Of a stretch of 64,000 nt of DNA, positions 1 to 64,000 are shown piece after piece (the first letter of the stretch is position 1; each line of letters opens with the position of its first letter). Source of the DNA: Psammoneis japonica (lineage: Eukaryota). The notes under the pieces are model-generated. The model saw only the letters and a list, made by a program, of their open reading frames with translations, was not told where the DNA came from and did no database searches. Location of the stretch: NCBI GenBank assembly GCA_008632985.1, contig QPGO01000064.1, positions 186,001 to 250,000 of the forward strand, read 5' to 3'. The translations under genes and the position numbers were made by a program.

Positions 1-676
1 TGAAGATTTGCGACTTTCACTTTGCAAAGAAAGTCCTGTACGAGAATTCTTTACAAACTCAGTGCGGAACTGAGGGTTATGTTGCGCCGGAGATCTTGCA
101 GCACCACCCGGCGTACGGTACACAATGCGATATGTGGTCTTTGGGCGTTGGTGAGCTTGACGTTTTCACTTTCGCATACAATATGCTTCGTTCGTTCCGT
201 CTTACGAGTTCGTATTATTTTGTCTGATTCTTGTGTAGTCCTTTATATTGTACTGGGGGGATATCGCCCGTTCCGTGGTAGCGGTGATGTGCTGATGCGA
301 CAAATTCGGTATGGCGAATACGAGTTTCATCCAAAGTATTGGAACCACGTTTCAGACGAGGCAATGAATCTCATTTCGTCCCTATTGACAGTCGACCCGT
401 CAAAACGTGCAACTGCTTCACAAGCACTGAGGAGCTCGTGGATGACAATGGGAAGTGAGAAGCTGACTGCCGATTTGAATCCGAATCTTGAAAAGTTACG
501 GAAGGATTTTGATCCGACACATACCTTTCGGGGTGCTGTCAAATCGGTACGTACTACGCCGCGGCGTGTCTCGCCTTTTTGTGCGTGCTATATTAATTTG
601 ACCGGTTCTACCACTAACGTTTTGCTCATTCCGCGAACAGGTTATGTTGGCTCAACAGCTTAAAAATTATTTCTAG
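1..676 (+). CDS. CAMK-family Ser/Thr protein kinase, 3' part (exons ~3-150, 239-546, 641-676)
   Basis: From nt 3 the frame reads KICDFHFAKK..TQCGTEGYVAPEIL..YGTQCDMWSLGV. GT-AG introns at 151-238 and 547-640. Then LYIVLGGYRPF..W..VSDEA.NLIS.LL.VDP.KR.TA.QAL. Confidence 0.85.
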
Positions 677-888
677 AGAGAGGCTCGGTAACATTGCTTC
701 AAAGCCTCTTAACAAATCAAAATGCATTTTCAAAGCGACGTCATTTTGGCTTTCAAAGATAGAATGCGGCGTTTCAATCCCGTCCTTGTTTGTCACAGAA
801 CGTCCCGAATATCACTCTTGCGCTGTAATTCAAAAGACCCTAACCGCGCAAATGCGACATGTTCGTATTGGAAACCAACAAACAAACC

Positions 889-1881
889 CTACAGATCCAC
901 AACGTGGCAAAATGGACCCATATCAGAAACCATTTCTAGTGCTTGTCTGCGGGCAGTCGTGAGATGAGCGAGATCAGCAAAGAATGCATGGCATATGGTA
1001 TGAGTCACACACGCTCGTTTACAAAACCTACAGATTGCCAAAGCTACCGGAAACCACGTGAATAAAAGTATCGTCCAACAAGGAAGACAACGTCGGCTGC
1101 GACTCGTCTTTTCCTTGTTGCTTTGGTTTGTCTGGAGAAGAGCCTTGTGTTTTGACGTACTTGTCATGGCGTTTCACCTGAGCTTCGTATTGCTTTGTGA
1201 GCTTCTTCCTGGCTGACTTGGTGAGGGGTTCTTATCCTTGGTCAATGGAATGCCTCTTTCATCCCATGAATCGTATCCTTCCAGAAACATTTCACTAGGA
1301 GGAACGCTGGCATCTATCGTTGCAGTGTTCTTCTTTGGAGACAACAGAGCATAGACAATGTTTGGGAGGGCCTCGTCGCGACACATACATTGATGTTGAA
1401 TGACTTCAGCTTGTGTGTACTTAACGAATTCTTCATAAAACTCCCTACCACGCTGCTTTTCAATCTGACCATGGTACTGAATTGACTTTCCCGTATTCTT
1501 GACCTTGGAGATTAGGTTTGCTTGCGGAACTATAACTACAGTTACGGATGAGACGTTGCTTCTGTCGTCATCACTTTGTTTGGAAGCAAGTTCGAGTACG
1601 CTTTTTGTATCTTCCCCATCACCCCACGCCCCTCTCGCTAACACTGGCAAGTTCAGAATCGTTTTTGCCGCTTGCTGCACCCGCTGCACTGTTGCCGTCG
1701 CGCTAAAGGACACGTAAACCAAAAGCCCGACATGATTGCTGTTTTTGTCGCCAACCTGAAGTGTGTTTTGATCTACCGAAAGAGACGCTTGACGAAACCG
1801 CTGCACAACAAGACGAATCTGCGGCGCTGCTCGTTCAGTGGTGGAAGCCGAGGGATCTTTGTTTGAGGGCTCATCCATCAT
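889..1881 (-). CDS. DTD2: D-aminoacyl-tRNA deacylase (DTD2-like) with an inserted CysRS C-terminal-like segment; one frameshift (~1232) and one intron (~1031-949)
   Basis: IRLVVQRFRQASL, GLLVYVSF, VIVPQANL, IQYH motifs. After the frameshift and a GTAGGT..CAG intron the C-terminus reads VVSGSFGNLQALEMVSDMGPFCHVVDL*, matching the DTD GxFGN-Q..GP end. Confidence 0.75.
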
Positions 1882-2161
1882 TGTCAAACACGATTGTTGC
1901 GGTGCGGCGCCGCAGGCACTCGCAGCGCGCAGCGGCTCATCACCCGCGGTCCGTGCCGTCCAAAAAATGGGCATTGCGCTCGTTGTGATGTTTTCGTTGA
2001 GATAAGCTCCGCGCAGACGCAACGTGAACTTGGAATCGCTCGAACCCAACTGATTCGACGAAAGTCTATGTGGCGGCAGACGACTAGTTAAACAACAAGA
2101 TGAATGAATGGAGATTATAGTGGAGAGGATTATGCGAATGAGTCATACTAGAAGTGAAGGA

Positions 2162-3587
2162 CTACAACTCGCCCTCACTAGAGCCAGCAAAAACGGTAGA
2201 GTCTTCATCCAATACATCCTTCTGCATGGTATGCATCCACGCCACCCCGACAAAAAACCCGCACAACAGAATATACATGTCGGCCCGTAAGTTGGTCCAC
2301 ACCTTGTACAAGGTGACGGCGGTAGGAAACATTCCCGTCAGGAATTGAATCACCATGCCCTTGGCCATTGCCAAAATATCCTTTGACTGTTTCTTTTCAG
2401 GAACCGTCAAGTCACCTCCCAAACGCTGAGTGGCTTGACGAACGACCAATGCCAACAAGCAAAAGACGGGAGGAGTCTGGAGAAGCAAGGACGGCAACTG
2501 CCACAGCGTTTTCGCAATCTTGACGGGCATTTCATAAAAGATGAATAGGTTGAGGCGATGAACTCGTACTGCAAAGCGTGTGGCCATAAAGAATAGTCCA
2601 TCGCCCTTGGTTAGTTCATCTAGATCAACCCGAACAAGGGATCCAAATTCTCTTCCTTGACAACGACCTTTGGTGCTGCTTTTTTCACTGTCTTGGGAGG
2701 AGGTGAAGGTGCCTGCTCAGGAGAAGCAGGGGCAGTGTCTGCCGTATCCTCTGATTGAGTCTCAACGTTTTCCTCCTCTACTTCATCGTCTTCTTCTTGC
2801 GATTCGAATTCGTCAAACTCGTCTCCTACTCTGCTTGTTCGACAGTTGCAGAAAGTGGGTCCATGTTACTGGTCTCAAACAGCTCCTTGATATCTGTGGG
2901 ACCCGACGATGCCTGTAAAATGCCAAGTCCATTTTCAGACGGAGATAATTTCCAATGAACCATATTCACTTCTAAAGGACTGTGTTGAAACAGCCCGACT
3001 TGCAAGCCAGACGCAAACAAAATCAAAATAGAAGAGAGTTGCATAACAACGTACGCAAGAGGCACATTTTGGGACGGCGCTGCGGGTAAAACATCCTGTG
3101 GTTTGGTAACGTCAGGCTCCTGTGCTGCTTCTGCTGCCTTCTTTTCCTGTATCATTTTGCGTCTCATGCGTGCAACTCCCTGATACTTTCTCTGCTCTCC
3201 CGTGCTTGTGTTATCCGTTGATGTGGTTGCAGTCGTACTTGTGGTTGCAGGCGCAGGGCGTACTTCTGTTGTGGTTTCGGTAACCGCAGGCTCTTCTACA
3301 GCTGGTTCCTCCTTCTTATCCTCCTCCTTTGTCCCTTCAGTCGACTCCTCCTGAGTCGTTGCAGCAACTTCCTTTTTCTTCTGCTGGGCCATGCGCCTAC
3401 GTCTCATGGCTAGAGTGCCTCGATTATTTGCAGCAGCAGACTCTGCGGCGTTTTCTTCTGGCTTTCCACCCGACACGACGCCCATACGTTGACCTCGATT
3501 ATCCATAATACGACGTCGACGAGCCTCGGCAGCTGCACGAGCTGCTTGTGCTTGGTCATCGGATGGTGCATCATCTCCGACCGCCAT
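2162..3587 (-). CDS. GET2/CAML-like ER membrane protein; two apparent single-base frameshifts (~2830, ~2630)
   Basis: N-terminal AAEARRRRIMDNRGQRMGVVSG resembles the Get2/CAML basic motif. It is followed by a disordered linker and C-terminal hydrophobic helices. ORF pieces 2826-3587, an acidic middle frame and 2162-2587 join with one-base corrections. Confidence 0.55.
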
Positions 3588-3812
3588 GGTGATGTATTAT
3601 TTGGAGCTTTGTGATGGTGGATATCGCAGGATTTGACACGCGTAGGATTTCCACGTAAGCTTTGTACTTGAAAAAGCCACTACGATTTTTACATGATGCT
3701 ACTGTACGTAGAAGCTGTACGATGAGGTACGAAAATTTCAAAATAGTGGAGGGAGTTTTGCAGTTTTTAACATTTCTTTATATATTGAAATTTCACGGGT
3801 CGTCAGTACGTT

Positions 3813-3894
3813 GACGCCGTGGCCGAGCGGTTAAGGCGATGCACTCGAAATGCATTGGAGTTTCTCCGCGCACGTTCGAATCGTGCCGGCGTCG
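3813..3894 (+). tRNA. tRNA-Ser, anticodon CGA
   Basis: GACGCCG..CGGCGTC acceptor stem, TGGCCGAGCGGTTAAGG D-arm, ATGCA-CTCGAAA-TGCAT anticodon arm, long variable arm GGAGTTTCTCC, GTTCGAATC T-loop, downstream T-run. Confidence 0.95.
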
Positions 3895-4109
3895 TCTTTT
3901 GGCCTTTATTCTACAACTTTGATCTTCAGTTTTGGCTTTTTACGTTGCCATGCAAGCTTCGCTAGCTAGGGTGGATGCGAGATGGTTTTATGATCCATTT
4001 TTGTGCTTTTTAAACACGTCTGGAGCCTACACGCAATAGACAACATACTAAATTTTATTCTACCTTGCCAATCCACAGCCGACCCAAACCAAAACCAACA
4101 ATAAATGAC

Positions 4110-5393
4110 TCAATGTCGCTTGAATTTCCAAGTAACACAGGCTTGTTCACGCGTCTTGTCGTTGGGATGAAAGGTCGATCTGCAAACCAACACTTGACCG
4201 TGTTCCGGGTCGTCCTCTATGAATCTCGCACTCTCAAAGTCGCCGCCGCCGTACTTTGTACCACCACGCAACCATGACTTGTGGACCGTCCCCTTCTTTT
4301 CCCACCAAGCCTCGGCCTTGACAATCTCATCATCGGCCGTAATGATATCCTCCACGTGCGGATCGGAAAAGACCTTTTCGCTTTCCCTGAGGGACGTCAC
4401 GAGCGTTCGGTCCCAAACACCACGAGCGTTTCGACCTCGAATCAACAATTCCCGCCCATCGTTCTTTTGAATGGTTTCTTCCGTCGTCATGCCGACAATA
4501 GAGAGCGCCACCGATCGTACCAAGAGTGGTTGACCCAGCTTTTTCAAGTAATCATCATATTCCTTCTTGAACGGTTCTGAGATGATCATGCTCCAATTTC
4601 CCGAGAGATTCACACCGGAAGCCGCGACCGCCCACTTGGCTGCAGGGTCGGTTGTATCAATAAGCTGTTCTGTCGTTTCCTTGGGTCGTTCCAATGTGGC
4701 TGTCGAGGTTGTTACTCGTGTTTCTGTTTCAATCTCGGCAGCGCTACTGGAAGCCGTTGAAGCAGCTACAGAAGGAGGAGGAGAAGAGGTCGTCAAGACC
4801 TTTCCATTGGTTTCCATACTTTCTTCTGCCACTGCTATTGGTTCTTCATGAACGCTTTCATAAAGCTTTTGAACATTCTTGGCGAGAGATTCATGATTGC
4901 CGGTCGTATCCTTCTCGTTTGCTTTTCGTTTAAACAATTTCGCTACAAGCTTGATCAAGGCACGAATCGGACTCGCAATATACTTGTTCAAGACAGCCAA
5001 GAACGATGTCCATATCTTTTTCAAGGCACCGTTATTTTTTTCATCCTTATTGTTGGACGGAGAAGCGCCATTATTGCTTGTAGCAGCCGATGTCGCCCAC
5101 AAGCATGAGCGATTGTTACAGTACGAAGCGGGAGGACCACGACGGCTACAAATGTGTTGTGTTGCGGCCCACGAGACGGTATTAACAGCTTTGTGAACCA
5201 GTTCATATCCATCTTGGAATGGTCTTGATCGTGTCGTCATATAATTTGTTTGGGAGTTGGGTGGCGAGGCAAATATGGAGATTCTGGTCCCAACGCGACT
5301 GTGCTTTCTTGATGCAAACTCGACATTGTTCGGAGAAAAGGCTATAGCAACCATTACTGTTGCCATGCATACGAGCAGAAACAGAGATCTCAT
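4110..5393 (-). CDS. Putative plastid-targeted protein with a beta-barrel (lipocalin/FABP-like) C-terminal domain
   Basis: Signal peptide MRSLFLLVCMATVMVAIA-FSP (ASAFAP-like cleavage) plus transit-like region. C-terminus NLSGNW..YDDYLKKLG. Long clean ORF. Confidence 0.6.
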   Translation of the reverse strand: MRSLFLLVCMATVMVAIAFSPNNVEFASRKHSRVGTRISIFASPPNSQTNYMTTRSRPFQDGYELVHKAVNTVSWAATQHICSRRGPPASYCNNRSCLWATSAATSNNGASPSNNKDEKNNGALKKIWTSFLAVLNKYIASPIRALIKLVAKLFKRKANEKDTTGNHESLAKNVQKLYESVHEEPIAVAEESMETNGKVLTTSSPPPSVAASTASSSAAEIETETRVTTSTATLERPKETTEQLIDTTDPAAKWAVAASGVNLSGNWSMIISEPFKKEYDDYLKKLGQPLLVRSVALSIVGMTTEETIQKNDGRELLIRGRNARGVWDRTLVTSLRESEKVFSDPHVEDIITADDEIVKAEAWWEKKGTVHKSWLRGGTKYGGGDFESARFIEDDPEHGQVLVCRSTFHPNDKTREQACVTWKFKRH

Positions 5394-5933
5394 GCTATTG
5401 GCTGCTGTTGCTAGTTCGTCATTGTGATGGCAAGAAGCGATGCTCTCCACGTGGAGGGGAGCAGATTCTCGACTAAAGATTATTCAGGGAGAAAAGACTG
5501 CGCACTTCTGCTGTTGTGGGTCAATCCGTCCACCAGTGAAGATCAAAGGCACTTCAATCTCTTGCAATATGGATCAGATATGACAACTCGCCCATGTATT
5601 ACACCAACACCTTCTGCTCCCAACAACACATTCACTCGATGGCGATGCGATGAGCTGATGGGCTGATCCTCGTTGTTCATCCTTCGAGGATCGATACGAT
5701 CGAATCTTACGTAGAAACCCCGTGAAGCAGTACCGGTGATGACACGCCCAGACAACTTCAAGGTGGTGAGATTGGTTGGTCACCTCGCCTTTGGGAAGAG
5801 GTGGCAGCCAAGCGCACAAATGACGTGCTGACGCAGTCGCATTTTTGTCTCACTTTTTTCTTTTTTCTGCTTCCGACTGTTTGACGACACGATAGCAAAA
5901 CGAGGTCTGCTGGCTGTTGTACTTGCTTTGACC

Positions 5934-6747
5934 ATGAGAAATTCATTCGTTGTTGCATCCTTATGGATGTCGACGTTCTGTGTCAACACTGCAAGTAGTT
6001 TCGCAATTGGATCCGTTTCAGGAACCTCGAAGAGACTCGGCACGGAACTTTGGGGAAATGGCGGGCAACTTTCCGCCACCACCGAGTGTCCGCTGCTCCC
6101 ACCACCCGCCGATTTGGATTCAACGGCTCAGTTCGCCATGGGATGATTTTGGTAAGAGAATGTCCAGTATTCAACAAACTCTCGCAGTTGACGTGTTCAC
6201 GATTTGCGCTCATGCTACCCTTCAATCTCTGCTCTTGTGAACAAAAACTCAGGGGCCCTCAACGCGATTTCGATCGTGTCGAGGGCATTGTAGACACTGT
6301 AGTGGGATACAGTGGATCGAGTGACCCACAAAAGTTTCCAAACCCAACATACAAGAGCATCAAAGATTGTAAGTTGAGAGAAAAAGAGTGAGAGAGGTAT
6401 TATGCTGCCAACTCCGAACTGTGTGAGAAGTGAGAAACAAGCTCACCATAAACCCTTTTTTTTCAAATGCTTCAGACGCCGAAACCATTCGCGTCCATTT
6501 TGATGCAAACAAACTCGATTATAACGAACTGCTAAAAATGTTCTTTTCCTTTCATACTCCGGCCAACCCCAAGTGGTCTGGAACTCAATACCGATCCGCT
6601 ATTTTTTGTTTTACTCCCGAGCAAAAGGAGTTGGCCTTGCAAGCCGTCAAAGAGTGGGATGCCATGGGGAAATTTGTCGCGGTGGAAGATGCCACAGAGT
6701 TTTACAAGGCTGAAGAATATCATCAAAAGTATATCGACAAATACTAA
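5934..6747 (+). CDS. MSRA: Peptide methionine sulfoxide reductase A, selenocysteine form (exons 5934-6151, 6253-6368, 6476-6747; Sec TGA at 6144-6146)
   Basis: Spliced reading AQFAMG-TGA-FWGPQ places TGA at the catalytic Cys of GCFW. Also VVGYSG, PTY, AETIRVHFD, TQYRSAIF, FYKAEEYHQKY. Confidence 0.9.
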
Positions 6748-6854
6748 GGTTGAATGCCGTGGATTTGGTGTTGAGTGGAGATACTTGTACTAGTTATGAC
6801 CAAACATTCAACCTTGCCTTGGAAAAGAGGGAGATTGGGAAGCAGAGAATATAC

Positions 6855-6942
6855 TCTTTCAACGTTTTGCGAATGACGAGTGGGTTGTCCTTGCCGAATG
6901 AGAGCGGGGCGGCTCAATCTGAGAGTCAAGACGAGAAAGAGA
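6855..6942 (+). promoter_or_regulatory. Candidate SECIS element in the MsrA 3' UTR
   Basis: ATGAC (6873) ... TGAG (6920) core. Upper stem GGGTTGTCCTTGC/GCGGGGCGGCTC with an AA-containing loop; lower helix TCTTTC..CGTTTTG/CAAGACG..GAAAGA. Folded by eye. Confidence 0.7.
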
Positions 6943-7119
6943 CTGTCTCCGTCATACCTTTGGCCAAGTTCATTTACCAAACAGACTATAAATGAAACAA
7001 TACGAACTACTCATTATGTAAGTCACTGTATCCGATGATCGTCACTGTCGAATACCAACCAAATATTCAGTCAATCCCAAATCTTCATCACCCCTTCCCC
7101 TCCCCAACATCTGTTGCAA

Positions 7120-7560
7120 TTACTGACTTGCCGCCGTCTTCTTCGCCTCATGCTCCGCGATGACATCCTTTGCAATGAATCCAATCTCCACATCTTTCTT
7201 CGACTTCTTTGCTTCCCGCCTTTCAAGGATATCTTGCTCGATGAAACCAACTGGAACTTCCGCAGCAGCCCTCTTGGCTTTCTTACTTGCCTCTGCCGCT
7301 TCGAGAGCCTTGGCTTGAGCCGCTTTGATTGCTGCGTCCTTGGCTTCATGCTCTCGTTTCACATCTTGCCCAATGAACCCCACAGGAATTGCCGCAGCAG
7401 CAGCATGGGCTTCTTCCGCTTTCTTCTCGGCTTCCTCAGCGGCTTCACGAGCCTTCTTGATTGCCGCTTCCTTGGCTTCGTGCCTTGCTCGCACGTCCTG
7501 CCCAATGAAACCCATTGGTATCTCATCGCCCTTGCTCACTTCCTTCTCCACAACAGTCAT
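7120..7560 (-). CDS. Small Ala/Glu/Lys-rich protein with four [IV]P.GFI.QD[VI]...EAK repeats
   Basis: 146-aa ORF with an obvious internal repeat and coding-like composition. Confidence 0.7.
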   Translation of the reverse strand: MTVVEKEVSKGDEIPMGFIGQDVRARHEAKEAAIKKAREAAEEAEKKAEEAHAAAAAIPVGFIGQDVKREHEAKDAAIKAAQAKALEAAEASKKAKRAAAEVPVGFIEQDILERREAKKSKKDVEIGFIAKDVIAEHEAKKTAASQ

Positions 7561-7976
7561 CTTCTATTAACGAATCTTTTTCAGCAACAATCTTACAGAT
7601 AACTTCACTGTTCCTAATGATAAGACTGATTTGGAAAGCGACGTCGTGTCAAGCTGACACGACTGCTTTGGCTATGCGAACCCAAGACTTGCTGATCAGA
7701 TTTCGTTTGAATTAAAAATGAATATCCTCAAGCTTGTATAAAAGTATAATTTGGTCCTTCGTCTTGTGCGTTTTCGTCTTCAACTTCCCGCCAAAACACG
7801 GACACACATATCTACAGTATTAATATTTGTTCTCATCTCATTCGACGCTTCTTTGACCAAGCTGACAGCAACTGCAAAATATGAGAAACATTGTTGGAAA
7901 CTATAGAAAAATATTCAGTATGAATTATGCATGATTAGGAATAATCGAGTGATGAAAAGGATCGGGTTTGGAATCT

Positions 7977-9561
7977 CTAGTACCATGTCCAGAAAGCCGT
8001 ATTATGAAGGTGTGCCAAGTGACAAGTCTCGGCATACACCTCTTCATAAGGCTTTGGGTGATGATGCTGTGACAAGCAAAGCTCAAGGTCAACAACAGGC
8101 CGAATATCAAACTTCGATCCATAAAATGAACCTTCACCTGCAACCCAGCGCTGCTTAACGTTGTCAATGTCACAATATCGCATTTTAATACGATCACCCC
8201 CAACAAGTTCCATACAATAATCAGTGGTTCTCTCTCTGATTTGGCCCCCCTCTCCAGTAGTGGGAAACACAAACTCAAATTCTGTACTACCACTCCCGCA
8301 ATCATCAATTTTAACGTCGCCGTCGCTTCTCCTTTCCATGCAAAACTTCATTTCCTGGTGAGTCTCCTGCCAATAGAAATCGTAGTGCCAATAGAGACGT
8401 AAACGTTTATACGTTGGAGGAGGAGCGTCACCAGGATCGATGCAATAGTCCTTGCCAAATTCTCCGAAACCGCTGCATGGCAAACAAACAGAAAGTTAGG
8501 TTTTGAAAAAAGAGCAACAAGCTACACTAACGTGGATCAAGTTTTTTCAACCATACCTGCAACCCGGTACAGAATTATCTGAATTCCGGTGCCAGCATAT
8601 ATACTTTGTATCGCAATCAGAATCCGCGTCACACTGCAAGGTCAGAAACAATCAAGCAACGACGTATAACGCGTAAGGTAGTGAGAAAACAAGGAACGAA
8701 CCCGGGTGCGCAATCATTTAAAGGTACTCACATCTCCCTACAAAAGTAAAATAGTAAAAGTCGTCAGAGTCGGAGGAAGATTAGAATAATAAAAAACCGA
8801 GGATCATCACGATTTCGCAGCATTACTCACTTGGCAGTGATCAAGTGGAAAAGCTGCATCTGGCGATCCGTTGTCACCCGCCTTGAAGAGGGGAGGCAAG
8901 TTACCACTCTGTGTCTTCGGAGTAGGAGGTGGAGTTGGTGGAGGAGTAGAAGGACCGTCTGCGGGATCGAAACAATAATCAATTCCAGAGGCTCCTTCTC
9001 CACTATTGAATATTCGAAACAAAGGAAAGACTTGTAAGAAAAGATATTTCTGGAAGTAGGTACAGGACAGTGATAGAGAAATAGAGGCGACATACAGGCA
9101 ACCTGGAACTTCCTCTCTTCTTTTTCGAGAGAAGCATTTCAAAGGTCTGCAGTCCCAATCGCTATTACACTACAATATCGCAACGGGAGAGATGAGCAAA
9201 AAGCGAAAATCAAAACAACAAGAGACAAGAGCCTTGTCCCCAGAACATGGCACACTTACATCTCCTACAAGTAAAAATAGGAATTAGAAAAACATGTTAT
9301 TCTCAGCGTGTAAATGGTCCAGGTGACCGATCGACAAGCCTTCAATCCCTTACCTTGGCATCGTCCCAGCGGAAAAGTAACGTTCACGCCGTTCAAGCCA
9401 GATCCTTTGTAAGCAATAAAGTCAAGAGGGATTATAGGATTTAGCATTCGACGACCACCACGAAGTTGTGGATCATGATGGGAATCTTGATATGTTCCAG
9501 TCACGAAACAATATAGTCCGACATAAACGTACGATGCCACCTTGATAGAGTGTCTTGTCAT
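7977..9561 (-). CDS. Multi-exon secreted Cys-rich protein with a ricin-B-like C-terminal domain
   Basis: Signal-like N-terminus. Repeated PLG.CQGDCD.D.DC..L.CF..VPGC..DYC.DP modules split by introns. Last exon RLRLYW..WQE..CME..QRW..LCL. Confidence 0.6.
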
Positions 9562-10199
9562 TGTTTCGAAGCGAGAATGAATGACTTGTTGTAGTCGAAA
9601 AGAAGCAGATACGGGTATGGCTTTTGAGGCAACGACTGAAATTCATTTTTAAAAAGACTGGATTGAATCAGTTTTTCCAAGAACGGTATCGCATCTGCCA
9701 ACATCGGATGTCGGATGCTTCGCGAACTGTGACATCAGGTTGTCAAGTAGGTGATGGGATTAGAATTTGGCGCGGTTTCTTCTTCTCGTGCCAACAATCC
9801 GTTGATTTCAAACTTTGGAAACCGATAATTGAATTTGTTGAGGTTCCGGGACTTCCGTAGATTTTTGTAGGGGACTACCAAAAGTGAAAGTACTGAAAGA
9901 AGTATATAAAAAGAATTTTTTAAAATAGATTCGTATATGATATATGACCCCCGTCGGATGAGAGGAACAATCTTTTTTCCTCACGCGGTTTGAGACCCTC
10001 TTCTTCATCGGCGACAGTCGGCGCGACCAAACGTGCCTACACGGTAACTTGAATCTGCAATTTAAAAAGGTACATCATCGAATCACTACACATAATGGTC
10101 CCCTCGATGAGAATTCGATCCATCGAAGCGTGACTACTAGAGCCTGATATGGTTGTACGGTAAAGATTTAGTATGAATGATTGGTTCATACCAATGAGG

Positions 10200-11342
10200 T
10201 TAGGTGTGTTTCCAACCCGTTGGTCGCCTCCAGATTGCTTCAACTTGATCGGTACGATAGCGTTGAGTGCATTCCGTTTCCGATAAATCATGTGTCTGTC
10301 CAAACTGCAAGGCAAAGATTCCCGCTTGAGCAATCATGGCCCCATTGTCAATGCAGTATCTCGAGTCCATGGCACAAAGTGTACCGCCTCGATCCTTGAC
10401 CATGTCGGCCATCATTTCTTGTAAGCGCTTGTTACAACCAACACCACCCACAATAAGTACCTGCGACTGCCCGCAATGAGCCATGGCGCGTTCTGTGATT
10501 TCCACCAACATGGCAAAAAGAGTTTCTTGCAGGGAATAGCATAACATTGCCTTGGTGTGTGGCTCGCCTTTTGGATTCTTTACCAATTGTTCGACATGGG
10601 TCAATATACCAGAAAAGGACACGTCCATACCCTTTACAACATACGGTAGCTCCAACAGAGTTGATGTGTCTTGCACTTTTTTGGCTTCTTGTTCGATATT
10701 GTATCCCGGCGAAGGGTCGTTGGAGAGTCCAATAATGCGAGCAAATCGATCCAAACAATTCCCTATAGCAATATCAATTGTTTCTCCAAAGATTCGATAT
10801 CGTTGATTGGAATATGCAATGACTTGGGTGTTTCCACCCGACACATACAAGACAATCGGATCGGAACTCTGACAAACCACGCGTCCCATTTCAATGTGCC
10901 CGACACAGTGATTGACACACACCAGCGGTACGTCCCACAACAGCGCACACGTTCGAGCCGCAACGGCACAAGACTGCAACGGTGCTCCCATACCGGGTCC
11001 CTTGGTAAAGCAAATGGCCGAAATGTCTGACGAATCAATCTCGGCTTGATTCAAGGCACAACGAATGACGGCCGCAATGTGACGTTGATGATGCCAAGCG
11101 GTTTCCTTGGGTAAGAATCCATGACCCGTAGGAGCGATATACGTCTTGCGTGGGTTAGCCAGAGTTGTGTAGGTTCTTGCGGTGGGATCGTATGCAAGGA
11201 CTCCAACGCCAACCTTGTTGGCACTGCCTTCAATGCCCAGAACGATCGTTTGACCCTTGGAATTTACCTTGTGCTTCTGAGTACGAGGAAAAGGCAGATT
11301 ATCAATGGCATCAGCACTGCAGGGCGTATCTTCTTTGTTCAT
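10200..11342 (-). CDS. OSGEP: tRNA N6-adenosine threonylcarbamoyltransferase (Kae1/OSGEP)
   Basis: [65 protein letters not shown]. Confidence 0.97.
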
Positions 11343-11961
11343 GGTGACGATTGATTGTGATTACAGTGTTGCTGGCGCATCAGTAAAGGGTACAGATTGG
11401 AAGATGGCAGCCGCAACAACCAACAACGAAATCTGTCATGGTGTAATCTGGAATCAACGTGCGTACCAAATGTTTTCCTTTAGTCTTGAATACAATTATT
11501 TTAGTAAAGAAGACTCTTATGTCTGGATAATTTTTCGTTGAATTTGTCATACCTTACGTTCAGTATGAGGATACGTCCACCGAACTCCCTCCGACGTAGT
11601 AACGGAAATCAGATCAAAATTTCGAAAAAATTCGATCACAATTCTCACCTCAAACTTCACGTACGAGTAGAGCTTTCTACTCTACTCTAGCTAGAGAGTA
11701 GCTGCGGTACAGAGTACAGAGTTGAGAGAAACGGATAGTAGCTGATTATCTCCCGTGTAGAGTGACACTATAAACTGAAGTGACAGCGGAACCCATGGTT
11801 TTCTGAATGGCAAAGCTCTCTATGTACGGTGTACGGTAGAAAGGAAGCCCTGCGAAGCGGCGGTTGGTTCGGGTATGGGTGGACGATGTAGATCACACTG
11901 ACGGCTGCAAGTCTAGATAAAGCTGCCACCTACCACCCCATTGTATAATTATTTTAAATAG

Positions 11962-13065
11962 CTACCCTTCCTCTTCTTTGCTTTCCCCGGCATCTCTTGC
12001 GTTCCTCTGCGCAGCTCTCTTCTGTTCAATTTGTTTCTCTGCCTCTTCCTCCCACGGCATCTTCATGTCTTGAAATTCAACGACTTCCTCCTGGTCCTCC
12101 TTTCCTCTCTTATTACTATCCTCTGCTTCTGTAATATCTTCGAACCCGCGGTCCTTCATCTTGTTGGCCTTTGGTGGCTCTACCGGCTTCTTTCCCTTTT
12201 TCTTTCCGTCCCACGGCGTTTCGGCTTCATGAACAATCTGAGCCGTCATACATCCAATGCCAATAACTCGCGTCCAAATAATCCCCTTCCATATAATATG
12301 AGCAATACGGCAGCAAGCTCGCGCAGCACGACCAGCTTCTCCAGCAAATTCTTGCGCTCCAGCACTGTCTGGTGCACAAGTCCCCGCCAGACACCCCGCA
12401 CAGCACATGCACAACCCACATTGAAAGCAGGAATGCATGATTTGGGAAAAGAAACCAATGCATCGTTGCTGGCGAGCCTCGGTTGGATCCAAGTTGAGAC
12501 CCCGCTGTTGTCGCTGATACCGACGCGACACGTCAAAGGCACAACACGTCGAGTACAGACATCCCAAACACGTCACCTCCAAACAAAGGAACGCATGCGG
12601 ACAGTCTTGTTCTCCGTACGTTCCCGATTCAATCGTAATGGGCGCTCCTGGACAGGTTCTTGCAAAACATTGTGGCCCATCATGGTAGCCTTGCCATAGC
12701 TTGTACTTTGTCATGTCCCCTCCGAGCACCTTGTATCGAGCATACCACTGTCCGCAGGGAAGACAAATCGTCGACAAGCAGCACGTCAGAGGCCTCCGAC
12801 ACGGCGCTTGCAGCATGCTAATCTCATACCCAGACGTTTCATCTGTATGCGGTTCGGAGCTAAAGCAAAATATACAGGGAAACGCGAGTGGACTGGCAAA
12901 GATCCATATCAGATTCCCCAACTGCTCAACAACGGGGGTCACGGGCTCGAGAACATCGGCACACGCCCCAAAAGCTCCGTTTCAGCCGCATCCTTCCTTC
13001 CAACACTCACAACAGCCCTGATCGATACAGCTGTGCACAAATTCAGGAACAAAGCCATACGACAT
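11962..13065 (-). CDS. Cys-rich PLAC8-like membrane protein; in-frame TGA at codon 28
   Basis: ATG at 13065 is in frame with ORF 11962-12942. CCLSTICLPCGQWYARYKVL and EVTCLGC..CC..R..Q patterns resemble PLAC8. Confidence 0.6.
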
Positions 13066-13522
13066 GGTTCCTTGGTGAATTCTGCCGCTGTAACAGCGAT
13101 AACTCTCTCTAGAGAGTACTAGAGAGTAGAGTGTTGCACGAAACCGGGATTGAGAAATTCAACGTCATGCGACGCGACGCTCACATGTTGGATGTCTGTC
13201 TGCCAGCGGAACGCACTGTAGCTATTCTATCTCTCCTCTCTACAGTAGCTAGCTCTAGTAGTAGCCACTCTAGCTACTAGAGCTCTATAGCTAGTAGTAG
13301 AAGCTACTAGTAGAGAGAGAGAGAGTAAAAAGTAGTGGAAATGTATAGCACTCCACTCTCTCTAGAGCTGGCTACTAGCTAGAGAGACATGGTAGTGCAA
13401 TTTTCATCTAATGATCTATAACCCATGGGATTATTGTTTTGTTAGACAGCATCCAAGCTTGGAGAGTGTATACAGACTGAGAGAACGCAGGTGGGCAAAA
13501 AAGTAAGGACAAGAGAACCCAT

Positions 13523-14888
13523 TCAAAGCTGTTGGCCTTGAAAAATGGCGTTTGAAGGAGAAGGCGACAAGGCTCGCTTGGTCCCTCTTTTCGTTCTTCG
13601 GATGCACACCTCTGGATTGTTCGTCAAGAACCAAAACAAAAAGTCGTCATTGCTGCGCCTGCTTGTCAAAAGGTGTGGCCAAAGCGCGTGCGGCACATCA
13701 TGGCGACGAAACAGGCCGCGCCCGGCTTTGTTCATCTTACAGTAGCAATCCATCTCATGTTGTAGAGAAGGATCTTGGACAGTCACGAATTTCAGAGAAT
13801 ACGAAGCACTGCCAATCTCAGCGGGCGTAGTTGTCAGATTTTTGCAATCGGTAACGACGAGAGTTTCCAAATTGGCAGTGACAATATTCTTGTAGGTATG
13901 TCTGACAGCTTTGTGAGGCGGGGAATGACTAAAGTCTTCAAATTCGTAAGCCGCCCTATTTCTTCCGGTAATTTGCAGAGCTCTGAACAATCGTAAATAT
14001 CCAACACGTTGAGACTCGTCAAGCTTCCGATTGATCTGGGAATTTCTCGAAGACTTGAACAGTATGCTAGCTGTAGAGACTTCAATCGAGATAGTTGACC
14101 AATCTCAGGAGGTAAAGAATGTAAACTCTTGGATTGTACAAAGATACTGACAACTGGGAACACGAGCAAATCTCGCTTGGCAGTTCTTCCAAGGAGTCAC
14201 AACACAAACGCAGCAGGGTCAAATTGCGCAGCCTTCCGATTTCAGGAGGTAACTCGCAGACGCCGCATTCAACAATTCGAAGTTCAGCAAGTTGACAGAG
14301 ATTTCCAATCTCAGATGGCAGAGAGGAAATATTACTACATCGGTACAAAAACAGTGACTTCAAGCTTCTCAGACAGCCAATCTCTGCAGGTAATGCTCGC
14401 AGTTTGCAGTAATGAAGATCAAACTTCTCGAGACGATGTAGATTTCCAATTTCAGGAGGCAACGACTCGAGACTTAGACCCCCAAACCAAATCTTTTTCA
14501 ACTTTTTCAGCTCGCCAATCTCAGCGGGTATTTCGGAGAGAGTTGCGCAGGATTCTATGAACAGCTCCTCGAGCTGTTGCAACTGCCCGATTTCCGGAGG
14601 CAACCAGATCATGTTAATGCAGTAGCACAACTTGAAAATGCGCAGATTCTTCATGAGGCCGAGTTCACGAGGTAATTGTATCAACGGGTCACAGTCTCGC
14701 AAAACTATATAATCGGCATTTTCGTAACCCGTCGCCAAATTGAGCCGATTATCGTTGACGTAGTTCCTCTCCAAATAGTCCAAGTCTGTCATGCATTTCA
14801 AATCGAACTCTGTCTTTCCAGTGGCCCGAGAGAGAGCACGGAGAATCTTTTGAGAGGTATCCATGAGGGATTGGTTATTGTTGCTCAC
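13523..14888 (-). CDS. Leucine-rich repeat protein (two frameshifts, ~14165 and ~13990)
   Basis: More than 10 LxxLPxEIGxLxxLxxL repeats. C-terminal NKAGR..LWPHLL..FLFWFL cap. Confidence 0.85.
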
Positions 14889-15397
14889 AATGGGGTCTTT
14901 TCTCTCTTGTAGAGAGCAGAGACTATTGCATCACTTCCGTGGCTGATTCTTCATTCGCGGTTCCGTTACACGGTTCGCGTATCCATCAGTTCGCGTGTCG
15001 CGCACTCTTCTATCCTGTTCCGACACCGCCACGACTCCACGAGGGCTCATGATGCGTTGATCACGACGCACCCAGAAGTCAACGACTTGCACTGCACTGT
15101 GCCCCTCTTTCGCGCGCGAGAGAGATTTGTAAGGCTAACCACTCTCTACTAGCTAGTAGAGAGCTAGAGTCCACGAGAAACTCTTACAAAACCTTGCGTC
15201 TTGTAACATGACAGAGGCGTGCTGTATGCACTTTAGAGAACAAGATGAAGGCCGTTCTTTCTTCGTTCAACACTGCATCAAGAGGACCTAGCTCAGGAAA
15301 CTATTACAAGAATCATTTCCGTCTTGAGGGTTTCACGCCATCCGTAGCCTTCTGTAACATTCGTAATACTCTGGAGATCTGCTTTTTGCTTCTCTTT

Positions 15398-16363
15398 TCA
15401 TTTCGATTTCGGGGAGAAAAAGCTTGATATGGAGCCCTTCTTAGTGTCGGCGACCGTCTTTTGCTTCTTAATCTGCACAGTTGGGCTTTTCATTGGAGAT
15501 ACACGTTTCTTACTATCTGCTGTTCCCTTTTCACTAGTCTTCGTGTCTTTCTCGACTTGCTTAGCAGGCGACTGTTGTTTGGGAGCAAAGAATGACTTGA
15601 CGGATGCTGGCTGCTTCACTGGTTCGATAGCGGATGGGCCGCGAAAGGACAATTGACTCATTTTGGTTGTTACTGCATGCCAAGACAATTGGTCAGATGT
15701 TGAGTTCCAAGCCTGTTTTTCCATTTGTTTCAGCAAGGGACGCGACGGACTCTGCAGCCACTGCTTGGCCAATTCAAATTCCCAAAGTATGAGAGGCATT
15801 CGCGAATGAAGCCAGGACAAGCATGGACAAACGTCCGTCGTTACGATTGTAAAGGTATTGGACGTATCATCGTACAGTCCCGCTAGCAATAGAAACGATT
15901 GATTTGTCTTGTTGTAAACATAGTATGGCTGTTTCTTGGACCCCTTGAGTGTCGGCGTTTTCCATTCAAAGAACCCGTCAATTGCAATCAAACACGTTTG
16001 TTGTTTCGCGAGTAACTTGGAAAAGGTAAACTTATCAAATAGAGTATCTGACCTGGCGTTGAACATGTTGGAAGAAAAGTGCAAGCCCACGCTAGCTTCT
16101 CCTTGTTGCTGCTGTTGTGAGGCACGAGGCAATAAGCCCCACAGTCTTTCAGTCAACTCGATGGATCCCTCCCTCCAACAAAACACGTGCGCTTCCATTC
16201 CTGGTGACATATTGTAATTGTCCTTTCTAGAGTCACCTTTATCATTGTCGTCTTCGGCGAAGCTGCGGCTGTCTTTGTCCCTTTCTTCTTCTAGACGACT
16301 GCTGCCAAGTGCTCCAGCCGCTGCAGACACCGAACGGTATGTTTGTGCTGCTCGCCCACACAT
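15398..16363 (-). CDS. HMCES: SRAP-domain abasic-site processing protein (HMCES/YedK family)
   Basis: Starts MCGR (catalytic Cys2); YNMSPG, WGLLP, FNARSD, DGFFEW, KQPYY, LAGLY, WLHSRMP. Confidence 0.92.
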   Translation of the reverse strand: MCGRAAQTYRSVSAAAGALGSSRLEEERDKDSRSFAEDDNDKGDSRKDNYNMSPGMEAHVFCWREGSIELTERLWGLLPRASQQQQQGEASVGLHFSSNMFNARSDTLFDKFTFSKLLAKQQTCLIAIDGFFEWKTPTLKGSKKQPYYVYNKTNQSFLLLAGLYDDTSNTFTIVTTDVCPCLSWLHSRMPLILWEFELAKQWLQSPSRPLLKQMEKQAWNSTSDQLSWHAVTTKMSQLSFRGPSAIEPVKQPASVKSFFAPKQQSPAKQVEKDTKTSEKGTADSKKRVSPMKSPTVQIKKQKTVADTKKGSISSFFSPKSK

Positions 16364-17161
16364 AATTCTTTCAAGCAAGCGATATACGAATACCTTAGGC
16401 CAGCGTTTTGGCCTTTTCTTTTCTTATGGCGTCTTGAAGTGATGAATCCAGTACAAGTAGAAGTGCTTTCGTGGACAACAGACCTTCATCAAAGTGCGTC
16501 GTCGTTGCGTTGCGTTGCTGTTTTTATGATGTGTTCTCTGCGTTGGAGTTGCGTATATTGTTGGTGTCGGCTTGTCCGAATGCGGTCATAGCTACCGGTA
16601 CAGGGCAACACCCAGACTTATCCCAGTCAGGACTAAGAGAGTAGAATAGATAGTGGATGATACCTATCCAGTCTCTGCTCTCTCTACCGGTAAGTAGTAA
16701 GTAGAGTAGCAGCTCTAGCTAACTAGAGGACTAGTTCCGTAGACTACCTATCCTGCTTGTCGCAGTTGTTCCCTTTTATGGCTTGTTGCTGTGCAGTCTA
16801 AAAAGGCTCGCTGTATCTTCTACTGGGCGGTAGGAGGGGATCGGCTACACGACATACCATGCACACGTCCAAATTTTGAGAGCGTGCCGTACTCAATCAT
16901 GCAAGCTAAACGACCAATAAGACGCTAAGAAGAGGTAATAGAACTCTACGTAGTGGGTTTCGCCACGTACTAATAAAATGAATAACTTAGAACTTAGAAA
17001 TACATAGCGCCCGATAGATTGTTCATGTGTTAAACTCATAATGCAATATGAAAATCATATATCATACGGTTGATATGGGAACGTGTTGCGTCAAAAGGAT
17101 AGCTTGTGCTGTGTGGTCCTGGGCCATACGGTATTCTCTTGCGCCACGAACAGCCTTCAAC

Positions 17162-18400
17162 CTAGATGCGAGTCGGTTCAAATTCGCAGGGGAAAGGCCC
17201 ATTTACGCTCAAACAGATAACGTAATGGGCAGGCCACACATCACTTCGCCAGAGCATGTTGCCATCACCATAAAGCGTTAGCTTATTCCCGCCGGCTTGA
17301 TTATACTCAGCAGATAGATAGCAGTCATTGAGATTGGGGTTCACCGTGTTGGAAGCCCACCTGACCGCTCCCATGTCGGACAAGTCCGATCCTTCAAAGA
17401 TGAGCAAGTTGCAGTCATTCTGCAAGTACATGGAGAGGCCGTTAGGACTGGAGTAATAATCAGGAGGGCTGTAAAAGTTGCCTTTCTTCAACTTGTTAGC
17501 GTAGGGGTTCGCGTTCTGCGAAAGGGCGAAATAATCTAAGCTCTTCCACACATTAGATACGCCTTCAGAGATCTGAAGCGCACAAATGTTGTCTTCGAGG
17601 TAGAGATGGTAGATGTCAGGGGAGCCGAGATTCGTGCCTGTGGCATAGACGGCCTCGTTGTCGCCTTCGCCCGGACCGTTCTCTCTGTATACGACCAAGT
17701 TCCCATCCGTCTGAAAGGCAGCAAAGAAGTTGTTACCACCGCCTTTTGCGTTTCCAGTCTGCCAAGCAGTCTTGAAAGTACCGCCGACCTTCTTCTCGAC
17801 CATTAGATTACCACCGGTGTTGAGACGAAGGCGGCACTTTCCGTTGGGTGTCGCCTTGGCGTTTCCCTCGCCCGGATACAAACGCTCTGCCGGAGGCGAG
17901 CCCATGATCTCTTGCAACCCAGCAAGTTCCCTCTGTACAAAAGTGAAATTCAAAAGACATCAGCACCCATCTCAATCATCATATGCACTTCAAGTTTCAC
18001 TCGGGACAAAACTTACGTTATCTTTTTCTCCAAGGCGTTTCTGTCGACGCGGAGAGATAGGAAACAGCAGAAAAGTTAGCCACATGAACAATTCATCAGT
18101 ATTAGACGCTTCAGGGCGAATTTATCACGCACACTTTCTCCCTCTCCGAGGAGCATCATCATCGCTAGGATAGCACAGGAATAAATCTTCATGGTAGGAG
18201 CTGACGAAAGAAAGGGGCAGAAAGGAGAGTGAGACGATTAGTGAGCAATGTCATGGCAGGGAATTCGTGGCTAGGTCGGGACGAAGAGGCGGGACGAAGA
18301 GGGACTTACCTTGTTTCTAGATTTTTGGAGTCTCTTCGTTTGGTCTGGATGAGAAGACAAGGTGCAGCAAAGTAAGAAACAAATGAAGCGCAACAGGATT
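17162..18400 (-). CDS. Secreted bulb-type (B-type) mannose-binding lectin domain protein; 5' exons uncertain
   Basis: QTDGNLVVY, QNDCNLLIF and W.S/T motifs; upstream GT-AG introns. Confidence 0.75.
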
Positions 18401-20087
18401 CATTCAGTTGCAAAGGAGCGATTCATGGCGGCACTAGAAAGCAGGCACAAGGAAGCGCAGCCGCAATGCACAAATCGAGGTTGCTGTCTCACCTTTTGTG
18501 TTTTTTGTGAGAACTTCGAAAGGTCCACAAGAAAACAACCACGATTTGCAATCGCGAAAATTGTGTTCGCGTTCATCTCACATAATCACCAATCCGTGAC
18601 ACGATTTATGACAGGGCTGTTTGATACACATGAAAAGAAAATGAGAAAGGAAGATACTGGCGGTGTCCAACGCAACCACGAGTTGATCCGCGAAATCAGG
18701 TTCTCTTTTGTGATAGATGTATGTTGGATGGGTCATCACACACAGGTAGGGCAATTCGAAACACATGAAAAGAAAAAATGAGAGTGAGATAGAAGTCGCA
18801 CTTATAGAGAAATTATGAGAAGCAGGAATGTTCCGCGCCCTTTTGAGTCGGGAATCATAAATAGCTAGTCGTGGCAGGACAAAAAAATAAAAAAGTGCGA
18901 CCAAAAAACATCACGGGTAGGTCACGAGTGAGCTCGTTTGAAGACACTTACCGTTCGGGCATCGCGCAAGTGTCCGTCGTCGTTCCATTGGACTCTGTAG
19001 CTAGCTGTCAATGAGCATTGTATGGTAGTAGCATAGTCTTTGGTACAGATGGCTCCGCCATTCATGCTCAGTCTGCTGAACGGCTGTGACGGTCAAATGC
19101 TGCAAGCAACGGGCAGTCCACGTCTTGAAGCACATGGGAAATGGGAAGCAGAACAGACGCAGGATCGTCGACTCCATTTCCCAAACCTGCATCCAACCAC
19201 AAGAAATGGAAACAACTGGACAGATCAACATTCCTTGATCGACCGCACGCTGTGGCTCTTTGGAATCTTGACGACCAGAATCGTCATCCACTGCAAACGA
19301 TGGTGATGATTTTGTAACAAGTCACGTTTCGGCAGCCAACAATGAGTTTGGACCACTACTAGTTCTTGTACTCGAGGCAACGTTGGATCTACCGCATTAA
19401 GCCGCGACCTCTGGCTAGAGAGACGCTCGTGTTTCGGCACTCAACCGGCAGTCAAAAAAATGTGTATGAGCACAAACGGCTGCAACAAAAACTGCCGCAT
19501 CCAATACATGAAGCAAGCAATGCTTCAACCCACCATCGTTGCAAGCCTCGAATGGTGGACTACTTCACACGCGAAACCCCACTGCGACATTCAATCGATC
19601 GATTTCTCGGCAAGAGCTCTCGCGCAAAATCAAACCAAAAAATGCTTCTCCAAACCTTTTGCAATTTGCAAGAATCACAAGCTCCCAATGACATCAAAAT
19701 TTTTTTATCAATCATCAAGCTTGTGTCAGAACTTGATTTATACGTCGTTGTCCCAGAAGCTCCATCAATGATTATTATTAGGGCGTGTATGGTACTGACT
19801 TGTACCGGTAGCTGCTCCAATGCAATCAAAGAAAAATGAGAGACGACCTTTCCCACAGCAGCATGACCATTGCAGTGCAGAGCATGTGTCAAAGAAAACC
19901 AAGATGCCAAGTATAACCGTCGAGAAAGGCATAGCTACTGCACGCCATCTCTCTTTCGTACAGTCCACATCGATTCATTCTGCTGTGCGGGTCGCACTAC
20001 TGTCGGCTTTCGGAGGAACCTGCTTGTCTTTGTTGAACATGCAAACGAACGACTCTAGGGTACCAATCTTAACTCAGCATAGCATGG

Positions 20088-23000
20088 CTTAACGGTGCTA
20101 TATACCGGTGTGCCATAAACGAAGCAATAACGAGCAAACAGCTTATTATTGTCGTCACGGCGGTGCCGTTGTAGTGCTTTGACCGACTGTGGCATTGTGT
20201 GCGTTGTGCGTGTGTGCGTGCTCCGTTACAGCGGTGTTTCGCGCATTGCCAGTCTCACGTTGCCTGCCGGCAGATGGATTTCGCACGACGTTTTGGAGGA
20301 CGACGCGACGGCGATCCTTCCTGCCGAATCCTCGCTGCATGCAATGCCATGAGCTGCAGGCCTGTCGAAGTCACAGTTGTCAGACCATGGTCGCGCCTCT
20401 CATGATTGTTGTGAACAAGGGCACAAGTGTGCAAACTGACAAGCTTGACAGAGCTGAATTTGGTCAACTGCTGCGCTGCTCTCGCATCAAAAGTTTGCCA
20501 GCAGGAATTGTTGGGCAATTGAAGTGACTCCAACTCCTTGCCCTTGATGGCTGCAAAAGTCTCAAAGAGCTGCCCTCCATGGGGGTTGAGCAGCTGAAGC
20601 AGCTGAGACACTGCTTGCCCCCCTTTGCAAGTGTGAAAGTCTCAAAGAGTTGCCATCGGGCTCTGGGCAGCTGCTGCAGCTGAGAAAACTTGACCTTCTT
20701 TGCTGCTGCAAAAGTCTTGAAGAGTTGCCAATTGCCAGATTTGTTGCAGCAGGGACAAACTTGGAGGAGCTGAGAGAGTTGTCGCCACTCTCTTGCTGAG
20801 TTGTCCCCTGGAATGCTGTGATGACAGCAGCTCTTGCAGCACGTCAGAGCGCGCAAAACACAGCGATCATCACACATCTTTTCATTGTGATTTTCGCTCC
20901 TTTTGCAGATGAATTTTTTGTGGTTTCAAACCTCCTCAGTTGCACAGCTGGCAATGACATGCCAACTGTGACAGATTGCCATTTTTTGTGCTGTGGGATC
21001 AGACCCCCACTCCCCATGAGGAAAATTGTTTCGCCGCGAAACAGGGACACGGCCCCGTTTTCCCTGTGAGAGTGCACCCACCCTCTGTCCCTGCAAATTA
21101 AAATCATTTGCATTGTGCCATGGACATTCTATTTTGTTGTTTACATTTTTAAATCAAATGATGCCGATGGAGACAACACCCCAGAGTCTGCAGCAGCAGC
21201 TGCAGCTTGCTTTGTTTGAGTGCCGCTGCTGGCAGCCACCTTGTTCATTGGCGCCAAAAAAGTGCAGAGTGCGTTGTGAGAGTGCAACGTGGATGAGCCA
21301 ACACCACCAACAGGAACGGCAACATGGGCTTGCCAGTGCATCTGGTGCTGCTGATTCTGGAACAGGTGCACTTGCAGCAGGAGCTGCTGTTTTGTTGTTT
21401 GAAGTGCCGCTGCTCTGCCCCACCTCATTCATTGCCAAAAAGAGCAAAACACATTGTGAGAGCATTGCATGGATGAACCAACATGACCCAAAGGAACGGT
21501 GACATGGACACACCAGTGTGTCTAATGCCGCTGATTCTGGAGCAAGCGAGTTTGCAGCAGCAGAAGTTTTGTTGCTCCTCTGATCTGCCTCGTTCATTGC
21601 CGAAAAGTGTGGAGCACATTGTGAGAGTGTGATGCAGATGAACTGACATGAACCGCAGCACACACTTGCTGGTGCATTGGTGCATCCGGCGCCACTGATT
21701 CTGGAGCAATGTGGGCATTGGTGTGCGGTGCAAGATGTTGAGGGTCAGCACCCAGCTCCACCCCTGCAACTCAAAGAAAACACAGAAAGAAAGCATGTGA
21801 GCAATCAAAAAAACATCTTGGGTGACACATGATGCACTTGCTGGAATGGCTGGGGGAACAAGCACCACCTGCATGTGTGCCACACTGTGCAAGGTGCTGT
21901 GTGAATGACAAAGTCACGCGGCAATGACTGAGTTCACCCTGCACCTCCCATGCTGCAGACAGGAGTTCATCGATGACATGTTTAGAGCATGGACCACAAA
22001 CAGCAGAGAGACTTGGAAGCCTTTAAAAATGAGCCCAACAACTCAGGCAACCTCCAGTGGGTTGCCTCCTCACTCTCCACCTCTGCAGTCTTTCTGGATC
22101 TGGACACAGAAATTGGAGAAGACAGATGTGATGCAAGTGAACACATCAAAAACAAGCGAAGCTCTTTTTGTGCATGCCTTTTTTGAAGAGTGTCATGTGT
22201 GGCAAAGAACTTTTCATGCATGTGATTCTGAGAGAGCTGCACCAGGAGCAAGCACTGCCTGCAGTCTTTCTGGATCTGGATGTGGAAATTGGAGAAGAGA
22301 CGGATGTGTTGTTAGCGAATTTGTCAAAAACCAATGAACCTCTTTTTGTGCATGCCTTGGCTTGTTTGAACAGTGCAATTTGTGGCAATTTGTGATGATT
22401 CTGGGTGCAAAACTCTGACATGTGCGATTGTGCCAATGCTGCAGAAAAGCAAGTTTGTGACATGCGTGCACACAACACACAACAACACGCCAGCAGCTCA
22501 GCATTCTGGGTGTGGCAGATTTGTGACAGCAAACTCGCGATCACGAAATTCAAGCTGCACCCAAATAAAACCCCATCTTGACCAACCAGAAGGAAAGCAG
22601 GTTTCACCATGCATTGAGCTGCTGTCATTGGCCAATGGGGCAAAATCTTTCACTGCCATGGCCGGCTGTCAATTTGCAGATTTGCAACCACACGCACTGG
22701 GATCCACGTGAATCACGACAGTGCACGCTCTTGTGCCCTGTGCATGCAATGGGCGACAAAAATGTGGATGTGCTTCAATTGCATCGTTGTGAAAATTATG
22801 AGCCAGTTTGCATGCGGAGAAATGGAATCATGCGAATGGGGAATCTTGTCAAACCAGCCATTTGCTCGCATTTTGGATCACACCAATCAACAGTGCATCC
22901 TTCTAGAATTGCCTGAGACATGGAGCCACGCCCTCCCATGGTTGTGCTTCCCAGGTGCGTGCTGACAATGCTGCGTTGCCATGCACAAGAGGCCATGCAC

Positions 23001-24766
23001 GGTCTCGCCGTGCTGTCCAGCACTGAGGCATGCTGCACTTGTTTTTCAAACTTTGGGGAGAGGGTGCACTGTTGTGAAGTGTGTGTAGAAAATTGCACAT
23101 GCAAAACACATGCTGAAAATGCCGCAGACCAACGGGCTTCGCAAATCTGGGAAACATGAAGAAAAATGAAGGTGGGTCACGTGCGTGCATGAAGTGCTGC
23201 AGACTGCACACGTGCAAAGAGACACACACACGTGAGGGAGGAGGACAAAGTTAAAACCAAGTTCAAGTTGATTGTGATCAAAAGGAAACCAAACCATGCA
23301 TCACAAAAAATGGATTTTGACCTCAACTGAGCAAAACATTGCGTGCATTTGATTGAAGCTTGTGCAAGAAAAGTCAATGGTGCATCAGATGAAATGCAAA
23401 AACAGCTTCATTTTGTTGAGCACTTTTGCTGGCATTTTTTAAATTCTGCTTGTTGACAACTTCAGCAGCGCACACAAAGGCCATTTTGAGTGCTCTCCAA
23501 CCACCAACAAGCTGCAGCTCACCAACATCTTAATCAGAGCCCACAAGAGAGCCTTGGGACTGGTCAAGAAGATGATTGGAGATGCTTGAGAGAGGAGGAC
23601 AGTGTTCTCATTGTGTGCGCTGTTCAATGACAAGAGAACACTGTGTCTCTGCACTGACACAAAGTTTCAACCAAAGGGGAAAAGAGTGGTCAACTCAGGC
23701 ATCACAGCTTGGGTGCCATGCGCATGATTTTAGATGCTTGCTGTGCAGCAACACTCTCCCACTTTAAAAAATGTGCTTCAGCCCCCACGCAGGACTCTGC
23801 ATGAGACATGGACCCATGGGGTTTTGCATGTGAGCTCTGCAGCACACAAAGTGGGTGATGAACATGTTTGTCTTTGACGTCCAAGTGAATGACCAAGTTC
23901 TTCTCATGGTGCAACTGTGCCTCTCAATCAATGCTTGCCACTTTTGACAGTGCACCTGCCTGCCCATCACAGAGCTCTGGAGAGATGCTGGAGAATCATG
24001 CTGCAGCACTTTGTAAAAAACATTGAAAGCTGTTGAGTGGATGATGGCCCAACAACTGTGCTGCAAAAATGACACAAAATGCCGCCAGAGCTGGAGAAGA
24101 TGTTGGTGGTGGGGGGTGCGGTGCCTCAATCCAAAATCAGGCAGGAGAGAATTGAAACACAAGCATCTCCCAACAGTCTCTTTTTTGTCATGTGAGGGAA
24201 CGCTGAAGAGATTGCTTCAAAGTCTGCAAAGTGCCAAGGGTGCTCCCTGTGAGCCTGTTTCGCAAGAGAAAGGCTCTTGTTTTTTCGGCCAACAGCACTA
24301 GAAAAGAGCAGCCAAGTGTTCCTCCCCATCCTCTCTGACACCACGCTGCTTTTCTGAGCAGTTTTCCAACCCAAGCTCTGTTTTTTTAATCTTTGCCACA
24401 CTTGTCCAGCCTTTAGAAGATTTGCAGGCTCCAACTCCATCACGGCACCCCGGTCCTCGTGACTGACAACAGGAGATTCACTCGTGACTGACTCAAGATT
24501 CTTTTCCAGATTTGGAAAACCAATAAACTCGGTGCACAAAGAGCTCGTCCTCGTTCAAATTTCAGTCCGTACAAACTCGCCGTTGAAAAGACCACGTGCC
24601 CATCACTTTTTCATACAAGACCCGAAAAAGCGGTCAACAGAGCTCGACAAGAAAGAACTGTTTCCCTTGTGGTACACTGCCTACGTAGAAATCACGTAGA
24701 AAGAGGGATTCGCATTGGGATGCATGTGCGCACCAAAATTTTCGGCGGTGCAAACTGTCCGTTAAG
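20088..24766. mobile_element. Putative degenerate DNA transposon bounded by short inverted ends CTTAACGG/CCGTTAAG; interior TpA/CpG-depleted
   Basis: CTTAACGG at 20088-20095 and CCGTTAAG at 24759-24766, with flanks ATGG/ATAG (possible 4-bp TSD with TA->TG). The ends coincide with the limits of the mutated block. No transposase recognised. Confidence 0.45.
20340..20830 (+). pseudogene. LRR gene fragment, degraded
   Basis: CSRIKSLPAGIVGQLK*LQLLALDGCKSLKELPS..CCCKSLEELP..LEELRELSPL; stops and frameshifts; no TpA. Confidence 0.7.
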
Positions 24767-25038
24767 ATAGATATCTATCTCCATACAAGTAGTTTTCAAC
24801 CGATTGTCACATACTAAAAAGCTTAATAAAACTGAATGTTAATCAAAATTCCCCGTAACGGCCCCGTTGGATGACACGCGACTTGCTCATTTTTTAGCGT
24901 CGCCGCATGTCGATTTGCGTCGCACTCTCTTGCCCAGCACACAACATACAATCTGCACATGAATTTTGAGACAGCGCAAGTTCATCACTGGAAAGCTACA
25001 ACATCACAAAACTCTACTAGTAGTAGTACTAATACAAC

Positions 25039-26465
25039 ATGTCGATATCGACCTTTAGTTGCGTCTCGACTACCGAGGACTCGTCGGATGAATTCAGCAA
25101 AAGCACTCTCGACAGTGATGTTTCAAACACAAGCGTCATGTTTGATAATTTGGAACTCGTCGCTCGCAATGCCACGTTGGATGAGTTTTTCGAAACAAAA
25201 CTGTCTCCGGAATGCAACGATTGTCCTCAAGCCGAGTCTGCGTTAACGGAAATGAGACAGTTTTGAATGGCAATTTGGAAAATGCCGTCGGAGCGGCTCG
25301 GTTTGAACGTGCGGCTTCTCGTATCGCCTTTAGTATGAGACGATGGGCGAGTTGTGAGCGCGTCATGGAGGAAGCCTGTCATGTGTTGGCGCAATTGTCC
25401 AGTGTCAGTCTGTCGTTTTGTCACAGCATGGGACAATCCCAAGCCCTCGATGCCGTTGCACTCGCCATGATGCGTCACCCGAACAATGTCCACCTGCACT
25501 GCCACGCGTGTAGTGCCGTGCAGAATGCGGCACGGGTCAATCAAGAGATGGCTTTGAGTTTTATGGATGTGTGGAAGGGACACCTCTCGTTGATTATGGT
25601 GTTGCGCAATGAACACTTTGTCGCACACGAAACGTTGCAATTGCTCGCGTGTCGGGCCTTGCAGAGTTGTGCCGAGTGGAAGGCGTGTCGCAAAGCCTTG
25701 GCGCGAGCCGGAGCGTGCAAAGTGTTGCAGGCGGTTGCCGGCAATGCGGAAAATGGTGAAAAGGTTCAAGGTGTGGCGCAAGAAACACTCTACCAGCTAA
25801 CGGGCAGCAACAAGTCACTTCGTAAAGTTGTATTGAACAAGACGACCCAAGTAGAAAAGCTCTTGCAACAGCTTTCCAAGAATTCGGGGAATTGCAGCAG
25901 TGAGCAAGAGATTCAACAAGCCGTCGAGAGTTTGGACAAGGCGCTGCAAGGCGACGATGCACAAGCGTTCGAAAACCGTGCTCTCGTCACCAAGTCGCAG
26001 GGTGGCAAAATCATGGCGACCACCCTGCACACCTACAAGTCCAATGCTGACATTGTATGGTGTTGCTGCCGAATACTGGCGCAACTGGCTCGGTCCAGTG
26101 CCGACTTTCGACAAGGCATGCAGGCCGATGGAGTCCTTGAAGCGGTCGTTACCACGACACTTTCTCAAGACGAACTCCAATATCATGGATTAACTGTATT
26201 GATTCAAGCGGCACGAGACAAGGAGAATGCGATGCGCTTGATTCAAGCTCCATTGGATATTCACAAGCGTGCTGTCGAGCTGCTGCAAGGCAATGATCAA
26301 GCTGTGTTGTCGAAAACGTGCGAGTTACTCTTGCAACTGGTGCAATGGGACGAGTGCATGAATGGTATTGCCGAAGACATTGCACCGGCACTGCACAATG
26401 TGCAAGACGATAACAAGTCGCGAACCAACTCGGCCACGACGGCCATTCAATACTGTATGGCGTAG
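25039..26465 (+). CDS. Armadillo-repeat protein (frameshift ~25260)
   Basis: Repeated A..AM..HP....L...AC.AL helical units. Confidence 0.7.
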
Positions 26466-26910
26466 GCCTACGTTCTTCATGCTTGCGTTGGAAGAATTCA
26501 TAATCTATTTGCGTCTCACAAGGCAGACGCTTGTATCATAATGTAAAAACTAGTCTAGTTCAAGTTACAAATGCCTGTTGTACTTATTGCTATGCTCTAG
26601 AGAGTAAAAGAAATGTCCCTATTACTCAAGCTAGATGCAATCTGTCTATCGGCATATCTAGCTACCTACCCGCAGAGCATTCAATATTATAACTTGGATG
26701 AGACCTCTGTACTAATCACAAAACATCATCACAACACGATGGGGTGGCTTCACATACATGACGTGACTGTCACTTGATCTCGCATACATTTCGGCTGTCA
26801 ATCCGTTAGGTTCTTCTCAATCTAGTCGCCACCACTTCCTTCTGCCCCCGGGTAGTAGATGCCCAAATCTACAATACAGATCCCCCAGTACTCAAAAAGC
26901 GCATGTCTAG

Positions 26911-28430
26911 TCAGTCCGACCCCATGTCGGTATCGCTGTCGTCCACGAGCGGTCGCTTGATGACAATTTTGGATCCCCCATCCTTTTTGCTTGTGGCTCT
27001 TGGTTTATGGTCCTCGAAAAAATCACTATCGTCGCTATCGTCCACGGATGGCCGTTTGATTACAATCTTGGATCCACCAGCAGCCTTTTTGCTTGTGGCT
27101 CTTGGTTTCTGGTTCCCGCCGGTGTCACTACTGTCATTGTCAGCAAGACGCTTCTTTACTGTAATCTTGGATCCACCAGTAGCCTTTTTGGCTGTGGCTT
27201 TCGGTTTCTGGTCCCATTTAATGTCTGCATCCGAGTCGTCGTCCATATCATCCATGTCGTTTGACCGGATTGATGGTTTGGATGCGCGCTTTTCGGAAGA
27301 GCTGTCGTCCATAATATCCATATCTGTTTCACTTGACGATTTCATCTTTTCATCCTTAGAGCCATCACTAGTATTGTTTGAGGAGCCCATCTTGTTGTTG
27401 CTGGTGTCATTGGATGATCCTTGATCGTCCCTATCGTCTTGTTCGAAAATGCCTTTTGCGTCCCACATTTCAATAGCCCCATTCAAAGGATTTCTTCGAG
27501 CTGTACTTGTTGCTACTGGTGACGCAAAACTGCCGCCATTGCCGTTTGTAGCTTTTGAACTTGACGACGATGCCTCGTCTAGTTTTCGTTTCTTACTTTT
27601 GGACGGTCCGGCTGCCAATCGATCCACCAAGTCTGGATCCAGCAGGGCATTGTCCAATTCGGAATCATGGTCACTCACATAATCATCCTCCTTGTAGTCA
27701 AAGGCAGAAGGCTTGTGTATGGAATTCTTGGCGGCGGATGAACTCTTGAGAGACTTGGCAATCTCCAGTTCTTGTTCCAGTTGCTTGATTTTGCGTTTGG
27801 CGGGTGCCAAATGCTTGTCCTTGAGTTCGTTAAACAAAACGAGAAAGCGTTCCATTTGTTCATCCTTTTCCGTCTGTACGACCGAATCCAGCTTTTCAAT
27901 TGTGGCGTGAGCCATTCGCAGGTTTTCTTCCAAACGAACAATCTTGTCTTGTAGGTTGGATACTTTCGTTTCCTCATGTGCAAGGCATTTTCCGAGTCTC
28001 AGCGGTAACAAGCTGCTCGTTTCTGTAGACGCATCTGCATCGTCGTTGTTTACAACAATCTTGTTCAATTCTCCACTCCATACGACCCGTACCAATCCAG
28101 CTGACGACTGGATCTGCTCCTTGACCACCATTTTGAGGGCATCGGGATTGGAATTTTTCAATGTAAAGGTTAGGGAAATCTCATCGTCTCGATGGTGAGA
28201 AGAGACAGCGGTGATTGCTTTTGCAAATCCATCACGCGTCCACTTTTCGCCCTTGACATGGCTCATAACGATTCTTTTGCAAAATCACAAGAACGAAGTT
28301 CTGAGCCATTCATAGGTGCAAAGTTAGAATGATTGTATGCCAAAGTCACTTACGTTTGTTGATACGTATCCATCCCAATCGCAATCATCACGTCGAACAA
28401 GTGAGAATCCTTTGAAAATGTCGCCATGAT
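26911..28430 (-). CDS. XRCC4-like NHEJ protein (5' exon uncertain) with three C-terminal KPxATxKKxxGGSKI repeats
   Basis: Beta-rich head, coiled coil, then QMERFLVLFNELKDK resembling the XRCC4 ligase-IV-binding segment; acidic disordered tail. Confidence 0.5.
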
Positions 28431-29281
28431 TCCTGATTTTTCGTTTTCTCCATCGATCTGCACCTTGATGGAGCAAGTACCCAAACAGTGTTCCGTCATT
28501 GTATTCGACACTCTATTGTTTAGCAGTAATCAATGAGATAAGGCAAACGACGACGGCAGGTTTCCCATCGTCGTGTTGTGATGCGTCGTTGGTTGTTGGT
28601 CGTGTGTTTCGCGCTAAATTATTACTGTAGAGTGCGCGAAACGTCAGAATTGCGCGTTGGCGAAAACCACAACTTTTTTTCTCTCCTCCCGCAGCCGCAC
28701 ATCCCGAGTTTTGCAATTGACGACGCTTTTGGCCTCAAACGGCGGCGAACAAGGCATCGGTAGAACCGTAATCATTGTAAGAACATGTGTATTGCTTTGT
28801 TTGTGAAAATCCGTAATGAATTCGTCGAGAAAAGTGAATCTCGTAGTTGTTTTGCGTGCAATTTCGCGTTGGGTGTTCCCGAGAACGCGATCACTTTTTC
28901 GATTTAGCGTTGTCCTTGTACGGAGAAACGCTGAATCGCAGCTTTGTTGTAACATGTATCTTGCCTATATGCTGGATCTTGGGATACATCTGTCTCGGCG
29001 TCACGACAAATCGTTTTATTGCTCATTTTTTGGCCGCTGCTGTGTGTTGTGTTTGCCAGAGCTCATTGTTGTTGCTTCAAAGAGGATCCGCTCCGGGCTG
29101 TCCAAGGCACGGAACGTCTCTTTATTGTGTTTAAAAGAGATTCGTTGCTTTGAATTTTTCAAAACGGGGATCTTGGCGTCGTGAAATCATCGCCAATCTA
29201 ACGGCATGTTTGCCTTTTTCTCGTCACTTGAAGTGCAGGCTTTGTCGAGTGTTGATTGTGGTCACAACCTTTCCACATCTC

Positions 29282-30820
29282 ATGGTGACAGCAGCTGAGT
29301 TGTTTGCTGCGGGGGAGGGTAACAATTTTGGAGAGGCACAAAGATGGGACATGACACATGGGGTTTGGGTTGCTCCCGGAGTTCGGCATTGCACGCACAA
29401 CAGGCCGAGTGCACCTGGACGGTGTGGTGGTGCAGCGCACGACGACAAGAAACTGCAGAAGGAGCATGTTGAGACTGCAATGGAAAAACTGGGGGACAAT
29501 GCGTGGCAGCATGCACAGAAGGATGGTGGGAAAATCCGTCTTCTCAAATCTGTTTGGGAAGAAGTTGATCAGATGTTTGGCCAGAGGATCAAGTGCAAGA
29601 CATTTTGTGACTGGTTTCACCACTGCCTTCAGCATGGTGAGACAAAAGCTGCCACTCACCGTAGAATGAACAGCTGGAAAAGGCGTCGCGGAGTGACAAC
29701 AAGAGCTGCATCATTTTCAGAGGCAGATGATGAAGTGCTGCTTGATGTCGTGAGAGAGAAGCCGCATCTCCATCTCGATGAAATGCAGCTTTCAATGAGA
29801 CGACGCCGGGGCATGACATGGCACCCCTCTGCCATGTGGCGTCAATTGCACCGACTGGGCTGCTCTCTTCAAAAAATGGTTTTTCGTTCAAGACAAAGAT
29901 GCGAGGCCAAGCAGGAGATGCACTTTCGACGGCTAGAGTTGTTCGTAGAAAAACCAGAGATGGCTGTCTTTGTTGATGAGATGGCAAAGAGTGCCAACGC
30001 ATCCAGGCGTTTGCGTGGCTGGGGAAAATTTGGCAAACCACCCGCAGTTGATGCACATTTTGAGGAAGATTTTTGCAAGAGGTGCACTGTGATTGGTGCT
30101 GCAGATGTGAACGATTTTGTGATCGAAGCGTGCATGCTGGCAGAACGTGAACATGGCCCTCATGATGATGACCCGGAACGTGGGGCTGTGGACATGGAAA
30201 GGTTTGAGAGATGCGTTGAGAATGATTTGGTGCCGGTTCCAGGGAGGTGTCATCTTTGCGAGCCGCGGTCTGTGGTGCTGATGGACAACGCATCGACACA
30301 CATCTCCGACTACGTTCGACAACTGATTGAAGATGCTGGAGCCAAGCCAGTTTACACAGCAGCTTGCAGCCCTGATTTGAATCCAATTGAGTGCTGCTTC
30401 TCTGTTTGCAAGTCCGGCCTGAAGCGTTTTTCTTATGAAGAAGGCATGAATTGGTCAATGGCGCACGAGCTGGCATTGGAAGAGATGACGCCACGAAAAG
30501 CTAGGAACCATTTTCGCAAGTGTGGGGCACCAGGGTGCGATGACAATCAGGAAAGGAAGACGGGGGATGCTGAGGAAGAATTCTTCCTCAGCTGTGTTGG
30601 AGGATTCAACACAGCCATTCGAGCAGCTGTGTCACACCAGACTGGACTAAAATGTGCAGTTGTGCTCCGTCTAGCCAATCCATCTAGAACGTGTGCGAGC
30701 AGCCATGACTGTAGTTTTAAAATGCCACCACACGTGGTTCATCTGCTGGCAGAGCACGGAGGCATCGGATGGTCCGTCCAGTCGATGACCAATCCATTTG
30801 CAGTGTGCGAACAGTCATGA
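29282..30820 (+). CDS. IS630/Tc1-family DD34E transposase, hypermutated (true start and stop uncertain)
   Basis: VFVDE ... VVLMDNASTH ... (Y>C)SPDLNPIE with 34 residues between D and E; HTH-like PHLHLDEMQ..WRQLHRLGCS. Confidence 0.9.
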   Translation: MVTAAELFAAGEGNNFGEAQRWDMTHGVWVAPGVRHCTHNRPSAPGRCGGAAHDDKKLQKEHVETAMEKLGDNAWQHAQKDGGKIRLLKSVWEEVDQMFGQRIKCKTFCDWFHHCLQHGETKAATHRRMNSWKRRRGVTTRAASFSEADDEVLLDVVREKPHLHLDEMQLSMRRRRGMTWHPSAMWRQLHRLGCSLQKMVFRSRQRCEAKQEMHFRRLELFVEKPEMAVFVDEMAKSANASRRLRGWGKFGKPPAVDAHFEEDFCKRCTVIGAADVNDFVIEACMLAEREHGPHDDDPERGAVDMERFERCVENDLVPVPGRCHLCEPRSVVLMDNASTHISDYVRQLIEDAGAKPVYTAACSPDLNPIECCFSVCKSGLKRFSYEEGMNWSMAHELALEEMTPRKARNHFRKCGAPGCDDNQERKTGDAEEEFFLSCVGGFNTAIRAAVSHQTGLKCAVVLRLANPSRTCASSHDCSFKMPPHVVHLLAEHGGIGWSVQSMTNPFAVCEQS

Positions 30821-33068
30821 CCAAAGTTTTGAAATGCCCCACCCACGCTTTGTCTGCTGGAGTGCGGAAGTGTCGGACAGTGCGTCTGCATCTTCCACCA
30901 CCAAGTGTAGAATGATTGGTTCTTTTGGTTTGTTGTTTTCATCTTTTGGCGCCGCGCGAAACAACTCCGCAATTGCAAGTGTCTTCAGCTCTTCCACCAA
31001 CCATGAAAGGACGCTTGTGTTGGTCAAAGAGTTCCAAAGGTGAATCTGCACCACCTTTTCTTTGCTGCGAACAGACCTCACAATTTCCTTTGACCAACTG
31101 CGAACATTTGCATCCATCAGTCTCCTGTTGTCGCAGATCTCGGTGCAAACAGTTTTGGTTGCTGAGAATGGAACCGAAATGCCCACGGTGCGTTCTGATT
31201 CCGTGTTGATCACATGGACAAACATTTCATCCGGAGCCAAAAAATGTCCACTTTTTGCTTCAGCCAGGGCCAGGACAGCTGCAGCTGCATCGACTTGGCC
31301 TTCCGCCATCCGTTCCATTGCTTTGTTCCTTCCCGCTTCATTTGCCACGTCCGGATCCTCACGGTGTGATTTGGGCAACCCGTTTCCTTGCACCTCATGC
31401 GCACCTCTTTGGATTGATCCGCCATGCCTGCCATCATCTTCGGTCATAGAAGGATGAACCTCTGGAGCCACGAGATCAATGTTCGGCCATGTGTCTGGCT
31501 TTTCAGGGTCCAGCTCACACGCCTCAAAAATGCACAACTGCCGTTCGCCGTCGATGGACATCCTGTTGCTCCAACACCGTCTGCATGCTTTCCAGTGTTC
31601 CAATGTGAGAGCATGACAAAAAGGGTTGCAATCAATGTCGGTGCCAACCAACTTTTTCATGAATTTGACAACTTCTCCAGGAGCCTCCGCGTCGAATTCT
31701 CACGTTTCTCTTGCAGTGCGGGGTTTCACTGCTTTCTCGGGAGAGAGCAGTGCTGCAACTCTGTCATCCTGGGAGCTGGGAATGGATGGTTCCTCATCAT
31801 CATCCCACGGCTCATCGGTTTTCTTCTTCTTTCCAACAGACAGACGAAGGAAGGCGCATTTTGGATCCCGTGCCTCAGGCGGTTTGCTTTTTGCCTTGAC
31901 ACGCCTGTGAGCTTCCAAAAACAAATGCTCAGCAGAGTTGAGAAGCTTCACTTGAGCTTTTGAAAAATCCTCCATGAGCAACAATGACGACTTCTTTCCC
32001 ACGCACGAGTTCCCATCTTTGTCCTTGTGCCGTTGATCCTCGACAGCCGCGCGCAACACAGTGCTGCACACGAGACTCCATTGAACCCTGCCACCATCAG
32101 CCGATGGTTCTAGAGTGGCAACATGCTGCGCGTCTTTCTTGTCTGCAACAACATGCGTTCCATCCTTGTTCGTTGCAGGAGGCAAAAGGCACAAGGCCAA
32201 TGACAGCTCTTCGTCTTGTGTTCCTCTTTTCCTGGACACTTGCCCCGTGCTTGTTCCGTCTTGAATGTTCCCAACAACACAGATCAGGTCTAGAACAACA
32301 CCAGAAGGGTCAGACTGACTCCCATCATCAGCCATGTCTCCTTCGTCGTCACAGTTCTTGTACGACACATGAGTCAGAGCATGCATCCAATGCGCCTCTG
32401 CAACCATGGGCGTTGCACGGCTTGAACCGCACTTGCCTGGAGGATCCGCCATCTGGGGGTCAGCTCTGCAGTGTGGCTTTGAGTTTGAAGTCTTGTGCGG
32501 CATCAGTTTCTTTCCTTCGGCAGAAAGGAGTGCGTCCAATTCTGACTCGACTTCTTCCATGGTGGAGCCAGTGCCGAGTGATGCAATCGACACCAAATCC
32601 TGCCCTCTGTTGGGTCCATCGTGAAAGTCAAACGGGGTGGTGAACTTGGGACTGCTTGTTTTTCGTTCATCGTGCAAGCACAACCCAACTGTGACATGTG
32701 AAGCATCCAGATCACAGATGGTGCACTCTCTCTTCCAAATCAATGGATGCATTGCCGGAATCTGAACGCGACCCGGGTGTCTTCTTGGATGACGATGATG
32801 ACTTTGAGCTTCTCGACCTGGAAGAGGAGGATTTCTTTCCCGATTTTTGTCTGTTGGCATTAGAGAAAATGCTTGGTGTTTTCAACAATGCGCCCGCATC
32901 GTCACTGTCTGGTGACAACGGGAGATCCAACCGGTGCTTTCTTCCACGGCTGTCACCGCGTTTCTTGCGGGCTCTGGCTTGGTCCTTTCTGTTCTCTTCA
33001 CCCAACCTAGCTTCCACTGTTGGTTGCCTCTTCCTAGATGAAGTTCGTTGAGAGATGGATTTCTTCAT
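30815..33068 (-). pseudogene. Second, convergent gene of unknown function inside the transposon (broken into three ORFs)
   Basis: Contiguous coding-like ORFs 32712-33182, 31700-32860 and 30815-31660 on the minus strand, with a basic N-terminus (MKKSISQRTSSRKRQ). Confidence 0.6.
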
Positions 33069-33885
33069 GGTGCCACGTGATGCAAAACCCACACTCAAGG
33101 AACGAGAAAAGGTAAACATGCCGTTAGAGCCATGACAGACAGATGCTGCGGCAACAACACCGACGATACACAACGATTTCACGACGCCGAGATCCCCGTT
33201 TTGAAAAATTCAAAGCAACGAATCTCTTTTAAACACAACAAAGAGACGTTCCGTGCCTTGGATGGCCCGGAGCGGATCCTCTTTGAAGCAACAACAATGA
33301 GCTCTGGCAAACACAACACACAGCAGCGACCAAAAAATGAGCAATAAAACGATTTGTCGTGACGCCGAGACAGACGTATCCCAAGATCCAGCATATAGGC
33401 AAGATATATATTACAATAAAGCTGCGATTCAGCGTTTCTCCGTACAAGGACAACGCTAAATCGAAAAAGCAATCGCGTTCTCGGGAACACCCAACGCGAA
33501 ATTGCACGCAAAACGACTACGAGATTCACTTTTCTCGACGAATTCATTACGGATTTTCACAAACAAAGCAATACACATGTTCTTACAATGATTACGGTTC
33601 TACCGATGCCTTGTTCGCCGCCGTTTGAGGCCAAAAGCGTCGTCAATTGCAAAACTCGGGATGTGCGGCTGCGGGAGGAGAGAAAAAAAGTTGTGGTTTT
33701 CGCCAACGCGCAATTCTGACGTTTCGCGCACTCTACAGTACACGCTAGGGGCCCTAGAACAGTGAGCAGGGTGAGCGCAGAGCTCTGCTCATTTTTTTTT
33801 CATTTATTTATTGGCGATCGATCCGGACACATTGTTTGTTTTCCCTTTTGAGTTTTGCTCGGCATTGTACTGTGTTGTATAATGA

Positions 33886-35295
33886 ATGATGATCCGCCCA
33901 GCACAGCTACTACAACACAAAAACGAACTCCATCATGACCCAAACTGGTTTCCCGGCACGATGAGGATTCGAAAATTGGTGCTCTTCATGTTGTGCATCT
34001 TCATCTTGTGCCGAGTACTGCTTTCAGTCTATGGCCCTCCTCTGATAGCCACAAGCGGAGAAGCCATATTATCTAACGATCCTACCCCTGAGTTACTGCT
34101 AAGTGTCCCTTTCTACGTCTACGAGGAGCTGGCGTGGGTCAACGCAACTTACGGAACGTGGCCAGTCAGCAAACATGCGTTACACTCCCGACATGAGCAG
34201 TACGACACTCGCTTCAACCACGGGGACGATTACTTTTTCATGAACGCGAGCTTGAACCACCCCATGCGGACTCGAAACGTTGACGAGGCAAAGTTATTCT
34301 TTGTCCCCTGGTTATATAATTATTTTGTAATGACTATCGCGTGGGGTCGTCAAAAAACAAACCATCTCTGTTGGAATGGTAGATGTGATAATGAACTGCT
34401 GAACTATTCCCAGAAAATTCTACGAGATTCTGAGGCCTTTCAGAAGTACCCAGAGCGTCACGTCATGGTACGGTCCCATTTTGCCTCGGCCGGGTTTTGG
34501 TCAACTGATTTTCACAACTTCACAGAAACACATATTCCAGGTTTGAACGAGCTTGTCGAGAAGACATCAGCAGTCATTTTTGAAGACGCGGAGCCAGAAC
34601 GGAAATCAGAAAATCAACAGTTTCTGCCTTCATACTATGTGGGATCGAATTGTGGTGACAATTCGTCCAAAGAAGAAAAGCGATATGATGTCGCCATGAT
34701 TGGCAGCATGAGAACCCCCGACCAACCACAGTTTGATGATCGACGAAATATATGCAAGTGGTTGGGCAACTCTTCCACTATCAAGACGTCGGTGTGTGGA
34801 GAGGGGTCCCGCTGTCCGGCTCTGTGCCAGTCCAAATTTGGATTCCATATCCGCGGTGATTCTTGGGGGAGCCAACGAGCAATGGATACGATCTTGAGTG
34901 GATCGGTACCAATATTTACTAATTCGCAGCAGTATCGAATTCTTGGCGACTGGATTGACTGGAACCAGCTCACTTACTTTTTTCCTATTCACGATGAGTC
35001 ATCTTATGGAGCCAAGTACAACGTGACTGGAGAAACTTTCTTGGAGAGGTTGCAAGACATAATCGATGACAAAGAGGGCTATGAACGCAAACACAAGGCG
35101 GTTTTGGAGAATGCTCCGCTGTTTGATTATACCACCGTATATCCATTTGATACTTATATGTATTTATTCCAAGCAAGGTTGTTTCCAGAAACCCGTCAAG
35201 CGAAGAGCAGGTGGAGTGCATTGAAGTTGCCACCTCTCGTACAAGGAGAAAATGGCAAGCCAGTCAACCAAAGGCTTCGAAATAACAATTCATAA
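33886..35295 (+). CDS. Exostosin-family (GT47) glycosyltransferase
   Basis: Type II TM anchor, PFYVY, HPMRT..EAKLFFVP, SKFGFHIRGDSWGSQRAMDTILSGSVPIF. Confidence 0.85.
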   Translation: MMIRPAQLLQHKNELHHDPNWFPGTMRIRKLVLFMLCIFILCRVLLSVYGPPLIATSGEAILSNDPTPELLLSVPFYVYEELAWVNATYGTWPVSKHALHSRHEQYDTRFNHGDDYFFMNASLNHPMRTRNVDEAKLFFVPWLYNYFVMTIAWGRQKTNHLCWNGRCDNELLNYSQKILRDSEAFQKYPERHVMVRSHFASAGFWSTDFHNFTETHIPGLNELVEKTSAVIFEDAEPERKSENQQFLPSYYVGSNCGDNSSKEEKRYDVAMIGSMRTPDQPQFDDRRNICKWLGNSSTIKTSVCGEGSRCPALCQSKFGFHIRGDSWGSQRAMDTILSGSVPIFTNSQQYRILGDWIDWNQLTYFFPIHDESSYGAKYNVTGETFLERLQDIIDDKEGYERKHKAVLENAPLFDYTTVYPFDTYMYLFQARLFPETRQAKSRWSALKLPPLVQGENGKPVNQRLRNNNS

Positions 35296-35599
35296 AATAA
35301 TGCCTGGCACGTCAATTGCGAGTAGAAACCTTTAAAAACAACTAGCAATGACTGGAAATGCTATTTTTACGTTGCCACGTACTTGGGCGAACCAGTTGTG
35401 TCTGCGTTGTTGCCACATCGTTGTCGATTCCAGATGTCTCTCCTGTGCTCTGGGTGGTGCTGCACAGGGCCACCAGCAAAGCTTCCCGTCATGCCATCGT
35501 ACCACGGTGATGCAGTGTAACAATGCCACCTGTTGAACAGACCACGATGTGTGCTCTGGGCCCGGCTGACTCCCCGCCGCTCCCCATCACTGGGCAACT

Positions 35600-37500
35600 G
35601 CCCACAAACTGCAGAGCACACTGGCCACATGCCATGACCAGGAGACATCAGCATGGCACCATTTGAGGGAGTTGCACCCTGTGATCCACTGCCTGAACAT
35701 GTGGTGAAAAGTCCAATCCCATGCCATCAGCCAAACTCACCATCCACACATTCATGCAGCACTGCTCCCATGTTGTTGGTGGTGCTGTGAACTGCAGCAC
35801 CTGAATCTGCCACACACTCTCTCTCATCTTCCAACAGCTTCAATGAGGCAGGGGGGACTTGGTCCCTTCATTTCTGTGTGAAAGTGTCTCAACATTGGCC
35901 CCACCACCAGTGCTGGCTGCCCCCATCTTCTTGCATGACTGTGGTTTCTTTTTGCACCACTCCGCCACACCTTGCTGACATCATTGGGGTCAGCCCAGTT
36001 GTCAACCCCCCCAGCACAGTCAGTTGAGATGCCAGACTCAGTGAAGCCTTTGTGTTGCAAGGACGGCCATCAACCAAAATGGGGCTCTCTTTGTTGTCGT
36101 TGTTGTCACACATGGTGGCTTGGTCATTGATGTTGTCATTGGCATCATGATTGCCTGCTTCATTGTCAGCATCATCTCCACACAACTCATCTTCTGCACT
36201 GTCATCATCGTTGGATGCAGTGACAGTGAGATCATTTCTCACCTTGGACAGTGGCTGATTGCCATCTTCTGGAAGACATCCCTTGCAATGCTGCAGGTGC
36301 TTGGATTGGATGGAGTGATGCAATGATGTGAAGAACAGGGAGACTCTCACCTTTCACACAAGTGTTTGCACGGCTGCAATCAGGGCTGAGTGCACTGCAC
36401 CTGAGACTGAGACAGTGCCTCATTGACAAGGTGGCACACCGCGCAGTGGAGAACACCAGATTCTGTCTTGTCAGAGAGCTGCTGTGCTTCTGGCGCCAAA
36501 CTTTCCACCCTTGGAAGCCTCTCCTTGTTCTCTTGCCACCCCTGCACTGCTCTTTTGGATGCAGCTGAAATGCTTTGTGACCCTTCCTGTGGCAGCACAG
36601 CACTGTGCATCATCAGCTCCAGCCAAACTGACTTCATTGACTTCATTTTCTGGTTCTGAGACAGCACCACACATGGTCCTCCACAACTGCACCACACACG
36701 CTCTTGCATGCATTGCTCCTTGACTTCAACACATTTCCTTTGAGTCTTTGCTCAGTGAGCTGTGAGCACCAAATCACACTCTTTTGGCACTTTCTCAAAT
36801 GCAGCTGCAGTCAGCTCATCCTGGCAAATCTCAAAACTCATGGAGTTGTGCTTGTCCTCAACTCCACTCAACTGCTCAAACAACTTGCTTGGCATGTCTG
36901 TCTTCCCCATGATGGAGATTTTTCCCAGAGCTCTGTGCTTCACTCAACTGTTGAAATCAGGTCCTTTGGCATGTGCATCTCATGCATGGCCAATGCAATC
37001 TTGCAGGCCAGTCCTCTGGGCCAATCAGTGCTTTGGGACTTGCTTACCAATCCTGCCAATCCTTCAGTGGTGGGTGTTTGTGGTGGCCACAGCAATCCTT
37101 TTCTTGACTGCTTTTGCAGACTTTTCTCCATCATCAGTCATCTCATCCAAGGCTGCACTCTCAGAACTTGGCACATTGTCTGCCTCAACAGATGTGCACA
37201 AAGCTGAAGCAAATCCAAGCACATTTGCACAAGCACAACAAACAGAAGTGCACCCACCACAGCTGAAGAAACTTGCTGTGCCCCCTCTGAGCCTGTCAAA
37301 GGCAGCCCCTGTGTCAACAGGGCTCAGCACCTTTCAACGCAACTTTCTTCTGAAAAGTCACGCAGCGCAAGGCTCTCTTCCAACTTCTGTGTCCCAGCAG
37401 ACTTCCCCCCCCAGACTTCTCCTCATTGGGACCAAGCTGCAGTGCAGGATTTGCTCTCTGTGGGACTCACCATGTCATGGGGTTCACAACCAAAACTTCT
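35600..37500 (-). mobile_element. Older degenerate Ty1/copia gag-protease remnant
   Basis: WPRGLACKI..PKDLISTVE..PSKLFEQLS (gag), C..C.RKGHKA knuckle, VWVADSGAAVH protease motif near 35800. Possible PBS GGTT(A>G)TGAACCCC at ~37479-37491. Confidence 0.65.
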
Positions 37501-38573
37501 CTCCAACGTGGGTGGGTGAGCTCATTGCTGCTGGTGCCCTGCTTCGTTGCTGTTGACGATGATCCTGTGTCATTGCTGCTGTTGACGATGATGATCCTTT
37601 TGCTGAGGAGGAAGTTGCTCTGGTTGGCACAAGTGTTGAAGCAAGTGAGAAGCCAAACAATGGCTTGAACAGCCCACCAGATGTGGGAGCGCCAGTGGAT
37701 GATCCAGAAAATTGCATGGATGATGTGCTGCTGCAATGAGCAGAGGATGTCGGGATGATGTTGTTTTGTTTTGTTGTTCAACAGAGAGAAGGAGAGGGTG
37801 GAGGAGAGAAACCCTTGGCGCTGATTCTGCTTTTGCTGTTGATGACAATTCTGTTGCCAAGGAGGAATTCATTCTGGCAGCAGACAAGGAGCTTGGCCAT
37901 GCCTTGAATGACACGTGGCAGATGCGGGAGAGCCGGCGGACACAGCTTCTTTTGGAAGGAACCTGTCATGGTGGGCAATGATGGTCATTGCAACATGACA
38001 GCATTCTAGGAGAATGCAGAGTTTTGCCAGATGACAACGTTGATCCAGTGGATGTTGTCTTTGTTGTTGCAAAGAACGAGGAGAAAGCAGCCTGTTCTGT
38101 GCTGTCTCTTTGAGACCTGGGCCCGGAGCAACGCGCTGCGTCTTTTGTTTGTCTGCGAGTAAATCCAGCTGCCGAACAGGCTCAGCCACTCACAGTCTTA
38201 GTGCGACAGCGTGAACACAACCAACAAGATGCTTCTGGGCCTGTTGCAACTACAACAGATGCAACAAGTGAGACCGATTGGTGGTCATGGTCACTTTCCC
38301 ACCGATGCCACGTCACAGTCCCGCCACTTCAACTCACAGAGCGCACTGGACAGTCTCTGATGCATTGGATTTCACTTGGTCCCCTCGAAATGTGCCTGAC
38401 TCGTAAGGCACAATTCGATCCAATGCTGTGTTGGCAGTCCAACTCAAACAATCTTGACTTGTCAATCGACATAAAAACCCTTGCCAGGGAAAAGTCGCCA
38501 ATCCTCTGTGCATGGTGCAAACCCTCACTGGGGAAGAAACTCACCACCACTCCACGCATCCGTCTCAATGCGT

Positions 38574-41500
38574 GAACTTGTCCAACAGAAAATTCCGTCT
38601 GACAGACGACATGACCTTTGTGAACAGATCGCCAAGGTTTGTCTCTGTTCCCTCCTTTGCAATCCAACAGTCCCCGCAGCAACAGCTTCGCGGTTACGGT
38701 GACACGCAATGGAGTGATGCTTCTTCTTGAGTGTAGACTCAGGAACAGAGCAATTCTTGCAGACGGCCTCATTGTCACAGAAGACATTTGTTGGCCCTTC
38801 GATCGGTGCCCCAAACATTCAAAGCTTACATCGTAGACCCTCTGTGAGCTCGATGGCATTCTTGAGTGCAACGATCTCAGCCCCAAATGTGCTGGCCTCC
38901 ACGGCATTCTGACGCTTCGAGTGCCACACGATGGGTGCCCGATTGACAAACATCAAGACACCTGCATGGCTGCGACGATCGGCAACATTTCCGGCATGGT
39001 TGGCATCCACAAAACAATGTGTCGACACCACATTGCCTCGGGCTGGTGGTGCATTTGTCGGGATGGCTTCTCTTGCATCTCGGTGGAAGTCGCGCCAGTC
39101 GCACTTCACGAATCGCGATTCATCGATCTTGGGATGAGCCGGATCAAATGCTGCTTGGCGCTTTGGAACCTGTTTGAGGTGTGCAAAGACATGCAGCACC
39201 TGTTCCAGATGACCAATGCGAGGAAGAGCGAGGTGAGCAGACATTGACGAAACCTCCAAATGGATGTCCACTCCACCGAGTTCCACAGCCCAAACCAGTG
39301 CACCAATCAGCTCTTGACAGCAGTGAAGTCCTTCAGCGTCCAGTTTGCCAGCAGTGTCTAGCTCGGGTTTGCATCCACTGCTCAATGGGGTTGTCACCTT
39401 GCCAGGCAGATGTTTCCCCTCCTTGCCAAGCCTGTCCTCTACATTTTGGACAGCGGACTTGCAGCACTTCTCTGCAGACATTGCCCAACAGGTGGTCCCA
39501 TCGGCCAAAGTCATCCTGGAGAGTGCAGCACCGAGGTGAGAATCCGGTTCGGCCACCTTGTCACCCTTGAGCTTGAACTTGGACCTGATGCCGTCCATCG
39601 TCTTCATGGGTTCGTGACTGATCGACAGCACGTCGCCCACATAAACTAGAACGCATTCGCAGTGCTCGAATCCGTCGGGTTTCACCGCAGGTCGCATCCA
39701 TGCATCTGGATCAGCCTTGCTCAGTTTGTGCCCTGGGATCACAAAGCGTCTCCGCCAGGAATGCCCTGAACGCTGCTCTGGAGCTCTTCAATCCATGTAG
39801 AGCCCTGACCACAATCATGATGCAACCTTCATCCTCGCCAAACTCGGAACCTGCCCTGGTCCAAATCTTCTCCCTGCAAGGGGCAGCAAGGTGGGCGTTC
39901 TGGATGTCACGTGCAAAGACTTGTGAGTCATTGAGTTGCAGCAAGTGTCAGTGCAATCCTCACCGAATCCCGAGAGATGACAGAGGAGCAAGTGATGTGT
40001 GCGGGGGTTTCAGCAGTGTGGCCTCCAGCCACCATACGAGCTTTATGGTGGAAGTTTTCTCCCAATTTGACATCAAAAATCACATGGCACTTCACTTCCT
40101 GGAAACCAGGCGCCATGTCCTTAAGCTCCCCTTCATGCTTGTCAAAAGCAACCTGCACATTCTTCATCTCCATGCAAATGGCGTCCCACCACAGGGTGTT
40201 GCCATTTGCGCGATCGATCTGGATCGCCTCCTCGACACTCTTTGGGATCCGCATGCCAAACTTGTGTGTTCGTAGCCAATGCTTCGACTTGACCTTCGCA
40301 GTGGAACGCTTGCGGGTTTTCATGACATGAGGAACCCACCAAGCAAACGCTGCTTCATTCGAGATCTTGTGCTGAATGGCAAACTCGGCAACTTGGACTG
40401 GGAAGCTCTCCTTCGCAATCTTCAAGTCGATCCAAGTCGCACTTCCGTCCTTCCATTGGAGTGGGAGTTCCCATCCTTTGGCAGTCTTGCGCCTCTTCTG
40501 AACGCCTCGCTCGGTCTCAAAGAACTCGGATTCAGGAACGTCCCCGTTGGTGCGGCAATCAACGATCTCGTCAAATGAGACATGCCGGTTTCCGTCCTCA
40601 TCGATCTGAGCAAACATTCATGGCGATGGAGTTAGCAGAGAGCACAGCATGGTGCCCATCAGGGTGCTCCACCTCATGCATCCTTGTGTCAAGGATGGGA
40701 TTGTCATTGGCTGTTCCTGTCGGAATGCCATTGGCGTCTCTCAACCTCTTCATGACACGAGCAAACTCAGGACCGTCATCATCTCTTGGAAGCGCAACTT
40801 CCATGTTAAGGTGTCCCCAGTCCGCCACCTCCGGTGAGGCTTCCTCGTCTTTCTTGTCGTCATCGTCATTTGTTGCCTCCTCTGAGGACATGACACGATC
40901 ACACTCATCGAGGAATTCATCGTCGTATCCAAGGCGGTCTTTCCAGTCTTCGGGACTGATCTTGCGATCCTCGTCGTCGGGAAAGTCTTGCTCCTTCAAC
41001 CGGCGCTTGATCTCCTCGTCAAAACTGTCAAACTTTGCCTTTTTCTCTTGAGCAGCGGCTTCTAAATTGGTGACTCGTTGAACAGAAGTTCTCGAAATGA
41101 CACTGCCTGTCTGTGTCAAAACGTGGTGCGACATGAGACTCCCTGTTCTGTGAGATGCACCAAGCCACCTGCCAAGCTTCTCGTCCCCCAGACCGGCATT
41201 CTCCCTGTGCCAGACCCAATCATAAAATCCAAAGTCAAGGCACTCCGAGATGTCCACGGTCTCTCCGAGAATGTTCTCCAGTGGCACTCCAGCATCCAAA
41301 TGATGGGCTCTAAGGAATGTGCGAGACATGGTCTCACATGTCCACACAAATCCACAGTCCCACAGTCGCCGCGGCACTTGCTTCTTGACCATGATGCGGA
41401 ACCACTTGCGTCTGACCTCGCGCACAACCCCTTCTGCAGGATTCTGGTTGTGTCGATTGGGTTCGACGACATGACAATCTGTGCCCTCCTTGCGCACAGT

Positions 41501-42798
41501 CTTCATGAACTCCGTGCCAGGTTTCGTTTGCTCCTTAGATCCATCCATCAGGAGTTTCTCTGGCACGCCAAATTCCTGGCAAAACGTCTTGAGAGCCTCG
41601 CCAGCCTTGCTCTTCTTGTCCATGGGATAAATCGAAGTGAAGTGTTGCTTGTTTGTAAAGATCTGGGCATGTCGATTGCCCTCCAACGAAACCACCTTGC
41701 CATCAACCGTGTCGGTTGCCCATTCACCCCGTAACCCAGGCTTCATGAACATCCGATCGGCCCGGGCAGCGTCAACCCATTGGCATCAATGCTGACCTGA
41801 TGAGCTTTTGCGCAGTCTTCTTGAGCGTGTTTGCTGCTTGCTTGAGTCCCACGCACCATCGTTCACTCAAGTCAGCAGCCGATGCATCACTGTGTCTCTC
41901 CTTTGAACATGAATGTCTTCGGGAGTGCTGAGTCTTCAGGTCCTTCGCCGATTGTTTCCGTGGCAGAGATCTGGGCTGTTGACTCCGATTCCACATTAAC
42001 GGCATCTGTGAGCCTCAATTGGACTTGATCGACTCCATGAATGAATCGCTCATCGCAACAGTCCCCGGATTGAGGGTTGCTGTGGGCAGGATCGGCTTTG
42101 AACTCGTGTGTCAGATTGGTGTGGATCGTCGCAATTGACCGAACTAGCTCCATTTCCTCCTCCGCAGATTGTCGAGTTCCAACAGATTTGAACCCAACGG
42201 TCTGTGGATCCCAAGGTTGTTGGGAGGTCATCTGGATCTTGGGGCATTCGTGCAACTCCTGTTCTGCAGGAGTGCGAGTCGCCGCAACGATGTTGGCCCC
42301 CACAGCTTCAAGCGGCATCATGAATGATCCATCCTCTGTGAGGACACACAGTGGTGAATCGGAGCAGGGGTTGTCCTGAACCTCAACACCAAAGTGCCGC
42401 AGCTGGTTTGGGTTGACCAGCGAGTGCTCCATGGACTCCGGCATCCACAAGCCCTCGTGGAAGACCAGAATAAAAGTTGCTCCCGATGTCGGTGACGTCC
42501 ACGCCGTGGCTGCCGAGACAATTGGGACACTCTTGATGGAATCGCATCCCTTGTTAAAAGGCGATGCGTCACATTCTCGTCCAGAATGACCTGAGAGAGT
42601 AAAGTTTTGACCCAAAACAGTGGTGTCAGCATGCGAATCCATTTCAAGGTGTCCATGTTGTGCCTTTCTCATGTCACGGATGTGAGTGATTCGTGTGGTG
42701 TCAGACCGCGTTGCCGAGACACGCCGTGTCGACCTCACAGACGCGTTCATTGCAGCGACATGGACACTGCTCCTTTGATCGATGTGGCTGTCCCCCAC
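38574..42798 (-). pseudogene. Copia Pol (protease, integrase, RT, RNase H), frameshifted
   Basis: EMDSHADT (PR); TDT..DGSKEQ..QNPAEG (INT); KARMVAGGH, DIQNAHL, ALHGLKSS, LVYVGD (RT); FVDANHAG, STFGAE, CDNEAV, KKHHSIACH (RNase H). Confidence 0.92.
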
Positions 42799-42859
42799 CC
42801 CAATGCAGCAACCACAACAAGAAGTTTATGATGCAACAAAGCAGGGTCCAGCTTGGCAG

Positions 42860-44287
42860 TCATTTGTTCTTTCCTCTGCGCTTTTCGCTGCGACCACCGA
42901 ATGCGTCTCCGGCATTGTCTCCGTCTTTGCCGCCAGCCCTTGATTCATCATCACCAGAATCGGCGCTGGCATTGGTGTTCAGGGCGGAGATTTTGCGGTT
43001 CGCTTCTTTAAGCTGCAATGACAGCTTCCGATTCTTCTTCTTGAGCGACTTTACGGATGCAGCACGGCGTTTGGTTGGTTCAGGTTGTTTGGCAACACCC
43101 AGACGCACGCACTCGTCGACAACCTTCTGTTTGTCCTCCTTGCTCAACTGGTGCCAATTTTTGTGGCATCCAGTGTCAATGGATCCATCCTCATCATGGA
43201 TGGTGCCACCCTCTTTTCCTCCTCCAGAGGCGACTGCGGCAATCGCACGACGATGCGCAATCGTCTCTGGAAGGGTGGCGACTTTGGCAGCAAGATGATT
43301 GGCCGCCGTGGTGAACGTGATGCCTCCTCCAAACTCATTCTGTGCCTTCAAGGTCTCAACTGCTGCTTGCAGTGATTGGTGCTGCGTCTTCTCAAAAAGG
43401 ATCCACAATTTCTGGGCCTCCGTTTTCGGTTCGTCGTTCTCCTCAAAAATGTCAAACATTTCTTGGAGCTTGTTGACAAATGATTCAAATGGCACAGCAC
43501 GCTCACTCTTGCAATGGAGGGTGTTCTCCATGCGCTCGGCTTCAGAGACACGGCGGGAGGCATTTCCTTCTCCCTGGTGATGGTCACACAACGCCCTAAA
43601 GTCAACTCGTCCGTTCTGCTCATTCTTGTGGTCTTTCAACCATTGCTCACTGGGTGTGCCCGTGGCAAGGGACTCGATGAGCAAATGAACCATGCGAGTG
43701 TCAGCCTTGAAAGCTGGGCCTTGGAGGGGTGCACATGCAATGCACTTCTGGACAAAAGTGTTGTGGCCTTGGGGTTCAGGTGCATCGTTTTGACGCATGC
43801 AATGCACTGACGGCACGCCAGAGACTCCCAGCATGACACCAAGCACATTCGTCAAGCCGGTGCTCCACTTGGCCCAATCCTTTTCGCTCTCTAACATCCC
43901 GGGTGACGCCTCTTTACTGAGAGAGTCAGCAGTGGTCTTGGTCTGGGAATGGATCTCGGCACGACTGAGTGCCGTCTGGAGAGCAGCACGGAAAGTTGCC
44001 TGGTCAAGCCCATCCAGAGCAGGGTTCTCGCTCACACGACCAAAGTCCTGCACCCAATGGATGAGAGCTTTGAGTCGATGACCATGGGCCAAACCAAAAT
44101 GAATGCGCCCTTCAGCAACCGTCCTCCTAGCGTGTGATGATGCGAGAGAATCGATGTCCTCTTCCTCGAGGTCTTCCAAATCATCAAAAGACGCAAAGTC
44201 CGCCATGAGCGAGACTCGTTGAGCTGGATCAACAAATCCGATCCATCTGAGAGCTGTCTTGATGGGATCCGGAGGAGCTGCCGCCAT
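42860..44287 (-). CDS. Copia Gag
   Basis: 475-aa ORF downstream of the 5' LTR; RLKALIHWV, GVP...R, D.R.VH.LI, LH(Y>C)K.ERA, AGDAFGG. Confidence 0.85.
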   Translation of the reverse strand: MAAAPPDPIKTALRWIGFVDPAQRVSLMADFASFDDLEDLEEEDIDSLASSHARRTVAEGRIHFGLAHGHRLKALIHWVQDFGRVSENPALDGLDQATFRAALQTALSRAEIHSQTKTTADSLSKEASPGMLESEKDWAKWSTGLTNVLGVMLGVSGVPSVHCMRQNDAPEPQGHNTFVQKCIACAPLQGPAFKADTRMVHLLIESLATGTPSEQWLKDHKNEQNGRVDFRALCDHHQGEGNASRRVSEAERMENTLHCKSERAVPFESFVNKLQEMFDIFEENDEPKTEAQKLWILFEKTQHQSLQAAVETLKAQNEFGGGITFTTAANHLAAKVATLPETIAHRRAIAAVASGGGKEGGTIHDEDGSIDTGCHKNWHQLSKEDKQKVVDECVRLGVAKQPEPTKRRAASVKSLKKKNRKLSLQLKEANRKISALNTNASADSGDDESRAGGKDGDNAGDAFGGRSEKRRGKNK

Positions 44288-45608
44288 GGTGGCACCTACA
44301 CCAGCAGGAAAACAGAGTCATGTGAGAAATCATAAATCAAAAGGATGTCTCGGTCTGTGTTGACGACAACACACAGCCATTGGAAGCATGGAGACTGGCC
44401 ATGTCTCCTCACTGCTTGTGCATTCACTGATGCCAGGCAACGATAATCATCATACACCCTTCGATCGACCGGCGTTCGTTGTCACAACCCTGCCACATTG
44501 GTGCGATCGTCTCTTCACAGTTGTTCAATGCTTTTCGTCAAACCAAACCTGAGTTGACGACTTGGCTCTGACAAAGCGAGTAAATCTAGCTGCCGAGTGG
44601 GCTCAGCCACTCACAGTCTTAGTACGATAGCGCGAATACAACCAATAAGATGCTTCTAGGCCTGTTACAACTACAACAGATGCAACAAGTGAGACCGATC
44701 GGTGGTCATGGTCACTTTCCCACCGATGCCACGTCACAGTCCCGCCACTTCAACTTATAGAGCGCACTAGACAGTCTCTGATACATCGGATTTCACTCGT
44801 CTGAAACTGGGCGTGTCGTGCGCACACCGCAAGGATTCATCAGCATCGATCACGCCATTTCTTGTTGATGCGTTCGAGTTGAACAAACGAAAACGCCAAC
44901 CATGACGAATGAAATTACCCACCGGATTTGTGGTTCGCTGAGGTCTCTCATCCCGAACGTAACTTCCATTGGTTGACCGCGGTGAAAAAAAAAAAACGAG
45001 TGCTCAGCGTCAAAATTTGCCTTGTGACAGATGAAGACATGACTGGTGAAATGTGTGTGACGGTGGTGTGCATGCAGCATGCATGCATGCAAGCAGTCTA
45101 CAATGCATCTATCCTCTGTCAATTTATTTGCCTGGGCCTGGGTTGTGCTTGTCTGACTCACCTGGTAACGGTTGCGAACGAAAAGAGTTCACGAGACGTT
45201 TTTTTTTGGAATTCCGATCAATGAGATCATATTACACCACAAAGCACAAAGCACGTTTCGACTGTCTGTCGAGGGCGGTTAAGCCAAAGCACGATTCGGC
45301 AGTCAAGGCTCACTGCTCGAATCAGAACTTTGAACCAAGCATGTCGAATGTAGAAGTGGCAGTACAAGCCCCAATCCTACGGCAGTCGAGTGACGCATTC
45401 AACATTCAAATAACAAGCACGATTCGCAACCATCCGCCGGTATAGTACCACCTGCCAGAACTTCACACAATTCCTGCTGAACACTGAACACCAAACTATT
45501 CGTAAGTACTTTCAAGGCAGATATCCAAACATGGCCGTATAGCTACACTCTTACATGACTAGTTTTCTGATATCTCCTTCGTCTGCAAGCACAGATTTTT
45601 GAACAAGA

Positions 45609-47604
45609 ATGAGTAAAAGTGGCACCGGTGGCTTTGCATTTGGAAGCGCAGACTTGGTGACGCTTGATCCCATCAAAGAAGACGAACTTTATGTTGTCGT
45701 AGAGGAGGATGTAATAGACGCCAAATCGGAAGTGAAACATGCCAAAGCCAAGACTGCCTCGTTGGCAGCCGCGGCAGAAAAGGATATGGCCGAGCTCGCA
45801 TCTCTTATTGGAAAACTCAAGACGAGTACAGCCAGCAAAAAGGAAAAGGAACGATACGAATCGCTGCATGCCAAGCTTGTTGAGCGAGTGGAGGAAGCAG
45901 AGAAATCAAAGCACAAGCTTTCCACCGCAGAGAAAAAGTACTATGAGACATCGACAAAGTTCAAGGAGAAGGAACTTCTTGTGGCTCTGAAAGCAAAAGA
46001 GATTAGGAGCGTCATTCGTGCCGTCTGCGCTGCCGAGTCTGTTGACTTGGCATTCCTTCTGGACTGCACGTCATCCATGTCCCCCCACATAAAGGCAGTC
46101 AAGCAACACATCAAGGACATTGTTCATCAAATTATGCGCACCAATGGAAGTCTCAAGATTCGCCTAGCCTTAGTGGGATACAGAGATTTCTGTGACAAAG
46201 GGGATCGGCTTGAGGTTCTCGACTTCGTCTCGTCGGTCGAAAGCTTTGAGGGCTTTGTGGACAAAATTGTGGCCAAAGGCGGCGGTGATACACCTGAAGA
46301 TGTGGCTGGAGCGGTACAAGAGGCTCACGCCCTAAGCTGGAAGCACCCAACGAGGGTCGTGTTTCTCATTGCTGATGCGCCGTGCCACGGAACTCGCTTT
46401 CATTCCAACAGCGACGACTATCCCAAGGGATCGCCTGGAGTTGACATTGAATCCGAGCTCAAGACGCTTGCTTCTCTACACGACGCTGAAGGCTCCATGT
46501 CACTTCATTTCGGCAAGATCAATGACTCCACGGACAAGATGATTGGTCGTTTCCGCAAAAGTGGAATTGACATTGAAGTTGTGCCAATTAAAGATGCTTC
46601 ATCCCTGACAGCATCTGTGACTCGAGGTGTCCGTAAGTCCATCTTCAAGACTATGTCTGTGACGGACAGCGGAATGAAATCAATGTCATTTGCGCCTATA
46701 GTGTCATCGGGGCGCTCTACGTCCTCGAAACGGTCTCTTTCGAGCAGGCTACTTCGTCGTCGTCGCAGTGACAGTGATGTCAGCCTCAAAGATTATAGAA
46801 TCTCGGAGCGGGTTCCAAGCGCACTCGAATGGAAGAAGCAACCGGCTGTTGCTGTGAAGGTCTTTCGTAACGAGAAGATCAATGACATTGAAGATCTTCA
46901 ACGTCCGATTGGAATAGGAATGCTGCGGTTCTCGGACAAGAAGCGCACAGACATTACCAAACTGTCGACCATGTACATGCGACGCGCTCCAAGGCCGTTT
47001 GCGGAAGGAGAAATTCGGCTAGCATATCATGCACAGCTTGCACGCACTGTTTCGGGCCTGAAAGCGGAGAGCAGCAAGATGGTGATGAAGTCGTTCAAGT
47101 ACAACGGAGATGGCCTCAATGATCGTGGACAGTATTTCAAGCAAATTGAAGTTTCAAATATTGCATACTTCCTCGCAAACATGTACAACAAATCCGAGTA
47201 TCGCCCAAGCCACTGCGGTCGAATTGCTTCCTGGAGTCGTGCGTGGTGGAAGAGGAGGCTGACGTGAATGAACGTAGTGGCAATCGTCGTTTTTGTGCGG
47301 AAGCTCCTCTCCCTACTGGCGGTTCCGAGTTTACAAGTATTCCAACAATACTGGACACTGGAATGAGGACAACCTTGATGAAACCCTTTTGCGTTTTTCT
47401 GAATTTACATTCATGATAACGCGCGAGTTTCTAATGGTGACAGACTTGCAGGGTGTTTGTAAAGATGGCGAGTACTTCCTCACGGACCCTGCAATTTTGT
47501 GCCAGGACTCCCTTCGTTTCGGTCATACGAATCTTGGTGAGGGTTTCATGAAAAAGTGTATCTATTCGACCCGTGCGTTGATGGCGGACAACGGGTGGCG
47601 TTAA
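45609..47604 (+). CDS. vWA-domain alpha-kinase (VwkA-like architecture); frameshifts at ~47230 and ~47330
   Basis: DLAFLLDCTSSM, GGGDTPEDV, LIADAPCHG (vWA). FAEGEIRLAY, KYSNNTG, VTDLQGV, LTDPAI, FGHTNLG (alpha-kinase). Confidence 0.9.
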
Positions 47605-47969
47605 CCTAGTTTTTAAAAATGTGGGTTGGATTGGAAGGAACGATTACGTAACCTCTAAGTGAATATTGTCAGTTTGCGCGTTCCGATCGAAGCGTCTTGA
47701 TTAAGAAAGATGATACCGGTAGTCCTAGGTTCCTTCCCTAGTCGTTTTTGACAAACTCAGTCCTGTGTGTTAGCAGAACGAAACAAAGTACAAAACACTT
47801 GCTGGAGCGTAACTACATCTGCGCGACAAATTCTGATGCGAGAGTCCATCCTGATTGGCGACTAATTCTTAGACAGTGCTCTCCTTCGTCTCGAGAGTTT
47901 CAACATGTCAGTTAGAGAGTTTACGACCTTCGACTTATTTCCCAAGTCCTCGCTACTCGGTGTTTTTTT

Positions 47970-48792
47970 TTACTTTTTGCGTTTCTTGTTTGGACGTGAA
48001 TGATCCGTTTTCCCAGATGCAGCACTCGCATGATGATGACTCCCAACCTTATCCCGGACATAATGATCCAATTCTGACAGAGTCTTGCTATCGAGTTTAT
48101 CAATCTTTATTTCCAGAGAGCTAGTCTCTCCCTTTGCAATATGTGGCGTCGTTTGCTCCAAGGCCTCTGGACACTTTAGTTCAATCTGCTGCATCACGTA
48201 TCCCAGCTCTTTACCGTTCAATAGGAACAAGTTGGAGCCCAGGCGAACCTTGGCGTCGATAGTTGGAGTAGGCGTTGCGCTTCTGGACGCAGCTGGCTTT
48301 TTACTGCTATTGTTACTGCTCTCCGCAGCCTCCTCGAACTCATCTTCTCCCATGTCGCCTGTAGATGGAGTAGCAACGCATAGCAAAGAGGTTTTCGCCA
48401 AGTGAGCGTCACAACTTTTCTATGGAGATACTTTGTTGAATCTTCGACTTACATTCTACTTTGATCTTCTTATATCGATCTTCAAATCGCTTGCTAAAAG
48501 CTTTCGCCAGAACGTAAAAGTCACTCCCCTCCATATTGTAGGTCCAGCAATTCTTCCACACGAGTCGAATATCCTCTGCTACTTCATGAGGAGTTTTATA
48601 GGTTTGTTTCCGTTCCAACTTGCGCTTGATGGTTCCCAGGTCCACCATTTTCGTAATGATCTTGGGGTAATCGTAGAGTTCTAGCCCACGCCAATCGACA
48701 GGTTCTAAAAAAGGGCCAGCATCAGCACGAGACATGAGACTATTGAGCAATTTTGATATTCGGCGAAAGCCTTCTTCGTATTTACGAGACAT
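47970..48792 (-). CDS. Bromodomain plus ET/NET domain protein (intron ~48453-48359)
   Basis: PFLEPVDW..L.DYPKII..MVDLGTIK..DIRLVWKNCWTYN; ET-like K.RLG..L..L...EL..V...I..EIKIDKLD. Confidence 0.88.
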
Positions 48793-49989
48793 GTTGAAAC
48801 GCGATAGTAATAGGGAGGTGCGGGTCGGAATCGATATCGAAAGGCAGTAAGGATCGGATTTGATTTGCAGCCGATGGAGCCGATGGCAGAGCGGGTTCTT
48901 ATGCCGCCATGTGGACTATGATGGCCATGGCCGATGCATGCGGTCATGGCACATGGCACGCGTGATAGCACGTGCGGGCGTGCGCGCAGCAGCAGGGCTG
49001 CCGCGGCATGTCTCAAGATCGCAATGCGGGCGTCACGTCATGTCATTGACCTTGACTTTGCTTGAACCTTGAATGTGCAGTGCCGGCAGATGCCAGGATC
49101 ATTGTGTGTGTGTGTGTGTGTGTGTGCTGACTGACAGTCACACCGGATTTTTCCAACCACAGCAGTCTATTTGTGCAAGTCACAACACCCCCACCTGATC
49201 ACCTGTGCCCTCTCACACACCACAACCTTGGCAGAGGTGCTGTTTCCTGCTGTTGTTGGGACTCAGCATCAAGAAATGTTGCCACCTTCAAAAGTGTGTC
49301 TCTGTTTCATGTCACACCCACCCAGCAGACGTGTTGATTGCCAGCTTCTTTGCTGCAAGCCTGCCAAAGGTCAAGTTGCACCTCACATCCTGTGCACCAA
49401 GCTCAGCACCTTGAGATTTCGGGCTGATGAGAGAACAAAAATGATGCCATTGAAGAGCTGCCTGTGCTCAGCTTTCACGTGTGTTGTGTTGTTTCTCTCT
49501 TTGTTCAGCTCAAATGCAGTTGGCTTGTGGAGCAACTTTGGCAACTTTCAAGTGGTGGAGAGGTTTGAACCTTCTCTTCTGGGGCCTGCTGTTTTGACCC
49601 CCTGCTCTAGAAATCATTTGGCACGCAGGGCGAGATGGCGCCATTCAATCATCTGCAGCACCCCAATTGATGATCTGCGCAGTTTTGTTTTTGTGCCATG
49701 GAGATCTGTTTTGGGAACCTGGGGAGGCATCTTTGGACCGAAGTGAGATCATCGAAGAGGCAGTCCAATTGCCAGTGCATTTGGGGGGTGTCCCAGCACA
49801 ATTTGTGCACACAAGAAAACACAGGATCTGTCCAGCTTTCCCAAATGCCCAATTGCACTGGATTGACAAACTCTTTAGTGTGCAAATTCCACGCAACTTT
49901 CTTTGACACTCTCACTTCCAAAGATGTCTCCCAGACCTTGGTGCGTGGCTTTCTCTGACATGTGGAGAGATCCAAAAACATCTTGGAGT

Positions 49990-51385
49990 GCAACAGGCAG
50001 GTCCAAATTCCAGAGTCAGCCCCATGAAACACACCAACTGGCCTGATGGATGCAAGCTGAGGGCACTGGCAGTGTCTGGCATGTTCCAGGTGGTGTGACT
50101 TCAAGAACTGTGGTGCGGCATTGCAAGGTTCTTGATCTTGTGGTGTTGTGGCCCCATGTCACCTCATTGTCCCCAACAGGAGGAGCAGACTTGAACAACC
50201 TTCAAACTTCAGAGTGCAACAACCCCATGATGGGCACCAACTGGCCTGATGACTGTTGGCAAAGGGCATTGGTGGTCTTGGTGGGCCCCAGGTGAGACTT
50301 TGAGAACTGTGGCTGCACATTGCAAGGTTGATCTTGAAGTGCTGTGGTGGCCCCATGTCATGTTGTGCCCAACAGTGACAGACTTGAACACCCCCAATTC
50401 CAGAGTCCAAGGATCCCATGATGGTTCCAACCAACCCAACAACTGCCAGCAGAGGGTGTTGATGGTCTTTGGTGGGCCCATTGTTGTGCATCTTCAAGAG
50501 CTGTGGCTGGGCATTGCAAGGCTCATCTTGTGGTCTTGTGATGGCCCCATGTCACCTCATCCCCAACAGCAGCAGACTTGCCTTTCTGGCAAACGCTGGA
50601 GTGCAGGGATCCCAAGAACCAACCTGAACAACTGCCAGCAAAGGACCCTGGTGGTCTCTGGCAGGCAGGCACCAGGCAACACTCTTCAGAAATGTGGCCA
50701 GGCATTGCAAGGTTGATTTTGTGGTGTTGTGCCCCCCCCCATGTCACACCTTGTCCCCAACAGGAGCCCACTTGAGTTTCCAAGCTCCAGAGCCCAAGGG
50801 CTCAATGACAGTGCCAATCAACCTGACAAAAGCAAGCTGAGGGCATTGGCAGTCTCAAGTGGGCCCCAGGCAACACTTTGAGAGTTGCAGCTGGACATGG
50901 CAAAGTTGATGTTGTGGTGTTGTTGCCCCACATTTTGTGTTGTGCACAACAGCAAAAGACTTGAGTTTCCAAACTCCAGAGTTTGAGGACCCAATGACAG
51001 TGCAAACCAACTGGTGGGCAACTGCCAGCAAAGGGCATTGTTGGTGGTCTTGGCAGACACCAGGTGAGACTTTGAGAGCTGTGGCTGGGCATTGCGCAAG
51101 GTTGATCTTGAAGTTTTGCAGCCCCATGTCATGTTGTGCCCAACAGCAGCAGACTTGAGCTTCCAAACTCCAGAGTCCAAGAGCCCCAAGACAGGGCGGC
51201 CAACCTGACAACAGCAAGCTGAGAACCCTGGTGGTGTTGTCCAGTGGACACCAGGTGACACTTTGAGAGCTGTGGCTCTGAGCATTGCAAGGTTGATGCT
51301 GCGTGTTGTGGCCCCATGTCAGGTTGTTGTCCCTGCCTCCCAACTGCAGTGCAAACTTGATTTCCCAACTCCAGAGTTGCTCATT
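49990..51385. repeat. About 7 diverged tandem units of ~190-200 bp; ~2 inverted copies at ~53085-53430
   Basis: Recurring CCAGAG...GGCATTGCAAGGTTGATCTTG...GGCCCCATGTCA...CAGACTTGAGTTTCCAAACT at ~50011, 50210, 50400, 50597, 50787, 50977, 51170, 51371. Confidence 0.8.
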
Positions 51386-51942
51386 CTGGGGGTTGATTGC
51401 TGAGTGGCAGCAGGTGAGCTGAACTTCAAAAAGCAACATGCTGGGAGAGTGCCAGGTGTGTGGAGTTGTTTTGCAGTGGCAAAACAGCTTGAGGAGGAGA
51501 GTGTGGAAATTGTTCTTTGCAACAGCATTTTTGAAAAAAAAAAAGAACTGTGGTCATGCATGGAGTTGGGTGTGCAGAGAATGCCCACCCTTCTCTCTGA
51601 CAAGAAGCAAATTGCCACTGGCACTCAGACCAGCATGGCATCCAAACAACCCTCTGCAATCTTCTGCAAAAGAAAAACTGGTGCACTCACAGTGCAACAA
51701 GGAAGAGCTGCACAGACAGCGGGCATGATTCAGCACCCACTGGCAGAAATCCACTGCTGCAGCCAAACAGAATGTAGTGTGCGCGAGCACAGACCAAAAC
51801 AAAAACACAAAATCACGTGTCACAATGACGTTGTTGGCCCAGATGACTTGACACCCCCAAATGGGTTTGCAGCGCATTTTTGCTGTCAATCAACAGCCTC
51901 AAAGTGGCGCTGAATGAAGCACACATTGACCCATGCTGCGAT

Positions 51943-52724
51943 CTGGGTTGATGTTGGAATTGGTCAAATTGTGGTGTGATGATGAGACTGGTTAGTTGAC
52001 TGGCATGTTTGGCAATGGGAAGCATGAAAAATGACATGGATTGAATTGTTGCAACACAACAATTCTGGGGCTGTTTGACATTGTGAGCTGGGCTCCAGAG
52101 TGCAAATCAATGCTGCTGGACACAGAAAAGGAAAGGACTCAAGTGTTTGTGGCTGCATTGTGTGTCACAAAAGGATTGGCTCAATGAGAAGATCATTTTG
52201 AAAGGAGAGTCTCTTTGCATTGTTGTCAGTCATGCAACAAGGACACAGTAGATTGTGGCAGGGGCGTGCTGTTGTCATGCAAACAGCTGGTTGGCACAGC
52301 TGAGCTGTGTGGTGCCTGATGCAACAAAGCTGCTGGGTTGATGTTGGAATTGGTCAAATTGTGGTGTGATGATGAGACTGGGTTAGTTGACCGGCATGTT
52401 TGGCAATGGGAAGCATGAAAAATGACATGGATTGAATTGTTGCAACACAACAATTCTGGGGCTGTTTGACATTGTGAGCTGGGCTCCAGAGTGCAAATCA
52501 ATGCTGCTGGACATAGAAAAGGAAAGGACTCAAGTGTTTGTGGCTGCATTGTGTGTCACAAAAGGATTGGCTCAATGAGAAGATCATTTTGAAAGGAGAG
52601 TCTCTTTGCATTGTTGTCAGTCATGCAACAAGGACACAGTGGATTGTGGCAGGGGCGTGCTGTTGTCATGCAAACAGCTGGTTGGCACAGCTGAGCTGTG
52701 TGGTGCCTGATGCAACAAAGCTGC
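51943..52724. repeat. Near-perfect ~390-bp tandem duplication
   Basis: CTGGGTTGATGTTGG starts at 51943 and 52333; the copies differ by 3 substitutions and 1 indel. Confidence 0.92.
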
Positions 52725-53689
52725 GAACATGCAGCAAAAGTGCAAAAAATGCCAAGGACAGAGTTGAGCTGATGCTCTTCCAAACAAACAAACAAACCAG
52801 CTCTGAACAAGATGCTGGGCCACAAAACAAAACATGGCAGATGCATTGCCGCTGGAAAAATTGTTGTCAACCTGCCAAATGGCAACCTTGGCAATGCCAG
52901 TTTTGTGGCTGAAAATGAGCCAGCATCAGAACATCACTCAGAACCACAACTGCAGTGCCCAACTTGTGCAGATTTTTAAAAATCATGACACCTGTGGAGG
53001 GTTGAATCACAAGTGCAACAGCTTTGATTCTTGTCAACTGATCTTCTTGTCAAGGGCAAGAACATGAGATGTTGTGAGGACATCCTGCTGGGGACAAGAA
53101 GGTGCTGACATGGGGCCACAATGTCACAAGATCAGCACCGCAATGCCCAGCCACAGCTCTTCTTGAAGTCTCACCCTCCTGGGTTTGCCAGACACTGCCA
53201 GCATCCTTTGATGACAGTTGCTGGGTTGGCTGGCAATTTTGTGGGATCTTTTCAATCCCTCGAGTCTGCTCCTCCTGTTGGGAACAAGGTGACATGGGGC
53301 CACAATGCCACAAGATTGACCTTGCAATGCCCAGCCACAGCAGCTCTCAAAGTGTCACCTGGGGTTCACCAGAGATCACCAGTGCCCTCAGCTTGCTGTT
53401 TTTGGGTCAGTTGGCACTGTCATGGGGCCCTTCGGGGAATTTTTTTTGGGCCTGTGGACTCATGTGGTGAGTGGGGAGTGCATTGCAACACACCATCTGT
53501 CTGACTTTCACAAGAGTTTGTGTGGCAACCTTTGTGCATGTGTGCATGTGTGTGCGTGCATGTGTGCGAGCATGCATGTGAAGCTGGTCAATCCGTTGGC
53601 TCATCATGGTGAGTGATTTTTCCTGCCCCTTTGCAAGTGAAAAACATGGTTTGATGTCATGCTCGCGATGCAATGTTTGCATCACAACA

Positions 53690-54083
<394 letters not shown>

Positions 54084-55306
54084 NAGTCACACCATGGGAA
54101 TGTGTGTTGGCATGGTGCACTGAGTGACAGTGCCTGTGAGAGACAGCAGAGTGCGAGAAAAAAATCGTGAGTTGGCGGCATTGGATGGTGGCTGAGTCAA
54201 TCACAGGACAACAACAGCGACAATGGCAGCCACCTGTTGTGGCAAGAGTGGGAGTGACAGTGCATCAGGCACACCAGCGGCAAGAAATGCAGGTGCTCCT
54301 GCATTGTCATTTGTGCCACTGCCTGAGGGGGGTGCTGAAGCGCCTCTCTTTCTTGTGTGCTGGGGCGCACAGCACAGCCGGAGTGACAGCATTGCCTGCT
54401 GCACCAGAGCAGCACCAGAGCCAACATCAACAAGCCATTGGCAGGATTCATGTCCTGTGAAAGTTGCTGGGAAAGAGTTGTGAGGCACAATCATGGTCAA
54501 GTCATAAAAATTTATGCATTTTTCTCAGTTTGGACATTGCTGCCTGAGCAGCGATCAGCTCCTCCTGGGTTTGCCCTTGGCGCGCACCAGACAACTCGAG
54601 AATCATCATTCATGGGGGAGAGGATGCAGGAGGATCACTTTGCCAACTGTGCTGGGGTGGGACTTGTCACTTAACGACATGTGCATGTTCATGTTTTGAC
54701 ATGAACGCATCCCACTCAATGCATGTTATGACATCATCACACAACACGCTCACCCACGCCACATCCCAATGCCAATCGACCTGCTGCCACTGGATCGTGT
54801 TTCCGAGTCGTGATTCCCGTCCGCCGGGGAAAACATACTCTGATTCCTACGTAGGTTCTACACAACGGAAAATATAATTCGTCAACTTCAACTTCAATGT
54901 CCTCCACTACAGTAATTCCGACACCGCACCATGCATTCAATATCGCTGACATCACCATGGCGTCACTGACGTCTCCTCGCTTCGCACCGAGCTCCAAAGG
55001 TGGATTTATGTGTGTCTTTCTCGGTGGATCCATGGTTACCACTATTTCTCTGATTGAAAAAGCATATCAACTACAGTATTCGACAGGCAGCGATGAACAT
55101 TAGTTTTCGGGAACGCCGAACGCCGGTCATTTTGGGGTCACGAGGAAAGGCTCTTTCGGTCTTGGTCTTCGGGTGACTCGGATCTTGAATGAATCTTTGC
55201 GACAGCACTGTGCGTCCGGAAATCATGAGTCGTGACACATTAACAACGAAACCGTGCATCACTTCTTTCGACTCAAGTGCTCCGAATCCACTGTTGTTGT
55301 TCAGAC

Positions 55307-57747
55307 ATGATCATTTCGGTTATCATCAAGAGGAGTTTTAGGCGCTCAGCTGGCGCTGTTGCATCCTACGTGAGCAGCACCGTCGGCATTCTCGGAGCTC
55401 CCAAAGCAGTAGTAGGCTCTCCACCGGGTCAGGATGTGTTTTGTAGTTGTGAAGCTCACAACTGCAATTTCAACCCGGTCGCTGGTAACGTTAATTTTAC
55501 AATTCAAAAATTACGGGGAGCCGGGAACCTGCCCTTGCCTCCGGGTCGATGCGTCAATTGCCTCTTTGTGAATTCGATAACCCATATTCTCTCATCAGCT
55601 TCCTTATCGTACAGGTTCCAAGAAAATGCTACTTGTGCCTGTCCAGAAGGATCTGTTCTTACAGTCTCCACCGGACCATCCAACGTTTTGGACGTCAATG
55701 TGCTAGAAGGAGAAATTATTCAAAGTGGTCCCGGCGCCGCATACATTATTGGTCCTACAAATCTTACGGCGTGCTACTCTGGTGGAAGAGTTTGCGGTAA
55801 TTGTTTCCGACCCAGCGCCAATTGTTGGGCGCAAGGTGCACCAGGACTTGGTTTCTGTGATGACACGTCGCTCGAAGATCAAGTTATCTTGTACGAAGAG
55901 TCTAGTCTCCCACAAGCTGCTACTGCCGTCAAAATCACCGGCCCAAATGCCGCCGGCATTATCATGACTGCATGTTGTGACAATGCACAGGTTGCTGGTG
56001 ATTTTGGAGCTGCACCGGTATCGAATTGCACGACCCGGCCTCTCACCACCGCAAGCCCTCTCTTTACGGTACCCGAAAACGATTTCTCTAGCGCCAACCT
56101 CACCAATGCACCATGCGCCTAGCTCGAGTCGACTGACGGACAAGTCTGTTTCAACTCATTTTGTGCATTTGGAACGGTCGCCATGGCGTGTGCGGTTGAT
56201 ACCAACTCTCCACAAATGGAAGTTGGGTGCCCCGCAAGAACGGTAATGCGGACGACTGCAATCGGTTTCGGTAGCTTGACCAAAGGCCACCAAATGCGTT
56301 CCCCCCGAAGATATGCGGGACTCTTCGTTGAAGACTATGGATGTATGGTTGGAGATGAAAATCAAGTCACGTTTGTACCAGAGAGCTGTGGCAGCGGAAG
56401 AATCAGTACAATTTCGATCCTGCGGGAACGAGTAACCCAGTGACAACGACCCCTACAATGGTCACTGCCGCCCCTACCGTATCCATGTCGAACGCCCCAA
56501 CGCAGGCTCCATCTCATTTCGGTAGTCCGGCCTTTGTAAGCGAGCAATGCCTGAACGAGAGTATGAGTCTCCTCTCTGATCCGAGTGTTGCCAATCAAGT
56601 TCTTCAGGTGAACCAACGTGTTGACGCGATCAATTGCGTCCCTATGACCACTGTCCCACCGAACACCTTTTCTGAGTGCAACGGTGACTTTGCGACACTT
56701 CAAACGGCATTTGTCAATGCTTGTACAGGAGCAGGCGGCAACACCGCTTCATTGGACATTACTATGAGGTGCGAGTTTGCCAACGGGGATGCCAACACAT
56801 ACGAAATAAATGATTATCCTCTGTGCTTTGCACCCATTTGCGGTACACCAAGCCCGCTCTGCTCTGGGTCGGCGGAGGTTTGCGACGCTCCCAACATCCG
56901 CCCAGCACTCGATGGCTTGTTCCTCGCTTCTCTGGAAAGACGCATCAGCGGAGGGGCAGAATGCATCGTGAATCGTGCACTTGGCGGCTTTTTAACAACC
57001 GCCACCGCAGCACCCTCTCCATCAAATGCTCCCTTCGCTGCAACACAAGCTCCGGTCTCAACCTCTCCAACCATGACATCCATGATGCCTGTCCCAGCAT
57101 CCCAGGAACCCTCCATGCTACCGACTTCAGCTCCTGTACTTCCACCAACTCCACCACCCGTCGCGACGCCGACTCCTGCTCCAATCTTGGCAACTACCGC
57201 ACCGGTTGCGGCGACGCCAGCTCCTGTGCCGATTTCATCCCAACAAGTGTGCAGTACGCAAACACAAACACTCAACAACAGCCCGGCGCTTGCTGACATT
57301 GATCTGCCTCCGTCCAGTGCTCTATTTGACGACGAGAATTGTGATTTCTCTTCCGGTTTGATTGTGTGCATGCTGGATTATGGCCCATTCTCGAATAATG
57401 TAGAGAGTGCTTGTGCGTCAGTAGGTGGCCAATTCTTTTCAAGTAGCACATCCTTGACATGCACCGTCGTGGGACAATCCGGTCAAGGATTTGAATACAT
57501 TCTACGGGATTTTCCGTCATGTATCGGTATTGCCTGCGACGTGAACCAGTTTCTCTTGGCGTCCGCTGACGATTTCACTACAACCAAGGAGCAAATCGAG
57601 GCTCCTGGAGGCTTGGTATGCGACGACCCCATCGTCACACTGGGAGTAGGTGGCGGCGGTTCCGGAGGAGGCTCTGGTGCAGGCGTCGCTTCTCTACACT
57701 TGGCTTTGGTCTTTGCAAGCTTCGGCTTGACTTTTCTTTGGTTCTAA
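55307..57747 (+). CDS. Secreted/cell-surface Cys-rich protein with Pro/Thr mucin-like linkers and a C-terminal hydrophobic (GPI-like) tail; several frame breaks
   Basis: ORFs 55277-56122, 56183-56443 and 56440-57747; two C..AC...GG...C..P.C...C modules; GSGA plus hydrophobic end. Confidence 0.55.
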
Positions 57748-57865
57748 TTCACGGCGGACTGCATGGATCACATTTGAGCCATTCTTCATTTGTTCCAACC
57801 TTTTCATTCCGACATTCATCATTCACAGCTCATATAAAAATCAAGTAGCATAAACGAACGATGCG

Positions 57866-58613
57866 CTATCGCTCAGCCCCGACTTTCTCAAAAATGAAAA
57901 ACATGCCTTCTTTTAGTAACTTGAATGAGCGTTTGGCTTTGGGGAGATCAATGCTCTGTTGAACCTGTTCTCTCGTGATTGGCAACGCTCCCCCCTTCTG
58001 TTTCCCTCTGCCCTTCTTCACCGCGCAAAAGAAATCCCGAACATCCACGTCGAATATCTCCCAAGTTTCGTCCCAAAAGGCAACAAGTTGAAACTCCTCC
58101 TTGTTTGTAAAGGCCATTCTCGCATCGTAATGTGCGTCGCTCACCAACAAGTAGCCACCGGGCTTCAAATATCTTGCACACGGTTCTGAGACAATACCAG
58201 CACTTGCTGAAACTAAAATATCAAAGGAATCATTTCCAAGCCCATCAACTGTTTGCATAAAGTTCGCATTCTTCACCGTGATGTCAGATTCCTCTTGGTA
58301 ATCTTTGTTTTCGTTGACCCACGCTAACGCTCGTTCATCGTTGTATAATCCACACACTTTCGGATCACTGTCCACGTACGTGACACACGAGAAGACCAGC
58401 GAAGCAGTAATGTGACGATGGCATCCCGGATACAAGACCTTTATGTTGGAAGAGGAATGATGATTCAAGTTGTAAAAACACAACAGGGCCCGGAAAATTG
58501 GGAGATGAAAATCGTCCAAGCCCTTGTATGACTTGAAGAATGCATTCAATTGTGGACCGTTTCCTCGCTTTTGCCGCTTATTAGGTGGTGGCTCTTCTCC
58601 TGACTGCTTCATT
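57866..58613 (-). CDS. Class I SAM-dependent methyltransferase-like protein
   Basis: VLYPGCHRHITASLVF..VTYVDSD, FDILVS..G, YLKPGGYLLVSDAH. Confidence 0.65.
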
Positions 58614-59059
58614 TCGTGACGAGCTATGTGGTACATGTGACTCTGAAACACTGCAAAGTGCTGGACGTTTGGTAGTGGGACAAAGGCACCTCTAGCGGTC
58701 AAGCGGAAGGCCGCGACGGCAATTGCTTGGATCCAAATCGTAAGAAGTGTAATTCCGCACCTTTAACGATCCTGATACTCTCTCTTGACGTCTCCAGTGC
58801 TACCAGAGGTTGTTGTATGGATACCATAAGCAGAATACAGTCGACCGCCACCCCCGATCACTAAGAAAACCCGCAGCAGCCATACAGCATAAAAAAATGT
58901 CTCCGCTATGGCTCGTCGTATCGCGCGATTATCGACCGTCCAACACGAAGCTACCACATAGCGACTGCTCTCTCTACTCTACACTCTACTCCCTCTAGAG
59001 AGTAGTACAGTAGTAGGTTGATTTTACATCCACATTCCGCAACTCTTTTAAAGCTTATT

Positions 59060-61535
59060 CTACATGATCGAGCAACTCTCTTCCCCGTCCTTGGTATTTT
59101 CTTCCATATAACTCCAGATACTTTCCGCAAACTTTGCGAAACTTAGGTCCCTCTCGTTAAGGTCGTCCTCCTTCCCGTCAAATTGATACATGGACCCGTC
59201 GCTGCACATTAGAATGGGCGGCTTACTGGTTCCTTCAGCCATTGGAATCCAGGCAATGTCTTTGTCAGGATTGATTGGCAGAGAGTCCATGGGCTTAAGC
59301 ACCCTAATGTCCCAGACCATCGTCCCCTTAACGCCGTAGAGCCTGTTTGCAACGAACTTGGCATCGCTGATAAAAACCGGAGTTGCACTCTTGGCTCGCT
59401 GGCAAATGGTAACCTCGGCTTTTCCCGACCGCAAATCAAATATCTTGACACACGAGGAATCGTTGGCAACAAGCAATGGCTCGTTTCCAAAGGTCGGACG
59501 CTGGACGACATTAACTCCCGCGTCGCACATTCCTGCAAGAGTAGCCACTTCCTGAAGCTCGTAATCGTAGATGGGAATTTGTCCATTTCTGAAATGAGCG
59601 CCTGAGAAGCATCCATAAGTAAAGGCAAACTGGTTGTTTGGTAAATATCCAATAGATGAAGGGGTCACGATATCGACGGGCCTAATGGAGTCAGGTAACA
59701 TGCCTCGGCTAACTTCCGCACGTCCAGTGTCGTCCATCCATGTGTTATCGCTAGAGTCAAACACATCATCTGCCGGCCATTGTGCAATTTGTTCTTCTAC
59801 GTTTTCCATGTCGACCATACGACGAACACCATCACATTGATGGGCTTCATCGAGTTTCCATTGTTGAAGATAGCCATTATCGATGTATCCCAAAGAGTTC
59901 GACCCAAAAACCAATAGATTGGCGCTTCCATGTTCGGCCTTCCTACTTTCAATAACTTTACGGCGCTTTGACTTGTACCGTGGCTCAGCAAAATGAGATT
60001 TAGGATTGTTTTCAAGCTGGAAAATGTACTTGGTGTAAAACCGAGAGCCCTGCTGCGGTGGCGTTGCGCTGCGATCAACAGAGAAACCTTTGATTCTTCT
60101 GTCGGCCTGTACCCACGCCGTGTCATTTACATCATCGGCAAGGAGGTTTCCTGGGGTTCCCCAGAACTCGTGCTTCAGCTTCTTTTGCGAATATCCCTCT
60201 GTGAACTGTTGCTAGAATCAACATCAAAGGAATAGAGGACGCCACGGAACTCCCTGTTCTTCCATCCACATCCCGTATGCGCAAACCCAATTCTGCCGTC
60301 ATGCGTCCACCAATTTTCGGAATACGCCGTACTGGTATCCCCCCAAAGGACTCACTGAGTTCCTGACGATTCGCACGGCAGATCTCAATGTCACGCGGAG
60401 ACGTAGAATCACCTGCCGATTTGGGCAAAGTCTCTTCCTTTGACATGTCCGTATGGAATCTGGCGTGTGGTGATGAATACTTGGGACCAGCAAGAGGAGG
60501 GGTGAGCATTTTCTTTGCCTGTTCCTCGGCATGGTGTAGAATTGTGCCAAACTTGACCCCATACAAGAAATCATTACTTTTTGGCTCGTTCTGATTGATG
60601 GCCCAGGAACCCGTCCAGCCGTTATACATGTCTGGTTCATCCTCTTCGTATTCAATGTGTGCGCCTTCATCTTGTTCTTCACTGCTCTTTTTTTTCATTG
60701 ATGATGCATTTACGTAGTCACGAAGGGATCGAACAATTCCCGCAAACGCGCACACTTGAACACGATTGTGACTTTTCTTCGGCTGTTTTGCCGTCTCTCC
60801 ACCCTCCTCTTCCTCCGCCTCCTTTGCATCATCGTGAGATGGCAAAAAGACAGTCACACAATCCTCAACCGAGTACGACTCGCACATGCCACACATGGCA
60901 AAATCATGGTACTGAGGCCTCGACATGATTTCCGATACTGACTTGTAGGATCCATCCTCGTTTTGAACAGCAAAAAAGCGATGCGCCTCTTTAATTTTGG
61001 ACAAGAAACCCTTGACTTGCATAGCAATCGCAGCGGGATTGACGTGCCCAGACGTGTCGGGCGGATCCAGAAATGTCTTGCAGCCGTCCAGTTTGTGCGT
61101 CATGGAGCTGGAGAGGGCTGGTACTCGGACCGATAGAGCCCGCTGTAGTGCCTCCCTGGCAGTAAGATCGACGCTTTGCTTGAGATACAAGTCCTGTAAC
61201 GCTGCAACTAGATAACGACAGGTTTCGTTTCTGATCTTGTTGGGCTCCCGTTTGCATGGGTCATTGAGTAGGTCGGACTTAATGAACCACACTAAGCACT
61301 TGACGGCGAGCGATGGGATATCGGATGGTGGAGCTGGAATGCCATGAGGCTGCAAACAGAGCTGCCAGAGACTGACAGACGTGGACGACTCCAACTTTCG
61401 CAGAGTGTCAATGAGATAAATCGGCTCTTGTTGCTCTTCATCGCTGTCTGCACAAATCTCCTCCTCTTCTTCGTCGCTGCCAATTTCCTCCTGCTGCTGT
61501 TCTTCATCGCTGCAGCATCTGCTCGCGCTCGTCAT
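59060..61535 (-). CDS. Hypothetical protein with a beta-propeller-like C-terminus; two frameshifts (~60200, ~59920)
   Basis: Contiguous ORFs 60132-61535 and 59060-59914; VKIFDLRSG and MVWDIR WD-like ends. Confidence 0.5.
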
Positions 61536-62017
61536 CTTTGTTGGAGGAATCCATCATGATAACAGGCACGAAAATGAGCAAGGATGTTCACTGAGGTATT
61601 GCCGGGATGCCGTAATAGATTGTAACACAGCCTTTATTGCTGCTCTTCTGTTTAGTCTCTAGTCGTTGTGACCTGTGCCGACGACCGACGAGCTTCAAGC
61701 TGACGAGGGACGAGGGGGCGGGGTTTCAGTTTGGAGGTTTATCGTTATTGTGGCGGGAGAAATAAGATCCGCAAGATACTTTTGTAGGGGGGACCCCTAT
61801 CTCTCTCAAAGAGAGTAACAATGGTAAAATATAAAGGGAATGCCGTTTGTACATACTCCAATTAGGCCCCCATTTCCTGCCTCCAACCCCCCGTTAAAAA
61901 AACAAGATCGTGTGACGGGCGGACGTTAGAAAATCTTCGCTGGCAAAAAATGAAAATCTTAGCGACCATGTCAGTTTCAAGTTGCAGCGCTGTATCTGTC
62001 AACGTCACTACTCTACC

Positions 62018-63387
62018 ATGGCCAAGGGCAACAAGAAGCAAAAAAGCAAAAGTAGACACGACGAGAACGGTTCTGACAATGACACTCTTGATGTGGATGA
62101 GGAAAAAGTCGTGGTAAAGCTCAAGGATTTGGATTTTGCGCAACGTCGCGAGCTTCAACGCAAGGCTGCTGCCGAAAAACGCAAGGCCAAACAACGTTGT
62201 TATTTGTGCGGTAAAACGGGCCACGTGCGTCGTGAATGCCCCGGTATTGCCGACGATGGTCGGGGTGAATCAAAATACACAAAGTCCAAGGGTGACTCTG
62301 GAGCGACACAACTCAAGGCGAGCAGCAAGGGAGCTAGAAATCGAGGGCGAAAGCAAGACAAGAACAATAACGCAAGCAGCGACACAGTAAAACTGCCTTT
62401 TGGATTTTCTGCAACACAAGGAGAAGAACAAGATGTCGATCCATTTGTGTACTATGACGCAGGAAGCGATGTGTCGCTACTCTCGATTATCTTCGTACAG
62501 GACGAGGCAAGAACAAGCTTGCAATGAGGGAAGCAATTTCAGAATACAAACATGCCTTGGATACTGCATCCACCACTTCCAATTTTGGTGGGATGATTTC
62601 TAGATCCATAATCAAACCTGATCATCCATGGACGCCTGAGAGTGCGCTTGATCGAGACGATGTATTCTTTGTTGTTGGTCTCGGTGCGGCAAGAGGCAGT
62701 GGGGACGGTCCGGATTCTGGATTTGTGAACCATGTCGTTGAAACGGTTTTGGGTAATGACAGAATTGTTGGGCTATATTGTGACTTGGATCTTTCTCCTA
62801 CAACGACAAGTCGGTCTGGATTTGATGCCGAATCTCAGCTTCACCTTGTACGTCGTTCTTGCGAAATTGCTGGAAAGACGAATGTTGCCATTCAGATTCG
62901 TGCATTGCCATCAGCGGCAAATGACGATTCTGATGATTCGTCCGATAGTCCATATGCAGAACTCATGATGAACCTTGACCGTATTGTTCATGATGCCATT
63001 ACAGAATATCCGTCTCTCAAGATTCATCTCTCCCGTTGGGTGGGTAACAGTGATCACATGTACAAGCTATTAACAAAGTACCCAAACAACGTCTGGATTG
63101 GCATGGATGGCACTGTAACTTTTGCAAAGGCCAAGCACGCACACGAGTGTGCCTTTGATGTTCCGCTGTCCAAGCTAGTCTTGGAAACGGGCTCTCCAAG
63201 CACCATACCATCCAAGGTTTCTCGAGCCAAGGGTCGACAAGCCTTTTGTCATTCCGGGCTTATTCCCTTTGTTGCAGAGGCAATTGCCAAGTACAAAACG
63301 TCACCATCGCTCGAGATTACTGCCGAGCAAGTTGCACGGGCGGCATCCGAAAACACTCTCGTATTGTATCCACAGCTTCATCGTTGA
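62018..63387 (+). CDS. CCHC zinc-knuckle plus TatD-like hydrolase (frameshift ~62470)
   Basis: CYLCGKTGHVRREC; IGMDGTVTFAK..VPLSKLVLETGSP..IPFVAEAIA..VARAASENT..LY. Confidence 0.75.
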
Positions 63388-63563
63388 AAGTGTAGCACAA
63401 CAGGGTTGCCATTGGAAAATGGATTACTGTTCCTTTCTTAGTTTCTCCTTATAAGATCGAGTCCGGGCCAGAGCGGTTGTGATGTTCGCCGTGAAAGACT
63501 ATTGATACAGCTAACCGCTACCGCTATCAAATGCGATATTATTCACGCATCAATCGCCTGCTC

Positions 63564-64000
63564 TTACACTCCTACAAATATTCGTCGCATCTCTGCGGCG
63601 CTCGCCTTGTAGTGCAAGCCACCACTACCGCATGAACCAGATAGTGTCTTTTCAATTTGCATTCTCCATTCGCTTTGATTCTTGGGTGCTGCAAATTTGC
63701 ATCCCACCCGAACGATTCTCCCCCTTGGAGACGGCGGTGTATTGGTCAAAGCAATGTTTTGAGTCTTGAGATCCCACGGACTAAAGGCGCCATGAAGCGA
63801 CCGTCCAGCAGGAGAGTACAAGACGACTCCACCATTGTGATGGTTTGGACTTAATTCCACGTCCACACCAGACTTTCCAGTCGGTGTAAAGCCCAGCCCG
63901 CGCTGCAAGACGAGCGCCAAGATGGGCTTGTGAATCAATCCCGTCACGGGTTTAATGCCCGCCTCGAGACAGAGTCGTACCCAAATGGCTAGAATAATTT
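63564..64000 (-). CDS. 3' end of an uncharacterised gene (truncated by the window)
   Basis: Open frame running off the window, stop at 63564. Confidence 0.4.
   Translation of the reverse strand, partial: IILAIWVRLCLEAGIKPVTGLIHKPILALVLQRGLGFTPTGKSGVDVELSPNHHNGGVVLYSPAGRSLHGAFSPWDLKTQNIALTNTPPSPRGRIVRVGCKFAAPKNQSEWRMQIEKTLSGSCGSGGLHYKASAAEMRRIFVGV

What the first reader, a model, noticed from the sequence alone, without database searches (positions are those of the whole stretch)
28625..33738. Mutation gradient within one transposon: ends spared, core saturated
Seen: the outer ~220 bp of the two TIRs are identical and keep CpG and TpA. The inner ~340 bp differ at about ten sites, nearly all TA<->TG/CA or CG<->TG/CA (e.g. 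TTTATTGTAATATATATC vs TTTGTTGTAACATGTATC). The interior is nearly TpA-free. Likewise, the copia LTR nearest the kinase gene is the less mutated one. Inference: the insertion is young, the process is fast, and it follows a chromatin domain that fades toward genes rather than pairing homology alone.
Basis: partly seen in the sequence, partly recalled or inferred. Interest (0 to 1): 0.72.

Follow-up and report, generated by a model that had tools for sequence, protein, structure and literature searches.

The report
Transposon hypermutation stops short of genes
In this alga-like genome, transposons lose most of their TA steps to TG or CA after they insert, but the 200-400 bases next to ordinary host sequence are usually spared, which suggests the mutating process follows silent chromatin rather than sequence repetition.

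Summary
Observation confirmed, though 'saturated' overstates it. The element is a 5.1-kb IS630/Tc1/mariner transposon (DD34E, TA target duplication). This copy keeps 14 of 14 TA sites in the outer TIRs, 22 of 36 in the inner TIRs and 25 of at least 127 inside. Sister copies carry TG or CA independently at the same sites, so the loss is TA>TG/CA, on both strands, after duplication and not inherited, at least about 370-fold above background. The neighbouring LTR family gives the test: in 8 of 8 pairs with unequal flanks the LTR beside TA-rich host DNA kept more TA, whether 5' or 3'. Host-abutting ends keep 62 of 71 sites within 200 bp, repeat-abutting ends 33 of 125; past 600 bp both keep about 17%. 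A third family repeats this. TIRs, the best-paired parts, are the least mutated, which argues against RIP-like homology. Two gene-adjacent ends are eroded anyway, TIR homogenisation occurs in the family, and chromatin and enzyme were not measured. The scan has noted TA erasure many times in this genome; a preprint reports it in Bigelowiella. The boundary rule is the addition.

The parts
28623..28624 (.). left TA target-site duplication
   Evidence: TA at both ends; read as TG and CA at the two ends of copy C242
28625..28847 (+). left TIR, outer zone: identical to the right arm, 7 of 7 family TA sites and 20 of 20 CG sites kept
28848..29188 (+). left TIR, inner zone: 10 of 18 TA sites kept
29189..33174 (.). 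interior: 25 of at least 127 inferred TA sites kept; 20 of 201 CG sites lost
29282..30820 (+). transposase frame, HTH_33 + DDE_3, DD34E; 9 of 13 columns with Tyr in at least half of the homologues read Cys or His here
30815..32881 (-). second, convergent reading frame, in two pieces here and one 798-aa stop-to-stop frame in copy C15; no Pfam match
33175..33515 (-). right TIR, inner zone: 12 of 18 TA sites kept
33516..33738 (-). right TIR, outer zone: 7 of 7 TA sites and 20 of 20 CG sites kept
33739..33740 (.). right TA target-site duplication
26911..28427 (-). left host gene, reading away from the element; candidate ATG about 195 bp from it; intron 28274-28353; no Pfam match
33886..35295 (+). 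right host gene (Exostosin GT47), reading away, ATG about 145 bp from the element; the transposon sits between two divergent genes
38156..38378 (-). 3' LTR of the copia-like element, abutting a TA-erased block: 3 of 14 TA sites kept
44577..44799 (-). 5' LTR, facing the kinase gene: 14 of 14 TA sites kept
45603..47267 (+). host gene with vWA domain and a weak alpha-kinase match; upstream intron 45502-45594

Best explanation
A host process changes A to G at TpA on either strand of transposon DNA after insertion (TA>TG or CA), prefers a pyrimidine 3' of the A, and works within silent repeat chromatin whose edge lies about 200-500 bp (one to three nucleosomes) inside an element wherever the element abuts active host sequence. 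Where an end abuts another erased repeat, the domain runs through and the end is mutated like the core. SHOWN: direction, independence among copies, strand symmetry, context preference, speed relative to background, and dependence of end-sparing on the flank in two LTR families. INFERRED: that the boundary is chromatin (CG methylation, H3K9me or H3K27me3, or lack of transcription) and that the chemistry is adenine deamination by a dedicated enzyme. This copy is spared at both ends because it lies between two divergent host genes.
For: Direction: C242 target duplication reads TG and CA; the two TIRs of this copy read CA and TG at sites 270 and 477, where derivative C2b has TA; 9 of 13 conserved-Tyr columns read Cys/His. 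Independence: 70 mixed TG/CA interior sites among three full copies, against 152 CG sites kept in all three; of 14 mixed sites covered by C2b, 8 are TA there and none CG. Strand symmetry: TG:CA 42:60, 52:45, 54:43, 23:31, none significant. Context: interior retention 54/100, 38/200, 6/148 for RR, RY, YY classes; 47/161, 52/287, 9/203 in the LTR family; only 1.03 of 7 outer-TIR sites expected kept at these rates. Flank: 8 of 8 LTR pairs with unequal flanks favour the TA-rich side, 2 at the 5' and 6 at the 3' LTR (sign test 0.008); 62/71 against 33/125 within 200 bp; 42/240 against 66/411 past 600 bp; fitted midpoint about 335 bp. Third family C61:125812-131038: 21 TA sites only in the gene-facing LTR, 0 only in the other, the 3 innermost sites mutated in both. 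CG loss leans the same way: 6/70 against 22/125 within 225 bp. Six duplicated, mostly gene-like stretch pairs at 81-90% identity stay TA-rich. Diatom TEs are CG-methylated islands overlapping H3K27me3/H3K9me (PMC9998398, passages).
Against: C15 downstream TIR keeps only 3/7 and 1/16 beside a TA-rich gene flank, and C36 upstream 4/7 and 5/18. The C63a 5' LTR has 4 TA beside a NudC-like gene. C242, inside an erased block, still keeps 6 of 14 outer-TIR sites against about 2 expected, so part of the TIR effect is intrinsic. C2b is largely TA-intact in TA-poor surroundings. The first 300 bp beside the spared window LTR hold only 2 TA. One 2.1-kb repeat pair inside a repeat region runs against the trend (C15:227019; 39 against 8 sites, flanks 3 and 14). 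The CG gradient in this copy is borderline (0/40 against 20/201, p=0.052) and is absent beyond 225 bp in the LTR family. Flank class was set by TA content, which is the same signal as the outcome. No methylation, histone or enzyme data.
Confidence: 0.62

Rival explanations
1. Adenine damage or misincorporation at TpA is genome-wide, but is repaired only in open or transcribed chromatin; the spared zone marks the reach of repair, not of a targeted mutator.
For: Predicts the same map. The largely intact derivative C2b is the copy whose unique junctions appear in run X2, whose contigs skip GT..AG introns.
Against: Needs a TpA-specific lesion rate hundreds of times the background. In Bigelowiella the same signature appears in only 11 of 15 lines, which suggests a regulated activity. 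No strand bias in the interior.
Confidence: 0.15
2. RIP-like recognition of homology by pairing, weaker near the ends of the paired region and additive where repeats adjoin.
For: All measured elements are multicopy. Neurospora DIM-2-dependent RIP spreads from repeats into adjoining DNA (10.1101/115501, passages), so neighbouring repeats could reinforce each other. Homology could still nucleate the domain.
Against: The 566-nt TIRs have a near-perfect partner 4 kb away and twice the copy number, yet are least mutated. C2b has 320-nt identical inverted arms 1.2 kb apart with 18 of 18 TA sites kept. Sister LTRs with the same partners differ 14 to 3 and 23 to 2. Duplicated gene-like stretches stay TA-rich. 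The Bigelowiella hypermutable region is single copy.
Confidence: 0.1
3. The ends are spared for reasons intrinsic to the element: the outer TIR is a CG-rich promoter or transposase-bound, selected for mobility, and kept identical by conversion between arms.
For: Run X2 shows spliced joints starting at TIR position about 154. C242 outer TIRs are partly spared inside an erased block. Both C36 arms share a private change at 216, both C2b inner arms share six, and this copy's left arm has the right-arm letter at position 10. A cut-and-paste element may have been mutated at an earlier site.
Against: Cannot explain the LTR result, where sparing follows the flank and not 5'/3' identity. Outer-TIR retention ranges from 2/7 to 7/7 among eight ends of identical origin. 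Conversion equalises arms but needs one arm already intact.
Confidence: 0.1
4. The TA-poor interior was inherited from a founder and the pattern is old family structure.
For: 4 of 14 erased sites at 567-971 have the same state in all four close copies; 5 conserved-Tyr codons read TGC in all four; this copy and C36 agree at 10 of 13 sites.
Against: 70 mixed sites; most shared states lie in contexts that favour that outcome; the five private non-YR markers of this copy that C36 covers are not shared with it; LTR pairs are identical at insertion (established knowledge) yet differ one-sidedly.
Confidence: 0.03

Closest known systems
TpA-specific hypermutation of integrated NCLDV and virophage DNA in Bigelowiella natans (Mettrop et al., bioRxiv 10.64898/2026.01.13.699255)
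   Same: A>G and T>C at TpA on both strands, confined to foreign DNA, far above background; their TpA-depleted CDS are enriched for DDE and reverse-transcriptase domains.
   Different: Other lineage; here seen on DNA transposons and LTR elements, to about 80% loss. The parts of the preprint that I read report no boundary rule, no 3'-pyrimidine preference and no dependence on the flank. Their rate is measured, mine is inferred. Their supplement (mutation list) was not seen and could already show the context preference.
Repeat-induced point mutation (RID and DIM-2 pathways) of Neurospora
   Same: Dense transition mutation of repeats at a preferred dinucleotide; one branch depends on heterochromatin (10.1101/115501, passages).
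   Different: Opposite polarity (RIP makes TA from CA/TG); RIP hits closely spaced repeats strongly and the DIM-2 branch spreads outward, whereas here the closest repeats are spared and mutation stops inside the element.
CG methylation of diatom transposons by DNMT5 and deamination of 5mC
   Same: TE-confined islands (PMC9998398, passages); CG loss of about 10% per copy is seen here.
   Different: Explains CG>TG/CA only, not the roughly 15-fold larger loss per site at TA.
IS630/Tc1/mariner DNA transposons
   Same: TA duplication, TIRs, HTH + DDE_3, DD34E.
   Different: Long 564-nt TIRs and a second convergent frame; best homologue 46% identical; not placed in a named subfamily.
ADAR or APOBEC editing of retroelement intermediates (recalled)
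   Same: Clustered transitions in a dinucleotide context.
   Different: A DNA transposon has no reverse-transcription step, changes are strand-symmetric, and a target-site duplication and sister LTRs changed after insertion.

Membership tests
IS630/Tc1/mariner transposon | TA target-site duplication | tested here: met
IS630/Tc1/mariner transposon | terminal inverted repeats | tested here: met
IS630/Tc1/mariner transposon | DDE/D transposase with N-terminal HTH | tested here: met
   DDE_3 E 1.8e-16, HTH_33 E 0.002 (below cut-off); D232, D335, E370, spacing 34
Bigelowiella-type TpA hypermutation | A>G / T>C at TpA | tested here: met
Bigelowiella-type TpA hypermutation | both strands of genomic DNA | tested here: met
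Bigelowiella-type TpA hypermutation | confined to foreign or mobile DNA | tested here: met
   window composition; duplicated gene-like stretches TA-rich
Bigelowiella-type TpA hypermutation | rate about 1000-fold above background | tested here: inconclusive
   relative lower bound about 370-fold per base from copy divergence; no direct rate
Bigelowiella-type TpA hypermutation | acts on single-copy DNA; active in a subset of lines | not testable with these tools
   all elements measured are multicopy; no lines
Bigelowiella-type TpA hypermutation | shared enzyme (ADAT2-like proposed, not shown) | tested here: inconclusive
   9 PF00383 matches in the genome, not examined further
Fungal RIP | C>T at CpA | tested here: not met
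   opposite polarity
Fungal RIP | duplicated sequence as such is mutated, closely spaced repeats strongly | tested here: not met
   TIRs least mutated, C2b arms intact, duplicated gene-like stretches intact
Fungal RIP | RID/DIM-2 dependence, premeiotic timing | not testable with these tools
   needs mutants and crosses
Editing of a retro-intermediate (ADAR/APOBEC type) | one-strand bias, fixed through reverse transcription | tested here: not met
   DNA transposon affected, symmetric; sister LTRs differ
Heterochromatin-limited mutation | mutation boundary coincides with the boundary of 5mC / H3K9me / H3K27me3 | not testable with these tools
   only the CG-loss proxy, weak

The most novel reading that the evidence does not exclude
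A dedicated double-stranded-DNA adenine deaminase (target TA followed by a pyrimidine) is recruited by silent chromatin, not by homology, and disables transposons soon after insertion while active promoters hold it one to three nucleosomes away. It would be a genome defence shared by diatoms and chlorarachniophytes, and TA loss would be a permanent record of heterochromatin boundaries readable from sequence alone.
Probability: 0.35. Interest if true: 0.9.

Novelty: new variant of a known kind. Interest (0 to 1): 0.68.

Why it matters
How the TpA hypermutation described in one alga chooses its targets is open; the authors offer RIP-like, RNA-guided and epigenetic options without a test. Sister LTRs and TIRs are built-in controls, and they show here that the same sequence is erased or spared according to its neighbour. 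That favours chromatin state over homology, gives a length scale (about 200-500 bp) and a motif (TA + pyrimidine) to compare with methylation and ChIP profiles and with candidate deaminases, and warns that LTR-divergence dating and TE annotation are distorted in such genomes. A natural enzyme that edits A to G in double-stranded DNA would also interest the base-editing field.

Tried and rejected
5' LTR promoter protection: rejected, 6 of the 8 spared LTRs are 3' LTRs. Sequence context as cause of end-sparing: rejected, 1.03 of 7 expected against 7 of 7. Natural experiment in the internally deleted copy C36 (central sequence moved near an end): 9 of 23 kept against 7, 4 and 4 in the full copies, not conclusive. 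Allelic empty site of the DNA transposon: the left flank has 1 match in the assembly, and no joint across it is listed, whose tables are cut; no conclusion. No RNA holder listed; X1 and X2 are one sample of one study and may be the source of the assembly. Parts without cover in X2 are not used. Spread of mutation into flanks: the empty and filled LTR alleles agree, but those flanks hold only 1 and 2 TA, so there is no power. Deaminase family search gave 9 matches and names no candidate. PDB search of the transposase: 1 match, E 0.16. De novo scan of 583 kb found 12 direct and 0 inverted pairs under my filters. My first reading of the LTR target duplication as 5 bp was wrong; it is 4 bp. My starting guess that the interior loss was mostly inherited was wrong. 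Literature: searches found no paper on TpA hypermutation of diatom transposons (0 papers with all four terms); PMC12543289 passages held nothing on repeat edges. Scan look-ups for the gradient idea returned nothing.
Full report
What is there. Window 28623-33740 is an IS630/Tc1/mariner DNA transposon: TA duplicated at both ends, inverted arms of 566 nt including that TA, and a transposase frame with DDE_3 and a weak HTH_33 match, DD34E spacing and 32 homologues up to 46% identical. It lies between two host genes that read away from it, with start codons about 195 and 145 bp off. The label 'diatom' comes from earlier scan notes and my impression; I did not test it. 'Copia-like' rests on gene order and recalled motifs; Pfam gave no match for those frames.

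The observation. The two arms differ at 12 bases, all at position 226 or further in, at 10 sites of which 6 are TA-type, 3 CG-type and 1 other. The interior has 25 TA in 3986 nt, 6.3 per kb against 41.1 in gene-rich parts of the window. The LTR facing the kinase gene has 14 TA, its sister 3; 11 TA sites and 3 CG sites are lost on one side only, one site is mutated in both and one difference is of another kind.

Direction and independence. The genome holds two more full copies (C15, C242), an internally deleted one (C36), a rearranged derivative present twice (C2b, C53), a diverged full copy (C2a) and fragments (19 and 22 matches). In the three close full copies 70 interior sites read TG in some and CA in others, and 47 more keep TA in at least one; CG sites are mostly kept (152 in all three, 48 lost in one or two), so the mixed sites are not former CG. 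C2b confirms this where it reaches: 8 of 14 mixed sites are TA there, 4 TG or CA, 2 other, none CG. The target duplication of C242 reads TG and CA, and 9 of 13 columns with Tyr in at least half of the homologues read Cys or His here, 1 Tyr, 3 other. Agreement between copies at doubly mutated sites is 6/13, 7/12, 10/13, 7/12, 9/14 and 8/12, near chance given context bias. So each copy lost most of its TA steps itself; some shared inheritance is not excluded. TG and CA outcomes are balanced, so both strands of DNA are hit. An A followed by a pyrimidine is the fast target: retention is 54/100, 38/200 and 6/148 when neither, one or both strands offer that context, and 47/161, 52/287, 9/203 in the LTR family.

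Speed and age. Full copies differ at 17-18 of 3983 interior bases outside TA/CG steps, with 2-4 transversions, while losing about 80% of at least 127 inferred TA sites. That is at least 1.6 events per TA step against 0.0022 per base, about 370-fold per base, a lower bound. In run X1 a contig joins 38150 to 44799, the empty site of the LTR element, with 0 other letters in 496 flank bases: the left block was already erased when the element landed, and the sister LTRs diverged one-sidedly since. A contig over the left host gene differs from the window at 13 of 1105 bases, more than the background between transposon copies. X1 may be the assembly's own sample.

The gradient in this family. This copy keeps 14/14 outer-TIR, 22/36 inner-TIR and 25/127 interior sites; context predicts 1.03 of 7 outer sites. 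Across eight ends the outer zone keeps 7, 7, 7, 3, 4, 2, 4 and 7 of 7. C242, inside an erased block, is low at both ends (4 and 2), but C15 downstream (3/7, 1/16) and C36 upstream (4/7, 5/18) are low beside TA-rich gene flanks. A cut-and-paste element can carry mutations from an earlier site, so this family is an imperfect test. Arms are also homogenised at times: C36 shares a private change in both arms, C2b's inner arms are identical with six private changes, and this copy's left arm has the right-arm letter at position 10.

The cleaner test. LTRs are identical at insertion and do not move. The search gave 41 matches, of which 30 came as loci; 22 of these form 11 pairs. In the 8 pairs whose flanks differ by 10 or more TA in the first 600 bp, the LTR on the TA-rich side kept more TA every time, 2 of them 5' and 6 of them 3' LTRs (two-sided sign test 0.008). 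Two pairs with both flanks poor are eroded on both sides (7 and 6, 5 and 4). One pair with both flanks rich has an eroded 5' LTR (4 against 9) beside a NudC-like gene. Site by site, using the 14 of 30 loci at 89% identity or more, 5 classed by me as host-abutting and 9 as repeat-abutting from flank TA counts: 62/71 against 33/125 kept within 200 bp, 35/92 against 38/167 at 225-600 bp, 42/240 against 66/411 beyond. A sigmoid fit puts the midpoint near 335 bp, only slightly better than an exponential. Sites in one copy are not independent, so the pair-level test is the safer one. A scan of 583 kb of further sequence found 12 direct-repeat pairs. One is a clear third family: the gene-facing 438-nt repeat keeps 23 TA sites over its outer 395 nt, the other keeps 2, and the three innermost sites are mutated in both. 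A 130-nt pair agrees (0 against 5); three pairs with poor flanks are low on both sides; one 2.1-kb pair inside a repeat region disagrees (39 against 8); six pairs at 81-90% identity lie in TA-rich, gene-like sequence and keep many TA in both copies (open frames checked for one cluster only).

Activity rather than distance. C2b keeps 18/18 inner-TIR sites on both arms although its surroundings are TA-poor. Run X2, recorded as 'DNA?', has contigs that skip GT..AG segments at 45502-45594 and 28274-28353, so it behaves like RNA; two of its loose ends match C2b's unique junctions letter for letter, and its TIR contig has 12 differences, the count only C2b's downstream arm gives among 11 arms. Another X2 contig covers 44826-45395, reaching 27 bp from the spared LTR. 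These are hints from one sample; contigs give no strand, start or level.

Mechanism. Most likely a TpA-directed A>G mutator acting on genomic DNA inside silent repeat chromatin, held 200-500 bp back from active host sequence (0.62). Uniform damage with repair limited to open chromatin gives the same map (0.15). Homology pairing fits badly because the best-paired parts are least mutated (0.10). Intrinsic TIR protection with conversion contributes but cannot explain the LTRs (0.10). Chromatin and enzyme are inferred. CG loss, a proxy for methylation, leans the same way within 225 bp (6/70 against 22/125; 0/40 against 20/201 in this copy, p 0.052) but not beyond.

Known work. Mettrop et al. (bioRxiv 10.64898/2026.01.13.699255; I read abstract, introduction, results, discussion and conclusion; not methods or supplements) measured TpA-only A>G/T>C hypermutation in integrated viral DNA of Bigelowiella natans, including a single-copy region, and found DDE and reverse-transcriptase domains among TpA-depleted genes. 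PMC9998398 (passages) describes diatom TEs as CG-methylated islands with H3K27me3/H3K9me. 10.1101/115501 (passages) shows RID-type RIP confined to repeats and DIM-2-type RIP spreading outward. PMC12543289 (passages) added nothing. Other papers were seen as search listings only. Searches found no report of this process in diatoms or of a boundary rule; the library lacks most subscription papers. Earlier scan notes report the TA erasure many times in this genome and gave me the preprint; they are unchecked AI notes, not support.

Verdict. Real and replicated in three element families. The mutation process is a new variant of a kind described once; the dependence on the neighbouring sequence is the new constraint and is directly testable. 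Interest 0.68.

Noticed in passing
window 38156-38378 and 44577-44799; loci L030-L059: This LTR family ends in CG...CG with a 4-bp target duplication instead of the usual TG...CA with 5 bp (usual form recalled); most copies show CG directly after the aligned LTR end.
   Followed up: partly
L023:3615-5852 (G000:C2, near 900114-902351) and L024 (C53): Rearranged derivative with 505-nt inverted arms 1.2 kb apart, inner 320 nt identical, largely TA-intact inside TA-poor DNA, with junctions present in the RNA-like run X2. Could be a hairpin-RNA source against the family or simply an expressed escapee.
   Followed up: partly
window 28777-29238 and 33304-33586: X2 joints skip GT..AG segments that begin at TIR position about 154, so the outer TIR may hold a promoter and first exon in some copy.
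   Followed up: no
window 30815-32881 (-): Second convergent frame carried by the transposon, 798 aa stop to stop in C15, no Pfam match. TA loss removes TAA/TAG stops, so long frames in erased DNA can mislead.
   Followed up: partly
L020:7411-7413 (C15 copy): One end of C15 lacks the TA duplication and the other TIR has a deletion of about 52 nt; the copy may be rearranged or moved after mutation.
   Followed up: no
window 20600-24300, 35600-38100, 49100-54500: Older blocks lack both TA and CG (CG obs/exp 0.03-0.4), whereas the two young elements keep most CG; CG loss is slower and may date blocks.
   Followed up: no
TIR positions 198, 216, 268, 425 and interior: Many differences outside TA/CG steps are also A>G or T>C, possibly off-target work of the same process (135 of 270 in the LTR family).
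   Followed up: partly
L070-L128: 227 of 583 one-kb bins have 12 or fewer TA, so about two fifths of the sampled DNA looks erased.
   Followed up: no
window 51943-52680 and 50017-53435: 390-bp near-perfect tandem duplication and a ~190-bp satellite with inverted segments, all TA-free.
   Followed up: no

Follow-up and report, generated by a model that had tools for sequence, protein, structure and literature searches.

The window, a stretch of 64,000 nucleotides from the pennate diatom Psammoneis japonica (contig QPGO01000064.1), carries mobile elements and repeat blocks next to host genes. Positions 29282-44287 had been taken as a single object in a preliminary description, and this was not borne out, as the span holds a DNA transposon, a host gene, an older repeat block and a Copia element. 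The features are listed below in window coordinates, with TA and CG counts as observed/expected.

20250..24400, no strand: block poor in TA (20/165) and CG (92/234)
28623..29188, plus strand: left TIR of the DNA transposon, 566 nt, TA density normal, lightly hit
29150..30820, plus strand: transposase ORF, 556 aa, with DDE_3 and a weak HTH_33
29189..33174, no strand: hypermutated interior of the DNA transposon, TA 25/159, CG 181 against 225 (a mild drop)
33175..33740, minus strand: right TIR of the DNA transposon, TA density normal
33886-35295: host gene (GT47), normal, its start 147 nt past the right TIR
35450..38150, no strand: older repeat block without recognisable coding capacity, TA 4/107, CG 36/152
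38151..38155, no strand: left copy of the TSD GTCTG
38156..38377, minus strand: 3' LTR of the Copia element, with 11 TA and 3-4 CG sites lost by mutation
38690..42798, minus strand: Copia pol split over six frame pieces (protease, integrase, RT, RNase H)
42860..44287, minus strand: gag-like ORF, 475 aa, no Tyr
44576..44798, minus strand: 5' LTR of the Copia element, almost free of mutations, 12 TA per 200 nt
44799..44803, no strand: right copy of the TSD GTCTG
49000..54700, no strand: block poor in TA (12/227) and CG (58/321)

The retroelement is a Ty1/Copia LTR retrotransposon. Its LTRs (222-223 nt, 92% identity) are accompanied by the 5-bp TSD, and 21 Copia polyproteins were found by tblastn to be collinear with the window over 38.7-42.8 kb, with the integrase before RT-RNase H and an RT of the RVT_2 type. 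PF07727 is present in the homologues of the pol region, and the window's own pol pieces gave no Pfam match at E 0.01; this copy has at least five frame changes plus in-frame TGA stops, one of which was a CGA to TGA change. The homologues show an affinity to diatoms (Fragilaria crotonensis names), and the assignment is shown at the Ty1/Copia level, with CoDi as a putative clade name. For the ORF of 475 amino acids no Pfam family was found, and the label gag-like comes from its position and from a conserved ORF upstream of pol in relatives; matches to it occur at 47 of the 80 relatives' loci, and the Atlas clusters closest to it consist of hypothetical proteins from diatoms. The Copia insertion site is the right edge of the older repeat block.

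The other element, about 5.1 kb long, is a DNA transposon of the Tc1/mariner-IS630 type (DDE_3), as identified by its profile match, its TIRs and the flanking TA. Its transposase ORF matches PF13358 (DDE_3) with E 1.8e-16 in Pfam and has two homologues with 47-49% identity. The earlier naming of a 556-aa transposase stands as to identity but not as to length, since the ORF is overextended at both ends and the homologues have 456 and 458 aa. The TIR arms (98% complementary over 566 nt) differ at 10 sites, nine of which are TA/CG against TG/CA or TG/CA swaps and none of which is a transversion, and the outer ends both read TA followed by CTGTAGAG. No Pfam match was found for the remaining two ORFs of this transposon or in the blocks at 20250-24400, 35450-38150 and 49000-54700, the last of which contains tandem repeats of about 190 nt and a (TG)n run.

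The TA depletion of the blocks was confirmed as real and lies far above chance. Over five blocks, 105 TA steps were observed against about 911 expected, and Poisson P was below 1e-39 for each of the blocks 29189-33174, 35450-38150 and 38151-44500 (44 observed and 253 expected in the last). TpA has an observed/expected ratio of 0.0-0.17 in the blocks, CpA and TpG show a 1.4-2 fold enrichment, and CG is likewise depleted. The gain in TG and CA equals the loss of TA and CG, leaving the total of pyrimidine-purine steps unchanged (TA, CG, TG and CA together number 239-249 per kb in four blocks, and host DNA has 242 per kb), and TG and CA differ in number by no more than about 10%. The TA loss is limited to domains with sharp borders, which coincide with the bodies of the transposons. 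The block edges were resolved to about 100-200 nt, and the host gene lying between two TA-poor blocks has a normal composition.

At the protein level, the six motifs with an altered tyrosine that had been noted beforehand are all present, CSPDLNPIE at 30365-30391 on the plus strand and QNAHL, ALHGLK, ITCSSV, SIACHR and LRCKL* at 38696-39996 on the minus strand. The absence of Tyr from the gag-like ORF was confirmed, as were the 3 Tyr of the transposase ORF together with abundant Cys (27) and His (29) in its 556 aa. Over eight TE ORFs, all of which end in TGA, 8 of 2929 codons (2.7 per 1000) encode Tyr against 38 of 1475 in host ORFs. As proposed, the depletion is specific to the TEs, with normal Tyr and TA in the neighbouring host genes; the host ORFs have 22 Tyr in 469 aa and 14 in 552 aa, and a third one, acidic and of low complexity, has 2 in 451 aa.

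Comparison with relatives gave the polarity of the change. Tyr content is 2.8-4.8% in 21 full-length Copia polyproteins. In pol, 2 of the 18 conserved Tyr columns are kept and the others read His (8), Cys (7) or Phe (1), against 273 of 305 (about 90%) kept among the remaining conserved columns; with 60 closer homologues as the reference, Tyr is retained in 1 of 10 columns. The transposase keeps 1 of 12 (8 Cys, 3 His) and the gag-like ORF none of four (3 His, 1 Cys), with 72-86% of the non-Tyr conserved residues kept in these two ORFs. Nine unmutated relatives each keep 11-18 Tyr columns, with a single Cys/His among all nine, and TA observed/expected is 0.44-0.88 in 79 of 80 environmental relatives against 0.09-0.17 in the Copia element of the window. 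A Tyr-poor, Cys/His-rich state was also found in an unrelated metagenome contig (L041), so that at least one further source exists, and in 6 of 150 database proteins. Homologues have Tyr at the affected sites and the LTR pair agrees, in line with the proposal that Tyr to Cys/His polarises the change, and its reading as a loss of TA is supported. The accompanying claim of inactivation by missense changes, not stops, was correct for the TA arm only, from which no new stop can arise; the copy also has frame changes and TGA stops, the CGA to TGA change among them.

The LTR pair shows 17 differences, and at 16 of these the 5' LTR has TA or CG where the 3' LTR has TG or CA. By class, the 17 comprise 11 TA sites, 3-4 CG sites, one TG/CA swap and one other transition, without any transversion in 222 nt, and the 5' LTR has retained TA at all 11 sites lost from the 3' LTR. 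In the 3' LTR, the 11 TA-site changes and the swap fall on about 15 sites, against one other change at about 190 positions; by this indirect ratio, the TpA process runs far faster than ordinary mutation. With 11 TA sites and 3-4 CG sites lost, TA also disappeared faster than CG. At least part of the TA loss followed insertion, the LTR differences alone being strictly post-insertion, and the Copia interior could have been partly mutated in the source copy before transposition.

Further evidence on timing came from a public run with short-read-like contigs (X1), which is possibly from the same sample as the assembly and is not independent proof. One X1 contig joins 38150 to 44799 exactly, with a 5-nt overlap, and represents the empty insertion site, so that the Copia insertion is absent from another haplotype or strain. 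An LTR divergence of 8% in an insertion with an empty allele makes dating by LTR divergence invalid here. Across the older repeat block, X1 contigs have 0-1 differences at single-copy depth, and depth in the TA-free unique block is 58-60 against 55-66 in host DNA. At several sites all X1 contigs differ from the copy in the window, and adjacent CA/TG swaps distinguish the window from other copies, i.e. independent hits. The window stretch gave nothing in run X3 and almost nothing in run X2.

The neighbouring bases matter. Against 79 relatives, TA survival was 0.03 at RTAY, 0.19 at mixed and 0.32 at YTAR sites (chi-square P 1.3e-4), and L041 shows the same order. On the strand of the changed A, the process favours TA with a pyrimidine next to it on the 3' side (5'-TAY, equal to 5'-RTA on the opposite strand). 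At mixed sites the predicted product was present in 13 of 18, which is marginal (one-sided P about 0.05), and in blocks B and C2 the composition-based product-class excess was without the bias of the TAY model, in a setting where the ancestral composition is uncertain and CpG decay feeds the same classes.

The 5' LTR and both 566-nt TIRs are spared, although repeated. Element ends beside host gene starts are spared in three cases, as judged from ORF starts, not from mapped promoters. The parallel CpG loss and the spared element ends go beyond what the preliminary description contained.

A real, in-situ, TpA-specific mutational process acting on transposon domains is, in our judgement, highly probable. 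It would amount to a targeted hypermutation, at the DNA level, of resident TE copies in the chromosomes of a pennate diatom, in which TpA would be turned into TpG or CpA (A:T to G:C transitions) on both strands about equally, with a slower CpG to TpG/CpA decay running alongside. The target domain may be silenced, 5mC-marked transposon chromatin, and the CpG decay would then be ordinary 5-methylcytosine deamination in the silenced domain. The TpA arm is probably enzymatic. A deaminase-fold enzyme that turns adenine to hypoxanthine in DNA at 5'-TA is the likeliest candidate for it, with a chance that we put a little under even. The outcome would be a permanent missense inactivation (Tyr to Cys/His, Ile(ATA) to Met/Thr, Val(GTA) to Ala); the TA arm would create no new stops, and TAA and TAG would be erased.

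A comparable case was reported in 2026 for the chlorarachniophyte Bigelowiella natans, in which integrated DNA of NCLDV and virophages undergoes hypermutation specific to TpA (Mettrop et al., bioRxiv 10.64898/2026.01.13.699255). According to the accessible text of this preprint, de novo mutations occurred at TpA only, giving TpG/CpA, the de novo rate in mutation-accumulation lines was about 1000 times background, and TpA-poor coding sequences were enriched for DDE endonuclease and reverse-transcriptase domains (10.64898/2026.01.13.699255). The signature in the window matches this and appears to reflect the same kind of process. As far as the accessible text allows a comparison, both cases share near-exclusive TpA to TpG/CpA changes, local domains of foreign or mobile DNA and an effect on both strands; the rate is orders of magnitude above background in B. 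natans and, going by the indirect LTR ratio, probably so here. Unlike B. natans, which belongs to the Rhizaria, the host here is a diatom (Stramenopiles), and unlike the NCLDV region reported there (TA observed/expected 0.45), the transposons here are near saturation. A G:C to A:T component (CpG to TpG/CpA) also sets the window apart from the published account and is most simply seen as a separate 5mC effect; given this component, the two cases may not be identical. In its accessible text, the preprint makes no mention of CpG, trinucleotide context or diatoms (10.64898/2026.01.13.699255).

The CpG component resembles the 5mC-driven CpG decay of plants, vertebrates and diatom TEs, as CpG is turned to TpG/CpA inside TE domains. 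Diatom TEs are methylated by DNMT5a, as stated in the accessible part of PMC9998398, and CpG decay of methylated TEs accounts for the CG deficit in the old blocks (36/152 and 58/321). TpA, in contrast, cannot be removed by the 5mC route.

For the TpA arm, a thymine-modifying enzyme is an alternative to adenine deamination that would leave the same signature. A TET/JBP-type dioxygenase or another such enzyme would mark T in 5'-(R)TA in silenced chromatin, and the resulting 5hmU/5fU-like base would mispair with G and lead from T to C. Kinetoplastid base J and dinoflagellate 5hmU favour TpA, 5-formyluracil mispairs with G, and in double-stranded DNA 5'-RTA for T is the same as 5'-TAY for A, so that the sequence cannot separate the two. 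We regard this route as unlikely, though not negligible: literature matching 5-hydroxymethyluracil and diatom is, going by titles, mainly on dinoflagellates, and the authors of the B. natans work prefer an ADAT2-type adenine deaminase in the accessible text (10.64898/2026.01.13.699255). The 5' U preference that is typical of RNA adenosine deaminases, according to the accessible discussion of the same preprint (10.64898/2026.01.13.699255), might point to ADAR- or ADAT-like A to I editing of TE transcripts, fixed by reverse transcription. This is very improbable, as a single RNA template could not give rise to the differences between the LTRs of one insertion, and the asymmetry of the LTRs contradicts RNA editing. 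Moreover, the strands are equally hit (8 His vs 7 Cys in pol, TG about equal to CA), and the targets also include non-coding repeat blocks and a cut-and-paste DNA transposon. APOBEC3 (G to A) and ADAR (A to G) have replication intermediates or RNA as their substrates and affect the two strands unequally. The process in the window is like such restriction in that invading nucleic acid is inactivated by mutation in a dinucleotide context, and differs from it in that both strands of a resident copy in the chromosome are affected, the DNA transposon included.

RIP in ascomycetes changes C to T at CpA, enriches TpA and makes many stops. With RIP the window shares dense in-situ transitions at one dinucleotide, permanent TE inactivation and a scar readable from dinucleotide ratios. 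A RIP-like mechanism, in which duplicated DNA is sensed by homology and then mutated, would suit targets that are multi-copy (about 35 copy-equivalents of Copia and about 2-6 of the DNA transposon in X1), and the DNMT4 enzymes of diatoms are relatives of fungal RID, as far as the accessible part of PMC9998398 goes. It is improbable all the same, since the direction is opposite: RIP makes TpA from CpA, whereas here TpA is destroyed (observed/expected 0-0.17), CpA and TpG are enriched and the TA arm produces no stops. Furthermore, RIP mutates all duplicated copies above a length threshold, whereas the repeated 5' LTR and TIRs are spared here, which is evidence against homology sensing; the chief target in B. 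natans exists as a single copy, according to the accessible text (10.64898/2026.01.13.699255). A native composition, i.e. families that avoid TA and CG by selection and in which Cys and His are normal, could draw on the fact that TA is under-represented (0.44-0.88) in normal relatives too. It hardly comes into question, because relatives have Tyr at the same columns, the copy carries frame changes and stops, the element's own 5' LTR contains 12 TA per 200 nt, and it is precisely at the affected sites that other copies depart from the window. GC-biased gene conversion and a general decay of unconstrained DNA were rejected, as AT, AA and TT steps are unaffected and TA in the adjoining host intergenic DNA is normal or high. 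Base-calling or consensus errors at modified bases, with TA read as TG or CA, have to be considered because the sequencing chemistry of the assembly and of X1 is unrecorded and X1 is perhaps the same sample. Such an artefact is nevertheless most unlikely. X1 k-mer contigs agree through the TA-free unique block (0-1 differences) with undiminished depth, strand-discordant calls would split k-mers, and the Tyr-poor, Cys/His-rich state recurs in L041 and in the 6 of 150 database proteins; according to the accessible text, the B. natans case rests on Illumina reads (10.64898/2026.01.13.699255).

In a literature search, with subscription journals mostly outside its coverage, no report was found that describes TpA loss for the transposons of diatoms. 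The accessible parts of the work on SPLASH (PMC9258296) describe no TpA loss, and those of a paper on Phaeodactylum tricornutum histones (PMC4504042) describe no TpA loss. New here are the 5'-TAY strand preference, the added CpG decay and the spared TE ends beside host gene starts. TpA hypermutation is so far known from one chlorarachniophyte, and a scar on ordinary TEs of a pennate diatom would mean that it is not a single-species curiosity. The scar could then be traced by comparative genomics, in a search for deaminase or dioxygenase families common to scarred genomes. A candidate enzyme would have to act on both strands of resident chromosomal DNA, with a preference for a pyrimidine 3' of the changed A, to respect domain boundaries to about 100 nt and to spare element ends near host gene starts.

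Returning to the DNA-level process preferred above, diatoms and chlorarachniophytes might, quite tentatively, have in common an undescribed defence enzyme system that is aimed at silenced chromatin and edits 5'-TA(Y) via A deamination or T modification, so that a transposon would be destroyed while its insertion is still polymorphic. If true, the shared system would resemble RIP as a defence while working by the opposite chemistry, might be widespread across the SAR supergroup, and would provide a natural A-to-G editor of double-strand DNA. A natural A:T to G:C enzyme working in chromatin would also be relevant to base editing. On the level of annotation, ORF predictions are inflated in the TA-free blocks because TGA is the sole surviving stop.

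Dinucleotide counts along the 64-kb window revealed a near-absence of TA in four stretches with sharp edges, with AT steps unchanged. One of the four comprises an old repeat and a Copia element, which were treated separately, giving five tabulated blocks, for which expected TA was derived from the other 41,111 bases of the window (host DNA; 1635 TA, 39.8 per kb).

TA and CG dinucleotides in the TA-poor blocks, observed / expected
20250-24400: TA 20 / 165; CG 92 / 234
29189-33174: TA 25 / 159; CG 181 / 225
35450-38150: TA 4 / 107; CG 36 / 152
38151-44500: TA 44 / 253; CG 325 / 358
49000-54700: TA 12 / 227; CG 58 / 321

The TA deficit was significant in each block (Poisson P < 1e-39), and that of CG was strong in three and mild in two. 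The gain in TG plus CA equals the deficit in TA plus CG, and the sum of all four steps, 242 per kb in host DNA, amounts to 239-249 per kb in four blocks and 267 per kb in the fifth, the one with a (TG)n run. A constant pyrimidine-purine sum is the outcome that transitions inside such steps (TA or CG to TG or CA) would have. Blocks 20250-24400, 35450-38150 and 49000-54700 had no Pfam match. The features recognised are:

28623-33740: DNA transposon with terminal inverted repeats (TIRs) of 566 nt, 98% alike; TA adjoins both outer ends
30815-31660, minus: long ORF in the DNA transposon, 281 aa, 0-1 Tyr
31700-32860, minus: long ORF in the DNA transposon, 386 aa, 0-1 Tyr
33886-35295, plus: host gene GT47, normal, between two TA-poor blocks
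38156-44798, minus: Ty1/Copia element with 222-nt LTRs (92% identity), flanked on both sides by the 5-bp duplication GTCTG
28266, minus; 33886, plus; 45609, plus: starts of host ORFs beside spared element ends

The Copia pol aligns collinearly with 21 full-length polyproteins and is broken into six frame pieces. Upstream of it lies a 475-aa gag-like ORF that fell into no Pfam family; of 80 related loci, 47 carry a relative of this ORF in the position upstream of pol. The DNA transposon ORF matched DDE_3 (E 1.8e-16), and the 281-aa and 386-aa ORFs had no Pfam match; these two may be either genuine passenger genes or products of stop erasure. In contigs of two public runs (X1 and X2), window position 29593 is joined to 31000 on opposite strands, indicating further copies of the DDE_3 element rearranged relative to the window copy. 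GT47 has its nearest relatives in raphid pennate diatoms (Cylindrotheca, a Bacillariaceae MAG and Nitzschia), at no more than 56% identity, which places the window in a diatom absent from the protein collection and not in Bigelowiella.

The preliminary description had proposed that Cys or His in place of Tyr polarises the change as loss of TA, and all six peptide motifs on which it relied were found where it had placed them. The Tyr depletion was also borne out, with no Tyr in the 475-aa ORF and 3 Tyr, 27 Cys and 29 His in the 556-aa ORF. Eight transposon ORFs contain 8 Tyr codons among 2929, compared with 38 among 1475 in three host ORFs, and Cys and His codons reach two- to threefold the host frequency. 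ATA is missing from the eight transposon ORFs, GTA occurs 3 times versus 17 in the host ORFs, and all eight terminate with TGA. Conserved Tyr columns were then compared with homologues, using for pol the 21 polyproteins (323 columns with at least 70% agreement among at least 12) and for RT-RNase H the best 60 of 120 closer homologues listed (55-64% identity).

Conserved columns kept in the element proteins
pol: Tyr 2/18 (replaced by 8 His, 7 Cys, 1 Phe); other columns 273/305
RT-RNase H: Tyr 1/10 (5 His, 4 Cys instead); other columns 129/143
Transposase against its only two homologues: Tyr 1/12 (8 Cys, 3 His); other columns 146/203
gag-like ORF: Tyr 0/4 (3 His, 1 Cys instead); other columns 118/138

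Further substitutions were consistent with TA loss, namely Val(GTA) to Ala(GCA), Ile to Met or Thr, and Thr to Ala over codon borders. As controls, the 21 polyproteins contain 2.8-4.8% Tyr, and none of the 120 closer homologues among the matches listed fell below 1.7%. Nine related metagenome loci kept 11-18 Tyr columns each in the same test, with one Cys/His in total. TA observed/expected was 0.44-0.88 in 79 of 80 related loci and 0.09-0.17 per kb-window in the window Copia. The proposed polarity was thus upheld; the accompanying idea of inactivation by missense load rather than stop codons carries a caveat, in that frame changes and TGA stops, one of the latter in-frame in place of an Arg (CGA to TGA), additionally disrupt this Copia copy.

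LTRs of one insertion are identical when inserted. Between the two Copia LTRs there are now 17 differences (single positions or position pairs), 11 of which read TA in the 5' LTR and CA (6) or TG (5) in the 3' LTR. Another 3-4 read CG in the 5' and TG in the 3' LTR, and the rest comprise one TG/CA swap and one other transition. The 10 differences between the two TIRs are of the same kinds (4 TA versus TG/CA, 3 CG versus TG/CA, 2 swaps, 1 other transition). Transversions were found neither between the LTRs nor between the TIRs.

Run X1 covers the stretch at a single-copy depth of about 55-66. Its contigs show 0-1 differences from the TA-free unique block 35205-38150 at undiminished depth, so the TG/CA calls are not an accident of the assembly consensus, although X1 may be the sample from which the window was assembled. 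Copia depth sums to about 2000, equivalent to about 35 copies of at least 90% likeness, and the copies differ by about 100 changes per transition type versus 5-11 per transversion type. Many of the 40 differences listed are TA or CG versus TG/CA, and several are adjacent double changes (CA versus TG between copies), the pattern that independent mutation of the same ancestral TA or CG in each copy would produce. X1 copies also carry 1-2-nt indels exactly at the pol frame changes 40613-40616, 41764-41768, 41902-41906 and 38663-38666, making at least three of five frame changes private to the window copy or its subfamily. One contig runs from 38150 directly into 44799, the two sides overlapping by 5 nt, and is otherwise without difference; this is an empty site, and the Copia insertion is therefore lacking in another haplotype or strain.

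The process is a TpA-specific change from A:T to G:C that occurs after insertion, within limited domains and on resident DNA, with CpG decay alongside. It is fast: in the 3' LTR about 80% of the TA sites have changed, versus one among about 190 remaining positions, and yet an empty allele of the insertion persists. As the LTRs of this insertion have already diverged by 8%, dating by LTR divergence would grossly overestimate insertion ages in this genome. TA outpaces CG, with 11 TA sites changed in the LTR versus 3-4 CG sites; losses are 83-84% of TA and 9-20% of CG in two younger elements, and 88-96% and 61-82% in three older blocks. Both strands are affected, since His:Cys replacements are 8:7 in pol and 3:8 in transposase, and TG and CA counts differ by at most about 10% in four blocks.

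Measured against 79 unmutated relatives, TA survival in the window Copia was 0.03 for RTAY, 0.19 for RTAR/YTAY and 0.32 for YTAR (chi-square P 1.3e-4). An independent locus, the metagenome contig L041, gave 0.06, 0.30 (mixed) and 0.75, and the context order was identical in all five blocks with host DNA as baseline. Per strand, the changed A tends to be followed by a pyrimidine (5'-TAY) or, equivalently, the changed T to be preceded by a purine (5'-RTA). Sites favoured on only one strand carried the predicted product in 13 of 18 cases (4/5 LTR sites, 9/13 Tyr codons; one-sided binomial P about 0.05, by hand), and all three Tyr codons surviving in pol are t-TAT. Product classes derived from bulk composition gave no clear sign of the expected bias.

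The TIRs and the 5' LTR, although parts of multi-copy elements, retain normal TA, and beside each spared end, at a distance of 147-810 nt, a host ORF starts and reads away from the element. These three cases suggest that the spared ends may be protected by open promoter chromatin and that the mutated domain would be silenced chromatin. In Phaeodactylum, Copia elements bear H3K9me2/3 and H3K27me3 (PMC4504042, in part) and 5mC is deposited by DNMT5a (PMC9998398, in part).

The asymmetry between the LTRs, the symmetry between strands and the mutated state of the DNA transposon exclude RNA editing. Homology sensing of the RIP type is disfavoured because repeats are spared and the chemistry is opposite to RIP. 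The CpG arm would be 5mC deamination, and the TpA arm is probably enzymatic. For the latter, DNA adenine deamination via a candidate deaminase-fold enzyme is tentatively put at a little short of an even chance. The bacterial tRNA deaminase TadA has the target U-A-C-G, similar to 5'-TAY. A modified thymine with subsequent mispairing appears rather unlikely, and some other mechanism takes up the remaining probability.

A comparable process was described in Bigelowiella natans, where according to the accessible parts of a 2026 preprint (10.64898/2026.01.13.699255) two integrated viral regions yielded 231 de novo mutations, 230 of them A to G or T to C and all 230 at TpA, at about 1000 times the background rate. 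It also reports 324 TpA-poor coding sequences enriched for DDE and RT domains and puts forward ADAT2 as a candidate; the words CpG, trinucleotide and diatom are absent from the accessible main text. The diatom adds a second host lineage to this only just described type of process. It differs in concerning ordinary transposons and reaching saturation, and adds detail on context, CpG co-decay and boundaries. No report of TpA loss in diatoms was found in literature mostly lacking subscription journals. At the sequence level, the Tyr-poor, Cys/His-rich state is found elsewhere too: L041 (5536 nt; TA observed/expected 0.24) kept 2 of 17 conserved Tyr columns (8 Cys, 6 His), and 6 of 150 database representatives have less than 1% Tyr with 3.4-5.9% Cys and 4.4-6.8% His. 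L041 is an independent Copia relative, 55% identical in RT-RNase H.

Erasure of TAA and TAG leaves TGA as the sole stop in TA-poor blocks. Mean open stretches are 34-37 aa in blocks (20250-24400, 29189-33174, 35450-44500, 49000-53550) compared with host values of 26-29 aa. ORFs of at least 100 aa reach about 1.5 times the host density; they occur on both strands and overlap. Over-prediction by gene callers would be expected there.

The (TG)n run is pure, about 500 nt long (53600-54083), and lies within a TA-/CG-free block; it terminates at 54084, the sole N of the window, and accounts for the spike in GC skew at 52-54 kb. At 50090-51200 and 53100-53360, copies of about 190 nt stand in tandem; they are 71-81% alike, differ mostly by transitions and look like a satellite with independently mutated copies.

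Follow-up and report, generated by a model that had tools for sequence, protein, structure and literature searches.

The 64,000-nucleotide stretch of DNA analysed here (the window) carries a hypermutation that erases the dinucleotide TpA, and this is a real feature of the same kind as that reported from Bigelowiella natans. It is very probably the footprint of a Bigelowiella-type hypermutation, that is, a conversion of TpA to CpA or TpG at the DNA level, after insertion, on both strands and restricted to domains. The comparisons below establish its spectrum, its direction, its post-insertion timing and its restriction to domains. The first-pass annotation of this DNA, which had proposed such a process from one pair of long terminal repeats (LTRs), knew of no described system like it. 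That statement is out of date, since a 2026 preprint on the rhizarian alga B. natans, the only previous report of a TpA-erasing process, has exactly this spectrum (Mettrop et al., bioRxiv 10.64898/2026.01.13.699255).

Two LTRs of one insertion

Repeat finding across the window returned one pair of 222-nucleotide direct repeats, at 38155-38376 and 44576-44797, that are 92% identical, and base-by-base comparison gave 17 differences, 17/17 of them transitions. The pair is thus as first described, but its limits were off by one base. The pentamer GTCTG lies directly outside both copies as a 5-bp target-site duplication (38151-38155 on the left and 44799-44803 on the right) and, taken as the boundary, shifts the LTRs to 38156-38377 and 44577-44798, which adds an eighteenth difference, T in the left copy (as TG) against C in the right (as CG). 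Because the same pentamer flanks both LTRs, they derive from one insertion.

Eleven of the 18 differences are TA in the right copy and either CA (6) or TG (5) in the left, so that both strands were struck; four are CG in the right copy and TG in the left (three within the earlier limits, plus the eighteenth), and one run of three bases reads ACA on the left and GTG on the right. These classes, with 14 TpA in the right LTR and 3 in the left and, within the earlier limits, 12 and 9 CpG, reproduce base by base what the first-pass annotation had counted by hand. Right-copy TpA takes up 28 of 222 positions, and these hold 11 of the 18 differences (binomial P = 1.7e-6), and at 11/11 sites it is the right copy that holds TA (sign test P = 0.001); the 18 differences are assembly letters alone, their direction being inferred from the interior of the element and from composition. 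By composition the left LTR is hypermutated (3 TpA against 12 expected, an observed/expected ratio, O/E, of 0.24; CpG O/E 0.61, CA+TG O/E 1.67) and the right almost unmutated (14 TpA against 14 expected, 1.00; CpG O/E 0.90). The 123 bp of interior that adjoin the right LTR (44454-44576) contain no TpA, followed by the 14 within the LTR. The LTR divergence (8%) is no longer a clock for insertion age.

Protein similarity and gene order place the LTRs in a Ty1/copia element that is frameshifted and runs along the minus strand, and the unmutated copy at 44577 is therefore the 5' LTR and the left copy the 3' LTR. Direct 222-bp LTRs flanked by a 5-bp duplication were found, as was a predicted integrase piece upstream of the predicted reverse transcriptase pieces, with homologues that bear PF07727. 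The interior (38378-44576; 41 TpA against 343 expected, O/E 0.12; CpG O/E 0.74, CA+TG O/E 1.45) is broken into at least five reading-frame pieces, six by its open frames, which alternate between two frames. On the minus strand it incorporates a putative gag-like frame of 485 aa (42860-44317), so assigned from its translation and its place upstream of the protease piece; a predicted protease region of 312 aa (41887-42825), which can be aligned with the corresponding section of 40 homologous polyproteins; a predicted integrase of 395 aa (40598-41785), with 371 proteins at E <= 1e-3, the best of which are polyproteins of ~1400 aa that carry PF07727 (RVT_2) and are 53-62% identical; and a predicted reverse transcriptase and RNase H (38819-40617) in two frames (39928-40617 and 38819-39787), recognised with phmmer, the second of which retrieved 7908 proteins at E <= 1e-3, 277 of them at <= 1e-30. 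A Pfam scan of the mutated Copia open frames, those of the gag-like, protease and reverse transcriptase regions included, gave 0 matches at E <= 0.01; Pfam fails on these mutated proteins. An intact, potentially active Copia copy is ruled out by its broken frames and by the loss of conserved tyrosine in 40 of 43 columns.

Direction of change and the depleted domains

Tyrosine codons (TAY) provide an outgroup for the direction of change, a check that the first-pass annotation had named as able to refute it. Alignment with 40 homologous polyproteins gives 1019 columns in which at least 70% of them agree. At the 43 of these that are tyrosine the Copia copy has 3 Tyr, 17 His and 10 Cys, whereas non-Tyr residues are kept in 662 of 976 columns (Fisher P = 4e-16). 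Overall, tyrosine makes up 0.23% of residues in the Copia interior and 3.59% in 88 homologues. Replacements explicable by a single change comprise 27 TA>CA, 22 TA>TG, 20 CG>CA, 4 CG>TG, 1 change of the type made by repeat-induced point mutation (RIP), 31 other transitions and 87 transversions, where the outgroups are only 53-62% identical to the copy, 162 of the 354 changed columns need more than one base change, and the classifier favours TA and CG labels where a change is ambiguous. Eight of nine Thr->Ala changes are preceded by T. With 27 of 43 conserved Tyr codons now CAY or TGY against one RIP-type change, the alignments support TA as the probable ancestral state and CA or TG as derived, the direction first proposed. 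In eleven metagenome loci of related Copia elements TpA O/E is 0.36-0.78, so TpA loss is not a trait of the family; four related metagenome loci combine CpG O/E of 0.18-0.38 with TpA of 0.36-0.58.

A neighbouring DNA transposon, unrelated to the Copia element, repeats this direction by comparison with its own homologues. A predicted DDE_3 domain (PF13358, E = 1.8e-16) lies on 29135-30817, and the hypermutated transposon interior (29189-33174, plus strand) holds 25 TpA against 238 expected (0.10); where both of the two homologues compared have Tyr (12 columns), it retains one Y and otherwise reads H three times and C eight times. Its terminal inverted repeats are spared: the left arm of 566 bp (28623-29188, plus strand) is 98% complementary to the right (33175-33740, minus strand), the arms hold 18 and 20 TpA and 44 and 47 CpG, and they differ at 12 positions, 12/12 of which are transitions and 11 of which fall at YR dinucleotides.

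Across the window, four sharply bounded blocks have TpA O/E of 0.02-0.12, against 0.51-0.61 in six background stretches (background 1-kb windows, n = 40, range 0.38-0.96), with edges ~100-200 bp wide. TAA and TAG fall 3- to 20-fold, to 0.8-5.9 per kb from 14-18 per kb in the background, and the frequency of TGA is unchanged. The loss of TAA and TAG creates long false open frames on both strands. CpG is also reduced in the blocks (O/E 0.16-0.74), but in the young Copia and DDE_3 elements it stands at 0.70-0.74 against 0.10-0.12 for TpA, which, with the LTR comparison, bears out the earlier view that TpA was struck harder than CpG. Abutting the 3' LTR, the block at 35501-38150 (3 TpA against 157 expected, 0.02; CpG O/E 0.20, CA+TG O/E 1.84) forms with the Copia element one depleted domain, 35501-44576. 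The block at 20251-24500 (21 against 276, 0.08; CpG O/E 0.38, CA+TG O/E 1.77) contains diverged ~180-bp repeats of families D6, D9 and D10, and the CpG-free satellite block at 49001-54500 (9 against 339, 0.03; CpG O/E 0.16, CA+TG O/E 2.03) contains ~194-bp repeats, a 391-bp duplication and a (TG)196 run with one N. Six copies of the ~194-bp satellite show CA and TG mixed in 9 of 17 all-YR columns. By the cluster cut-offs given in the Bigelowiella preprint (a Rho of at most 0.43 for TpA and of 1.52 or more for CpA+TpG in at least 3 consecutive 1-kb windows), the window contains three clusters, at 20001-24000, 35001-40000 and 49001-55000. The four blocks and their edges support the targeting of repeats and mobile DNA in discrete domains that was proposed from the LTRs; however, the open frames of 35501-38150 gave no Pfam match and the block has no recognisable mobile-element content, so that targeting of mobile or repeated DNA only is not proven.

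Alternative explanations

The alternative that survives best, although we judge it unlikely, keeps a process acting in situ at TpA but changes its chemistry. Oxidised thymine mispairs with G, and if thymine in TpA were modified to 5-hydroxymethyl- or 5-formyl-uracil by a TET/JBP-type dioxygenase in silenced chromatin, T->C changes would follow with no adenine deaminated. The depletion of TpA and CpG in the same domains, both ending as CA or TG, is consistent with this, as the same class of enzyme acting on 5-methylcytosine could tie in the loss of CpG, and the near equality of TA->CA and TA->TG (27 vs 22 among codons; 6 vs 5 between the LTRs) means that the sequence cannot tell which base was struck. 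However, the contrast between CpG and TpA in the young elements suggests that the two losses may be independent, and the preprint favours adenine deamination, pointing to an ADAT2-like candidate and to the fact that ADARs prefer a 5' U.

Reversed polarity, with CA/TG as the ancestral state and the right LTR's TpAs made by a RIP-like C->T change at CpA and TpG, is very improbable. From two copies alone the 11 differences fit either direction, and the right LTR does exceed the background median in TpA O/E (1.00 against 0.53). Against this, 27 of the 43 tyrosine columns of the same element now hold His or Cys and a single RIP-type change was seen, 26 of 27 conserved tryptophans (TGG, which RIP would attack) survive in the Copia copy, TAA and TAG are nearly absent from the blocks and not enriched, and the left copy, which has the CA/TG states, is also the one that lost CpG, so that one struck copy accounts for 15 of the 18 differences.

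An equally slight chance attaches to an artefact in which sequencing or polishing misreads a modified base that repeats carry at TpA, the true DNA keeping TA. The single N inside the (TG)n run could be taken in its favour, but k-mer contigs from sequencing run X1, which may be the source data of the assembly and so not independent of it, reproduce two TpA-free stretches at a depth of ~58-60, with one mismatch in the 600 bases of 35205-35804 and one in the 474 bases of 36864-37337. Across the whole stretch compared, X1 has 884 transition places against 188 transversion places; of the 1135 differences in this comparison, the 40 listed include none within either LTR. Moreover, LTRs identical at birth differ within one assembly, the edges of depletion coincide with the limits of elements, and six public Copia reverse transcriptase fragments (clusters at <= 50% identity) share the Tyr->His/Cys pattern.

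Least probable of all is editing before integration, whether ADAR-type A->I change on retrotransposon RNA or editing of cDNA, fixed at reverse transcription: the 5'-U/T preference of ADARs fits TpA (bioRxiv 10.64898/2026.01.13.699255, Discussion), but such editing predicts identical LTRs and one strand and is contradicted by the asymmetric LTRs, the changes on both strands and the same kind of depletion in a DNA transposon interior and satellite blocks.

Known systems and the process proposed

In B. natans, TpA->TpG/CpA hypermutation was measured in mutation-accumulation lines, where, according to the preprint, it targets integrated giant-virus and virophage DNA, with 230 of 231 mutations in two viral regions being A->G or T->C, all on TpA by the authors' account, and new mutations arising at ~1000-fold over background only in some lines (Mettrop et al., bioRxiv 10.64898/2026.01.13.699255). 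The preprint also describes TpA-depleted, CpA+TpG-rich clusters, reports that TpA-poor coding sequences are enriched for DDE-endonuclease and reverse-transcriptase domains, and proposes an adenine deaminase (bioRxiv 10.64898/2026.01.13.699255). The window has in common with B. natans that only TpA is struck, with TpG and CpA as products, on both strands, in discrete foreign or mobile regions, and that long-term clusters are TpA-poor and CpA+TpG-rich. Strand balance (27 TA>CA to 22 TA>TG in codons, 6 to 5 in LTRs), spectrum (49 polarised TA>CA/TG codon changes to 1 RIP-type) and domains (four blocks and three clusters, one block, 35501-38150, being without recognisable mobile content) all agree. 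The systems differ in host, a diatom-like organism as opposed to a chlorarachniophyte; in that the window holds a fossil footprint and B. natans gave new mutations; in depth, the window being near saturation (O/E 0.02-0.12) against Rho 0.45 in a B. natans giant-virus region; and in targets, here an LTR retrotransposon, a DNA transposon and satellites, there integrated viral DNA. CpG is co-depleted in the window, which the available text of the preprint does not mention for B. natans, and terminal repeats that border unique DNA escape, unlike in the description given there. An origin of the window in B. natans itself is ruled out: the Kae1 and SRAP domains each lie within one open frame and all 8 organism-named matches among the best 120 for Kae1 are diatoms (68-76% identity), whereas B. 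natans genes have 7.8 introns each and a mean exon of 159 bp (PMC12730881, Table 1).

Other systems fit less well. In ascomycete fungi RIP converts CpA to TpA (C->T), creating TpA and stop codons, and is duplication-triggered, pre-meiotic and dependent on a RID-type methyltransferase. It resembles the process here in being transition-only and dinucleotide-specific and in ruining repeated or mobile DNA in place with flanking genes untouched, but in the window TpA is destroyed and TAA and TAG vanish; fungal RIP is excluded by the ratio of 1 to 49, by the retained tryptophans and by the 3- to 20-fold depletion of TAA and TAG. Sister LTRs, identical and equally repetitive, also fared differently and only one was struck, which plain homology sensing does not predict, and targeting by sequence homology alone is therefore insufficient. 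Deamination of 5-methylcytosine accounts for CG->TG/CA (4 of the 18 differences between the LTRs and 24 of the polarised changes in codons) but cannot yield TA->CA/TG, the larger class. APOBEC3 and ADAR systems are likewise deaminase-driven, context-specific hypermutators of mobile elements, and ADARs prefer a 5' U; however, their edits are one-stranded and common to both LTRs, whereas those in the window are post-integration, on both strands, and extend to a DNA transposon and satellites.

We propose that the Copia element inserted with a 5-bp duplication and identical LTRs, and that a DNA-level mutation process afterwards turned TpA into CpA or TpG on both strands. The domain affected, 35501-44576, has sharp bounds; it takes in the Copia interior and 3' LTR and ends where the interior meets the 5' LTR. 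By this account the DDE_3 interior and two satellite-like blocks were emptied of TpA in the same way, with slower CpG->TpG/CpA decay in the same domains, which left a near-saturated long-term footprint with ~90% of TpA lost. The agent may be an enzyme that deaminates adenine in 5'-TA-3' DNA, with an ADAT2/TadA-like or ADAR-like protein as candidate, which could be recruited to repeats by silencing marks or RNA and could act in genome defence. More tentatively, TpA-directed DNA editing might be a dedicated genome defence that distant SAR lineages (diatoms and chlorarachniophytes) either have in common or show recurrently, rather than a peculiarity of a single alga; silent chromatin or RNA, and not 'viral' sequence as such, would recruit it, and it would erase TpA from every class of silenced repeat, satellites included, within limits sharp to ~10-200 bp that spare terminal repeats beside active DNA, and would travel with cytosine methylation.

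RIP has its mirror image in a mutator that targets mobile DNA and drives A:T->G:C change at a single dinucleotide, and the saturated footprint of this mutator in a diatom-like genome implies that the process extends beyond one lineage and beyond integrated viruses. TpA O/E combined with Tyr->His/Cys replacement in transposon proteins gives a cheap screen, which already flags the six further public reverse transcriptase fragments, and genes found across signature-bearing genomes and absent from the others offer comparative leverage in the search for the enzyme.

Sister LTRs of a Copia element

A single 222-nt direct repeat pair was found in this window, at 38155-38376 and 44576-44797, and base-by-base comparison bears out the first-pass annotation's count of 17 differences, all of them transitions. 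At 11 of these the right copy has TA where the left has CA (6) or TG (5), at three the right has CG and the left TG, and a run of three reads ACA in the left and GTG in the right, so that the left copy holds 3 TpA and 9 CpG and the right 14 and 12. Immediately outside both repeats is the pentamer GTCTG (38151-38155 and 44799-44803), a 5-bp target-site duplication, which places the LTRs at 38156-38377 and 44577-44798; with these limits there is an 18th difference, left T against right C, again at a CG/TG site. TpA positions of the right copy (28 of 222) carry 11 of the 18 differences (P = 1.7e-6), and all 11 TA states are confined to one LTR copy (P = 0.001). The left LTR has an observed/expected (O/E) TpA ratio of 0.24 and lies inside a depleted domain, 35501-44576, whereas the right LTR (1.00) lies just outside it; the final 123 bp of the element's interior contain 0 TpA and the adjoining 222 bp, the right LTR, 14. 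The ACA/GTG triple (38176-38178 and 44597-44599) implies mutation of a shared ancestral dinucleotide in both LTRs, with different outcomes, and also one transition outside TpA. Thus the right LTR, though spared, is not wholly untouched.

The long open frames between the LTRs are on the minus strand and form six pieces, switching back and forth between two frames. Pfam gave 0 matches across 20 of the element's open frames, taken from both strands, and the element was therefore identified through phmmer-type searches. The integrase piece has 371 relatives at E <= 1e-3, the best being polyproteins of ~1400 aa with PF07727 (RVT_2) and 53-62% identity, and the RT/RNase H piece has 7908, of which 277 have E <= 1e-30. 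The direct LTRs, the 5-bp duplication and the position of integrase upstream of RT identify the element as Ty1/copia; it is dead, as its frameshifts tell, and its 5' LTR is the right-hand, unmutated repeat. A reading of the primer-binding site as a mutated tRNA-iMet site fits poorly and was dropped.

These data, together with those below, show a process that acts after insertion and on both strands, changing A:T to G:C specifically at TpA, and that slower CpG decay accompanies TpA loss in the same domains. We propose that the adenine at 5'-TA-3' would be deaminated enzymatically, with recruitment perhaps via silencing marks or RNA. At the level of chemistry the main rival is an oxidised thymine that pairs wrongly with G and, because TA is its own complement, this and adenine deamination are inseparable from sequence.

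Direction of the changes

Two LTR copies alone give no direction, and polarity was therefore taken from outgroups, using 40 full-length homologues and 1019 alignment columns at least 70% conserved. In 43 Tyr columns the Copia element has 3 Tyr, 17 His (CAY), 10 Cys (TGY), 6 Phe and 7 other residues, against retention in 662 of 976 non-Tyr columns (P = 4e-16). Accordingly, the Tyr content of the element pieces is 0.23%, compared with 3.59% in 88 homologues, relative to which His is enriched 1.75-fold and Cys 1.42-fold. One-base replacements include 27 TA>CA and 22 TA>TG, 20 CG>CA and 4 CG>TG, with 31 other transitions and 87 transversions; another 162 changed columns require two or three base changes. 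Eight of nine Thr to Ala changes are preceded by T, a TpA spanning the codon boundary. A reverse polarity, like the CpA to TpA change of fungal repeat-induced point mutation (RIP), is contradicted by a single RIP-type change and by Trp being kept in 26 of 27 columns when Tyr is so rarely kept. This outgroup codon comparison upholds the direction previously suggested, that TA is ancestral and CA/TG derived in the Copia copy. Among related Copia loci on metagenome contigs, 0 of 11 have TpA O/E < 0.3 (range 0.36-0.78), and the depletion is not a Copia family trait.

The Tyr to His/Cys pattern is replicated in a second element, a transposon at 28623-33740 that encodes a DDE_3 transposase (PF13358, E = 1.8e-16) and has inverted terminal repeats of 566 bp, 98% complementary to each other. 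Two homologues were found for comparison; Tyr is common to both in 12 columns, and there the window has 1 Tyr, 3 His and 8 Cys, with Trp retained in 6 of 6 columns. TpA O/E in the interior is 0.10. The arms retain 18 and 20 TpA and 44 and 47 CpG, normal values although the interior is nearly TpA-free. Their 12 differences are transitions only, 11 at YR dinucleotides, and include two CA-against-TG doubles where ~0.1 would be expected under independent hits (a rough hand estimate), which hints at hot sites or exchange among copies.

Depleted blocks, their edges and read support

A composition scan of the window showed that TpA depletion extends beyond one LTR, in blocks with edges ~100-200 bp wide. 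TpA O/E is 0.08 at 20251-24500 (CpG 0.38, CA+TG 1.77), 0.10 at 29189-33174 (0.70, 1.50), 0.02 at 35501-38150 (0.20, 1.84), 0.12 in the Copia interior, 38378-44576 (41 TpA seen, 343 expected; 0.74, 1.45), and 0.03 at 49001-54500 (0.16, 2.03). Six background stretches have TpA 0.51-0.61, CpG 0.95-1.11 and CA+TG 1.15-1.24, and 40 background 1-kb windows range from 0.38 to 0.96 in TpA. The process appears to be confined to DNA that is mobile or repeated, though block 35501-38150 has no mobile content recognisable by Pfam on its open frames or by a purine/pyrimidine (RY) k-mer search. Across the window that k-mer search for transition-masked homology returned only already known repeats, and Tandem Repeats Finder nothing except a 391-bp duplication and (TG)196.

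The (TG)196 microsatellite (53692-54083), which includes the window's sole N, lies within the TpA-free satellite block; CA/TG, its repeat unit, is likewise what hypermutation leaves behind. The 391-bp tandem duplication (51943-52724, 98-99% identity), also within TpA-free sequence, either postdates hypermutation or had no target TpA left to diverge its copies. Diverged copies of a ~194-bp satellite (50082-51250 and 53100-53435), with an inverted partner array, share 71% pairwise identity, 88% in the purine/pyrimidine alphabet, and mix CA and TG in 9 of 17 all-YR columns.

Reads from one sample (runs X1-X3) were used as contigs. A sequencing artefact is contradicted by X1 contigs, which agree with TpA-free sequence to within one differing letter in 600 bases of unique sequence (35205-35804) and one in 474 (36864-37337). 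Over the Copia element, 2427 contigs with 85% likeness or more aligned, with variants at 884 transition and 188 transversion places and indels close to its frame breaks. Among 40 of 1135 differences listed, several are linked CA/TG swaps inside the same contigs; neither these 40 nor the 16 of ~2545 contig pieces listed fall inside either LTR. No X3 contigs were placed on the stretch and X2 covered little of the element. Summed word depth is 1368-2970 over the element and 55-61 in unique bins; this is not a copy number and indicates that many related contigs exist, nothing further. Since the assembly may have been built from X1 itself and no LTR difference is listed, the block sequence is supported by reads, whereas the 18 LTR differences come from the assembly and are not separately confirmed.

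Editing before integration is contradicted; the LTRs, identical at birth, had unequal fates, with the break within ~10 bp of the boundary between the 5' LTR and the interior. Sparing is also seen in both inverted repeats of the DDE_3 transposon, and this terminal-repeat sparing would fit either an edge effect beside unique DNA or some connection with the transcribed unit. A specific transcription-unit model for the 5' LTR requires transcription to start no more than ~11 bp from the end of the LTR; it was not adopted, as a TATAA-like word lies far upstream of the required start position.

Precedent, host and consequences

The first-pass annotation knew of no described system of this kind, which is contradicted by a preprint on Bigelowiella natans (bioRxiv 10.64898/2026.01.13.699255); beyond it, the literature library searched gave no description of TpA hypermutation generally or of its signature in diatoms. 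The preprint reports that 231 of 302 nuclear mutations in mutation-accumulation lines fell in integrated giant-virus and virophage regions, 230 of the 231 being A to G or T to C, all on TpA according to its authors, at ~6e-7 per site per generation and in some lines only. It also describes 324 TpA-poor CDS, among which reverse-transcriptase and DDE-endonuclease domains are enriched, counts 124 clusters of windows poor in TpA and rich in CpA+TpG, and proposes an ADAT2-like adenine deaminase. The preprint's cut-offs, applied here, give three such clusters.

The host, however, differs. Window positions 1-20000 carry D-Tyr-tRNA deacylase (1174-2142), tRNA-Ser(CGA) (3812-3896), Kae1/TsaD (10200-11360) and SRAP peptidase (15398-16423), each of the latter two a single open frame, an LRR protein (14082-14930) and a B-lectin-like protein (17162-17959); these genes are apparently compact and intron-poor. 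All eight organism-named matches among the best 120 for Kae1 are diatoms (68-76% identity), and background GC is 47.5%. The B. natans genome, at 45% GC, averages 7.8 introns per gene, and its exons have a mean length of 159 bp (PMC12730881, Table 1); on these grounds the window is diatom-like and does not come from B. natans.

TAA and TAG occur at 0.8-5.9 per kb in the blocks against 14-18 per kb outside, with TGA not lowered, and as a result many frames are open on both strands. Across both strands of 38819-44317, this loss has produced 43 stop-to-stop frames of 80 aa or more that overlap 37500-45500; gene callers would over-predict there, and Pfam overlooks true genes.

Of the 150 cluster representatives (50% identity) returned by the search with the RT piece, six contain no more than 1% Tyr: the public Copia RT fragments P0251, P0158, P0201, P0230, P0248 and P0167. 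At conserved Tyr columns these have His or Cys in 6/7, 12/15, 7/8, 7/7, 8/14 and 8/10, while two normal control fragments retain Tyr in 13/17 and 12/15. The six may derive from the same genome as the window, and point to the footprint in further families or else in genomes other than this one.
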